From Octopus sinensis (lineage: Eukaryota): a DNA stretch of 64,000 bases. Under the pieces are notes generated by a model. That model was not told where the DNA came from. It made no database searches and saw nothing but the letters and a program-made list of their open reading frames with translations. The stretch covers positions 56,668,001 to 56,732,000 of the forward strand of contig NC_043005.1 of assembly GCF_006345805.1 (NCBI RefSeq), written 5' to 3'. Position 1 is the first letter of the stretch. The number at the start of each line of letters is the position of its first letter. This document shows positions 1 through 64,000 of this stretch, piece after piece. A program made the position numbers and the translations under genes.

Positions 1-129
1 TTACAGTCTATAACACAACACATACTGTAAGGGTATACTGTCACAGACTGTAACACCATACGAACTGTCCACCCAGCCTATTTTGGAATTTGCCTCGGCA
101 ACCAACATAAATGTGTATCATAAATGTGA

Positions 130-1600
130 GGAAATGCTTCGCGACTGGACGAAAGGAAAATGAAAGGGCCTGCCGTTTGGAGTTCCTATGGTTTGGCGAG
201 ACCCCAGGGACCACACAAGCCACTGTTATTTTATATGTTCAACACAAAAGATGTTGGCAAGAAAAATAGGTGTAAAGTATCTTACCCCAATATTCTTTCG
301 GCAAGTAAACCTATTATGCACTCTGAGACACCCCCAATTCCAGTTTTCCTTTGGTTTACCTCTTCCTAAGATGAAGCTAAGGAACAAGAGTACGAGGTTG
401 ATAACGAAGATCAATAAATTATTTAAGAATTCTAAGACCCCTTTGATGGTACCGAAAAATCAATTCCTCAACAGTTTAGCCAAACAGAACGGAATGATTT
501 AGTTCGTGATTTGGAACTCTCCAAGGCTGCAGCTGAGATTCTCGCGTCCGGACTGCAAGTAAAACAGCTATTTAACCAAACTGAAAAAGTTTCTTATTTT
601 TGAAAGCGAGACCAGATTCTTCTGTCGTTTTTTTTTTTTTTTGTTTTGCTTTGTTTTTCAGAAGAAAAACGTTTTGTTTACTACCACGATATTCCCGGTC
701 TTCTCCAGGAATTAGGAATCCCCTCGCACAGTTCAACTTACTGGTGACTATTTCTAGACAGTTCGAAGCGCCGCTTAAAGTGTGTTCTCCTACACAACAG
801 CAATTCTTATGGAGCTGTCTCGGTTAGTCACTCAGTGGGTTTGTAAAAAGATACAATGCCATAGAAATGGTTATTGACCAACTAAAATATCATGAGCACA
901 ACTGGACCGTTAGTGTAGATTTGGAAGGGGTCAATTTCCTCCTCGACCAACAGAAGGTTTACACAAAGTATCCTTGCTATCTCTGCATGTGAGACAGCCG
1001 AGCTCGAGAGAAAAACTAGATTCAGAAAAAGTAGTCCATTTGTGAGACTCTGAAAACAGGCATGTCCAAATATTGTGAGTGATCCAACTGTCAGCCAAGA
1101 AAAATTGTTTTTCCCACCACTCCATATAAAGCTTGGCTTGATCAAGCAATTCACTAAGGGTGATGAAGGTTTTCAACATATGGTCTCTGAATTTCCTGGT
1201 TTGTCATTCTTGAAGATCAAAGCAGGTGTGTTTGACGGACTCAGATTCGTACCCTTGTACATGACGAGAATTTGTCGGAAAGATAATGACAAGACAAGAC
1301 AGCATGGTTGTCATTCGTAGTAGTCATAAAAAGTTTTCTTGCAAACAGAAAAGTAGAGGACTATGAAATTTCTTGTAAATAATATGCTGTCGGCTTTCTG
1401 TGATCTTGGGTGCAACATGAGAGTTAAATTCCACTTCCTGCATAGTCATCTCGATCAATTCCTTGAAACCTTGAAGGTGTAAGTGATGAACAATGGAAGA
1501 GCGTTATCAAGAACGATAGGATAAAACATGATGGCAGACTACTGCTAGAATATTAACGAGTTCTCCCTGTGTAAGTCTTCAAGCGCAAATTCTTGCCTGA
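130..1600 (+). pseudogene. Degenerate DNA-transposase remnant, probably Chapaev (CMC-Chapaev3-like)
   Basis: Broken frames carry VWRDPRDHTSHCYF, FPPLHIKLGLIKQF, KIKAGVFDG and a CNMRVKFHFLHSHLDQF...SDEQ-like tail. I recall these motifs from Chapaev3-type transposases; the family assignment is from memory. Multiple stops and frameshifts. Confidence 0.6.
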
Positions 1601-2233
1601 ATAAGATCTATTTGTGTTTTATCTTCCATCCTAATCAGTTTCTCAACTATGTACACCTATCTTTGTATATAATATATATTTTCAACTGAAAAGTAGATGG
1701 CAAAAAAATACTGGTACGTGATAACATTTATTTTACTCAGAATCAAAATCAGAAATATCTTTATAGCCTAATTCTTTTTGTAGCATACTAACTCGTATAT
1801 ATGAATAAAGTTAGAATCTCAAAGCATAGATATTTGTTCTTTTCCACCTAGGTTGAAGATAGTATATCTAGAAATTTATCAACTGGATTACATCATACCT
1901 CAGGAAATATTCGAATCACTGTCTGTTTAGTCAGCGTTAAACTATCAGTTTAACGGATTTTTCTACCTGGCATTCGGTGCTTGGTGCCTGTTGTCGATGA
2001 TGCGCATTACACGCCAAAATTGTACGATAAAACAGACCCATCCGCTGGTGCAAACGAAATTTCGTCAACCGATATTATCCTTGCATTTTTTCTATCAAAC
2101 ATCTATGCGAGATGATTTCTCAGAACGATTAAGGCGTCCTTAACACATCCAAATTAAAATAGATGTAGCAATTAACATTCGTTATAAAGATTGGTCCGTC
2201 GCTAATAGCTAATTTATACACACACACACACAC

Positions 2234-2452
<219 letters not shown>

Positions 2453-2809
2453 TGTTTCTTTATTAGCTTCACAGGGCTGCACACAGATAGAACAAATTAC
2501 AAGGTAGAGCTTTTCTTTTGGGGTAAAAAAAAGGGGGGGTTCGATCAAAAGGGATCGTAAAAGGAAAGAAAGAGGACAAAAAAAGGGAGGGGTTTTAAAA
2601 AAAGGGGGAGAGGAAAAAAATTGATCAATAGGGATCGTTATCACAGAAATGTCAATATGAAGTGTAAAGGGGAGGACAGGTGAGGTTTACCCGTGGAAAG
2701 AAAAGCGTACGGAAAAGACCACGGTAACCTCGGTCAATGAAATCACATGTTATATTTCTTTTTTTTTTTTTGGCAAATAAGCAACTCTCTGTATTAAATT
2801 TTACGGTTC

Positions 2810-5800
2810 ATAGAATCATAGTCAATGTGGCTTCGTTATTCATACGTGCCATCCTTGCTACATTCACCCATCTTTTTTTAAAACATTCGCTAGACAAAAC
2901 TTGCCTCTCTACTCTCACTTTCCTCTTCAAGTGATACTTGAAGAAGTTGATGAGAGATTGGCCAGAGAGGAAAATGTTTGTCTCTAATCCTTTCAGGCGC
3001 GTTCACCAGATACATTCTTTCGCCATAGCCACAAGTATGATAAAAATAGCTCTTCCTTCCCGTTTGAAGGAAGGAGTGTGACGATTAACGATAGACTCGG
3101 CTGATAAACCGACACGTCCCACACGTGACAGCAGTCGTTCGACATAAGTCCACAGGTCGGAAATTGTTGGACACTGCACGAGTGCGTGCAGAGCTTTTCG
3201 TCGCTCTGCCCGCATCTCGGGCAGGTCGGCCCCGTGTTTCTCGAGCCATGCCTATAGAGCTTATCCCGAACGGGTAACGCTTCTCGGTAGCACCGCCAGG
3301 CCAGGGATCTCTGGAAGTTATCCATAGGTCCCGGGCCGAAAGTCGTTTGAAACAGGCGAGTCGGGTATTCCTCGTCGACGCCCAGGTTTGCCCCAAGATC
3401 GTCGTCGTACCTCCCCTCCACTAATCCCCTATAGAATGTTTTGGTTGTGTTGAAGTCACTCAAGGTCGACCCGGGACAGCAGAGTTGCTTGAGAGCAACG
3501 CGACACTCGCGGTGCCATTCGCCCTTCCTCGGCCTCTTTTTGATCCACGACTGCAGTTCGGTCATGGAGACGAGCTGCGGGAAAGCGTGCCTCACAAACG
3601 GCGACCACACCTGTTCACCGTCGTCTACATAGAGCCAGAGATGTCGCAGTCTCAGCGCGTGTCTGCGCATCATCAACCAGGCATGCCCAGCCCTCCTTTT
3701 AACGGGTGTTGACAGCAAATGGATCGCCTGACCATCGGGACGCATCCTTTCCACAAGAAGCGGAAGAGAATGCGTTCTAGTTTGGTGATGGTAGGGTCGG
3801 GACTAGGTACGACGGTCAGGCGGTAGTAGATGATGGACGCGATGTACGCGTTCGCCACCTCCGCCCGACCTTTTAGGGACAGTTTCCTCTCGGCCCATTG
3901 CTGGGCGAGAGTGACCACCCTACTCGTTATCTCGTTCCAGTCCTTCTCCATTTGGAGGTCCGGACCGAACCAGACCCCGAGCAACTTAACCGGGCCGTCT
4001 GTCCAGCGTCCCACGACGGAGGTACTGGTGGACGGCATGGGTTTGCTTCTCCAGGTGCCGAGCCGCAAGCCCACTGATTTTTCCCGATTGATTTTTGCTC
4101 CTGTCACCGCTTCGTAGTCTTTCAGTGTCTCGCCGACCCGCTCGATGTGCTCGTGGCTTGACACTATGACGGTGACGTCGTCCGCGTATGCAGACACGCT
4201 CGTCCCGCATCCCAATTCTCGCGGGATGCCCCTCAGAGTCGCCAGCTTCCGCAGTAGTGGCTCAAGAGTCAATACGTATAGAAGCGCCGAGAGGGGGCAT
4301 CCCTGACGGACCGAACGTGCAATGTCGAAAGGTCTCGATAGATGTCCATTTACGCGAATTACCGAACGGATGCCTCTGTACAAGGCAGCTATCCAGCCGC
4401 GGAAGACGGGACCGAAACCAGCCGCTCTCAGGACTGCCTCCAAGTATCGATGGTCTACCCTATCGAAGGCTTTCGATTGATCCAAGTTGATCAGGGCCCC
4501 ACCCATGCCAGGTTCGTTAACTACCCTGTCTATGATGTAACGCATCAGATGGAGGTTGTCATGGATGCTCCGGCCCGGTACGGCACACGTTTGTGCGTTG
4601 TCGACCAGTTTCTCGATGACAAGCGCCAACCTCTTGGTTAACACCTTTGTCAAAATGTTCAGGTCTGCATTGAGCAGGTGATCGGTCTAAAGTTATCTAT
4701 AATGTTCCCCTTGTTTGGATCTTTCTTCAGCAGAGTTACAGCTCCTCGACTCACAAACCGGGTATTCTCCCGTTTTGCTGCCAGTTGCAGTATACCGCTG
4801 CCAAGACGTCTCCAAACAAGTCTGGCATACAATTGTAAAACTCGTAGGGCAGACCATCCAAACCCGGCGATTTGTCTCTCGAGCATTCTGCCATCGCGTC
4901 CCGCACATCCGCCGCCGTGATGGCACCTTCGCAGCACTCTGCCTCTCTTGCCGAGAGTCGTGGTAGGCTGTGCAGGTAGGCACTGAAGTCCACCCTGCGT
5001 TCACGCTCACCACTCGTCCCGTACAGTCGGGCAAAGTGCCGCTGAAATGTCTCGCACATCTTGCTGGGCTCGAGCAATTCGCGCCCCTGTTCATCTACCA
5101 GAGACCGAATGGTGGCTTTGTTGCCCTGCTGCGCCTCGGCCACCCGGGCCTCCCTCGCGGCTCCAACACCTTCCATCCTTAGAGCACGCATCCTAGCCCT
5201 GACAGCACATCCTTCGTGTTTGGCGTTGAAGTGTTGTTCAAGGGCCAACCTCGCCGCCAAAACGTCGGATGTGATGCCACTTCTTATTGCCTCTTCTAAC
5301 TTCTTAACTAACTCACCCTCTACTCTATTTCTATCTACGGCTAGTGCCTTGCTATATCTAATTGCTTCCGCTTTTACTGCTCTCTTGAGGCGAACCACCA
5401 TTTGTTGTTGACAATGGCTCCCGTTAAAGCCCTTTTTACTACGTGTTGATTCTGTCTCTGAAACTTGTCTGGACGGGAATGATGCGTTCAGTTTCCAGTA
5501 CCCAGGACCCTGTCTATGTGCCTTATCTAAGTCTAGCGTACACGTCACGAATTTGTGATCCGTGTAGCTGATTGTGTGGAATTGTGGACATCCTAAGTTA
5601 TCCTTGTCTGCTGTCCTACACAGTATCCTATCTAGATACGATCTCGACGACCCACTGCGGTTGCTCCATGTCCACGTTGGTGCATTTGGGTGGTCGAGTC
5701 GGTACCTGTCAGACAGTTGGAATCGTCTAAGCAGGTCTCTGAGGCATTTGCATCCCCTTCTGTTTTGTCTCTCCCCACATAGTCTAGATGTGTGTCCAAG

Positions 5801-6233
5801 GTAGCATTCCAATCCCCCACTAAAAGTAAAGGACGAGACGTTCCCAAGAATACTTCTAGACGTCGAAAGAAATCCGGCCGACCTGTTAAAAGCGGTGCGT
5901 AGACTGATACGAGTCGAAAAGCGCACCATTGCTGCCGTCGACATCCAGAACGATCAGTCTACCCTCCGGGTCTACGAATATCGTCTTGACTTCGAGATCC
6001 AGGCTCTTGTGAAAAAGTACCGCGGTGCCACTACCGCCCATCCTCGGCAGACAGGGAGCAAAATAAATGTTAAACTGTCCGCCAAACATGGACTTTAGGG
6101 CCCGTGGCTCGTGGAGTCTGATCTCACTTATGGCTATGATTCCCAAATCATGTGACTTGATGTCATTTAGGAGGTATCCTTGTTTCCAAGGAGACCCCAA
6201 GCCACGCGCATTCACACAACCAATTTTGACCAT
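2810..6233 (-). pseudogene. Tx1 ORF2 (APE endonuclease + reverse transcriptase + C-terminal zinc finger), frameshifted
   Basis: APE motifs: MVKIGCVNARGL, LLVGDWNATLD, SYLDRI, TDHK. Then GYWKLN, KSPGLDGLPYEFY, NFRPIT, LDQSKAFDRVDH, SVRQGCPLSALLY, AYADDVT, and TCPRCG...HALVQC. Split over several ORF-track frames. Confidence 0.93.
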
Positions 6234-6259
6234 GATTCTATTGGGGTGTGTGCTTTAAA

Positions 6260-8550
6260 ATACAAAAAGGAATGTACAGAGAGTTACTTACTTGTGTCGA
6301 AAGTTTTGGCTTCCTCGTTCTTTGATGTGTCTTCGAGGAGGTTTTTATAAAGTTTTCGGGAGAGATATTTTTGGAAACCCCCTACAGCATTTGGGAAGAG
6401 GGCTTTGAGTTGTGGTGTTGTGTTTGTGTGATGTGTAGTATTTTGATGTGTTTTGGGTGGTGTAGTGCGTGGATGATTGCTATTTTTAAGTCATCTTCAC
6501 AAATGTTTTTGTAGCCTGTGATGTACTCCATTAATTTTGGAGTCTTTGGTGTCTATCGCTGATAGCATTGTGTGTGTTTTTGTGGTGTTGGTGCTTGTTT
6601 GGTTGTGTATGGAGTTTTCAGGGTTCAGGTATCTCCCTGCTTTGGTTGCGATTTCTTTGTTTGGTCTTTCTTGATCTTTTTCTTTTACCCCCTGTGGCTA
6701 TTTGCCATTCTGTCGAACTTTCATCGTAAAATGAAAAGTCTGACGAATCAGCCGGGGGTAAGGGTAAAGCGTCTGGGTCTGTTTGTGCGGTTGTAGATAT
6801 TGTTGTGGTGCGCGGGGAGGGTGTTGCTGGGGGGTTTGTTGTGGTTATTGTTTCTCCTACATCCTTAGTGCTTGTCTTCTTCGTTGTTATTCTCGGTGTT
6901 GGAATTGGTTTAGTTGTTGTTGGTGGTGATGATTCTGTTCTTGGCGCTGGTGTTGGTGTTGTTTGGTTGGGTTGGCTTGTTCTTTTTTGTTTTTCATGCA
7001 TTTCTGCATACAGCTTCTGGATTAGCCGTCCATATTGTGGTGTGGGCAATAATGCTGGCTTTTGTGGTTTTTCCTGTGGCTGTTGTTGTTGTTGTAATTA
7101 TTTAGCGGCAGATTTGCACTCCTTTTTGAGGTGTACCTCACTGCCACATGTATAGCATCGTGGCCTTCTGCCCTCGACTACTACGTACAACTTGCGGCCA
7201 TCCGCAAGATGTACGTGGATGGGAATTTTGTTGATGTCTTGACTTATGTGGAAGAGAAACTCCATTCTCTTTCCCAGCCAGTCCTTGTTTTTCGAAACAG
7301 CGATATCTAGGATGTTTAAGTCCTCTATTTCGGATGTTATGGCGGATGTTATTCACAGTGTTGTTGTTACTTGGGGGACATTATTGATAATAACCTTCGT
7401 CACCTTCTGGCCAAGGTAACTCGGTGTCATCGTTAGTTCATCAGAATGAAGGGTTATCGTTGAGAATTTCTTCGCCAACTCTTCATTCTGAAAAACCACC
7501 TGTACGTGGGCGAACAAGTTCGCCCAAGTCACATAATCCTTGTATCCCCAGATGGGGCGTAGGCACTTTTCTATTTTGTCTGTGCTTGCCTTTTCTGGAC
7601 TTTTATTTGTTTTATTTGTTATTTTATAAACAATGGTTTTCTTTTTTTCTTCATTCAGTATGTGTTGTGGTATGTGTAAGAGTATTTTGCCGTTTTCATT
7701 GGTGATAAGGTTTCTGCAATCTTTTATTTGTTGTGTAGTAAACGAAACTCTTGTTACTTTTTCTTTTATCGCCTCGGCGAAGTTTGTTGTTGTTTTGTTA
7801 TTGTTGTTACTGCCGGTGGTGTTGGTGTTGATGGCAGGGGTGTGGGTTGTAGGTTTGTGGTTGCTGATTATGCAACTAGCAAGGGGTGGAAAATTGTCTG
7901 CGTAATTTGGTCCTGCATTAGCGCAAATTTCGGCATTTCGTTTGGTTGTCGTTGTTATTTTTCACTTGTTGGTGATGGAGTGAGCAGTGGTTGAAGGGAA
8001 TTGTTGTTGTCGTGTTGTTGTTGTTGTTGTTGTTGTTTGTTGTTGTTGTTGTTTTGTTGTTGTGTTATTGTCGTTCTTGGTGACGGCGGTGGTGTTAGTG
8101 GTATTAGTAGCATTGACGGCACGGTCTTTGGTGGCGGTGATGGTGATGTTGGTATTGTTATTGGTGGCGATGTCTTTAGCAGGGATAGCAGTTTTAGTAG
8201 CAGATGCTGCCATGGTGTTGTTGTCGGTGTTGGTGGTGGACTCACTGGTGGTGTTGACGGTGCTTGGCCTTGCGACCTTTGTTTTGTATTTGTTGCTGTT
8301 GTCGATGCTGATGGTGGTGGTGGTGGTGGTGAAAGCGGTGGTGGTAACAGTAGTAGTCTCTTTGTTGTTCTTGTTAGAGGTGGTGGTGGTGACAGGGCTG
8401 TTACTACAAGTGGTTGCAGCGTTTATTCCAAAATCATTTATGTTTGCACTTTGCGTGCATAAGTTCTTTTTTTCTCCTAGCGTTTCCAGACTAGGAAAAT
8501 GGTGGTCGATAGAGGAACGCGACCATCGTTCTAAAATACAATTTCTCGAC
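6260..8550 (-). pseudogene. Tx1 ORF1 (gag-like CCHC knuckle, long Thr/Asn/Gln-rich low-complexity tracts), frameshifted
   Basis: The minus strand near 7110-7185 reads VVEGRRPRCYTCGSEVHLKKECK, matching ORF1 of copy B (VEGRKPRCFLCGQLGHIRRNC). ORFs 7962-8636 and 6618-7049 are low-complexity pieces of it. Confidence 0.75.
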
Positions 8551-8750
8551 ATTTTCAAAATGTCGAAAAGGAAATTACACAAATTAAATAGGGTTGAAAC
8601 TGCCCCTAGGGGCGAATTCCTCCCTTGGAAAAGCACTCAAACGAAAGTTGGGTGCCTTACACACCTTATTTACAAAAATGTACACAAAATATGGGCTATA
8701 GATAGTCAAAATAAACGATTACCTTCGGAGCCGAACTGACATCACGTCCG

Positions 8751-8771
8751 TCGATAAATAGATAGATAGAT

Positions 8772-8840
<69 letters not shown>

Positions 8841-8889
8841 TAGATAGATAGATAGATGATAGATAGATAGATAATAGATAGATAGATAT

Positions 8890-8925
<36 letters not shown>
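8751..8925. repeat. (GATA)n microsatellite, right half
   Basis: GATA/GACA repeat abutting the Tx1 5' end. Confidence 0.95.
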
Positions 8926-9348
8926 TGGATATATCCAAAAACTGTTTTTCAGTACAACCAACAAATCTATTTCTGTCCTCACATTCTTACTCAGTCAAGT
9001 TTGTTACAAGTCTTTCCATGGTTTTGTTGTTTGTTTTGTTTTATTGTTTCTTAAAGTATAATCGCTTTTGTTTACTGTTAATAAAGTACTATTGAGAATG
9101 CCTTGAAACGGCTAATTACAATACAAACATCATTATCACGAAGTGGATCAATAAAAAAAAGAGTGACAAGTGTAGTACTAATAAAAGATTTATACAGGCT
9201 AAAATATCGATTTAGACGCCTCCCACATTGTCATTAGAGTAGATTACATGTGTTAAGTAAACTACATTGGATTCAACAAAGAGCTTTTCATAAAATGGAA
9301 GACGACGAGAAGAAAAAAAGAAACTGGAATTGTTCAGAGATGGCCGTT

Positions 9349-9573
9349 TGTGTGTGTGTGTGTGTGTGTGTGTCTGTGTGTGTCTGTGTGTGTGTGTGCG
9401 CGCGTGTGTATGTGTGCGTGCGTGCGTTTTGAAATGTAGGACAGCTATGAATAAAATGGAACAGGAAAAAGAGTAAAAAATTGTCTCTTAGCTTTGAACT
9501 ATAATAGTATATAGTACGTGCATATGTATATATGTGTATGTATGTAGATAGAGAGATAGACAGATAGACATAC

Positions 9574-9643
<70 letters not shown>
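9349..9643. repeat. (GT)n and (GATA)n microsatellites
   Basis: Directly visible. Confidence 0.9.
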
Positions 9644-9644
<1 letters not shown>

Positions 9645-10027
9645 AGCTTTGTTGATGATCCTTAATACTAACGTACAAAAAGTGAGATCAATAACAATAT
9701 ACCTCTAAGAGTTCCGTAACCCTGCTGCCAATGAGATGATGTTTCGTGGATAGTTTTCTAAGAGATGCTTCCCTTAACATAGTGAAATGCTACTTCTCGT
9801 TCAAATATATATTTTCATGTTATAAAATGAATTTTCAAATTACGCGTGTGCGCGCGCGCACATGCGTTTTTGCGTTCACATGCATGCGCATACACACTCC
9901 TGCATACACACTCGTGCACGCACGCTTGTTCGCGTGCGCAACATTCACGCTATACATATCATTATGTGTTTCTCATCTAAGGGCCATGTATGATTCTAAT
10001 TAAAATTTATGCGCAATAAATTGCTTA

Positions 10028-12106
10028 CCTTAATATATAAAATCCGTTCTGTCTGGCTGTCTGTTTGTGCGCTTATAACTCGAGTTTTGTTCATTCGATC
10101 GCGCTGAAATTTTAGACATAGATACATGAGAGAGCGAGGCGTTCCGTAATCTAAAAAGATTTTCAAAATTTTTAGTTTCAAAGTGAGAATCGCTATTTTT
10201 GTAATCTTTATGTCCTGTTTGTTCCGCCATTAAAACAACCAGTTGCTCAGACAGCCGGCACATACCATTTCACTGGCAACAAGGGGAATACAGGATGACA
10301 GTCAGACAAAACCGTCGCTATGCTGTCTGTCTTCTTTCCTCTCTCTGAGGAGTTAATAATCTTAATCTTTAGTTACAGTTTCTCATTCAAACTACATAAT
10401 AGGCAGGGTGTTTTGAGGGAGATTTGACTGCTATTTCTGCCAGGTCTAGCTACCATGTAGAGATCTCCCTCATTGGCTTATACATATATATATAATATAA
10501 ATAAAACACTTAAAGCAACAGGCATCAAATACAAAAGCCACGGTCCATGCAGTGTCATGGGTCAAAAAATTTCCAACTTCTTACCTAATGCGAGCCCAGA
10601 GTAATCTGTTATCTCTTACACTATTTCAGTATTACGTCCCTATTGTAATGTGAGATGCTGTTCTATATATTATATATTCCTTATGCTTTCCAAAACCGAG
10701 GGGTATCAAAAGATTCAGTACTATTTTGGCTACAAATTAAACTTAATTTCCATGCACATATTTGCATTTCAAAAATTTGACATAATCTTTTCTATCATAA
10801 AAATTTTATACGATGACGTCACATTTTCCATATGTGTGTGTACCTTAAAATACATCAATCACCACGACACACACCTTCACTCACTCACTCTATCTCTCTT
10901 TCCCACCCTCTTTCTCTCTCACATACACACGCGCAAGCACGCACGCACACATGCACACATACATACACACACACGTCCATTTCATAAAGACGTACATACA
11001 TCTTCCACTTTCTTTCTCTGTTCTTTTCGCTTTCTCTTCTTTCAATATCTGCTCTCTTCAAATATAATTTTTATGGATACAACTGCTTACAAAAATAGGG
11101 ATTAATGTATAATTTCTTTCTATGTTCATAATTTTTTGTTACAATATTGGGGAAAATATGCCACCAAAGAAAAGACGTAATCTCTCCAGAAACAATTATA
11201 AAGCAATGATTGTAGAAAGCCGAAGGCGAGAGTCGGAAGAGAGAAGCTCGATGAAATTTTCTCAAAATCAGCAAATGCATGTTGCAGCACTTAGTGCTGG
11301 ATCATTAAATCAATGTTTTAATGAGTAGACAGAGGTGCAATAGAATAGCTCTCAGAAACAGACTACGTACAAATTCGTTCTTCACAACTCCTGAAGCTGT
11401 TTTCAGATATGATCCATCCTATTCTTAAAAAATAGTAACTCTGTCCAAATTGGTGTGCTAAACACAAATTGTCTTTTCTGTAGAGCTTTAAAATTTTCAA
11501 ATGAAACAAATGGTCTGTGCTGCTCAGGCGGTCAGGTAACATTGCCAGCGCTACCAGCTCCTTCTCAGCCTCTTATGGATCTTCTAGAACGCATTTCCAT
11601 CCAGTCAAAAGATTTTCTGAACAATATCAGACACCACAACTCTGCAAATGACATCGTTCGGTGCATCTAAGAAGACAGATAAACATGAATTTACGACAAC
11701 GTCAAAGTCCAAGAGCAAGTCTATCACCTCATTGGACCCTGTTACCCACAAATGAACAACCACAGTTCTTCCAAATTTACTTTATGAGTGATGTAGGTCA
11801 ACAAACCCGAAGGAGGTGTCAACATTTCAGATGAGTCGTGTAAAACAGCGCCGACTGCTGCAAGAGTATATCCACTGACAGCTTCTCGGTGCGTTCAAAA
11901 TTCACACAACTCCCACAGGTTTGGGCCTGAAATACTCCAAACGGGCGCACAGCATGTTGCTTAGTCGAATTAGCCCATCATTTACTCCACAAATGTTTTG
12001 TTGTCAATGCTGTACTTTCCCATATCACCTGTTTCAACATAACTGTAATGTATTATATACAAACTATGCCATTTTAATCCCGAGCAACGCCGGGTGTCTC
12101 TGCTAG
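10028..12106 (+). mobile_element. Internally deleted Helitron
   Basis: The 5' end resembles the TCTAATATATAAATCCC starts at 12107 and 12635. The 3' end is a CCCGAGCAACGCCGGG hairpin followed by CTAG|T. It carries a Rep/Hel N-terminal remnant. Confidence 0.75.
11158..11830 (+). pseudogene. Helitron Rep/Hel N-terminal zinc-finger region remnant
   Basis: CLFCRALKFSNETNGLCCSGGQVTLP...FLNNIRHHN...MTSFGA...KVQEQVYHLIG...QFFQIYF, with stops and frameshifts. Confidence 0.8.
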
Positions 12107-13638
12107 TCTAATATATAAATCCCATTCTGTCTTTTTTTTTTTTTGTGCGCTTATAACTCGGGTACTGTTCATCTGATCGCGCTGAAATTTTAAACATGGA
12201 TAATTTGAGAAATCTAAAATGATTTTCAAAATTGTCGGTTTCAAAGTGAGAATCGCTATTTTTGTAATCCTTATGGCCTGTCCATCGGATAATTAAAACT
12301 TCGATTTTTATTTTTATTCGGAACTCCTGTTATGTATCCTGTTGTTCTTGCCACTACGTCAGTGAAAATCGAAATAAAATACTTAAAGCAAGTCGTCGAA
12401 TGCAAAAGCCAAAGAACTGTTAATACAAACATATATATATACATAAGATAGCAGGGTGTTTTGAGGGATATTTGGCTGCTATTTATACCAGGTCTAGCTA
12501 CCATGTAGAGGTCTTCCTCATTGGCTCATACATACATATATACATACATAAGACAGTAAAGTGTGATTTGAGGGAGATTAGCTGTTATTTCCGCTAGGTC
12601 TGGCTACCATGTAGAGGTCTGTCTCATTGGCTCATCTAATATACAAATCCCGTTCTGTCAGTTTTTTGTGCGCCTATAACTCGAGTACTGTTCATCCGAT
12701 CGCGCTGAAATTTTAAACTACTTGAAAAGGCAGTTACTTTAAGTGAGCAAAAAAGTGAAAATAAAGAAATAGAAAAGACTAATTGATTGCTTATAAAACG
12801 TGAAAATTTGGCGGTAGGTTGGTTTACATCTAAAACCTTGCCTAACGTTTGTCATCCAACTTTAAAAAAATAAGTGGTATTGTTCAATTTTTGAGATAAA
12901 ATTGTTTTACGAAGAACATGCCTTATGTTATTTTATTGCACATTGTGTTATTTCACCCCCGAGTTTCAACTCTTTTTGTGTCAGTTTTTGAAAGAAGAGA
13001 GACTTGCCTAAGCATTTTTGCGCCTTTATTGAGTAGCAGTTTCTATTTGCCTGTCCATCGGATGATTAAAACTTCCATTTATATTTTTATTCGAAACTAA
13101 TGTTACTTATCCCGTAGTTCTTACCACTACGCCAGTGAAAATCAAAATAAAATACGTAAAGCAACAGTCGTCAAATGCAAAAGCCAAAGAACTGTTTATT
13201 GCTTAAATATCACTTGTAATATTCACTTTGGAGATAAAACAGCGTTCAGTCTGACGTATAGGTGTCAACATGAGGTATGTTCTATGGAAGAGTACATTGT
13301 GCGTATCCTAATGTGAAAGTGTTTGAGTGCAAAACGTTTAAGGTTGATTATGATGTCTGATTCCACTGGAAGTTGTATATATTGTGGGCTGTACAGCTTT
13401 CCTTCATTTTATTGGCCTCGTGACAATTTTGAAAAGGTTCACTGTGTTAAGAATTACTATCAATCGATTTTCCTTTTTTAGAAGAAACAGTCAACAGTTT
13501 TAAAGTCCCAGGAACCTTTAATGCCCTAACCAAAAGTAACAACCCGATACAATCACCAAACATCTCCGCAATTTAACACCGTCCAAGTTAAACCTCTTCA
13601 CCTATACAAACCGTCCAATGGACGGGGGTGTTTGCTAG
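12107..13638 (+). mobile_element. Tandem non-autonomous Helitrons (5' ends at 12107 and 12635; 3' end at 13638)
   Basis: A|TC start at 12635, and a CCGTCCAATGGACGG hairpin followed by CTAG|T at 13635-13638, giving the canonical AT target. The first ~100 bp are shared with the copies at 10028 and 12107. Confidence 0.75.
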
Positions 13639-14328
13639 TACTTCTACAATACACAAAATATTTAGATTTTTTTAATACAATTCCTAATAGCATTTAATTA
13701 ACAAACCATGAGATTGCATCGAGCTCCTATCTCCTTTGGTATGGTTTCTATGGTTGAATGCCCTTCCTAATGCCAACCAATTTACAGAATGTACTGGCTT
13801 TTTTTGTGTGGCATCACCAGCAATTAAATCATCAAGTAACTAGCAAGACAAAATCCCTCGACACATTTCAGTGTCAATATTGAAGGAGGTGACGTTATAG
13901 TAAGTGTTGAGGGACTAAGGTGCAACAGAGGACAGGAACAGTGCCTTCTTGTACAAGGGATACATGGCTCTCTCAGCTGGAAAAAGAGCAAAGATGGTAA
14001 TGGTGCGTTATTAGGGTATACCTTTGCAGGTATGCCCTGATATCTTAGTAATAGCTCCTCAAAGCGTAGACAGTTGGGACAAATTCCAAGAAGGGACACA
14101 GTAAACCATTTAATTCCGTGAAATCGTTTTCCTCACAATTCCATCATAAATTTGCTAACCGTAAATAAAGTAAAATCTATAAAGACTCGAAAACCAAAAG
14201 AGACTATGAATATGCAGTGAGTGCAGCTTTACCCATTTGCCTGGGACAAAACACATAATTTGTACCTTCCCCTTAAAAATTTCAGGCCTTGTACCTCTAG
14301 TAGAAAGGAATATTGTTATTGGTTATTA

Positions 14329-14819
14329 CCGTAAATCCTCGAGTATAGTCCGTCCTTGAGTATAATACGCAGGGGATTTTTAGGGGGCTTACCTCTGAAA
14401 AACCTAAACCTTGTCTATAATACGCACCCCTTCTCTAACTTGAGTCAAGGAAGTCTATATAACGTCCTTGGTTTGTGAAAATGTATACGGTAACGTCCTT
14501 TATTATTATTGTATATATAACATAATGCAAATGCTTTTTTGTGCATTTTGTTTGCAGAAAATAAAGAAATAACAGTAATAACGTTTAATAAATGTTGCTT
14601 ATTGCAAGTTATGGATGATTCTTTTATGGCTTCATTGCTTTCAGGCTTATCGTAAGGTATTTTCGTGCCCGATATCACAAAATGCGTCTAAATAAACATT
14701 GCCGGATAGAGACTCGGACATTGCTTAGAAAATAATTTTCATTTTTAACCTCATAGATAGTACACACTATCTATTTTGACCTTTAAATCTTGGGGGAAAT
14801 TATACACGAGGATTTATGG
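14329..14819. mobile_element. Tc1/mariner-superfamily (Tc2/pogo-like) MITE
   Basis: Terminal inverted repeats CCGTAAATCCTCGAGTATA / TATACACGAGGATTTATGG, with TA on both sides; no ORF. Confidence 0.75.
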
Positions 14820-15611
14820 TATATTTAAATTTTCAATGGTAAAATGTAGATAAACAACTTTTTATCTCTTTTTTTTTTAATATTCTTCAAGGTTCAAGAA
14901 GGCAAGTATAAAAGAGAATAGGAACGGAAGGTGGGGAAGGGTGAGTTAGTAAGTTCATGAGAGTATGGAGATGGAGGCGAATGCTGTGAATATTAAATAC
15001 AAGTGATCAGTGACGAATCTCAGTTTAGGAAGAAGGTAAACAAAAAGAGAAATGGGTCAAGAAGGTGATAAGCGGCGGTATATATAAAGTTGAGTGGGGA
15101 GACCAACAGTATAATACAATTGTAGAAGATAAGAAATATGCAAATTATGTAAAGAGTAAAAGGTGAGAGGAGGATACACAGGTTAAAGGTAGTGGTGTAT
15201 ATACTGAATGATAAAGATGTTGGCTGGTGAGGATAATGACAGATACGCGAGGCTGTTCAGGGAAAATGTGGCGTCCAGTGGAAAATAAAGTGGTAAAGGA
15301 TAATATTGAGAATGCAGGATGGGTGACAAAGGAGAGGCATAACTTGTGGCACAAGAGTGGAAAAGAAATATGTGCAGTTTCTCTCATATAGAGATATATT
15401 AGATGATGAGTAAATAGTGAAGTAGTTAGGAGAGTGATGGAGGGATGTTTATTAGAAAATGAATTATGAAGAATTACCAAAGACAGATTGGGTGCAAGAC
15501 CATAAAAAATATATAAGAAAAGACAGCCTTTTAGGGCGTCAAATTTTGCTGAGATGGAAGGGTTTTCTCGAGCAAAACAAATTGCCTATCACATATATAC
15601 ATATATATATA

Positions 15612-16007
15612 CTAGCAGTATCGCCCGGCGTTGCTCGGGTTTGTAAGGGAAATAACTATATAAGCATTTTTAGTGAGTTATAGCAAAAGAATAGCAAAAA
15701 ATGCATTAAAAATGGAATAAAAAATGATGGTATTTTTTTTTAATCGTTGACTCATCGTAGACATTTTTAGAGAGTTACTTCCCTTATATAATAGCGAAAA
15801 ATGCATTAAAATGGAATAAAAAATGATGGTAAATTTTTTTTTAAATTGTAGACTCATCGTAGACGCGCGCTAATACTCAGAAGGGCTCGATATGAATCAC
15901 GACTATAATATACCCGGTTTTGGTTACACTGCACCGCAAAATGTGGGAGTAGTTAGGAATCTAAATCGTAGGAGACAGACACACAACCTTACTTTTATAT
16001 ATAAAGA
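15612..16007 (-). mobile_element. Non-autonomous Helitron; a second partial copy lies at ~16305-16510
   Basis: The minus strand starts TCTTTATATATAAAAG and ends with the CCCGAGCAACGCCGGG hairpin + CTAG, the same hairpin as at 12079-12094. It has an internal ~110 bp duplication. Confidence 0.8.
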
Positions 16008-16506
16008 TTTGTGCAACAACTAAAACATTCGGTTGTGCAAATTATTTGCACAGGAAACCTGCCCTGTGTGGCGGTAATTGCCGTTTTTGTGGATCTGTTT
16101 CAGCTTTTTTAGCGATTTCTGTTTTGGCGACTTCAAGCCATGAAGTCGTTGTTCTAAAAGAACGCTGGTCTCCTTGACAACGCATTACGACGTTGATTTC
16201 CTTACACTCCCTTCCCCACAGCTTCACGAGGGAGGGAAGAAGTAGGAGAAGCAACACATGTGCAGGTGTGAGCGTGGACGCCAACTCCGCCGCCATCGAC
16301 ACACGAAAAAATATGCATTAAAATGGAATAAAAAATGATGTTAAATTATTTTTAAAATCGTAGACTCATCGTAGACGCGCGCTAATACCCAGACGGGCTC
16401 GATATGAATCACGACTATAAGATACCCGAATTTGGTTAAACTGCACCGCAAAATGTGGGAGTAGTTAGGAATCTAAATCGAAGGGGACAGACACTCACAC
16501 AACTAC

Positions 16507-16510
<4 letters not shown>

Positions 16511-16594
<84 letters not shown>

Positions 16595-16631
16595 ACACAC
16601 ACATATATTTTTGTGTGCGTGCGTGTGTGTG

Positions 16632-16702
<71 letters not shown>
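16511..16702. repeat. (TA)n/(GT)n microsatellites
   Basis: Directly visible. Confidence 0.95.
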
Positions 16703-16704
<2 letters not shown>

Positions 16705-16706
<2 letters not shown>

Positions 16707-17186
16707 CCCGCAGAACTTCTGAAGTTCGCAACTGATTTTCTCCAAACTGGGAACATACATTACTTATGCTCCAGATATGGTTTTTAGAGTTTTAGTAAAC
16801 TCAATCGGAAAAACAATTTCACTTCTTGTTAATGATAAAGCAGGACCACCCAGAGTTTTTTGCCTTATTGATCTTATTGTTCTTTTGAAACTTTGTATTT
16901 TTGGCAATTTCGGTGAAACATCCAGATAGCAATTTTCAAAAACGCTAGACACAACAGAATGAGGTGGATCTTAGGCTGTCTTGACTATTTGACGCATTTT
17001 TGAGACAATTTTATTGGACTCAATTTCGACGGAATCCAATACATGATTATACTCTTTAGAAAATTTAACAATTTCATCATTGATTATTATTCGAGCAAGA
17101 CATTTTGATAGAAAATATTTCTCACATTTCCAATATTTTTGTTCACCATTTTGACTAATTCTATGAAAAGAATGCCCATTGAAAAG
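16705..17186 (-). pseudogene. FLYWCH + MULE-type transposase remnant, split by the mariner
   Basis: The minus strand reads (NRKKI)LFNGHSFHRISQNGEQKYWKCEKYFLSKCLARI...LPKIQSFKRTIRSIR. The NRKKI codons lie at ~19483-19497, on the other side of the mariner. Confidence 0.65.
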
Positions 17187-17188
17187 TA

Positions 17189-19482
17189 TTAGGTCATTAA
17201 AAATTAAATGCCCGATTTTCTAATGCACCAAGTTTGACAGTCGTTAACTCTAATGTTTTATCCTGACAATTCTTTGTTTTATAACATTGAAGAGTTACAT
17301 CATCACTTTCGAAATGCAGTTCATGGTGTCTGCTTATATTGTGAGTTTTCTCTTGTAAATCAATTTTGTGAACCCATGGATAGATAAAAAATTCGTGTTG
17401 TTTAATGAATATGAGTTTTGTCGTGGAACCAATGCATCCCAGACAGCTCGAAACATCAATGAGGTGTTTGGTGAAGATGTGGCGAATAAGCACCCTGCAC
17501 GTCGATAGTTTGAGAAGTTCCGGTCTGGTGGCTTTACTCTTGAAAATCAGCCTGAGACTAAGGCGAATGATGATGAGCAGGAAACTGTAGTGGAAGCGGA
17601 TACATCTCAAACTACGCGTGAGTTAGCAGCAAGGTTTGATGGTCCAACCGTATTGGACCATCTGAAACAAATCGGCTTGATAAAGAAGCTGGACAAGTGG
17701 GTACCACACGAACTGAACAAGCATCAAGTGACACGTCGTCTTGAAACTTGCTCTTCTTTGCTATCATGGCTAAAAAGTGAACCAATTCGGTATCGTATCG
17801 TTACGTGTGATGAAAAATAGATTATTTTGAACAATAGCAAGCGTTCTGCACGGTGGTTGGATAGAGACAAAGTACCAAAACATAATTCCAAAAAGAATAT
17901 TCACTAAAAAAAGCTAGTGGTGTCTGTTTGGTGGTCCAGCGATGGTGTCATCCACTACAGCTTCATGAGACCTGGTAAGTCAATTACAGCGGGTGTATAC
18001 ATCAACCATTTGGATGAAATGATGAGTGAACTTGCAATGAAACAACCAAGACTGGTCGATAGAAACAGGCTAATTCTCTAGTAAGACAATGCTCGACCAC
18101 ATGCTGCACAAAAAACGCTACACAAGTTATAGAAACTGATCTTCGAAGTACTCTCTCATCCACCATATTCACCAGACCTTACACAACTGACTATCACGTT
18201 TTCCAGGCATTAGACAACTGTAGCGGACCCTTAGAGAAATCCTCCCCCCCTCTCTCTCTCTCTTTCTCTCTCACTGACATATACGTATAACACAAATACG
18301 GACGTAGCAGATAACAGCCAACCTTCGTACCCTTAGGCCCAGTTGTGTCCACAACTCTGATTGGTTAGTTTGGGTGCAGTTTATCAATTGCTTTATTTCG
18401 CGCCAGTGTGCAAACCAATCAATCGCAACCTTCCGATAAGGTCCCGTGACACTGCTTTCTAAAGCTAGTTTGAGCCTGTAGTTTGCTATAAAACACAGCG
18501 ATTCATTGAATCGCACGTCTTTGGTTCTCACCACTGATCACAGAGCACCCAGCGACACAGCCATGTTCCAGAGACAGTCAGCCAGTTCCAGCGACCGCGA
18601 CACCACCACTAGCAGCATTTCAGGATCTTCACCACCGTCACCTTCACCTTAATGTTGCCTTCATCTTAAAGTCGTCTCCACCATCGTCGCCTTTATCTTA
18701 CGTACACAGCAACATCGCCCAGGTTTAACTTCACGCTGTTTATGAGTACTTCACCATGGTTAACAGCTAGCTCAGCCTGCGAGAACCTTCTGTACCAAGT
18801 AACCCGGCACAGCATAGAAGCTACAACCGCTACATGACATGTGTTCAACCGGCTCTGCCTTGTGACCTCAACTATTGTGCGAACTGGTATCTATCTTCAA
18901 CTTGTGTCTGAACTTCTAGCGTCCTGTTATAGACTCATTTCTATGCTCTGTATTTTATCTCACATGCATACACCCTTGTTTGTACACACCTACACGTTAT
19001 GTATGCTTAGCGGTCTGTCTATTATTATTCTTATTATATATGTACTTATGACGCACACAGGTACAGACACTCTGCTACCCACATGTTAACATCTAAATAA
19101 ACCTTTCTCTTTAACATACTGCGGTTGTATTGTCTTTCTCCATATTCTTTCTGGCATCTGTATTCGTTTATCCATATTTTGACTTTTATTGTAAGGCGAC
19201 CGTGCGGTGTTTAAAAGGAGTCGTTCATTCGCCACCATCTCATTTCGCACGGTCGAAGGAAAAACTTCAAATCTGAAGAAGATGCAAAAACATCCTTTCG
19301 TGATTTCATCATCTCTTGCTCTCCAGAATTCTTCGCTGCTGGCATAAATAAGCTACCGATAAAATGGCAAAACTGTGTTGATAATTTAGGTGCATACTTT
19401 GATTAACTGCATTGCATTTTCTCGAGATAAAGTAAAATAAACTTTCAGTTGAAAATCGGATATTTTATTCTTAATGATCTGA
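17189..19482 (+). mobile_element. Mariner (DD34D) transposon, decayed and interrupted by a solo LTR
   Basis: Imperfect ~30 bp terminal inverted repeats (TTAGGTCATTAAAAATTAAATGCCCGATTTTC / GAAAATCGGATATTTTATTCTTAATGATCTGA) with a TA TSD. Motifs WVPHEL, IVTCDEK, DNARPH and HPPYSPDL; many stops. Confidence 0.92.
18219..19237 (+). mobile_element. Probable solo LTR nested in the mariner
   Basis: About 1 kb non-coding insert with termini TGTAGCG...CGCCACCA, a TATA-like CTATAAAA near 18486 and AATAAA near 19096. The TSD is not clear. Confidence 0.55.
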
Positions 19483-19790
19483 TATCTTTTTACGATTATA
19501 TATAAATATATTTTTCAATAAATATATTCAAACGACATTTTGCGTTAATTAAGTTTCTGAAACAGCTATTTATACTAATCGTTATGTAGAACGGGATTAA
19601 TTGTGATCATCAGCCGAATTGAGTTTGAAACAAGAGCATCAACCGAATCGAGCTTGAAAATAAATATTAAGAAATTTTGAAAATAACTAGTTCAAATAAC
19701 TAGATCAAGTCTTTTTCTCGGCACTTGAAAATAAATATAACAAAAATTTTTAAATGTGTTTTAGATTAATTACCATTAGATGAAAAATAC

Positions 19791-20776
19791 TGTTACGAAC
19801 CTGCCGTCGCTCAACTCGAACTCGGGACCCTAAGTCGAGCGACGACGACGACCACGCTCAGTCAAACGGAAATCCACCACAGAAAACGGTTATGGGTTGT
19901 CAGCGAACACAGACCGGTGACCGGAGACAACAACAACAACAACAGGAAGAGAGAGACACGGCGGAAGGCAGTTGCTTACATTTAACAACAGTTTATCCAA
20001 TTGTTACAACATCAAATAAAACGTAATACATATCAGATACATTTAAGAGAAGCATTTACAACAGATTGTACAGGGTTAAAAGAAGAAAAACAAACAATAA
20101 CAATCAATGCATGCACAATACACGACGTTCGAAAACAGTCCACATTAAATGTTCTTCCTCTTCTCTTCAACAATTCTTTTTTTTTTACATTTAACAGATT
20201 ACAGTTTGTCACAATGTTCTTTTCCCTTCTTTTTCCTTCTCTTTTTTACATTTCTCTTTACACAATGTTCTTTTCCCTTTTTTTAACACAGTTCACAAGT
20301 TCTTTTCTCTTTTCTTTTCACATTTCACATCAACATCCAAAATTCAACAACAAAAACATAAACATTACCGCACGTTCCGAGTCTGCAACAACCTCAGCTC
20401 CCACTACAAATAGCCATGCCTTCTCGCCGTAATCTCCCTCACTTCCTCTCTACTGACATGTCCTCAATCCCCTGTGTCTGTCTTTCTCGCCACGCTTGTC
20501 ATCCCTGTCGTTGCCTCTCGCCTGACATCTCTCACATTCACTGTCTCTGCCCAAACTGACCACTAACCCCAATGCCAGCCGCATTTATAAAGGGTAGCAT
20601 TTTTATTTCTTTCTTAAATTTTGCTTGACCGGATAAGGGTCAGAGTACCTTCCAACCTCATTAATTTCCCTTACCGGTAACAAGACAAAAGGCCCATAAC
20701 TTGTTTCTCCAGCCTGTCCGGCACCAAACCAACGAAACTGGGTCATAGCACTTTTTCTCCGACTGACCTCGTATCA
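19791..20776. mobile_element. Solo LTR (Gypsy-like)
   Basis: TGTTACGA...TCGTATCA termini with a 4-bp TSD ATAC (19787-19790 and 20777-20780); 986 bp, non-coding. Confidence 0.75.
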
Positions 20777-20882
20777 ATACGTTAGATTAATTGCTACAAG
20801 ATCAATTGTATTTTAAATATTTTCGCCGGATACTATGTTAAACATACAGATACCAACATACGCATTCAGTTGTTGTTTTATG

Positions 20883-20996
20883 CACACCACACACACACAC
20901 ACACAGAGTCTCACACAGTCACGTTCACACAAACACTCACACACAATTTCAAATAGTTACGTGCACACAGTCTCATACAGGTACGCGCGCGCGCAC

Positions 20997-21051
<55 letters not shown>

Positions 21052-21402
21052 GTTTCATACAGTTACGCGCGCACACACATACGCAATCTCATACCGATAC
21101 GCGCGCGCACAAGCACAAGTTTCATTCAGTTACGCGCACACGCACACTCACAGTTTCATACAGTTACGCGCATGCACACATACACACACAGAGAGTACCA
21201 TACAATTATACGCACACACAAACACAGTCTCATAGTTACAAGAGCGCCGTCGCGCACACATACGCACACACACACACACACACAAACGCTCACACACACA
21301 CACATACGCTCACACACACATACGCACGCGCACACGCACACACGCACACACATACCTTCACACACACATACGTACGCGTGCACACACACACACACACACA
21401 CA
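20883..21402. repeat. Degenerate (CA)n-rich compound microsatellite
   Basis: Directly visible. Confidence 0.9.
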
Positions 21403-21408
21403 GATACC

Positions 21409-21809
21409 TATTTCTTTACTACCCACAAGGGGCTAAACACAGACAGGACAAACAAGGACAGACAAACGGATTAAGTCGATTATATCGGCCCCAGTGCGTA
21501 ACTGGTACTTATTTAATCGACCCCGAAAGGATGAAAGGCAAAATCGACCACGGCGGAATTTGAACTCAGAACGTAAAGACAGACGAAATACCTATTTCTT
21601 TATTACCCACAAGGGGCTAAACAAGGACAGACATAGGTATTAAGTCGATTACATCGACCCCAGTGCGTAACTGGTACTTATTAATCGACCCCGAAAGGAT
21701 GAAAGGCAAAGTCGACCACGGCGGAATTTGAACTCAGAACGTAAAGACAGACGAAAAACCGCTAAGCATTTCGCCCGGCGTGCTAACGTTTCTGCCAGCT
21801 CGCCGCCTT
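21409..21809 (-). mobile_element. tRNA-derived SINE dimer (Tx1-tailed family)
   Basis: Head GGCGGCGAGCTGGCAGAAACGTTAGC...GAGTTCAAATTCC (A/B-box-like), core GCCTTTCATCCTTTCGGGGTCGAT, tail GCCCCTTGTGGGTARTAAAGAAATA. The second unit begins at GGTATTTCGTCTG. Imperfect TSD GGTATCT(G/T)TGTGTGTGT. Confidence 0.9.
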
Positions 21810-22005
21810 ATACACACACAAAGATACCAGCTGACAATCAGCGTTATATTTTTCATTTATTTATTACAAGAATGATCTGCCATTTATTGATGTAAATCAT
21901 ATTTTAGATCCAATGAATAATAATATATATTACATAATATCTTTGTAATTCACTGATTTTCTTTACAGTATTATCTTTTCTATTCACTTCAACATTGAAG
22001 TTTAA

Positions 22006-22126
22006 TTTGTCAAAATATGTTCGTCGCTTTAAGACCGCGACCTGTTCACTGACAAAAATCCGTGCTGCACGGATTTTTGTCAGTGAACAGGTCGCGGTCT
22101 TAAAGCGACGAAAATATTTTGACAAA
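22006..22126. repeat. 121-bp near-perfect palindrome (fold-back/MITE-like)
   Basis: 60-bp arms with a 1-nt centre at 22066 and one mismatch. Confidence 0.95.
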
Positions 22127-22127
22127 A

Positions 22128-22189
22128 GGCGGCGAGCTGGCAGAATCGTTAGCACGTCGGGCGAAATGCGTAGCCGTATTTCGTCTGCC
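22128..22189 (+). mobile_element. 5' part of a tRNA-derived SINE, split by Tx1 copy B
   Basis: GGCGGCGAGCTGGCAGAATCGTTAGCACGTCGGGCGAAATGCGTAGCCGTATTTCGTCTGCC; the SINE continues at 27493. Confidence 0.92.
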
Positions 22190-22645
22190 ACACGTGTGTT
22201 CGTGGTAAGAATTGCTGTTAATATTGTTAATAACTGTTGTTTCTTGTTAAACTGTTGAATAACTTAACTGTTGGAGTTTTCAATTGAAAACACTTAGTGC
22301 TTGTGGTAGCACGCGTTGTTCATTCCCCTTTTGTGGGGAAGAATGTCGTCTAGCATGGAGCCTACCGTTGGAGCAGAAATACTTGTTTCTCCTGTTTAGA
22401 GGAGGAAAAACATGTCCGGCGAGGAGCCAACTACAGACAGGGAAATAAGGGTTTCCCCCGCTACAAGAAGGAATAGCAGAGTGGATAATATATTTGATTT
22501 TTTTGGAGATGTGTCTGAGAGCTCGTCAGAACTTTCACCAGAAAAGTTTCCGACTTTGCCAGAGAACAAAGGCATTGTGTCGAAGTGAATAATTGATGTA
22601 CCTAGCATCCAGATAGAACCAAAAAATGGAAAAAGAAGTTTTGCG

Positions 22646-23878
22646 TTGGCTGCTGGGGGTGGAACCCGGCTACTGTCGACGAATAAAAGCGACTTTATGA
22701 AATACAGCCAAATGATGAAAATAACTGACAACGGTGTGAAAATTGAACCTCCGCAAAAGTTATTACAAGAAGAAAAGCAAAAAACAATAATTTTCAAAAC
22801 ATATTGTCTACAAAAAAGAAAAATTGAAAGAATGTCAGAAGAGAAAATAGAAAAGTGCTTAAAGCCAATATGGGGCGACGTAGTTTATCTGAGAAGAGGC
22901 AAAAAAATCGGAACGGTGGAAGTAAGGTTCACCAATAAAAAAATAGCACACAAGAACTCAGTTGAAACGCTGAAAACGAACGACGTGGAGCTCATCCCCT
23001 ATTATATGGGGATGAGGACGTCCAGAATAAAAATTACAAGGGTCCCGCCAGAAGTCGACCCAATGTGGTTGTTGGCGGCAGTCCTAATCAAAGAGGTAGA
23101 AAAGATTACTCTCCTCCAGGCTACCGCTACGGAAAACCCACGCTGGAATGATCAAACAATTAATCTTCTCATTCAAGCGGACCCTAAAATAATTCAAGCA
23201 ATTCCCGAGTCAATTGAGGTAGGGGAGGAGAGCATCGTGGTGTTTGTTGAGGGCCGAAAACCTCGATGTTTTTTATGTGGTCAATTAGGCCACATTCGAA
23301 GGAACTGCAAGGAAAATGAAGAAGAGGAGGAAGAGGAGAAAAAAGACAAAGAGGAAGAAGATAAAGAAGAAACAGATGAGAAAAAAACAACAAACAAAAG
23401 AAAAATACAACCAGCAACCCAGCCGAAAGCGGCGACTACTACAGAACAACGACCAAAAAAGACTGCCAGAAGAGAAAAAGAAGAAAAAGGCATAATAGCC
23501 GTATACACTAAAGATACTGAGCTCATGAGAGACATTCAACTGATAAAGACTGTAAAAAAAATAGATAACCTTTCAGAGGAATTTATCAATTACGACATAT
23601 ATGAAGTCTCAAATAAGACTTATAGAATTCTACAAAGCAAATACAGAAAGACTGTATCTTCATTAAGATTATATTTTAACAAGTCGATATTTCATGGATT
23701 ACCAGCCCCGATCCCGCGAGAAAAGGAAAAGGTGGAGATTCCCCCTCCACCTGATAATTCTGTGTCGGTGGTGAGACGGGATTTTGACAAATCTATTTCC
23801 CAAAACCGTCTACCTCCGACCCTGGATCAAAAAAGGTGGAGGGACCCCTCCACCGGACAATCCTGTTTATACAGGTAA
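22646..23878 (+). CDS. Tx1 ORF1 (RRM-like region + CCHC zinc knuckle + acidic/basic tail); true start uncertain
   Basis: 410-aa open frame containing VEGRKPRCFLCGQLGHIRRNC; it stops 3 nt before the ORF2 ATG. Confidence 0.85.
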   Translation: MAAGGGTRLLSTNKSDFMKYSQMMKITDNGVKIEPPQKLLQEEKQKTIIFKTYCLQKRKIERMSEEKIEKCLKPIWGDVVYLRRGKKIGTVEVRFTNKKIAHKNSVETLKTNDVELIPYYMGMRTSRIKITRVPPEVDPMWLLAAVLIKEVEKITLLQATATENPRWNDQTINLLIQADPKIIQAIPESIEVGEESIVVFVEGRKPRCFLCGQLGHIRRNCKENEEEEEEEKKDKEEEDKEETDEKKTTNKRKIQPATQPKAATTTEQRPKKTARREKEEKGIIAVYTKDTELMRDIQLIKTVKKIDNLSEEFINYDIYEVSNKTYRILQSKYRKTVSSLRLYFNKSIFHGLPAPIPREKEKVEIPPPPDNSVSVVRRDFDKSISQNRLPPTLDQKRWRDPSTGQSCLYR

Positions 23879-23881
23879 GTC

Positions 23882-26800
23882 ATGTCTATTCACATTGGTT
23901 GTTTAAATGTTCATGGCCTGTTGTCAAGCTGGAAGCAAGGACGCTTTCTAAATGACATCAGGTCGAGAAATTTGGATGTAATTGTCGCAACGGAAACCCG
24001 GGTGAAGGGGCTAAGAGATCTGCTCCCCCTCCTGAACGGCTACGAGAAATACGTTTCTCCGAGTCGGGCGGGAGGTGGGGTGGGGTGTTGGTCCTACTAA
24101 AAAGAAACCGGGTAGCCGAGAAAAAGTTGGTTTTTTCTGACCCAGAAGGCAGGCTGGTCGTTGTGGCAAGACAATCAGGCTGGTCGCTATTTACGCACCA
24201 AACATTATTGGCCCGCAAACTGACCTGGGAAAGTTCCTAGCCACGTCGCATTCACTAGTAGTGTTAGGAGACTCTAATACAATATGTGCAGCACACACAG
24301 ATTGTGTTGGCTCAAGCTCGAACATGAACAGAAAATGTAACCCAGGCTTTCGGGATCTGCTAAGTCAATTTCAGCTAGCAGATCCATATAGGTTGGAGCA
24401 CCCGAACACTCCACAGTGGACGTGGTCAAATATTGACGGGTCTACCAGAACATATCTAGATAGGATTTTAATTAGAGAAAAAGATAAGTCCATAGTTGAG
24501 TGTCCACAGTTTTTTCTAGTCAGCTACAGTGACCACAAGATGGTTACCTGTAAACTGACGGTAGATAAGTTGCATAGACAGGGATCTGGCAACTGGAAAC
24601 TCAATACGTCCCTTTTGGCGATTGAGGAGTACAGAAAGCGGATCAAGATGTTAATACAGAGGGCATTAACAGGTACCATCATTAATAACAAATGGTGGTA
24701 CGCCCTAAAAAGAGCCATCAAATATGAGTCTATTAGGTTTAGCATAAGTTTAGCTAAGAAGGGACGTAAAATAGGAGATGGTCTAGTTAAGGAACTAGAA
24801 GAAGCCTGGAGGACTGGTAATACAGACCAAGCGAGGGTGAAAAGACTGGAGTTAAACCAACATCTTGAAGCCCACCACATGGGAAGTATTACCAGAGCTA
24901 AGTTACGTGCAATGGGAAGTGAAGGAATCAAAGCCGCTGGATGGGCCCGAGTGGTGGAAGCTCGGCAAGGAAATAGTTCCTCTATTCGGTCTTTGACGAA
25001 TCAAAATGGTGTCTTGGTAAACGAACCCGAGAAAATGTGTGAGGTCTTTCGGGAGTACTTCGCCCAGCTGTTCGGGGGGTGACGGCGGTCCTGGTGGTGG
25101 GAGAGCCCTCGAGGACTTTCTTACCGGGCTGCCGTGCCTCTCGGGGTCGGATGCGGAGTCTTGCGAAGGGCCAATCACACCTGAGGAGGTGATGGAGGCT
25201 TTGGCCGATTGTAAAGCGGGTAAGTCACCGGGACTTGATGGTCTTCCGTACGAGCTGTATAAATGTATGCCAGACTTGTTCGGGCAACTACTGACTGACG
25301 TGTACGCGAACTGGAAACAGAATGGGTTTATCCCCAGATCTGTGCGCCGGGGAGTAGTGACGTTGGTCAGAAAGGACCCGGACAAGGGGGACGTTCTAGA
25401 GAATTTCAGGCCCATCACTCTGTTAAACGCAGAAGTGAAGATTTTGGCCAAGGTTCTAGCAAAAAGGTTGGCGCGTGTCGCGAATGGTATAGTCGGGGAG
25501 GCACAGACATGTGCCATCCCAGGCAGAACCATTCAGGATACCCTCCATCTTATTCGCTATACCATAGAGAGGGTTGGTAATAAATCTGGCAAAGGTGGGG
25601 CATTGGTGCATTTGGACCAGTCTAAAGCTTTTGATAGGGTTGACCATCGATACCTAGCGACTGTACTTGCGCGGTTTGGCCTGGGTCTTGGCTTCCTCAG
25701 GTGGTTTATCGCTTTGTACCACAACATTGACTCGATTGTTCGGGTGAACGGTTTCCTTTCGAAGCCGTTCTGTATCAAACGCTCGGTTCGTCAAGGATGT
25801 CCGCTTTCACCACTTTTGTATGTGATGGCTCTCGAGCCATTACTGCAAAGGTTGAGTGGCATCCCGAGAGAACCAGGACTAGAGGAGTTTGTTACGGCTT
25901 TCGCGGATGATATCACTATCAGTGTAACCACAGTAGCACGCCTACGTGAAGTAGGTAAAACTATTGAGGCTTACGAGAAGGTAGCAGGAGCAAAGATTAA
26001 CCGGGAAAAGTCGGTCGGCTTGCAGCTCGGCACCTGGGTTGGCAAGTCGATGCCTTCAGACAGCGTTGTTAGGCGCTGGACGGAGGGACCGGTTAAGTTG
26101 CTGGGAGTCTGGTTTGGACCAGGCCTCCAGATAGAGAAGAACTGGACGGAGGTATTGAGCAGGGTGGCTGCAGTAGTCAAGACCTGGTCTTGGCGGTGGC
26201 TATCTCTGAAAGGGAGGGCGGAGGTGGCCAATGTGTTTATCGCATCGGTCATTACCTACCGCCTGACTGTCGTGCCCTGTCCGGATTCGTGGTTGATCAG
26301 GTTGGAGAGACAGCTCTTTCGCATTTTGTGGAAGGGCAGGTCGCCACTTGTGAAACTCTCTGTCTGCTGTCAAAAGCCTTTAAAGGGAGGTTTAGGGATG
26401 CCTTGGTTAATGATGCGCAGACATGCGTTGAGGTTGAGACACCTCTGGATTCTCCTGGATAGTGAACGGGTGTGGTCTCCGCTAGCCAGACAAATGTTCC
26501 CTGAGTTCAAGAGTTTTTGCGAACAGGAAGCCTGGTGTTCTCGTAGACCGAGGTCGAGTGAGTGGCATAAAGAGTGCCGTAAGGCCCTCTTGCTTTTCCG
26601 GCGCTCGGGCAACGCCAGCGGTGGGGGTTCCACACGGATTTTATATAGTGGGTTGGTAGAGTCTGAATGCGACGATGACCTGGGGTTGACTCTAGGTTTC
26701 GGATTTATTCAACTGGACAGCTTGTTTCATCGTACATTCGGGTTGAGAACGTTGGACAACTTCCAAAAGTCCTTAACCTGGCAATGTTACAGAAGTGCCT

Positions 26801-27253
26801 TTCCCGTTTGGGATAAGCTCGCAAGACATGGTAAACGTCAGTCGCCGACCTGTCCAAGATGCGGGGGGGGGCAGGGAAACCATCCCTCACGCTATTGTTC
26901 AGTGTCCGGAGATAACTGAAATGTGGGCTTATGCTGAACATCTGTTGTCCGGCGAAGTAAGAGTACGGCTGTCGACTGAGTCAATTATAAAAATTGACCC
27001 ACCGGAAGTTCTAACGAACGAAGGTAAGAATTGTTTTCTCACGGTTGTAGCAATAGCAAAAGAGGCTGTATGGAAGACTAGGATAAAAGGAATTAAGACA
27101 GGCAACTTTATGTCTGGTCACAATTTACGATCTTTTTTCTCTTTTCATTTGAAAAGGAAACTGTGGCTGGAGAAGAGGTGTCTGTCGGAATGTACGTTCC
27201 AAAAGAGATGGAAGTATGTTGCACGAGTGTTGTGCGTGCAAGGAACCGTGTGA
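23882..27253 (+). pseudogene. Tx1 ORF2 (APE-RT-zinc finger), with frameshifts and a deletion in the APE region
   Basis: MSIHIGCLNVHGL, VATET, YLDRI, SDHK, KSPGLDGLPYELY, LDQSKAFDRVDH, RQGCPLSPLLY, FADDIT, TCPRCG..ETIPHAIVQC. Two of the frameshifts fall in G homopolymers (~25074 and ~26864). Confidence 0.93.
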
Positions 27254-27492
27254 ATAGACGAAAAAAATAAATAAATAAAAAGGTATCAGCGGTAGATCGG
27301 GGCTTGTGGGATCGGAGCGTAACTTGATCATCACTTCATTTGTATTGTTTCTGTACTGTGTATTCCATTCGATTTTTATGTATTGTATTTTATTTTTGAA
27401 GTCACATTTATGTAAAAACATATCGATTCACTGATCCCATCAGTTGTACTGCCCATATCTATGTTTGGCCCCCGATGGGCAATAAAGAAATT

Positions 27493-27846
27493 CGTATTTC
27501 GTCTGCCGTTACGTAGAGTTCAAATTCCGCCGAGGTCGAGGCAGAAACGTTAGCACGCTGGGCGAAATGCATAGCCGTATTTCGTCTGCTGATACGTTCT
27601 GAGTTCAAATTCCGCCGAGGTCGAGGCAGAAACGTTAGCATGCCGGGCGAAATGCGGAGCCGTATTTCGTCTGCCGATACGTTCTGAGTTCAAATTCCGC
27701 CGAGGTTGACTTTGCCTTTCATCTTTTCATGGTCGATTAAATAAGTACCAGTTACGCACTGGGGTCGATATAATCGACTTAATCCGTTTGTCTGTCCTTG
27801 TTTGTCCTCTCTGTGTTTAGCCCCTTGTGGGTAGTAAAGAAATAGA
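27493..27846 (+). mobile_element. 3' part of the split SINE, with two extra tandem ~84-bp tRNA-head units
   Basis: The head remainder is followed by GGCAGAAACGTTAGC...GAGGTCGA twice, then the core and the Tx1-like tail. Confidence 0.9.
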
Positions 27847-27934
27847 TTTAAAAAATAATTTTTTGTAACTACTCTGTAGGCCAGTCGAAAAGGAAAGTGT
27901 AAATTGTACACAAATTAGAGTGGCCGGCTTCACA

Positions 27935-28150
27935 GAACACAAATTTGTGACCAATACAGGTGACCTGACAGGAACCCAGTTACTAGAAGTGAACGAGTCG
28001 CTCTTAGTGCGACAAGGTTCAAGAGACAGATTAGCGAATTAGATAAACAGGTTTCAGCGGAGGCAATCGTTAACAACAAATGGTAGTTCACTCTAAAAAG
28101 AGTGATTACAAAGGAATCAACTACGAGTAGCAAAATAGTAGCGATAAAGA
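27935..28150 (+). pseudogene. Old Tx1 ORF2 fragment (APE-RT linker)
   Basis: Degenerate HKFVT...ISELDKQVSAEAIVNNKW*FTLKRVI, which matches TIINNKWWYALKRAI in copy B. Confidence 0.65.
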
Positions 28151-28260
28151 AAATAGGGGAATGTAGGTCTGAAATTCTCTGACGTGATGACCACATTTTT
28201 CAGACCTACATTCTCCAAGTTACCCATCTCCAAGTCACCGTCTCTATGCCTACAATTACT

Positions 28261-28484
28261 TATTTCTTTACTACCCACAAGGGGCTAAACACAGAGAGCA
28301 TAGACAAACGGATTAAGTCGATGATATCGACCCCCGTGCGAAACTGGTACTTTATTTATCGACCCCGAAAGGATGAAAGGCAAAGTCGACCTCGGCGGAA
28401 TTTGAACTTAGAATGTAGCGGCAGACGAAATACCGCTAAGTATTTCGCCCGGTGTGCTAACGTTTCTGCCAGCTCGCCGCCTTA
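28261..28484 (-). mobile_element. tRNA-derived SINE monomer (Tx1-tailed family)
   Basis: Same head, core and tail; 17-bp TSD CTATGCCTACAATTACT (28244-28260 and 28485-28501). Confidence 0.92.
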
Positions 28485-28657
28485 CTATGCCTACAATTAC
28501 TCTCACCCCATTATCAGGAATAGTAGGAGTGTGTTATAAAGGGCAGTAGCGAAGACATACAGAGACAGAGAAAGAAAAAGAGAGACAAAGAGATTTAGGG
28601 AGAGCTGATGTTTTATTAAAAGTAGTAGGGCTGATGGTGGCAGTGAAAGTAATAATA

Positions 28658-29393
28658 AAAGAGAAAGAAAATGTAGGTGTGCGCCCATTCTAAAAGAGGT
28701 CACCAGTAGCTACGGTAAACAAATAACAGTGCAAATCGAAAATAAATCCTCCCCCTCCCCCCGATAGGGCCGCTTTTAAGCTAACTGTTTATCGTGTATG
28801 ATTATCAATATAATAATCATTCACACATTATACTTTAAGTAGAGGAGGAGTAAAAGTGAGAGAGGGAGGGATGTGATGAGAGAAGAAAGTGCGAAGTAGA
28901 GAAAGATAAGGCTAAATGGATCAAGTGGTTGGTTGATCTGAGATTCATTGTATTTCTTTTTTTTTTCAGCCTTGAATGATTTCCTGAATTCCTGTGACCT
29001 AATATGCGAACCGGCAGTTTTTGCCGTCCTCACCATGCTAACATTTGCCCCGCAGGTAGAATTTACAGGTTCTTCGGTGCCTTCCAGATTTCTTCTTTCC
29101 TGGAGTGTACTGGGTGGCATTGGATCCTCCATGGGGTCTCTGCTGTTTGTGTGGTGGGTTGGGGTTTCAGCTTTGGTTGTTTTGCCTTTTCCTCCTTTTA
29201 CCTCCTTGAATATACACACACACACACTCATATAAAGAGAAAGAAAAAGTAGGTGTGCGCCCATTCTAAAAGAGATCACCAGTAGCTACGGTAAACAAAT
29301 AACATTGCAAATCGAAAAGAAATCCTCCCCCTCACCCCGATAGGGCGGCTTTTAAGCTAACTGTTTATCATGTATGATTATCAATATAATAAT
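28658..29393. repeat. ~160-bp direct repeats (28658-28817 and 29234-29393) flanking a ~415-bp spacer
   Basis: Near-identical AAAGAGAAAGAAAA..AGGTGTGCGCCCATTCTAAAAGAG...GATTATCAATATAATAAT; no TG...CA ends. Confidence 0.85.
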
Positions 29394-29719
29394 ATATGTG
29401 TTTCTTTTTTTTTTTTCTTAGAGAAAATCATGCTGTTGTTAATATACAAATTTACTGCGTTTTCTGTATGACAGGGAAATACACACACACACGCACACAT
29501 ACACACATACTGACAGAAATAAACACACACACACAAGCACAGAAACACACACACACACACACACAGAAACACACACATACACGTACACACGCACGCACGC
29601 ACAAATACGCATGCGCGCGCAAATAACAAAAGAATTGTATATCTTTCGATTATGACATTACCTATGTATGTATCTTTCACTCTCCCTCACTTTCTTCCTC
29701 TCCCTTTTTATTTACCTTT

Positions 29720-29764
<45 letters not shown>

Positions 29765-30023
29765 TCACACACATGCACGTGCTATTTCTCTCTCAACATT
29801 TTCTCAAAACTTTTCTTAAAACAGAAATCCGCTTTTCTTTCAAGCCTACATCTTATCTTAACATTTTATCTCATAACCTCATTGATCTCTCATGGCTTTC
29901 AAGGTAAGGGCGTTCACTTCTTCTTTGTCCGTTTATAGAGAATTAATATTTTATTGTATGGCATTACTACAGATGTATACCCCATCTTCCAACAAATCTT
30001 TACATACATCAATCTACAGGATC

Positions 30024-30107
30024 TAAGCGATTATTTATTGAAAGTTTCGTTAAATAGTATCCATTTTAGATTACCTTTTAACGAAATTTTCAGCAAATAA
30101 TCGCTTA
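30024..30107. repeat. Short inverted repeat (mini-MITE-like hairpin), followed by a hAT-like 5' end (CAGTGGTTCCCAA at 30111)
   Basis: TAAGCGATTATTT...TTTCGTTAAA / TTTAACGAAA...AAATAATCGCTTA. Confidence 0.6.
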
Positions 30108-31025
30108 AATCAGTGGTTCCCAATCGATTTTTGGCCGTGCCCCATCCAATCATTTCTGATGCCCCTTGTGATATTTAATTTTTGTAATTCAAAATTCGGT
30201 TAATGCTTACCCGTAAACATAATAAAGAAAACATAATGCAACGGATGTAAGAAAAAAATGTGTAGGAAACGAGTATGAAAAAAAAAATGCGCAGAAAGCA
30301 ACGGGGGCGGGGACTTCGGAAAATTCACAAAATCCGAGTTTTTCCTCATAACTTTTAGGAAAACGGTATTTCTTTAGATGAAATTTTATATAAGTACTGT
30401 TCAACCGGCATAGATTACGATTATAAAGAATTTTATGGAAAGATCTTTTCCGAGGTGTGGGGAGAGGACTTCGGAAAATTCACAAAATCCGTGTTTTTCG
30501 CCATAACTTGGTGACAGATTATCGTGGATATCGGGTATAAATCCAAATTTTGAATATTCCTCTGAATATTGACGAACCTTTTTTTACTTGCACTACTCAT
30601 TTTATGTATTTTTGAATTGGCATAACTACAGATTTCTGCCCCACGGACTTGGATGATCATAACTTTCAGAAAAATGGATATTTTAAATTAAATTGTCTAC
30701 GAAAATGTGTTATGTAGTGTAGATTCCGAATATATCATATTTGGGGGGAGGAGGGTTTAGGGTGGGTTTGGTGTGGGGAATTTCGGAAAATTCACCGGAG
30801 TCCACTTCAATTCGTCTTAACTTTCGAGAATATGGATATTTTTAATGAAATAGTCTGCAAATATACCTCGGATTATGTAGATTCCGAGGACATAGGAATT
30901 TGGGGGGAAAACAATTGGGGGCTATTTTGAGAAATATTCCCCACTTGCGGGTGTTTCTGAACAAGTCGTCCATATTTGTCTTATTTTCTGATTTGTGCGT
31001 TTGTGCATCCGTAGATTTCTACCAT

Positions 31026-31042
31026 ACACACACACACACACA

Positions 31043-31082
<40 letters not shown>

Positions 31083-31122
31083 TACATACATACATACATA
31101 CATACATACATACATACATACA

Positions 31123-31158
<36 letters not shown>

Positions 31159-31290
31159 TATATGTATATATATATATGTATATATATATATGTATATATA
31201 TATATGTATATATATATATGTATATATATATATGTGTATATATATATGTGTATATATATATGTGTATATATATATGTATATATATATATG

Positions 31291-31345
<55 letters not shown>

Positions 31346-31372
31346 GTATATATATAGAATATATATATATAT
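31026..31372. repeat. (CA)n-(TACA)n-(TA)n compound microsatellite
   Basis: Directly visible. Confidence 0.95.
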
Positions 31373-31399
31373 GGGTGTGTGTGATTGTGTATAGAAGAA

Positions 31400-34100
31400 T
31401 ATATTAATAAAAAGAATTCCAACCTTGTCTGATTTTCACGTTTTATTTACAATCTTATAATGATATATTATAAGATAATATATTATAATTGAATAAAATA
31501 AAATGAAATAGTAGAATGTTAAATATTCATTCTGATTGAACTAGTACTTTCATGCATTGAATTCTGCAATCTTCGGGTTCATGTAGTAGTGTTGACAGTC
31601 ATGCTTCACAATTTTTGACTGTAGCAAGATGATTGATTCTGTGCTATAAATACAGCTGGGTAGGCTCCAGAGTGCTAGGTTTTGCAAACTGTATTCTGAC
31701 CAATCAGTGTGTAGTATCACTCAATTACTTAAGCTGATTGGTTGGTTGAGCTGATTGGTTTAGGCGTCACGCTTTGTTGGACATGTCAAGAGTCCTGTAT
31801 CTTGACCCTGGCCGAAGCAGCAATTGTTGGGTTATTTTAGAAATGTTGTAAATATCCTTTGTCAGAGATTTTTATATTTTTATATTTCAATTGTCATCAT
31901 CATCATTGTCAGCACCTTAATTATTGTTGCTAGTGGTGATGGTTATGGCAATAGAACTTTTAACCCTAAATAAGATAATTTTCCTGCTATCTTCGTCTTG
32001 ATCACCTTTAGTATTGTTGTTGTTGTTAGTGGTCATGGTCGTAGCAGTGGAAGTAATACCTCTAAGTATTATTATTATTATTATTGCTTATTTAGCTTGG
32101 GTTCGAATTTATCAATAAAATTCTTTTCTCTGATTTTCCTCTCGATTTCACTTGGGCTGTGTAATTTGTAGAATGGAAATATTATATATATTTTCCGACC
32201 ACATGTTGCTAGGTGGTTACTCAAAGGTATCTGACGGACCTCTGGGTCTCTAATCTGTTGCCGGTGTACACGTGAGCGTTCTAATAGTGCGTTTCCCGTC
32301 TGACCTACATATATTTCTTCACAATTTGGGCATTTGATGCAGTAAATTAAATTTCTGCTTTTGCAGTTCATATTCGCGTTTGTGAATATTTTCCCGGTTT
32401 TTGTGTTTATATATTGACCGGTATGTATGAATTGGCATGTGCCACATCGGCTATCATTGCATTTAGATACCGTGAATGTTTGGTCTTTGTTGCTGAGGTC
32501 AAATTTTGCCTTTGTTAGTAATGTTTTCAAGTTTTTAGGCTGTCTTTTACTAAGCACCATAGCTCGATCCGTGATTATGTCTTTTAATTCATTACTTTGG
32601 GCAATGATTGGTAGGTTTGCTTTGGCAATGTTGAAGATATTCTGGTGACATGGGTTGTGTGTCACTATGAATGGTATGACTTGTTCTTGTTTTCCTCTTC
32701 CTTGGGTTGTCCTAAGTTGTTGTATAGGTATTTTTATAGCCCGCTGTATGCATTTTCTATAAGTAGAGATGGGTATTTTTGTTTGAGCAAAAATTCTCTT
32801 AGTTCTATTAGGCGTTTGTTCCTGATATTTGCATCTTCTACAATAGTACAAATTCTTCTGGCTAGGCAGTATGGGATGTTACGTTTTGTATGTGGTGGAT
32901 GGCACGATTTAAAATTTAGGTATTGATGTGTGTCTGTGTGTTTATAGTATATATCTGTGGTGATGGTGGTGTCTTTTTTAATTACCATTATATCCAGGAA
33001 TGGTAATTTGGTACTACTCATCTCCTTTGTAAATTGGAGAGATGGGTGTAGGTTGTTCAGGAGGATATTGAACTCTTCCAGAGTATTTAGAGATTCTGTC
33101 CAGATTATGAAACAGTCGTCTAGGTATCTCTTCCATGCCTTTTCAATATACTTTCTAAACCCAGTGCCATAGTTTACCTCCACCTCTTGGTAGAGTTGTT
33201 CTTCTAAGTATCCCATTACAGAGTTGGCGTAAACGGGAGCAAACCTCGTTCCCATCGCCGTGCCTCTAATTTGGGTGTAATTCTTTCCATTGAAGAAGAA
33301 TGTGTTATTTTCTAGAATAAGCTTGACTGTGTCTAATATAAAAGGCACTGTGAATCTGCTGGGAATCACTTCTCTATGTTTTTCTAACCAGTATTTAATC
33401 GCCTTTATTCCTAAATCGTGTGGAATATTGGTGTAGAGGCTTACCACATCAAAACTTAGTAAAACTGAATTTGTTTCTGTTGTTTTGGGAAGATGGGACA
33501 GGAAGTCGATGTCATCCCTGATGAAACTTGGTATGTAAGTACATAGTGGTTTCAAAACAATGTCAATAAAATTGCTTAGACGGTGTGTAGGGCATGCTGG
33601 ACCAGCTATAATAGGTCTAAGTTTTAGGTCTTTTGGATGTAATAATTTTATGTACTCACTTTCTTGTTCTTTTACTGCCTGTTGAATGTTTTTTGATTGT
33701 GTATTTTTGGTAAGCCGTAGAAGTTGCTGGGTTTTGGTTCAAAATTGGTGATGTAGTCTTTTTCATTATCCGTAAGTGAGTTGTGGTGTGTTGAAATCAG
33801 GTTGTTGATCTTTTTCATGATGTGATGGTCTATATTTGCGGGTATTTCACAATAGAAGGTTGTATCCTTCAGTTGGTCTTCAACCAAATCCTTATAGTAT
33901 TCGGTATCCATAATAACAATTGCACCACCTTTATCTGCTTGTTTTTATTATTGTTTGATCGTTTTGTATACGTTTACATGCAGACATCTCTGATTTGCTA
34001 ATGTTTGGCCTAACATTGGTATTGCGTCTAAGGGGAAATTTAGACAGGATATCAATGTATTGGTCAAGGTAGTTATTTCTTCTTTTGGTGGGGTGAAATT
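31400..34100 (-). mobile_element. 5'-truncated Penelope-like element (RT + GIY-YIG endonuclease, Neptune-like), copy 1
   Basis: RT motifs FYGLPKIH, SFDVVSLYTNIP, GTAMGT, RYLDDCF, LPFLD; Cys linker CNDSRCGTC; GIY-YIG NLIYCIKCPNCEEIYVGQT. Frameshifted. The 3' non-coding region carries a hammerhead. Confidence 0.92.
31537..31581 (-). ncRNA. Minimal type I hammerhead ribozyme (PLE pLTR), U4C variant
   Basis: UGAAC-CCGAAGA-U-UGCA-GAAUUCAA-UGCA-U-GAAA-GUAC-UA-GUUCA. Stem I is 5 bp, stem II is 4 bp, and a palindromic GUAC replaces stem III. Confidence 0.8.
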
Positions 34101-34113
34101 TGATTTATTCCTG

Positions 34114-34146
<33 letters not shown>

Positions 34147-34148
34147 GT

Positions 34149-34190
<42 letters not shown>

Positions 34191-34258
34191 ACCTCGTGTG
34201 TACCGTTGCCGACTTTTTTTCCTCTGTCTTCCCTTCTCTGGATCTTTCCTCCTCCTAT

Positions 34259-34291
34259 GTTCCGACGAAGAGCACGCTCGAAACGTTAAAC
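34259..34291 (+). ncRNA. Degenerate minimal hammerhead-like motif in a short pLTR-like repeat (~34190-34385)
   Basis: GUU-CCGACGA-A-GAGC-AC-GCUC-GAAA-CGU-UA-AAC. Stem I is only 3 bp; AACGUU palindrome. Confidence 0.5.
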
Positions 34292-34412
34292 CCTTCTTCT
34301 TTCCTGAGCGTCCAATAATACTATATTTGTTCCACGTCCTCGCGTTGTTGTGTGTTTTTTTTGTGCTTTCTTGTTTGGATTAACTATATATATATATATA
34401 TATGCACACACG

Positions 34413-34444
<32 letters not shown>

Positions 34445-34569
34445 TATCTGTAATTAAAAAAGTTCAAATGGGGGATTATTTCATTCAATATTATGTTTAT
34501 TATAGAGATTATGTAAAAAAAAATTATACTTTACACTTCTATATTTTACTGTGCGTGTATATTCCTTAT

Positions 34570-35030
34570 TTTTGCTTCTGGTGTCACGATGCCAGCGTTT
34601 TACAAGGTCATATGATGGGGCATCATCACCATAAGTTACTTCATTTCATCAAAAGTCTCCCGTGGTGTGCGTCCTTTCAAATACAAAAACCGGATCACTG
34701 CTCGTCACTCAACAGGCTCCATTTCACACTTGACTCGGTTCAAACACCTGTAAATCGGAAACCACAGGTGTCTTTTGCATTTCTATTAGAAACGTTTGCC
34801 TGGGAATTTACTTAAAGCGAAGAAACATCGTATGCAACAGATAAGTCGTCTTAATAACATATTTCTTGTCGCCAGATCAGAAGCACAGGCGTATGGCTAT
34901 GAACTCCTCCCCATCCCCCTACTTTCCTGACCTTGCACCCTCTGATTTTCACCTCTTCCCAATCATGAAGTTGTTTTTGAAAGGAAAGCGTTTCCCAGAT
35001 GATGCAGCCTTGATTTCTGAAGTCACGTTG
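34570..35030. pseudogene. Mariner transposase fragments in both orientations
   Basis: Plus strand: PYFPDLAPSDFHLFPIMKLFLKGKRF (YSPDL motif). Minus strand near 34580-34640: TYGDDAPSYDLVKRWHR (HTH region). Confidence 0.7.
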
Positions 35031-35387
35031 TGCCAAGTTTCGTTGCTCTACTGCTATGGGAAGTGGGTCAGGGGCATTACTTATTGAATTCCCCTCGTAT
35101 CTCTCTCTTTCACACATTACTCTCTCTGTCTCTTCACACACACTAACAGAAGCACTTCACTTACACAACATACTTTCTGTCTCCCACACCCCACCAAACA
35201 CACGCACACACACACACATGTACATCAATGCTTCCCATGCACGGTAACTTTAAAAGAACTTCCCTCGTCATACAATCGCTTTCTCTTAGTCCCTTTTTGG
35301 TGAATTCACAAACTGACTTGTGGAAATAAAATGACCTGTTAATTTTTATCTGTTCATATATATACGTGTCTACCATAAATCAATCAA

Positions 35388-35448
<61 letters not shown>

Positions 35449-35457
35449 CTCTCTCTG

Positions 35458-35492
<35 letters not shown>

Positions 35493-35869
35493 CTCTCTAC
35501 TTCTTTCTCTTCTTTCCTGACGCTACTCCTTATTTCCACTCCATTTCAACCCATTTCACACCATTCATCCCTCATTGTCGCCAGAGATATAATAGTCTTA
35601 TACACACACACACACACACACACACACATAAACGGTTTATTTCTCCAGAGGGAATTAAGGTGCATTGCTTTCAGTACTGACCAGTTCTATACTACATATG
35701 CGCACACACACACACACATACAAACTCCACACACACACACAAACACCACACACACACATACGCGTTTGTAATTACCTACATGTTTTCACATACCACTAAA
35801 TCGAAGGAAATTATCTACTTACTCTCTAGTGACATCAGATGTTATGAATAAGATAAAATTGTCCACAGA

Positions 35870-36590
35870 AGGGATGTGTGAGTTGTACAAGCCATGTACA
35901 GGGATGTTGTCAGTAAGATGAGGGTTGGCAACGAGTATAGTCAAGAGTTTTGGGTAGAAGTAGAAGTTCACCAAGGATCAGTGCTCAGCTCCCTCTTATT
36001 CATCATAGTCAACTAGGCAATAACAGAGGAATTCAAGACAGGCTACCCCAGGGAGCACCTCTATGCTGATGACCTTGCTCTAATAGCTGAGTCACTACTA
36101 GAACTAGAGAAATTTTAAACGTAGAAGCAAGGTCTAGAATCAAAGGGCTTTAGAGTCAACCTAGCAAAAACCAAAGTCTTAGTAAGTAGACAAATCACAA
36201 ATCTCTTCAGGTAGATGGCCCTGCTTGATCTGCAGAAAAGGCGAAGGTAGAAACTCCATAAGATGTACCTGGTGTAAGCTATGGGTACATAAGAGGCGCA
36301 GCAATGTCAGAGGAAGGTTAACTGTGACAGATGCATATGTGCAATAAACACCGAAGATGTACAGAAAACAGATTCCATCATATGCCAAGGGAAAAGTTAG
36401 AAGTAGTTGATAGCTTCCGTTACCTAGGTGATCAAGTCAGTAGCGGAGGTGGATGCTCTGAGAGTATAGCTGCTAGAATAACAGCCTGAGCAAAATTCAG
36501 AGAGCTTCTATTACTGCTGATAAGAAAGGGCCTCTCGCTCAGAGTGAAAGGTGGATTGTGTGATGCCTGTGTGCGAACAGTCATGCAGTG
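35870..36590 (+). pseudogene. RTE-clade LINE reverse transcriptase fragment with an embedded PHD-like Cys/His module
   Basis: VHQGSVLSSLLFIIV, LYADDLALIAES, FRVNLAKTKVL, then WPCLICRKGEGRNSIRCTWCKLWVHK, then LEVVDSFRYLGD; contains stops. Confidence 0.85.
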
Positions 36591-37335
36591 TCGGGCAATA
36601 TGCCGTTCTTGTGAAGGCCTGTTGAACCAAGTGAAATCGTAGTTGAGGCTGATGCCAGTGCTACCTGACTGGCGCCCGTGCCAGTGGCATGTAAAATACA
36701 TTTGAGCGTGACTGATGCCAGTGCTGACTTAGTGGCACCCTTACCGCTACGCACTCGGATGATCGGCGTTAGGAAGGGCATCGTGCTGTAGAAACCTTAC
36801 CAAATTAGATTGGAGTTTGGTGCAACCTCCCGACTTGCCAGTCCTCCGTCAAACCATCTAACCAATGCCAGCATGGAAAGCGGACGTTAAACGGTGATGA
36901 TGATGATGATGATACATACAAATATATACATATATACGACTACGCTCAAAATGTGTTTCTACGTGTTACCTGCACGGGAGAAGGGCGTATACAGAATTAG
37001 TATCATATAAACATGTACATACATGTTTAGGTGTGTATACATTTCGTGAAAGCAATTCTGTATACGCCCTGCTCCCGTGCAGGTAACACGTAGAAACACA
37101 TTTTGAGCGTAGTCATTGCCAGAACCGCCTGACTGGTCTTTGTGTCGGTAGCACGTAAAAGCATCCACTACCCTCTCGAAGTGGTTGGCGTTAGGAAGGG
37201 CATCGAGCTGTAGAAACTTTGCCAGATCAGACTGGAGCCTGGTGCAGTCTTCTGGCTCGCCAGTCCTCAGTCAAACCGTCCAAACCATGCTAGCATGGAA
37301 AACGGGCCTTAAACGACGACGATGATGATGATGAT
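36590..37335 (+). mobile_element. Two RTE-type 3' tails / RTE-tailed SINEs ending in (GAT)n
   Basis: GGCGTTAGGAAGGGCATC...GCATGGAAAGCGGACGTTAAAC(GAT)n. Related copies lie at ~41890-42110 (-), 59045-59230 (+) and 63400-64000 (+). Confidence 0.75.
36938..37114. mobile_element. MITE with ~60-bp terminal inverted repeats
   Basis: GACTACGCTCAAAATGTGTTTCTACGTGTTACCTGCACGGGAG... and its reverse complement ending at 37114. Confidence 0.85.
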
Positions 37336-37338
37336 GGC

Positions 37339-37397
<59 letters not shown>

Positions 37398-37508
37398 TCA
37401 CACTGGGAGAGGGAGCCTATAAAATTAGATAGACAGACAGTTATAGGTCGTAACACACACATTAACAAACTTACACAGGTAATCATGATTTTAAAATGGT
37501 GCATAGTA

Positions 37509-37604
<96 letters not shown>

Positions 37605-37612
37605 TGTATATA

Positions 37613-37643
<31 letters not shown>

Positions 37644-38254
37644 ATGTATGTATGTGTGTGTGTATGTATATATATGTATGTATGTGCGTGTGTGAGTGAG
37701 TGTTTCTTTGCGATAGATGCAGAGAATACACCTGCCCCTTCTCTCCTTAAAGCTATGTATTTCTCACACCCACTTTTCTTTCCCTTCCTTAGCGTTTTAA
37801 AAGTTGATTATTTGTATGTGTGTGTTTGTAGTGTGTGCGTATGTGTGTGTGTTTGTTTGTATGTACCTATGCATCTACGGAAGTATGTATGCAGCGCTAC
37901 GTGCTTACCTGTGAATGACAGCTGTATTAACGTTTTTTCCTCCCACTGCCACTCCATATTTGTTGCTTACACAACACTATTCTTCCCTTCTCTGATATCA
38001 GCCACACTCACTATGCTACCACATTTTCCTCACATTAATACTCTTCGACCCTTCTCATTTTATCAAATAGTACCCCAACCCCACTAGGGAGCCCATTATA
38101 GATTTTTATTGAAATCCAATTAGCCTATAATTGAACTGGGTGTTAGTTTAACATGTATGCAAAGTTTTGTCAACATTGGTTTACTGGTGTAGACAGCGAG
38201 ATGATAACAGACGGATCGCCAGATAAAAATTGCCATTTATGTATAAGATATATA

Positions 38255-38660
38255 GGTGCAAGAGTGACTGTGTGGTAAGAGGTTTGCTTCCCAACCACAT
38301 GGTTCCGGATTCAATCCTATTGCATGGCACCGTGGGCAAGTGTCTTCTACTATAGCTTTGGGCCCACCAAAGCCTTATGAGTGGATTTGGTAGACAGAAA
38401 CTGAAAGAAGCCTGTCATATATATATGTATATATCTATCTATGTATGTATGTGTCTGTGTTTGTCCCTCCATCACCACTTGACAACCGGTGTTGATGTTT
38501 TGGTTTTATGTCCCCCGTAACTTAGCAGTTCGGCAAAAGAAACCAATAGAGTAAGTACCAAGCTTAACAAGTAAGTTCTGGGGTCGATTCATTCGACTAA
38601 AAATTCAATGCGATGCCCCAGCATGGCCACAATTTAATGATTGAAGCAAGTAAAAGATAC
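38255..38660 (+). mobile_element. tRNA-derived SINE (second family) with an internal microsatellite
   Basis: A-box-like TGACTGTGTGGTAAG and B-box-like GATTCAATCC, followed by TGGCACCGTGGGCAAGTGTCTT. A partial minus-strand copy lies at ~47635-47730. Confidence 0.75.
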
Positions 38661-39399
38661 ATATATAAAATGTAAATGAGCAACAGTAGAGGTACAGGTG
38701 TCAATCTGTTACGGCCGTTTCTAACGACACCTTTAATCGATTAATGAAAGCATTACAGCATTGTAAAGAAACCGTTTTCGTTAGATGAGTTCATGAACTT
38801 CAAAATACAGGATATTCGAAATAATTTGATGTAGTTTATAATCTACTTAGCAAAAACATTTACAGTGATTCTGCTACTATTTCAGTTGACATATATGTTT
38901 GAATATGTTGATCAACATCCCTACACTGGGTATTCCGTCATCTGAGACAAGTTGAGTATGCGTAGGAAAGTTCTAGACACAAAATTTAAAGTAGATAGAA
39001 GTATAAAGTTCAAAGCCCATCTTGTTCAGAAGGGTATGAACGCTTATCCATATTTCCGTCAAGGTGTACCTCCTTACATGTTATCCGAGGTATTTCCAAG
39101 CAGCGGGTTGAGTGATTCATTCAGGTTCATAGGATAAATCTAGCAGTTAATGTTCATGCGGATAGTGTAAGAAAAGTGATCAGCAGAAAGACAGTAACGT
39201 GCTTATACTGTCTCTTCATAAGCTCGTCTCCATCGTCTTGGCTTAATAGCCCTCACCGTTTGTTTTTACTGTTTTGTTCTCATTGTTCTGTCTTTTATTG
39301 TTTTTACTGTTTTGTTCTCACTGTCCTGATCTTGTTACCACTTGCACCCTCTGCAAAAAATCCCAAATTTTATTTAATTTGCTTTGCGGGAAGGACTGT

Positions 39400-39473
39400 T
39401 TCCACGAAGCCGCGTCTTGTCCTTGCCTTCGTAAGGTGGAGTAGTTGAAACAGGGACAACTGAAGAAGAGGAA
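39400..39473 (+). ncRNA. Candidate type II hammerhead ribozyme (degenerate)
   Basis: UUCCAC-GAAG-CCGCG-UC-UUGUCCUUG...CAGGGACAA-CUGAAGA-A-GAGGAA. Stem I is 9 bp; cleavage triplet GUC; GAAG instead of GAAA. Confidence 0.45.
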
Positions 39474-39733
39474 TATTCTTTATGTTGTATGTTTTGTTTT
39501 TTGTTTTTTTCGTTGTTCGAAAAAAGTTTGTTTCTATGTTTTTGTTTTTATGTTTTCGTTTCTCATTGTGTTCAACGTTTTTTTTTATGTCCCATATATG
39601 CATGTATATATACATATATATCTAGGTATGTCCATATATGTATGTATATATGCATATATTTATATATTATTTATATTATTATATGATCGAACGCCACGCA
39701 TCCTTTTCCAAGTAAATTTTATCTATCATTCTA

Positions 39734-39773
<40 letters not shown>

Positions 39774-40669
39774 CGTGTGTATGTATGTATGTATGTATGT
39801 ATGTATGTATGTATGCAGTTGTTGAAGTTGGGGGAGTTTGAATCATAGATGACAGGTACACTTTTTGAAGAAATTTTTCCTCATCTTTGATCCGATTGTA
39901 ACTGAGGTAACTGATAAAATATCTGGGTAAGTTTTGATGTTTAACCATCAATATTCTTTTCTCTGTTGGATTCTACATTAATTTTTCCCACACTAAGATC
40001 CAGTTTGATTATCTTCAAGTTTAAAAAAAAATGTCTTAATTGAAGCAAAGTGAGTAATGGCTAATTTTCATAATTTCTACTTTTAACTGTATTGTGCATA
40101 GACATATCTGAAAGACAGCCTCTCCAGCAGCTTGTGAAGAAGCTACAGAAATATTTTATGTTGAGTTCTTAGATTTAGTCGAGTTTCGTTAATTTCATAT
40201 CATGTGCTATTTTTCCACGATCATCTTTCATTTGACCAAGATATTTAAAATTTTTGTTACAGTTCTGATCTTTCCGATGTCTAAGAATGGATCTTTATGT
40301 GTATGAGTCTTTTTCAAATGTAATTATGGAGAATTAGAATGGCAAATATGCCTTATGATGTCTTAGTCATTTTACGCCGTCTGAATTTGTCTTTTATATG
40401 CTCAAAGAGGATAGTGATAATTTTTTCAAATAGTGTTCTGAATAGTTTCTGCCGCATTTAAAGAAAGTCCTTACTTAGCTGATACAGTTTTTGCAAGGTA
40501 GTGAACGTTTATAACAAATATACTTTCCTCAAAGTAAAAAATGCAGTAAATATTACTCATTGTGCCCCACCTACCCACTATTGGAAATTGGAAAAGCAGG
40601 CTTTTGGAATAGCTGTTTGAATTTCCCTATTTCTCCACCCACTCCCTCAGACACACACATGCACTCACG

Positions 40670-40710
<41 letters not shown>

Positions 40711-42122
40711 ATCGTGCCTTTGGAACAGCAAAAACCACTAAAATGAACTTTTGTGTTTTTCGTAATTTTATCGTATTCCACATTCTGAAACATTTTGTAA
40801 CTCGCATTAAAAGAAAAAAATCTTACACCTTCTTCAATCTTTCATTGTACTTTTGACAATGAAGGAAAAGCTTAACTCCGCAAGTGGATGTTTAAGAAAT
40901 AAAATTTGATTTCTCAAAAATATATCTATAAGCGACATTTTCAGTCATTTATTTGAACTTTTTCTGCTAACTCATTAAATTCAATTACATGAGATAGATG
41001 GGATTTGAGATTTAAATTTGGTAATATTCCAACATTTTCATTTTTGTTCATGAGGATCCCACGGAAATTGAAGTGCCCTAGGTCGCCATGGTTTAAATCC
41101 GGTCCTGTATATATACTTATAGTCGTTTTATGAAGTTTGTGTTACGTTGTATTGACTTGCAGTGAAAATTACCGTGATTTTAATCTATCTATCCATGCAT
41201 GCATACATACGTACATGTATGTATGTATTATGTATGTATGCATGCATGTATGTATGTGTAGCGTGACACAAGAAGACAGTGACATTTTGTACGAGATCTC
41301 GCCGGCGGCCATCGCCAGGTCCGAGACAAGAGCGAGATCTCGCCTACAACCATGTTTACCATGTAGGAGAGTGGATAGTGATAGTGTAGGTCGTCCACAA
41401 TTTCATAGAGATCACACAAATATATTAACCAAACATCCCAAATATTCACATACGCGTCAGATACGTTGAATGCACACAACAAAATTACGGAGAAAAATTA
41501 TTCCAAACCGAGGTACAAAATATTTACCGAAAGAATAAAATCTGGTACCGATTATAATTGTATTTTAATTGATTCAAATTAATGTACTTCATCTTGAAAA
41601 GTGGCAAAATTTTTGTCGGTTGCCATCTGGGATAATTTCTGTGTTTATCCATAACGTTATTGCTTTTACACCTGTTAATTAAATTTACCTGAATAAAAGT
41701 AAAATTTACTTAGCAAGACCATCTAAAATTACATAACTATAAACCACCCACTGACAAAATTTCAAATCTGGGAGTAAAAAATTTACAAAGTTACAAGTAA
41801 ATGTTGTGGACACCGCTCTTGAACCTGAATAATTCAAAATAACATGAACATATATATATATATATATGTTGATAAAAATGGTAAGACCATCATCGTTTAA
41901 CATCCGCTTTCGATGCTGGCATGGGTTGGACGGTTTGACTGAAGACTGGCAAGCCAGGGCCTGCTCAGGACTCCAATCTGATCTGGCAAGATATCCACAG
42001 CTGGTCCCCTTCCTAACGCCAACCACTCCAAGAGTGTATTGGATATTTTTACGTGCCACTGGCACGAGGACCGGTCAGGCAGCACTGGCATCGACTACAC
42101 TCGAATGGTGCCACGCTCGAAT

Positions 42123-45060
<2,938 letters not shown>

Positions 45061-46230
45061 CATCTTCATACTTGCTTCCTCCTTCTCTGACTCATTGTCA
45101 CACAGCTTCTCAATTATTTTTCCACTTTCCTTTTCCGTCTCACTTTTATCATATTTCTTTCTCGTTACCTCTTTCTCTTCCACCTCTTCCTTCTTCTTTT
45201 TCTGATTAGCCGGTGGCGGGCCCACCTCTGCTCTCCTCCTTCTTTTTCTTTCCACTAGCGTGAATTCTTCTTCCGCTGTTTTCTCATTATTCTCGACTGT
45301 CACTGCCTGTTCGACTTTTTGTTTAGTCTCTCTCTGTTCTTTTCGTGGGTATCTCGCCTTCATGTGCCCCTTTTCGCCACATTCGTAGCACACAGGCGGT
45401 CTTCCCTCCACCTTCATTCTTAGTGTAAAACCGTCAGGTAACACTATCTCCTCTGTTATTTTGTTCAGATCTTCCACTGTTGCCTGGATTGTTAGCTCCA
45501 ACCCGTAGCCCCAGTAGTCCAACTTGTTTGTTCTGTTGGACTTCAATATTCTGGCCTCGTCTTCCATGTTGTACATAATGGCCGTCATTAGCCATGCCTC
45601 CTCCAGCTCAGGGGGCACCTGGCCCACCCGAACTCTCGCCACACGTTTGCCGCAATAGGATGGCAGAAGAATCCATTCTTCTGAGCGGATTGCCTCCGTA
45701 GCATGCCTTATCGTTTCCTCTTCCGATGTGAAACGCACATCCACAGTTGCATATTTTCTGCCGCTTGTTCTAAAGGTTATCACCTTTTCCATGCTTTCCA
45801 ACACCTTCTCAATCTCCTCTACAGTTGCTATGTCGATTTTTCTTGTAGCGACCTTCATGGTCTTGTATGTCACTGTCTTCTTCATAACGCTGTTCATTAG
45901 TTCTTCGAGTGACGACAATTTTATCTTGTCGCCTTCTTTTTTCAGTAGCTTCTCGCTAGCTTTCATTTTCCTGGGCTCGACCTTTATTTCAAAGGTCTCT
46001 AATGCTTCTTTCTCTGCTTCTCTTCCAGTTGCGGCTGCATAGCTGTGGCCTCCCGCTGGCGCCTTCTCCATTTCCTCAATGGGAAAAATCAACTTCAACA
46101 AAAATTAACGATATAACACACGATAATCAACAGCAATATAACAACAGCAATAATCAACAATAAATTCACGTTCTACTCACAATTATAACTCAACTTCAAT
46201 TTTTTTTTACCAACACGAACTGCCAATCAC
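45061..46230 (-). mobile_element. 5' fragment of a third Tx1 element (5' UTR + ORF1), abutting the PLE
   Basis: The ORF is homologous to copy B ORF1 (KKTVTYKT, YATVDVRFT, RVGQVPPE, VEGRPPVCYECGEKGHMKARY). The last ~38 residues of ORF 44944-46101 are read through from PLE DNA. Confidence 0.85.
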
Positions 46231-46981
46231 TCACAGTTCTTTAATTTATGACAATGAGTCAGTCCACCATTAGTTACTTGGGGGATGGTTGGAATCCTTC
46301 CACTACATCTCCCCTTTTTAGAATAAGTCTCCCCTATCATCTCCTCTTTTCAGAATTGAACTCTGCTCCGAGTTTTAATATCTCTTACGTTTAGGGTTCA
46401 ATTCCAATGTTTGCGTTTTCTGGTGCTAGAACGTGTAGTTTCAAATTGCTTGGGTGTTGGTACCTTAAACGTGTCATACAATATTTCCATAGGAATTCCA
46501 TTTCTCGTGTTTGTTTTTCCGTCAATCTTTTCTTAAGCTGGTTAATATGTCTTTTGTATTCGACATTTTGGATCTTTTCTAAAAGATGGACAGAATTTTC
46601 TACTTAACTAAATAATTTGAAACTTCGTATAATTCTTTGAGCTAAATACCACTTATGAAACAAAAGGTACTTAGGGTAGTGTTGAGAGAATTCAGAATTA
46701 TCCTCATTAGAAATTCACTGCCTGTGTTACAAATGTCTTTGGAATCAACACATTCTTGCTTCACACATGTTGGCTAGTCAAAAGGTGAAGGAAATTATCA
46801 TTGCTAGTTATATAGATAGGTTCTGTAGTAGCCACTGTCACATAATGTGTAGGAAACTCAATTTTCTATCTTTGCATTTGTGTTGGAACTCTGTCCTGCT
46901 GTATTTGATGTTCAAATGCTGTTTCACTTTTGTTCATGCTGAATGTCACAAGGTTTCATAGAACTTCTCTCCCTACAAATT

Positions 46982-47012
<31 letters not shown>

Positions 47013-47295
47013 TTCAAAGGCATGTGCAATCTGATTGTTCACAAAACCAACTCGTTTAAACAGGTTATTTGATAAAACATACCAGTCGTCATCATCATCA
47101 TCATCATCATAACAAACCTCCTCATCCCCATCACCACTATCATCATCATCATAATTGTTTTAACAGTTGCTTTTCCATGCTTTCATGGGTTAGATAGAGT
47201 TCACCGTAGCAGATTTTCTATAGCTGGATGCCTTTCCTGCCATCAACCTTTGCCTGTTTCCAAGTAGGTTAGTATTTCTTCATAGTCAGACATAT

Positions 47296-47510
47296 TGGTT
47301 TCAAATTGTGGTACAGGTCAGCAGTTTTTGAAGGGAAGGGGAATTCGAATGCATCGTCCCTAGTACTTGACTGGTACTTGCTTTATTGACCCTGGAAGGA
47401 TGAAAGGCAAAGTTACCCTAGGCGCTATTTCAGCTCAGAATGTAAAAATGAACAAAATACCCGCAAGCATTTTGTTTGGTATGCTCTCAGTTCTACTAGC
47501 TCACCACCTT
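47296..47510 (-). mobile_element. Old, diverged tRNA-SINE with the same head and core but a different 3' tail
   Basis: Head AAGGTGGTGAGCTAGTAGAA, core TTTGCCTTTCATCCTTCCAGGGTCAAT, tail CCCCTTCCCTTCAAAAACTGCTGACCTGTACCACAATTTGAAACC. Confidence 0.7.
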
Positions 47511-47855
47511 CCCATGGTCAGACATATTTCCACAGAATACTGGAAATGAATGATATTTATTTTCAGTAATCATATATTGTCAAGACAAGGAGACATAAAC
47601 ATCCATACACTCACACACATACATAGTATAAATATAGTAGAAGACACTTGTCCAAGGTGTCAGCAGTGGGACGGAACTTCAAACTTTGTGGTTGGGAAGC
47701 AAACTTCTTAACCATAGAGCCATGCCTCTACCTGTATATTAATTAATAAAATAGAAACAAAGAATTGTAATATGGGATATTTTTTATTTGTTAATGTATT
47801 ATATTACTAGGTTGTTATATATTTAATGATTTCTATTTCTCTTTATTATTTCTAG

Positions 47856-49004
47856 AAACCAGTCTGTCAATTCATTGTTGTGGTCAGCATCTTCTTTCTA
47901 CTGGTTGCCTGGCACCAATATACTGCAAATAAACAATATACAGTAACAACCTCAAGCAAACATAATCAAAAGTTAATTGATGAAACACGTCAAAAACAGA
48001 AGAAAAATTTAAGTCTGATGGAACAGAAATTGCTTCAGTTAAACAACAAAACTAAATATGTTATTTTTCATTGTGTTGGTCGTAGTCTTTGTGGAGGTTG
48101 GGGAGATAGGCAGCATGGAATAATCTCTGTATATTTAATGGCACTGACCATGGGTCGGCGCTTTGGCATTATTATTTCAAGACCTTGCGATATTTCTAAA
48201 TATCTTCAACCAAACAAAGTTAACTGGAAGATTGACTCAAAAGAGTTGCATGGCTTAAAAAGTCGTTACCTTAATTTGGTTGATGGGAATAAGTACATTT
48301 CCTCTTTACAATCAGCAGACTTAGAAACACTTTACCCTGAAGATGTCCTCTATGTGAGTACAAACAGAATCTATTTTTATGCCTTGAAAAAGAATGCTCG
48401 ATACAAAGAACAATTACTTTGGGCATCACAAAAGTCATATGGAAATATATTTGCTAAAGTGATGAATTTATTGTTTCGCTTCAGTGATCTTCTTCAGGCA
48501 AAATTTGACAAATTCTTTGAAGTCAATATTCCCAAAACAAATATGCATCTGGTGTGTGCTCAGATTCGAATTGGAAAAAACCCCAGTGTGCCAGGAGATT
48601 CCCAAAGGAATTCAATGTCAGATGTTCAGAATGTGTGGAACTTCTTAAGTAAATACAATAACACCAGCAAGTACAAAATATTTGTGACCACAGACTCAAA
48701 GGAGGTGCAGGATATAGCTTCAAAAAAATTTTCTTCTCAATTCATGTATACCTCTGGGGAAATAATTCATGTGGATAGGCTCCGTAAAGGTGTGAAAGAT
48801 ACATGTGACGCTCTAAGGAAGATTCTTATGGACCAATATATTTTGACTAAATGTGATACATTGTTAGTGAGCAGAAGTGGTTTTGGTGAAAATGCTTTGC
48901 TAATGAGAGAAAAAGAAAATAACATTTTTCATTTTAAAAATGGAAAAGTAACACGTATCAACATAGAAAAATTTTTTCCTGGCTGGGAAAAAACTTGGTT
49001 GTGA
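47856..49004 (+). CDS. Terminal coding exon of a type II membrane fucosyltransferase-like glycosyltransferase (alpha-1,2/alpha-1,6/O-FucT GT-B superfamily)
   Basis: Polypyrimidine tract + TAG acceptor at 47855, then an open frame of 382 codons to TGA. N-terminal hydrophobic anchor FIVVVSIFFLLVAW; GGWGDR; motif I AQIRIG; motif II IFVTTDS; motif III DQYILTKCDTLLVSRSGFG; AATAAA near 49106. The start codon is probably in an upstream exon. Confidence 0.85.
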   Translation, partial: KPVCQFIVVVSIFFLLVAWHQYTANKQYTVTTSSKHNQKLIDETRQKQKKNLSLMEQKLLQLNNKTKYVIFHCVGRSLCGGWGDRQHGIISVYLMALTMGRRFGIIISRPCDISKYLQPNKVNWKIDSKELHGLKSRYLNLVDGNKYISSLQSADLETLYPEDVLYVSTNRIYFYALKKNARYKEQLLWASQKSYGNIFAKVMNLLFRFSDLLQAKFDKFFEVNIPKTNMHLVCAQIRIGKNPSVPGDSQRNSMSDVQNVWNFLSKYNNTSKYKIFVTTDSKEVQDIASKKFSSQFMYTSGEIIHVDRLRKGVKDTCDALRKILMDQYILTKCDTLLVSRSGFGENALLMREKENNIFHFKNGKVTRINIEKFFPGWEKTWL

Positions 49005-49249
49005 ACTAGGGGCTTTTGACACACAGAATCTAAAAATGACATCCATTTATTATCACTATGTCAAGATTTTAAGGTACTGGATCCATAGAATTTCATTGTT
49101 TTTTCAATAAAACAGCTTTTGAGGAGCAAGGCATAACATACAACCATATGTAGAAATTGGTTTTCCTTCAAAACCAGAATGTTTTCTTAAAATTTTCCAA
49201 TAGAACTAGTAAAAGTTTTAAAATTTTTACTGACAAATTATATCATTGC

Positions 49250-49990
49250 TTGTGCCTAATTTCCCATGAATGTCTATTTGGATGATTTTCTTGAGTGATG
49301 AACCTCAGGGAGATCATGAGCAAAGTTATAGTAATACTTCACCATCATTCATAAGTCGCATTTGCCTTGATACCTTTGTTTTTATGTCCTGCTGGAAATG
49401 TTCTCTCTGCTCATCACTTGCATCACCAAGATTTTCAAGGAATTTATTGTGGTAACCATGGAGATAGTGCTTTATGCTCATATTTGCTCCTAACTTTTGA
49501 AAGTTGTCCAGCATGTTGCTGACAATTTTGGCATAGCTGACTGCTTTCTTGTTGTCCAGAAAGCCATTTACAACTATTACAAATAAATTTCATGCTGCTG
49601 CTTCAAAGCAATTCATTGAATTTATCAAGTTCTCATTTTTAATCAATTTTCTGATGTGAGGCCCATCAAATATTCCAGCATTTATCTTATCACTGCTCAG
49701 CCTGGGAAATGTGCTGCAAACAAACTGCTCCATAATGCCAAGGTTGAGATGGAGTGGAGGTAGGATGTTTTTCTCCAGTTGAATTAAAAAGCTCTTCAAC
49801 CACATTAAAAGACCCTGGAACTAATATTTGCTATGGCCATTCTTTGATCATCCAATGTTTTTCCTTGGCTGTAAATTTCAGACTAAATTTCCACAGATAA
49901 ATAATGCATTTTTCTGAAAAATGAGGAAATTGCAAAATTTGTTGGGGTTGGGTGTCTTGAAATCTAGATATGATAGTAAAAAATGGATTC
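49250..49990 (-). pseudogene. Second Chapaev-like transposase remnant (duplicated at ~55125-55870)
   Basis: LPPLHLNLGIMEQFV, INAGIFDGPHIR, LGANMSIKHYLH, ENLGDASDEQREHFQQDI; homologous to 130-1600. Confidence 0.65.
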
Positions 49991-50966
49991 CATTTTTAGA
50001 TTCAACATTTCAAAAACCTTCAAACCAAGTTAAAATGTCCTGACAACAAAATACCTGTTGGATTGTGTAATTAGACTTGATAAGTGATTTCAAATGTTTG
50101 TCTTGCTCACCTTCATCACAAAGCATTAGTTGTCCCAGGGATTTAGTAGAAGATAACTGCTTTAACTGATTGAACCAAAAGCTATATGACTGAGAAGTGG
50201 ACTTCTTAACTACACAACCATACCTGCACTTGTTCAAGAGTATTTGGTTCCATGTTCTTTAGTCAAATGCTACAAATTCTGGCTTTGCTTCTTATTCCTG
50301 TTTTATTTAAATAAGTACCTGTAATATAATGAGGATAATTAAAATGACTGTTATTCCTGACCCTATAAAAATTAAACTTATATTAAGTCAGCAGATATAT
50401 CATTACAGGGTGATGAATCTGTAGGAAATGGCTGGGAGACCAAAAGTTTTAGCAGTTAACCATTCAAAGTCTTCAAACAACAGATTTCCCTTGCCTCAGT
50501 TCTGAATTAAAACATTTACACAGTATTTTTCTCAATTTCTTCTTAATCCATTTTATTATAAAGTCAGTCTTGTAAATGGAGACATCGAATCTCAAGAAAG
50601 CTGCTGTTTGTTTAATAGTTAAACCTGTTACAAATTTCTACTTATATTTTTTTATGTTTATCTCGGGGTTATGAATAAAAGTAAAATAAATTTTGTTTCC
50701 CAGTCTCTCTTTATGTTTATCCAAATTTAATTCTATCGTTCTTTATCTCTCAACTATTCCCTATCTTGCTCTCTCTCTCACTCTCTCTCTCTCTCACTCT
50801 CTCTCTCTCTCTCTCTCTCTCTTTATAACTGTTTCTCTGTTACCCACTCAAGGATCTCTTATCTCTTTTGATATTTTTCAGTTTTCTCTTTATCTTTCAT
50901 TCTCTCTCACTTTCTCTTTCTCTCAATGTATAAATGTATGAATGCATACACTGCATATATATTCAT

Positions 50967-50999
<33 letters not shown>

Positions 51000-53419
51000 G
51001 AAATTCTGGGTGAGTACTTGATAATTGTAAGCACCTGTATATACCGTTTGGTGGTGTAGGTGGTGGAGTAAATTAATCAAAATAAAAACATGATGCCAAG
51101 GATTCAGCGGTACATATGTTTCGGGCCTTTATTAGACGGATTTATAACAATGCATAATGTATGTCTGTGGCCTTCTTTAGCCGCGCACAACAACTTCCAC
51201 AAGGACATGTATTACATCAAAAATTCTTGGTTGGGGATGCAAATCCTCCCATTCGCGTACGACATAATGCGGCAACAGCATAAAAATGAAGCGTCCATCT
51301 CGTTCTTCTCTCAATGTAGAATGAGGAAATTTGGATGTTGAAGTAATGTAAATAAATTAATAAATAAATATATACATATATAAATATATAAATGTAGACA
51401 GACGTGAAGGAACCTGGTAATAAGAGTGAATAGAGATAAAGATGGAGGGGCGAGAATTCAGGACGAAGGATAAAAAATATATTAAAAAATACATAAAAAG
51501 TGTAAGTAAATAAAAAAAAATATAAAAATGTAGAGTGTAAAGATATAAAGAGATATAAAATATAAAAGAATATAAATGAATATAAAGGTATAAAGTTATA
51601 AAAATAAAAATAGAATAAAAATATAAAAAATGTAAAAGAATATAAGGATAAGGGATATATAGTAGTTACGGACCAAACATGGTGGTCAGGAAAATGACAA
51701 ATTCTGGTTGTAGAAGTCTGGGGTGTCGTAAATCAACAGGAGCGTCTGGGGACTTAGTGTATTGTAAATCAGAGATGTTGAGCAGCTTATCTGGTTCTTC
51801 GTATTAAGTGGTCATCTTGTACATACGTACCCGCATGGATGCATACACCCATATACACGCGCACATATACGCACGCATACCCAGCTACAAGCATATAAGC
51901 ATACATACGTACTCACGTGTAAACATATACAGATACACATATACACACACACACGCACACATGCGCACATATATATACACACAACAGAATATGCATATAT
52001 ATACACGGACAATAAACATGTACATATATATATACACACACGCACACATACGCATATACATATACATATACACATATGCATACATGTATACATATACATA
52101 TATACACATATACATATACACACATATACTCGCACCCATACCCGCACACGCACATATATATATGTGTGCATACATGCACACCCACGTGTGCATACATACA
52201 CGCATACACACATACACACGGACCCACGCGCATGTATCCACACGCACACACAGACACATCTGTGTGTCTATATGTGCGTGTGCGCATACCCTTACATACA
52301 TATACACAGATGCGCACACATACAGATATAGATATAAGATATTAAAAGATGTATAACAAATGTATATAAGAAATCTACAAACGCATGTAAAGAAACGGAC
52401 CCACGAACTCACGTCTACACGCACACGCACACACATCTGTGTGTCTATACGTGCGTGTACACATACACTTACGTACACACACACAGACACACGCACATAT
52501 AGGTATAGCTATAAGATATTAAAAGATGCATAAAAATATGTGTAAACATATGTATATAAGAAATCTACGAAAGCATGTAAAAAAAATTATTAAAGATGTA
52601 TAACGGGGGTGCGCATATCTAGACACAGATATTTACTCATACATACGTATACACATGTATACATATACATACGTACCCGGACACACGTATAATCATAAAG
52701 CGGATACATAGATAAGTAAATAAGGAAAAAGCTAAAAATAGACATATATAGAGATATAAAGTGATAAAATAGGGGTAAAAATAGGAGTAAGAATGAGGGT
52801 AAGAATAAGAATTAGAAATAAAAATAAGAAATAAAATATAAAAATTAGAAATAAAATATAAAAATCATAAAAACTATAAAAATTTAAATATAGGATAAAA
52901 TAAAAATAAGAATAAAGGTAAAGCAAAATAAAATAGGATAAAATAAAATATAAATATAATCGGGTAAAGCTTAACATGAGATGAGGGTAAAAATAAAAGG
53001 TGGTTGAAAGTGTAAAGTTAAAGGTGTGTGCTAAATGTGACCACGTAGGGGCGGGCGGGGGGAACTGAAAATTGGAAGGGTGGGAAGCGGGGTTTGGTGG
53101 TGTGCGCTCAACATCAGAGTTAGAAATGGGAAAAAGTATAGATATAGGGAAAGAAAAAATCTAGATAGGAAGAATGTAGGTGTAGGAGAAGAAATATAAT
53201 AGGGAAAAAAAATATATGGGAGACAAAATGTGTATATATAGGAAAAAGTAAGAAAATATATATATAGGAAAACGGGATGCGCTGGAGCCGACAGGTTGCA
53301 CTGGGTGGGAGGAACTTGCATGGGGGAGTTGGTATAATAGTCTAAGCTTTGTAGTATTTGAAAGTATTAATAAGCTTGTGTATACAGGATGGTTTGAAAT
53401 CTGACCTTTTGTTAATAAG
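51000..53419 (-). mobile_element. Long non-coding, PLE-3'-like repeat with A-rich and CA-rich tracts and a terminal hammerhead-like motif
   Basis: A hammerhead-like fold sits near its minus-strand 3' end, as in the two PLEs. No RT is visible before the gap. Confidence 0.5.
51107..51184 (-). ncRNA. Degenerate type I hammerhead (G5A) with an extended stem II; duplicate at 56955-57032
   Basis: GCGG-CUAAAGA-A-GGCC...GGCC-C-GAAA-CAUAUG-UA-CCGC, with palindromic CAUAUG. Confidence 0.65.
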
Positions 53420-53519
53420 NNNNNNNNNNNNNNNNNNNNNNNNNNNNNNNNNNNNNNNNNNNNNNNNNNNNNNNNNNNNNNNNNNNNNNNNNNNNNNNNN
53501 NNNNNNNNNNNNNNNNNNN
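53420..53519. other. Assembly gap (100 N)
   Basis: Run of N. Confidence 1.
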
Positions 53520-53736
53520 ATTGTGTTTCTCCTTGAATTTCAAGATATTCAGGAGTTCTACACAACATAGCTGGCATCCTGCTCTATTGTTTAAATAAGG
53601 TGCAGCTGATCCGATGATGGACCATCTGAGTTGAAATCTATGCTTTGTCTTTTAATTCCAAATTTTTTTTAGAAAGGGAGGTGCTGTTAGCTTTATCCTA
53701 TGTTTCAGCGATGACCGGTGGTTGTAGTATCTAGAT

Positions 53737-54531
53737 ACTTTCAAATACTACAAAGCTTAGACTATTATACCAACTCCCCCATGAGTTCCTCCCACCAGTG
53801 CAACCTGTCGGCTCCAGCGCATCCCGTTTTCTATCTATATATTTTTCCTACTTTTTTCCTATATATACACATTTGTCTCCCATATATTTGTTTTTCCCAA
53901 TAATTTTCTTCTCCTACCCTACATTCTTCCTATTATATTTTTTGGTTAGTTCCCCCGCCCCGCCCCTACGTGGTCACATTTAGCACACACCTTAACTTTA
54001 CACTTTCAACCCCCTTTATTTTTATGTCATACTCATCAGTTAGCTTTACTCGATTATATTTTTATTTTATTTTATCCATTTTAATTTGTTTCTTTAACTT
54101 TATTCTTATTTTTATTTTCATTCTATATTTTAATTTTTATAGTTTTTATGATTTTTATATTATTTCTAATTTTTAAGCTTTACTCGATTATATTTTTATT
54201 TTATTTATCCTATTTTATTTTGCTTTAACTTTATTCTTATTTTTTTTTTCATTCTATATTTAATTTTTATAGTTTTTATGATTTTTATATTTTATTTCTA
54301 ATTTGTTATATTTTAATTTTTATTTTTATTTCTAATTCTTATTTCTTACCCTCATTCTTACTCCTATTTTTACCCCTATTTTATCATTTTATATCTCTAT
54401 ATATGTGTATTTTTTAGCTTTTTCCTTATTTACTTATCTATGTATCCGCTTTATGATTAACGTGTGTCCGGGTACGTATGTATATGTATACATGTGTATA
54501 CGTATGTATGAGTAAATATCTGTGTCTAGAT
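53737..54531. repeat. Inverted, indel-rich copy of ~52616-53366
   Basis: TACTTTCAAATACTACAAAGCTTAGAC...AAATATCTGTGTCTAGATA is the reverse complement of the pre-gap sequence. Confidence 0.85.
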
Positions 54532-54607
54532 AGACAGACGTGGAGGGGATCAAAGGTGGGGAGGTAAGTGGGCAAGGAGAAAGATAAAAGATAGAAGCTA
54601 TCAATCA

Positions 54608-56814
54608 CCAAAAATTTTCTTCTCAATTCATGTATACTTCTGGGGAAATAATTCATGTGGAAGGCTCCGTAAAGTGTGAAAATACATGTGACGCTCTCTA
54701 AGGAAGATTCTTATGGACCAATATATTTTGACTAAATGTGATACATTGTTAGTGAGCAGAAGTGGTTTTTGGTGAAAATGCTTTGCTAATGAGAGAAAAA
54801 GAAATAACAATTTTTCATTTTAATAATGGAAAAGTAACACGTATCAACATAGAAAAATTTTTCCTGGCTGGGAAAAAACTTGGTTGTGAACTAGGGGCTT
54901 TTACACACAGAATCTAAAAATGACATCCATTATTATCACTATGTGTCAAGATTTTAAGGGTACTGGATCCATAGAATTTCATTGTTTTTTTCAATAAAAC
55001 AGCTTTGAGAGCAAGGCATAACATACAACCATATGTAGAAATTGGTTTCCTTCAAAACCAGAATGTTTTCTTAAATTTTCCAATAGAACTAGTAAAAGTT
55101 TTAAAATTTTTACTGACAAATTATATCATTGCTTGTGCCTAATTTCCCATGAATGTCTATTTGGATGATTTCTTGAGTGATGAACCTCAGGGAGATCATG
55201 AGCAAAGTATAGTAATACTTCACCATCATTCATAAGTCGCATTTGCCTTGATACCTTTGTTTTTATGTCCTGCTGGAAATGTTCTCTCTGCTCATCACTT
55301 GCATCACCAAGATTTTCAAGGAATTTATTGTGGTAACCATGGAGATAGTGCTTTATGCTCATATTTGCTCCTAACTTTTGAAAGTTTCCAGCATGTTTGC
55401 TGACAATTTTGGCATAGCTGACTGCTTCTTGTTGTCCAGAAAGCCATTTACAACTATTACAAATAAATTTCATGCTGCTGCTTCAAAGCAATTCATTGAA
55501 TTTATCAAGTTCTCATTTTTATCAATTCTGATGTGAGGCCCATCAAATATTCCAGCATTTATCTTATCACTGCTCAGCCTGGGAAATGTGCTGCAAACAA
55601 ACTGCTCCATAATGCCAAGGTTGAGATGGAGTGGAGGTAGGATGTTTTTCTCCAGTTGAATTAAAAAGCTCTTCAACCACATTAAAAGACCCTGGAACTA
55701 ATATTTGCTATGGCCATTCTTTGATCATCCAATGTTTTTCCTTGGCTGTAAATTTCAGACTAAATTTCCACAGATAAATAATGCATTTTCTGAAAAATGA
55801 GGAAATTGCAAATTTGTTGGGGTTGGGTGTCTTGAAATCTAGATATGATAGTAAAAAATGGATTCCATTTTTAGATTCAACATTTCAAAAACCTTCAAAC
55901 CAAGTTAAATGTCCTGACACAAAATACCTGTTGGATTGTGTAATTAGACTGATAAGTGATTTCAAATGTTTGTCTTGCTCACCTTCATCACAAAGCATTA
56001 GTTGTCCCAGGGATTTAGTAGAAGATAACTGCTTTAACTGATTGAACCAAAAGCTATATGATGAGAAGTGGACTTCTTAACTACACAACCATGCCTGCAC
56101 TTGTTCAAGAGTATTTGGTTCCATGTTCTTTAGTCAAATGCTACAAATTCTGGCTTTGCTTCTTATTCCTGTTTTATTTAAATAAGTACCTGTAATATAA
56201 TGAGGATAATTAAAATGACTGTTATTCCTGACCCTATAAAAATTAAACTTATATTAAGTCAGCAGATATATCATTACAGGGTGATGAATCTGTAGGAAAT
56301 GGCTGGGAGACCAAAAGTTTTAGCAGTTAACCATTCAAAGTCTTCAAACAACAGATTTCCCTTGCCTCAGTTCTGAATTAAAACATTTACACAGTATTTT
56401 TCTCAATTTCTTCTTAATCCATTTATTATAAAGTCAGTCTTGTAAATGGAGACATCGAATCTCAAGAAGCTGCTGTTTGTTTAATAGTTAAACCTGTTAC
56501 AAATTTCTACTTATATTTTTATGTTTATCTCGGGTTATGAATAAAAGTAAATAAATTTGTTTCCCAGTCTCTCTTTATGTTTATCCAAATTAATTCTATC
56601 GTTCTTTATCTCTCACTATTCCCTATCTTGCTCTCTCTCTCACTCTCTCTCTCTCTCTCTCTCTCTCTTTATAACTGTTTCTCTGTTACCCACTCAAGGA
56701 TCTCTTATCTCTTTTGATATTTTTCAGTTTTCTCTTTATCTTTCATTCTCTCTCTCACTTTCTCTTTCTCTCAATGTATAAATGTATGAATGCATACACT
56801 GCATATATATTCAT

Positions 56815-56847
<33 letters not shown>

Positions 56848-59043
56848 GAAATTCTGGGTGAGTACTTGATAATTGTAAGCACCTGTATATACCGTTTGGT
56901 GGTGTAGGTGGTGGAGTAAATTAATCAAAATAAAAACATGATGCCAAGGATTCAGCGGTACATATGTTTCGGGCCTTTATTAGACGGATTTATAACAATG
57001 CATAATGTATGTCTGTGGCCTTCTTTAGCCGCGCACAACAACTTCCACAAGGACATGTATTACATCAAAAAATTCTTGGTTGGGGATGCAAATCCTCCCA
57101 TTCGCGTACGACATAATGCGGCAACAGCATAAAAATGAAGCGTCCATCTCGTTCTTCTCTCATGTAGAATGAGGAAATTTGGATGTTGAAGTAATGTAAA
57201 TAAATTAATAAATAAATATATACATATATAAATATATAAATGTAGACAGACGTGAAGGAACCTGGTAATAAGAGTGAATAGAGATAAGATGGAGGGGCGA
57301 GAATTCAGGACGAAGGATAAAAAATATATTAAAAATATATAAAAAGTGTAAGTAAATAAAAAAAATATAAAAATGTAGAGTGTAAAGATTATAAAGATAT
57401 AAAAAATATAAAAGAATATAAATGAATATAAAGGTATAAAGTTATAAAAATAAAAATAGAAATAAATAATAAAAAAATGTAAAAGAATATAAGGATAAGG
57501 GATAATAGTAGTTACGGACCAAACATGGTGGTCAGGAAAATGACAATTTCTGGTTGTAGAAGTCTGGGGTGTCGTAAATCAACAGGAGCGTCTGGGGACT
57601 TAGTGTATTGTAAATCAGAGATGTTGAGCAGCTTATCTGGTTCTTCGTATTAAGTGGTCATCTTGTACATACGTACCCGCATGGATGCATACACCCATAT
57701 ACACGCGCACATATACGCACGCATACCCAGCTACAAGCATATAAGCATACATACGTACTCACGTGTAAACATATACAGATACACATATACACACACACAC
57801 GCACACATGCGCACATATATATACACACAACAGAATATGCATATATATACACGGACAATAAACATGTACATATATATATACACACACGCACACATACGCA
57901 TATACATATACATATACACATATGCATACATGTATACATATACATATATACACATATACATATACACACATATACTCGCACACATACCCGCAGACGCACA
58001 TATATATATGTGTGCATACATGCACACCCACGTGTGCATACATACACGCATACACACATACACACGGACCCACGCGCATGTATCCACACGCACACACACA
58101 CACACATCTGTGTGTCTATACGTGCGTGTGCGCATACCCTTACATACATATACACAGATGCGCACACATACAGATATAGATATAAGATATTAAAAGATGT
58201 ATAACAAATGTATATAAGAAATCTACAAACGCATGTAAAGAAACGGACCCACGAACTCACGTCTACACGCACACGCACACACATCTGTGTGTCTATACGT
58301 GCGTGTACACATACACTTACGTACACACACACAGACACACGCACATATAGGTATAGCTATAAGATATTAAAAGATGCATAAAAATATGTGTAAACATATG
58401 TATATAAGAAATCTACGAAAGCATGTAAAAAAAATTATTAAAGAAGTATAACGGGGGTGCGCATATCTAGACACAGATATTTACTCATACATACGTATAC
58501 ACATGTATACATATACATACGTACCCGGACACACGTATAATCATAAAGCGGATACATAGATAAGTAAATAAGGAAAAAACTAAAAATAGACATATATAGA
58601 GATATAAAGTGATAAAATAGGGGTAAAAATAGGAGTAAGAATGAGGGTAAGAATAAGAATTAGAAATAAAAATAAGAAATAAAATATAAAAATTAGAATT
58701 AAAATATAAAAATCATAAAAACTATAAAAATTAAAATATAGAATGAAAATAAAAATAAGAATAAAGGATAAAGCAAAATAAAATAGGATAAAATAAAATA
58801 TAAATATAATCGGGTAAAGCTTAACATGAGATGAGGGTAAAAATAAAAGGTGGTTGAAAGTGTAAAGTTAAAGGTGTGTGCTAAATGTGACCACGTAGGG
58901 GCGGGCGGGGGGAACTGAAAATTGGAAGGGTGGGAAGCGGAGTTTGGTGGTGTACGCTCAACATCAGAGTTAGAAATGGGAAAAAGTATAGATATAGGGA
59001 AAGAAAAACTAGATAGGAAGAATGTAGGTGTAGAAGAAATATA
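54608..59043 (+). repeat. ~4.4-kb direct duplicate of ~48721-53197, including a frameshifted 3' part of the fucosyltransferase exon; probable assembly artefact
   Basis: Nearly identical, differing mainly by 1-2-bp homopolymer indels, and adjacent to a gap. Confidence 0.9.
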
Positions 59044-59299
59044 TGGTGGCATGTAACAAGCACCCACTACACTCGCGGAATGTTGGCGTTAGGAGGAAGG
59101 GCATCCAGCTGTAGAAACTCTGCCAGATCAGACTGGAGCATGGTGCAGCCCCTGGCTTTCCAGACCCGGTCGAACCATCCAGCCCGTGCTAGCGCGGAAA
59201 ACGGACGTTAAACGATGATGATGATGATGATATATATGTATATATATATATATGTATATATACATGTATGGTGTAATATATATGTATGTGTATATATAT

Positions 59300-59610
59300 G
59301 TGGAGGAGCAATGGCCCAGTGGTTAGGGCAGCGGATTCGCGGTTGTAGGATCGCGGTTTCGATTCCCAGACCGGGCGTTGTGAGTGTTTATTGAGCGAAA
59401 ACCCTAATTCTCCACGAGGCTCCGGCAGGAGGGGTGGCGATCCCTGCTGTACTCTTTCGCCACAACTTTCTCTCACTCTTTCTTCTGTTGGCCTGCTCGC
59501 TTAGCCAGCGGGGTGGCATCATTTGAAGGCTAAAACAATGTGAAGCGCATTGTGTGACAGCGATGTTAACAACATCTGATAGCCTGGTCGGTCACGGTGA
59601 TCACGGTGAT
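59300..59610 (+). mobile_element. tRNA-derived SINE (third family)
   Basis: A box TGGCCCAGTGG, B box GTTTCGATTCC, and a repeated TCACGGTGA tail. Confidence 0.8.
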
Positions 59611-59620
59611 ATATATGTTG

Positions 59621-59719
<99 letters not shown>

Positions 59720-59842
59720 GAAAGCAAAAATTAGATTCAAATGAATATGGTACTTAATTTAGATGCACCAGAATTTGTATGGTGTTATCCATAAAAATCC
59801 GTGGGGTGATTATAATCAAATAAGCAACAAGAATGACTCCGG

Positions 59843-59935
59843 TAATTTGGTTACGATCGTTTCGTACTACATCATTTATTAAATGTTGTAAGTATTACAA
59901 CAGATTTAAAATGCTGAGTACTCATCAGCCAATTA
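59843..59935 (-). ncRNA. Type I hammerhead ribozyme with a long stem II (left arm)
   Basis: UAAUUGG-CUGAUGA-GUACU...AGUAC-GAAA-CGAUCG-UA-ACCAAAUUA; canonical core, with an extra A before stem I. Confidence 0.8.
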
Positions 59936-60596
59936 TTGAGGTTTTTCCATTAATACAAAAATTTTCATATCAAGTGGCAACATTATAGAGAGTGTAGATA
60001 TATAGACAAAGATGTGGATTTAAATTTTAAGAACATTTGAGGTAGTGGAGCCCATCAACTGACTGACTAAGATTTGGCTGTTCCAGACTACTGTAAGGTT
60101 GTGAGAGAAGTTGAGAGACAGCATTGTCACTACTATTTTTTTCCTTTATTCTAACTTGTCAAAGTACTTGGAACTTATAGACCAAAATGTTGTTGGTGTT
60201 GATCATCGGGTTTGTAAGGTCTCTGTACTCTCTGTGAATGTGATTGTGACAACTTGAAATTGATCTAGTTCTCCTAACGCTGAATCTGTTCATCAAATAG
60301 TAGTAATGGCATTTAGTAGTGACAATACTGTCTTTCCACATAAATTCCTTATATGGAGCTCTGAAACCCCCTTTACCCCTTTCTATAATTAGGAAATGTT
60401 GATTGTGTCCTTCCACTTATTCTTCCCTCTCACAACCTTACAGTAGTCTGGAACAACCAAATCTTAGTCAGTCAGTTGATGGGCTCCACTACCTCAAAAG
60501 TTCTTAAAATTTAAATCCACATCTTTGTCTATATATCTACCTTCTCTATAATGTTGCCACATGATATGGAAATTTTGTATTAATGGAAAACCTCTA

Positions 60597-60688
60597 TAAT
60601 TGGCTGATGAGTACTCAGCATTTCAAATCTGTTGTAATACTTACAACATTTAAAAAATGATGTAGTACGAAATGACCGTACCAAATTA
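60597..60688 (+). ncRNA. Type I hammerhead ribozyme with a long stem II (right arm)
   Basis: UUGG-CUGAUGA-GUACU-(48 nt including the hairpin UGUUGUAA-UAC-UUACAACA)-AGUAC-GAAA-UGACCG-UA-CCAA. Confidence 0.82.
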
Positions 60689-60742
60689 CCGGAGTCATTC
60701 TTGTTGCTTATTTTGATTATATATATATATGTATATACATGT

Positions 60743-60779
<37 letters not shown>

Positions 60780-60967
60780 AGTGTATATATGTATGTATAT
60801 ATATTTATATATACATGTATGATGATGATAATAATATATATATATATATATATATATTATTATATATATTATATATATATATATATATATACATTTATAT
60901 ATAATATACTTTATATATATAATATATATATAAATATATATTATATACTTTATATATATATATATAT

Positions 60968-63217
60968 TATATAAAAGGGCTTAGTAAAATAAATTACTTT
61001 GCCGCATACTGAACTCATTAGAAATAGCAGCTAAAAAAACTTTTTTAAACTATTTCCAATACTTAAAGAAAACCTCTCTCATATAGTGTCTGCTCAATTC
61101 AACTCACGAAAGTATGGGGGTAGAGACATTAAAAAATCAAATGCAAAGGTTATTTGAGAACGTACGTTTCAAGATTAGTCAAAATCGACACTTCTATCAT
61201 CAGCTCAGAACTCCCTGGTTTGGATTTGAAAACACTGAAAGTGGGGAGCTACCCTTTCGGCTTGTATCGCTCTGAAGATCTGCTCGAAACTAACAGTGCC
61301 AACAAACTCAAATATGCAAGCGAAGAATTTCTGCTCTCCCCTTTCCACCAGCGTGGTTAAAATCAGTAAACACTATGCTTTTTTCGGTAAAATCCGAGGC
61401 ATTTAAATAGAGAGAGATGAATTATAATTTCAACATTGAGGGTAAAAATTATTAATTAATCATTTCACCAAGTATTCAGTATGCAAAGGACCATTTAAGG
61501 CGAATTCAATTATTACATATATAAAAGGGCTTAGTAAAATAAATTACTTTGCCGCATACTGAACTCATTAGAAATAGCAGCTAAAAAAACTTTTTTAAAC
61601 TATTTCCAATACTTAAAGAAACCTCTCTCATATAGTGTCTGCTCAATTCAACTCACGAAAGTATGGGGTAGAGACATTAAAAAATCAAATGCAAAGGTTA
61701 TTTGAGAACGTACGTTTCAAGATTAGTCCAAATCGACACTTCTATCATCAGCTCAGAACTCCTGGTTTGGATTTGAAAACACTGAAAGTGGGAGCATACC
61801 CTTTCGCTTGTTATCGCTTCTGTAGATCTGCTCGAAACTAACAGTGCCAACAAACTCAAATATGCACTGCTCGAAACTAACAGTGCCAACAAACTCAAAT
61901 ATGCAAGCGAAGAATTTCTGCTCTCCCCTTTCCACCAGCGTGGGTTAAAATCAGTAAACACTATGCTTTTTTCGGTAAAATCCGAGGCATTTAAAGTAAT
62001 TTATTTACTACCCTTTATATAATGTAATAATTTGAATCGCCTTAAATGGTCCCTTTGCATACTGAATACTTGGTGAAATTGATTAATTAATTAATTTTAC
62101 CCTCAATTGTTGAAATATAATTCATCTCTCTACTTTAAATGCCTCGGATTTTTACCGAAAAAAGCATAGTGTTTACTGATTTTAACCCACGCTGGTGGAA
62201 AGGGAGCAGAAATTCTTCGCTTGCATATGAGTTTGTTGGCACTGTTAGTTTCGAGCAGATCTTCAGAGCGATAACAAGCCGAAAGGGTATGCTCCCACTT
62301 TCAGTGTTTTCAAATCCAAACCAGGGAGTTCTGAGCTGATGATAGAAGTGTCGATTTTGACTAATCTTGAAACGTACGTTCTCAAATAACCTTTGCATTT
62401 GATTTTTAATGTCTCTACCCCCATACTTTCGTGAGTTGAATTGAGCAGACACTATATGAGAGAGGTTTTCTTTAAGTATTGGAAATAGTTTTAAAAAAGT
62501 TTTTTTAGCTGCTATTTCTAATGAGTTCAGTATACGGCAAAGTAATTTATTTTACTAACCCTTTATATAATGTAATTTGAATTCGCCTAAATGGTCCCTT
62601 TGCTACTGAATACTTGGTGAAATTGATTAATTAATTAATTTTACCCTCAATTGTTGAAATTATAATTCATCTCTCTCTATTTAAATGCCTCGGATTTTAC
62701 CGAAAAAAACATAGTGTTTACTGATTTTAACCCACGCTGGTGGAAAGGGGAGAGCAGAAATTCTTCGCTTGCATATTTATTTTTGGCAGTGTTAGTTTCG
62801 AGCAGATCTTCAGAAGCGATAACAAGCCGAAAGGGTATGCTCCCACTTTCAGTGTTTTCAAATCCAAACCAGGGAGTTCTGAGCTGATGATAGAAGTGTC
62901 GATTTTGACTAATCTTGAAACGTACGTTCTCAAATAACCTTGCATTTGGATTTTTTAATGTCTCTACCCCCATACTTTCGTGAGTTTGAATTGAGCAGAC
63001 CCTATATGAGAGAGGTTTTCTTTAAGTATTGGAAATAGTTTTAAAAAGTTTTTTTAGCTGCTATTTCTAATGAGTTCAGTATGCGGCAAAGTAATTTATT
63101 TTACTAAGCCCTTTTATTAATGTAATAATTTGAATTCGCCTTAAATGGTCCCTTTGCATACTGAATACTTGGTGAATTGATTAATTAATTAATTTTCCCT
63201 CAATTGTTTGAAATTAT
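60968..63217. repeat. ~550-bp tandem repeat array with an internal orientation switch near 61995
   Basis: Plus-strand units start at ~60971 and ~61521. Reverse-complement units lie at ~62020-62565 and ~62566-63118, plus partials. Each unit has a subterminal inverted repeat GCATACTGAA/TTCAGTATGC. Confidence 0.9.
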
Positions 63218-63399
63218 ATATATAGATATATATATTATTATATATATACATTATATATATATATAACATATATATACATATATACTACATATATATATAT
63301 ATATGTATACATATATATATATATGTATACATATATATACATATATACATACATATATATATATACATATATATATACAATATATCAATATATATATAT

Positions 63400-64000
63400 G
63401 GTGGTGAAGCACGACCCTCGAACTTTAGTCTCACCAAGGAAATGACTAGAGACCGAGACCTTTAAGTATGCTGTGCTTGAGAAGACCGGCCAGAGACAAG
63501 TGAGACCATAACCCATGGCCTCAGTCCACTTATGCATACCTTTCCTTCTTGGGACACAAACTCTACTTGTGATAACTGTTGGGGCAAGTGAAAATCAAAT
63601 CAAAATCAAAAGTCAAAAATCAAAATCGATCAACATGAATGGAAATTGTAGCTGTGATACCAGTGCTGGTGGCACATAAGAGACCATCGAACGTGCCCGT
63701 TGCCAGCGCCGCCCTGACTGGCTTCCATGCCGGTGGCACGTAAAATCCCCATCCAATCGTGGCCGTTGCCAGCCTCGCATGGCCTCCGTGCCGGTGGCAC
63801 GTAAAAAGCACCATCCGATCGTGGCCGTTTGCCAGCCTCGTGTGGCACCTGAGCCAGTGGCACGTAAAAAGCACCCACTACACTCATGGAGTGGTTGGCG
63901 TTAGGAAGGGCATCCAGCCGTAGAAACATTCCAGATCAGACTGGGCCTGGTGCAGCCTTCTGGCTTCCCAGACCCCAGTTGCAACCGTCCAACCCATGCC
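63400..64000 (+). mobile_element. RTE-type 3' region with tandem ~60-bp subrepeats (GCCGGTGGCACGTAAAA), running off the window end
   Basis: Same GGCGTTAGGAAGGGCATCCAGC tail as 36590-37335. Confidence 0.7.

What the first reader, a model, noticed from the sequence alone, without database searches (positions are those of the whole stretch)
21409..28501. Self-targeting LINE/SINE pair: a Tx1 element inserts into a SINE that carries a Tx1-like 3' tail
Seen in the sequence: (a) Tx1 copy B sits inside the tRNA head of a SINE with a perfect 15-bp TSD, CGTATTTCGTCTGCC. (b) The SINE 3' end TCTGTGTTTAGCCCCTTGTGGGTAGTAAAGAAAT (27810-27843) matches the Tx1 3' end TCTATGTTTGGCCCCCGATGGGCAATAAAGAAAT (27458-27491) at 27/34 ungapped positions, keeping the GCCC/GGG(C/T) stem. 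(c) In the SINE dimer at 21409-21809, one unit's tail is joined to GGTATTTCGTCTG, the same head position that the Tx1 used. Established: SINEs borrow the 3' tail of their partner LINE, and Tx1-clade elements are often sequence-specific (Keno in U2 snRNA, Dewa in tRNA arrays, Kibi/Koshi in microsatellites). Inference: this Tx1 lineage mobilises the SINE and preferentially targets it, so each new SINE creates a new landing site. I do not know of this being described, but I could not search.
Basis: partly seen in the sequence, partly recalled or inferred. Interest (0 to 1): 0.82.

Follow-up and report, generated by a model that had tools for sequence, protein, structure and literature searches.

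The report
LINE lineage aiming at its SINE
A family of long jumping genes lands almost only at one base inside the front end of a very common short repeat, and that repeat ends in a related tail and piles up at the same base in its own relatives, so it is likely copied by this LINE group and keeps making new landing sites for both.

Summary
Observation confirmed; the TSD is 16 bp (SINE positions 51-66), not 15. Genome-wide, the LINE (Tx1-B) is site-specific: 30 of 30 young 3' ends, 29 of 30 5' ends and 37 of 39 ends of an older subfamily sit at SINE position 51. A C/G target variant matches on both sides in 19 of 19 full-length copies, so these are independent insertions. The SINE uses the same nick: 34,598 exact tail-to-position-51 junctions, about 40 of the first 100 tails, with the downstream unit older. 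The partner claim needs correcting. The tail motif is shared across this LINE group and fits a sister lineage, Tx1-H, better (38/40 columns against 32-33/40), and Tx1-H was never at position 51 (0 of 48). The older Tx1-B subfamily matches the SINE in site, G bias and roughly in age, so it is the likeliest enzyme source; mobilisation is inferred, not shown. A second LINE family targets a different SINE (28 of 30). Closest precedent: crocodilian Tx1-Mar/SINEU; self-targeting is the twist, not found in 9 paper searches (Repbase/Dfam unseen). The scan noted this system several times before, here and in other genomes.

The parts
22126..22190 (+). 5' part (positions 2-66) of the target SINE; C-type head with A-box-like motif
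   Evidence: blastn to other window copies; sequence
22175..22190 (+). 5' copy of the 16-bp target-site duplication (last base A instead of G)
22191..27492 (+). Full-length but defective Tx1-B LINE, 96.7% identical to the intact natural copy L132
22344..23848 (+). ORF1 (CCHC zinc knuckle); two in-frame stops against L132
   Evidence: Pfam PF00098; tblastn
23882..27253 (+). ORF2 (APE endonuclease, reverse transcriptase, zf-RVT), in five pieces through four frameshifts
27458..27492 (+). Tx1-B 3' tail with AATAAA, homologous to the SINE tail
27493..27508 (+). 3' copy of the target-site duplication
27493..27844 (+). 3' remainder of the target SINE, with an 84-bp segment (about positions 17-100) repeated so that three target sites lie in a row; tail at 27810-27844
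21593..21811 (-). SINE dimer, unit 1 (head to tail)
21409..21592 (-). SINE dimer, unit 2 (starts at position 51)
21392..21828 (-). Dimer with its flanking 17-bp TSD (21392-21408 and 21812-21828), which starts GGTAT
28261..28484 (-). SINE monomer in non-SINE DNA with a perfect 17-bp TSD (28244-28260 and 28485-28501)

Best explanation
Tx1-B is a LINE lineage that inserts at one base (position 50/51) of an abundant SINE's head with a 16-bp duplication, and the SINE, whose tail comes from the same LINE group, is likely copied by this group's enzymes and so often lands at the same base in its own relatives. Inferred mechanism: the APE endonuclease nicks the bottom strand at 50/51 and the top strand at 66/67, and reverse transcription starts on the shared tail. 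A LINE copy splits the SINE. A SINE copy is homologous to the target's head, so its 5' end usually anneals seamlessly and gives head-body-tail followed by headless 184-bp units; each joint recreates the site. The older, G-biased Tx1-B subfamily is the likeliest enzyme source for position-51 SINE insertions. The tail itself was probably taken from the sister lineage Tx1-H or a common ancestor, and a SINE tail subtype that prefers position 18 likely rides on Tx1-H-type enzymes. Shown: sites, duplications, counts, age order, tail homology. Inferred: nicking, trans-mobilisation, which subfamily did it.
For: Young Tx1-B 3' ends at position 51: 30 of 30 loci (of 40 scored, 327 candidates; the query held no SINE sequence). 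5' ends: 29 of 30. Older subfamily: 37 of 39. C/G at position 51 concordant in 19 of 19 copies with both ends, 8 of them exact 16-bp duplications, a private variant on both sides in L129. Intact APE-RT-zf-RVT ORF2 in 4 of 19 copies. SINE tail joined to position 51: 34,598 exact matches beside 97,317 exact tails; 40 of the first 100 tails, counted by eye. Textbook head(1-66)-full SINE-(51 onward) structures exist, e.g. L212, L213, L253, L257. Last unit more diverged than first: 26 vs 16 of 45 arrays ending in the Tx1-type tail (p=0.024), 18 vs 3 of 21 ending in another tail (p=0.0003); in the latter the head tracks the last unit (rho 0.50, p=0.02). SINE monomers have 12-23-bp TSDs with T at +3 in 29 of 33 and A at +4 in 28 of 33. 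Older Tx1-B is G-biased like the SINE (34 G, 2 C vs 72 G, 0 C; p=0.11) and C-type SINEs are younger (0.029 vs 0.044, p=0.027). Tx1-B and Tx1-H fall in one supported group (SH-aLRT 99).
Against: The SINE tail is closer to Tx1-H (35-38 of 40 columns for L455) than to Tx1-B (30-34), and Tx1-H-type tails were at position 51 in 0 of 48. Young Tx1-B takes C-type heads (14 of 24) while SINE junctions do not (0 of 72; 258 C-type junctions genome-wide with a longer pattern). About 60 of the first 100 SINE tails are elsewhere, far looser than Tx1-B. Most arrays lack the duplicated head that plain insertion predicts, and head and junction types often disagree. Two of three truncated older copies (L503, L504) have no SINE head at their 5' end. 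The age test used loci picked by patterns and a yardstick built from Tx1-tailed units, which inflates the other-tail result; in Tx1-tailed arrays the head-to-last-unit correlation is not significant (p=0.10). Whole-array TSDs were found in only 31 of 66. The tail stems fold no better than shuffles. Some loci may be duplicate contigs (L009/L015).
Confidence: 0.62

Rival explanations
1. RNA-guided aim: the SINE is copied by a loosely specific relative (Tx1-H type). SINE transcripts run past the tail into the next unit, and that extension pairs with nicked DNA at matching sites, so a master copy passes its own landing site to its progeny.
For: Tail subtype predicts the site: tails with TAATAAAG are followed by G in 14 of 14, tails with CAATAAAG by GGTA in 0 of 20 and by position 51 in 0 of 20 vs 40 of 80 (first 100, by eye; p=1e-5); the CAA type gave 28 position-51 and about 60 position-18 junctions of 100. 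181 of 266 units lack a TTTT terminator. Tail is closest to Tx1-H. Target-RNA pairing raises accuracy for SART1Bm and R1Bm (PMC7265360, passages).
Against: Where the first five TSD bases differ, the 3' copy is no closer to the motif than the 5' copy (4 vs 5 of 12). A Tx1-H subgroup with the CAA tail itself lands on AGAA sites, so different partners explain the subtype effect too. The exact match to the Tx1-B nick would be a coincidence unless the nick comes from Tx1-B.
Confidence: 0.25
2. SINE arrays arise without insertion into SINEs: by template jumping between SINE RNAs, by copying of dimeric masters, or by unequal recombination; only the LINE is targeted.
For: Most arrays have one head and no duplicated target; some arrays have near-identical units and head-only 65-bp repeats occur (L258, L255), so secondary expansion does happen.
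Against: The last unit is older and is often a relative with another tail (15 junction units; 21 arrays); full head duplications with 16-bp TSDs exist; the junction equals the LINE's nick to the base.
Confidence: 0.08
3. Hitchhiking: the LINE with its flanking SINE halves moves as one composite element, so the shared flanks show descent and not targeting.
For: The 5' copy of the duplication is sometimes unlike the 3' copy near the element (position 64 discordant in 6 of 19 vs position 51 in 0 of 19, p=0.02), so the RNA may carry a short SINE-derived leader. C/G is somewhat clustered on the tree (8 changes vs 11.9 shuffled).
Against: Near-identical LINE copies sit in C- and in G-type heads; targets include other-tailed SINEs, tail junctions and truncated heads with unrelated outer flanks; the 5'-truncated copy L003 also lies behind a SINE head.
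Confidence: 0.03

Closest known systems
Crocodilian Tx1-Mar LINEs with SINEU-1/2/3 (Kojima 2015, PMC4494074; parts 1, 3 and 4 of 5, section 14 and passages read)
   Same: Tx1-type LINE and a SINE share insertion sites inside another repeat, at two fixed positions; the SINE is looser than the LINE (13-90% on target); tandem SINE insertions sandwich a 16-bp TSD; different LINE families are thought to serve different SINEs.
   Different: There the target is an unrelated Mariner transposon, and no LINE sharing the SINEU-1 3' end was found. Here the target is the SINE family's own head, the tail is LINE-derived, and 5' homology hides the junction.
Tx1L of Xenopus in Tx1D; Keno (U2), Kibi/Koshi (microsatellites) (as described in PMC4494074 and PMC1950540, passages; primary papers not read)
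   Same: APE-type LINE with near-absolute site choice in a multicopy sequence; Tx1L endonuclease nicks its target in vitro.
   Different: Targets are not SINEs and are not produced by the element's own machinery.
SINE/LINE pairs with shared 3' tails (Ohshima 2013, PMC3747384; section 1.4 and passages read)
   Same: SINE ends in a sequence homologous to a LINE 3' end.
   Different: That survey found only 3 SINEs with L1-clade tails among 58 pairs; here the tail is short (about 40 nt) and shared by several sister families.
R1Bm/SART1Bm target-RNA annealing (PMC7265360, passages) and R2 co-transcription with its target (discussed in PMC4494074)
   Same: Target sequence in the RNA can steer priming; a possible reading of the subtype-specific sites and of the RNA-like 5' junctions.
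   Different: Not shown here; those targets are rDNA or telomere repeats.
Octopus SINEs OK, OR1, OR2 (Ohshima and Okada 1994; seen only as references in PMC3531059 and PMC4758252)
   Same: Likely includes this family (recalled lead).
   Different: Sequences could not be compared.

Membership tests
L1/Tx1 group non-LTR retrotransposon | ORF1 plus ORF2 with APE endonuclease, reverse transcriptase and C-terminal zinc motif | tested here: met
   Natural copy L132: PF03372, PF00078, PF13966 in ORF2, PF00098 in ORF1; best solved-structure matches are L1 endonuclease. The usual GDFN motif reads GDSN in 19 Tx1-B copies.
L1/Tx1 group non-LTR retrotransposon | Target-site duplication and 5'-truncated copies | tested here: met
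   16-bp TSDs; truncated L003
Tx1 clade (strict) | RT phylogeny with named Tx1, Keno, Koshi references | not testable with these tools
   Homologs found were unnamed; my tree holds only genome copies and four unnamed proteins. The label Tx1 rests on architecture and behaviour.
Target-specific LINE (Kojima 2015 criterion: over 20% of flanks of one type) | Flanks dominated by one sequence | tested here: met
   30 of 30, 29 of 30, 37 of 39
Target-specific LINE | Endonuclease nicks the target in vitro | not testable with these tools
   needs biochemistry
tRNA-derived SINE (SINE2) | Short, interspersed, over 100 copies, TSDs | tested here: met
   224-234 nt, 97,317 exact tails, TSDs in 36 of 50 monomers
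tRNA-derived SINE (SINE2) | Head with at least 60% identity to a tRNA; Pol III transcription | tested here: inconclusive
   No ARAGORN or Rfam match; A/B-box-like motifs by eye only; no direct tRNA alignment made
Stringent SINE/LINE pair | 3' end shared with the partner LINE | tested here: met
   Met at group level: 38 of 40 columns with Tx1-H, 32-34 with Tx1-B
Stringent SINE/LINE pair | Tail-dependent trans-mobilisation | not testable with these tools
   needs a cell assay
Tx1-Mar/SINEU | Target is Mariner-N4; SINE head from U1/U2 | tested here: not met
   Target is the SINE head; no U1/U2 match in Rfam. Works like it, is not a member.

The most novel reading that the evidence does not exclude
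A radiation of Tx1-type LINEs has divided up the genome's SINE heads as landing sites (Tx1-B at position 51, ORF1-only and Tx1-H derivatives at position 18, Tx1-E in a second SINE), and the SINE closes the loop: it is copied by these enzymes into its own head, its read-through RNA carries the landing site of its master, and target choice is thus inherited with the RNA. Tens of thousands of tandem SINE arrays would be the product of a self-feeding target supply.
Probability: 0.3. Interest if true: 0.82.

Novelty: new variant of a known kind. Interest (0 to 1): 0.62.

Why it matters
Site-specific LINEs usually depend on a fixed host repeat (rDNA, snRNA genes, microsatellites, an old transposon). 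Here the target is likely made by the LINE group's own enzymes, so supply grows with activity. That would explain why 40 of the first 100 tails examined of a very abundant SINE sit in head-to-tail arrays, which matters for repeat annotation and for dating SINE waves in these genomes. It adds a rare L1-group SINE partner. Intact natural copies of a young family, plus sister families with other targets, make it directly testable whether site choice sits in the endonuclease or in the RNA.

Tried and rejected
Two negative-pattern searches for a LINE carrying the SINE's exact tail gave only mutated or truncated SINEs in 30 loci each (578 and 466 matches); the sister lineage turned up later through position-18 junctions. 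A repeated sequence after position 66 (L241-L250) looked like a second inserter but is a frozen SINE fragment inside another multicopy element. I first read the G-only SINE junctions as evidence against Tx1-B; the older subfamily and the younger age of C-type heads removed most of that argument. The test for RNA-templated first TSD bases in monomers was null. Tail folding was not significant. The Rfam microRNA hit at 22027-22105 is only a long hairpin, below the family threshold. Expression: no RNA holder listed; contigs of guessed-RNA runs bridge head and LINE 5' end in three of four runs, which shows no transcript. ESM Atlas gave no named family. Tx1-E shares 26 nt with the SINE just upstream of the terminal tail but ends differently and targets another SINE; direction of that exchange is unresolved. 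Old-subfamily copies L517 and L542 end in SINE-type bases; template switching and later recombination explain this equally, so it was not used. Paper searches found no description of this system. PMC13282606, PMC8967140, PMC4758252, PMC3531059, PMC5786205 and PMC8869645 were seen as passages only; the 2015 octopus genome paper was not held; no supplements were read, and repeat libraries in them could name these families.
Full report
Observation. The LINE runs from 22191 to 27492 on the plus strand inside a SINE whose first 66 positions lie upstream and whose remainder (position 51 onward) lies downstream. The window copy is 96.7% identical to an intact natural copy (L132) and has two stops in ORF1 and four frameshifts in ORF2. 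L132 encodes a 509-aa ORF1 with a CCHC knuckle and a 1133-aa ORF2 with APE endonuclease, reverse transcriptase and zf-RVT. I keep the name Tx1-B; strict clade membership could not be tested because no named references were available. The window lies in a 2.72-Gb assembly; 'octopus' is untested.

LINE targeting. A query of the LINE's last 262 bases, with no SINE sequence, gave 327 candidates, 40 scored and 30 loci; all 30, the window among them, are followed by SINE position 51 (23 C-type, 7 G-type). A query of the 5' end gave 144 candidates and 30 loci; 29 are preceded by the target up to position 66, and L035 has a head with a deletion. Of 20 full-length copies fetched, 19 had both ends; the C/G variant at position 51 agreed in 19 of 19, 8 duplications were exact over 16 bp, and L129 has a private variant on both sides. 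Targets include ordinary heads, relatives with another tail, and a tail junction inside an array. In a tree of 42 of 45 3' regions (L003, L026, L129 dropped as short), near-identical copies sit in both target types. This excludes a composite element moving as a unit. Discordance rises towards the element's 5' end (position 64: 6 of 19; position 51: 0 of 19; p=0.02), which suggests that the RNA carries a short SINE-derived leader; that is inference.

SINE self-insertion. The exact junction tail-to-position-51 occurs 34,598 times; the exact tail 97,317 times. Among the first 100 tails of a pattern that prints the downstream bases, 40 continue at position 51 and about 5 at position 18 (counted by eye). 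The usual array is one full SINE followed by headless units. Some loci show the textbook form with a duplicated head. In 45 arrays ending in the Tx1-type tail the last unit was more diverged than the first in 26 and less in 16 (p=0.024); in 21 ending in another tail, 18 against 3 (p=0.0003), and there the head tracked the last unit. These loci were picked by patterns and the yardstick favours Tx1-tailed units, so the second figure is inflated. A TSD around the whole array was found in 31 of 66. Monomers carry TSDs (36 of 50) of 12-23 bp that start with a loose motif resembling the position-51 site (33 anchored cases). The simplest reading is insertion into an older SINE with a 5' joint hidden by homology. 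Head and junction types often disagree, so the crossover point must vary, and some arrays grew later by duplication.

Which LINE is the partner? The motif TCT(A/G)TGT...AATAAAGAAA ends at least five families seen here, so 27/34 does not single out Tx1-B. Two direct searches for a LINE with the SINE's exact tail failed. Position-18 junctions led to a sister lineage, Tx1-H: 283 candidates, 75-89% DNA identity among the scored copies, ORF2 about 70% identical to Tx1-B, in one supported group with it. Its tail matches the SINE at up to 38 of the last 40 columns, against 32-33 for Tx1-B with the same SINE copy. But 0 of 48 Tx1-H-type tails are at position 51 and 2 are at position 18. In one census of position-51 junctions (703 matches, first 100 read by eye), young Tx1-B used 14 C and 10 G heads and the SINE 0 C and 72 G. 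That census also exposed an older Tx1-B subfamily (88-91% to the young one over the long matches; 356 candidates). Of its 39 further 3' ends, 37 are at position 51 (34 G, 2 C, 1 A), one is elsewhere and one is deleted into the SINE. C-type SINE monomers are younger than G-type. So the lineage has held this site for a long time, and its older wave agrees with the SINE in site and G bias; its copies are 85-93% identical to L504, roughly in line with 4-6% divergence per SINE unit. Against this, two of three truncated old copies lack a SINE head at the 5' end.

Subtypes. One or two bases in the SINE tail predict where it lands: the CAATAAAG type avoids GGTA sites and prefers position 18 and AGAA sites; the TAATAAAG type is followed by G in 14 of 14. 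A Tx1-H subgroup with the same CAA tail also lands on AGAA. Either different partners serve different subtypes, or read-through RNA pairs with the nicked target, as reported for SART1Bm and R1Bm (PMC7265360, passages). Most units have no TTTT terminator (85 of 266 have one), but a direct test in monomers was null.

Beyond the finding. A very young family, Tx1-E (745 candidates, 99% identical among those scored, about 58-60% protein identity to Tx1-B), inserts into the head of a different SINE in 28 of 30 loci, with a 15-16-bp TSD at the one full copy inspected. ORF1-only elements with related tails stack at position 18. SINE heads are therefore a general target class for this LINE group.

Comparison and novelty. 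The closest case is crocodilian Tx1-Mar with SINEU, which share sites in a Mariner transposon (PMC4494074). L1-group tails on SINEs are rare (3 of 58 pairs; PMC3747384). Nine paper searches showed no LINE that targets its passenger SINE and no account of this system; Repbase, Dfam, the 1994 octopus SINE paper and all supplements were not seen. Earlier notes of this scan describe the same system on other DNA; they are not independent support. Verdict: real, genome-wide, a new variant of a known kind; targeting shown, mobilisation inferred.

Noticed in passing
L233/L292 (G000:C1:8.28 Mb) and L311-L340: Young LINE family Tx1-E inserts into the head of a second SINE family (28 of 30); its 3' UTR shares 26 nt with the first SINE just upstream of the terminal tail.
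   Followed up: partly
L401, L402, L407, L409, L411, L427, L428: ORF1-only and internally deleted elements with related tails sit at SINE position 18, some in head-to-tail stacks.
   Followed up: partly
window about 2455-8700, minus strand; also L296: Another LINE (Tx1-A) with a related tail lies in an (ATCT)n microsatellite; L296 ends in the same repeat.
   Followed up: partly
window about 22006-22126: Near-perfect palindrome centred on 22066 directly before the target SINE, a possible foldback element; many similar contigs in public runs.
   Followed up: no
window 27540-27707: 84-bp tandem duplication of SINE positions about 17-100 right after the LINE, giving three target sites.
   Followed up: no
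SINE positions about 34-66 (window 28419-28451, minus): The target lies in a predicted hairpin; the linked T46/G51 and G46/C51 variants both keep the pair (whole-fragment z -1.7).
   Followed up: partly
L258, L251, L252, L256, L219: Head-only tandem repeats (positions 1-66, 65-66-bp period), up to six copies.
   Followed up: no
L132 ORF2 and 18 other copies: Endonuclease motif reads GDSN in Tx1-B, GDFN in its sisters.
   Followed up: no
L241-L250: A multicopy element carries a frozen fragment of the SINE head with identical flanks.
   Followed up: partly
window 43301-46104, minus strand: ORF1-like frame (386 aa) followed by a separate RT frame that looks Penelope-like (recalled resemblance; weak PF00078 hit).
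   Followed up: no
window 49649-53119 and 55526-58969: Near-identical segments about 5.85 kb apart: a recent tandem duplication or an assembly artefact.
   Followed up: no
L517, L542: Older Tx1-B bodies ending in SINE-type tail bases.
   Followed up: no
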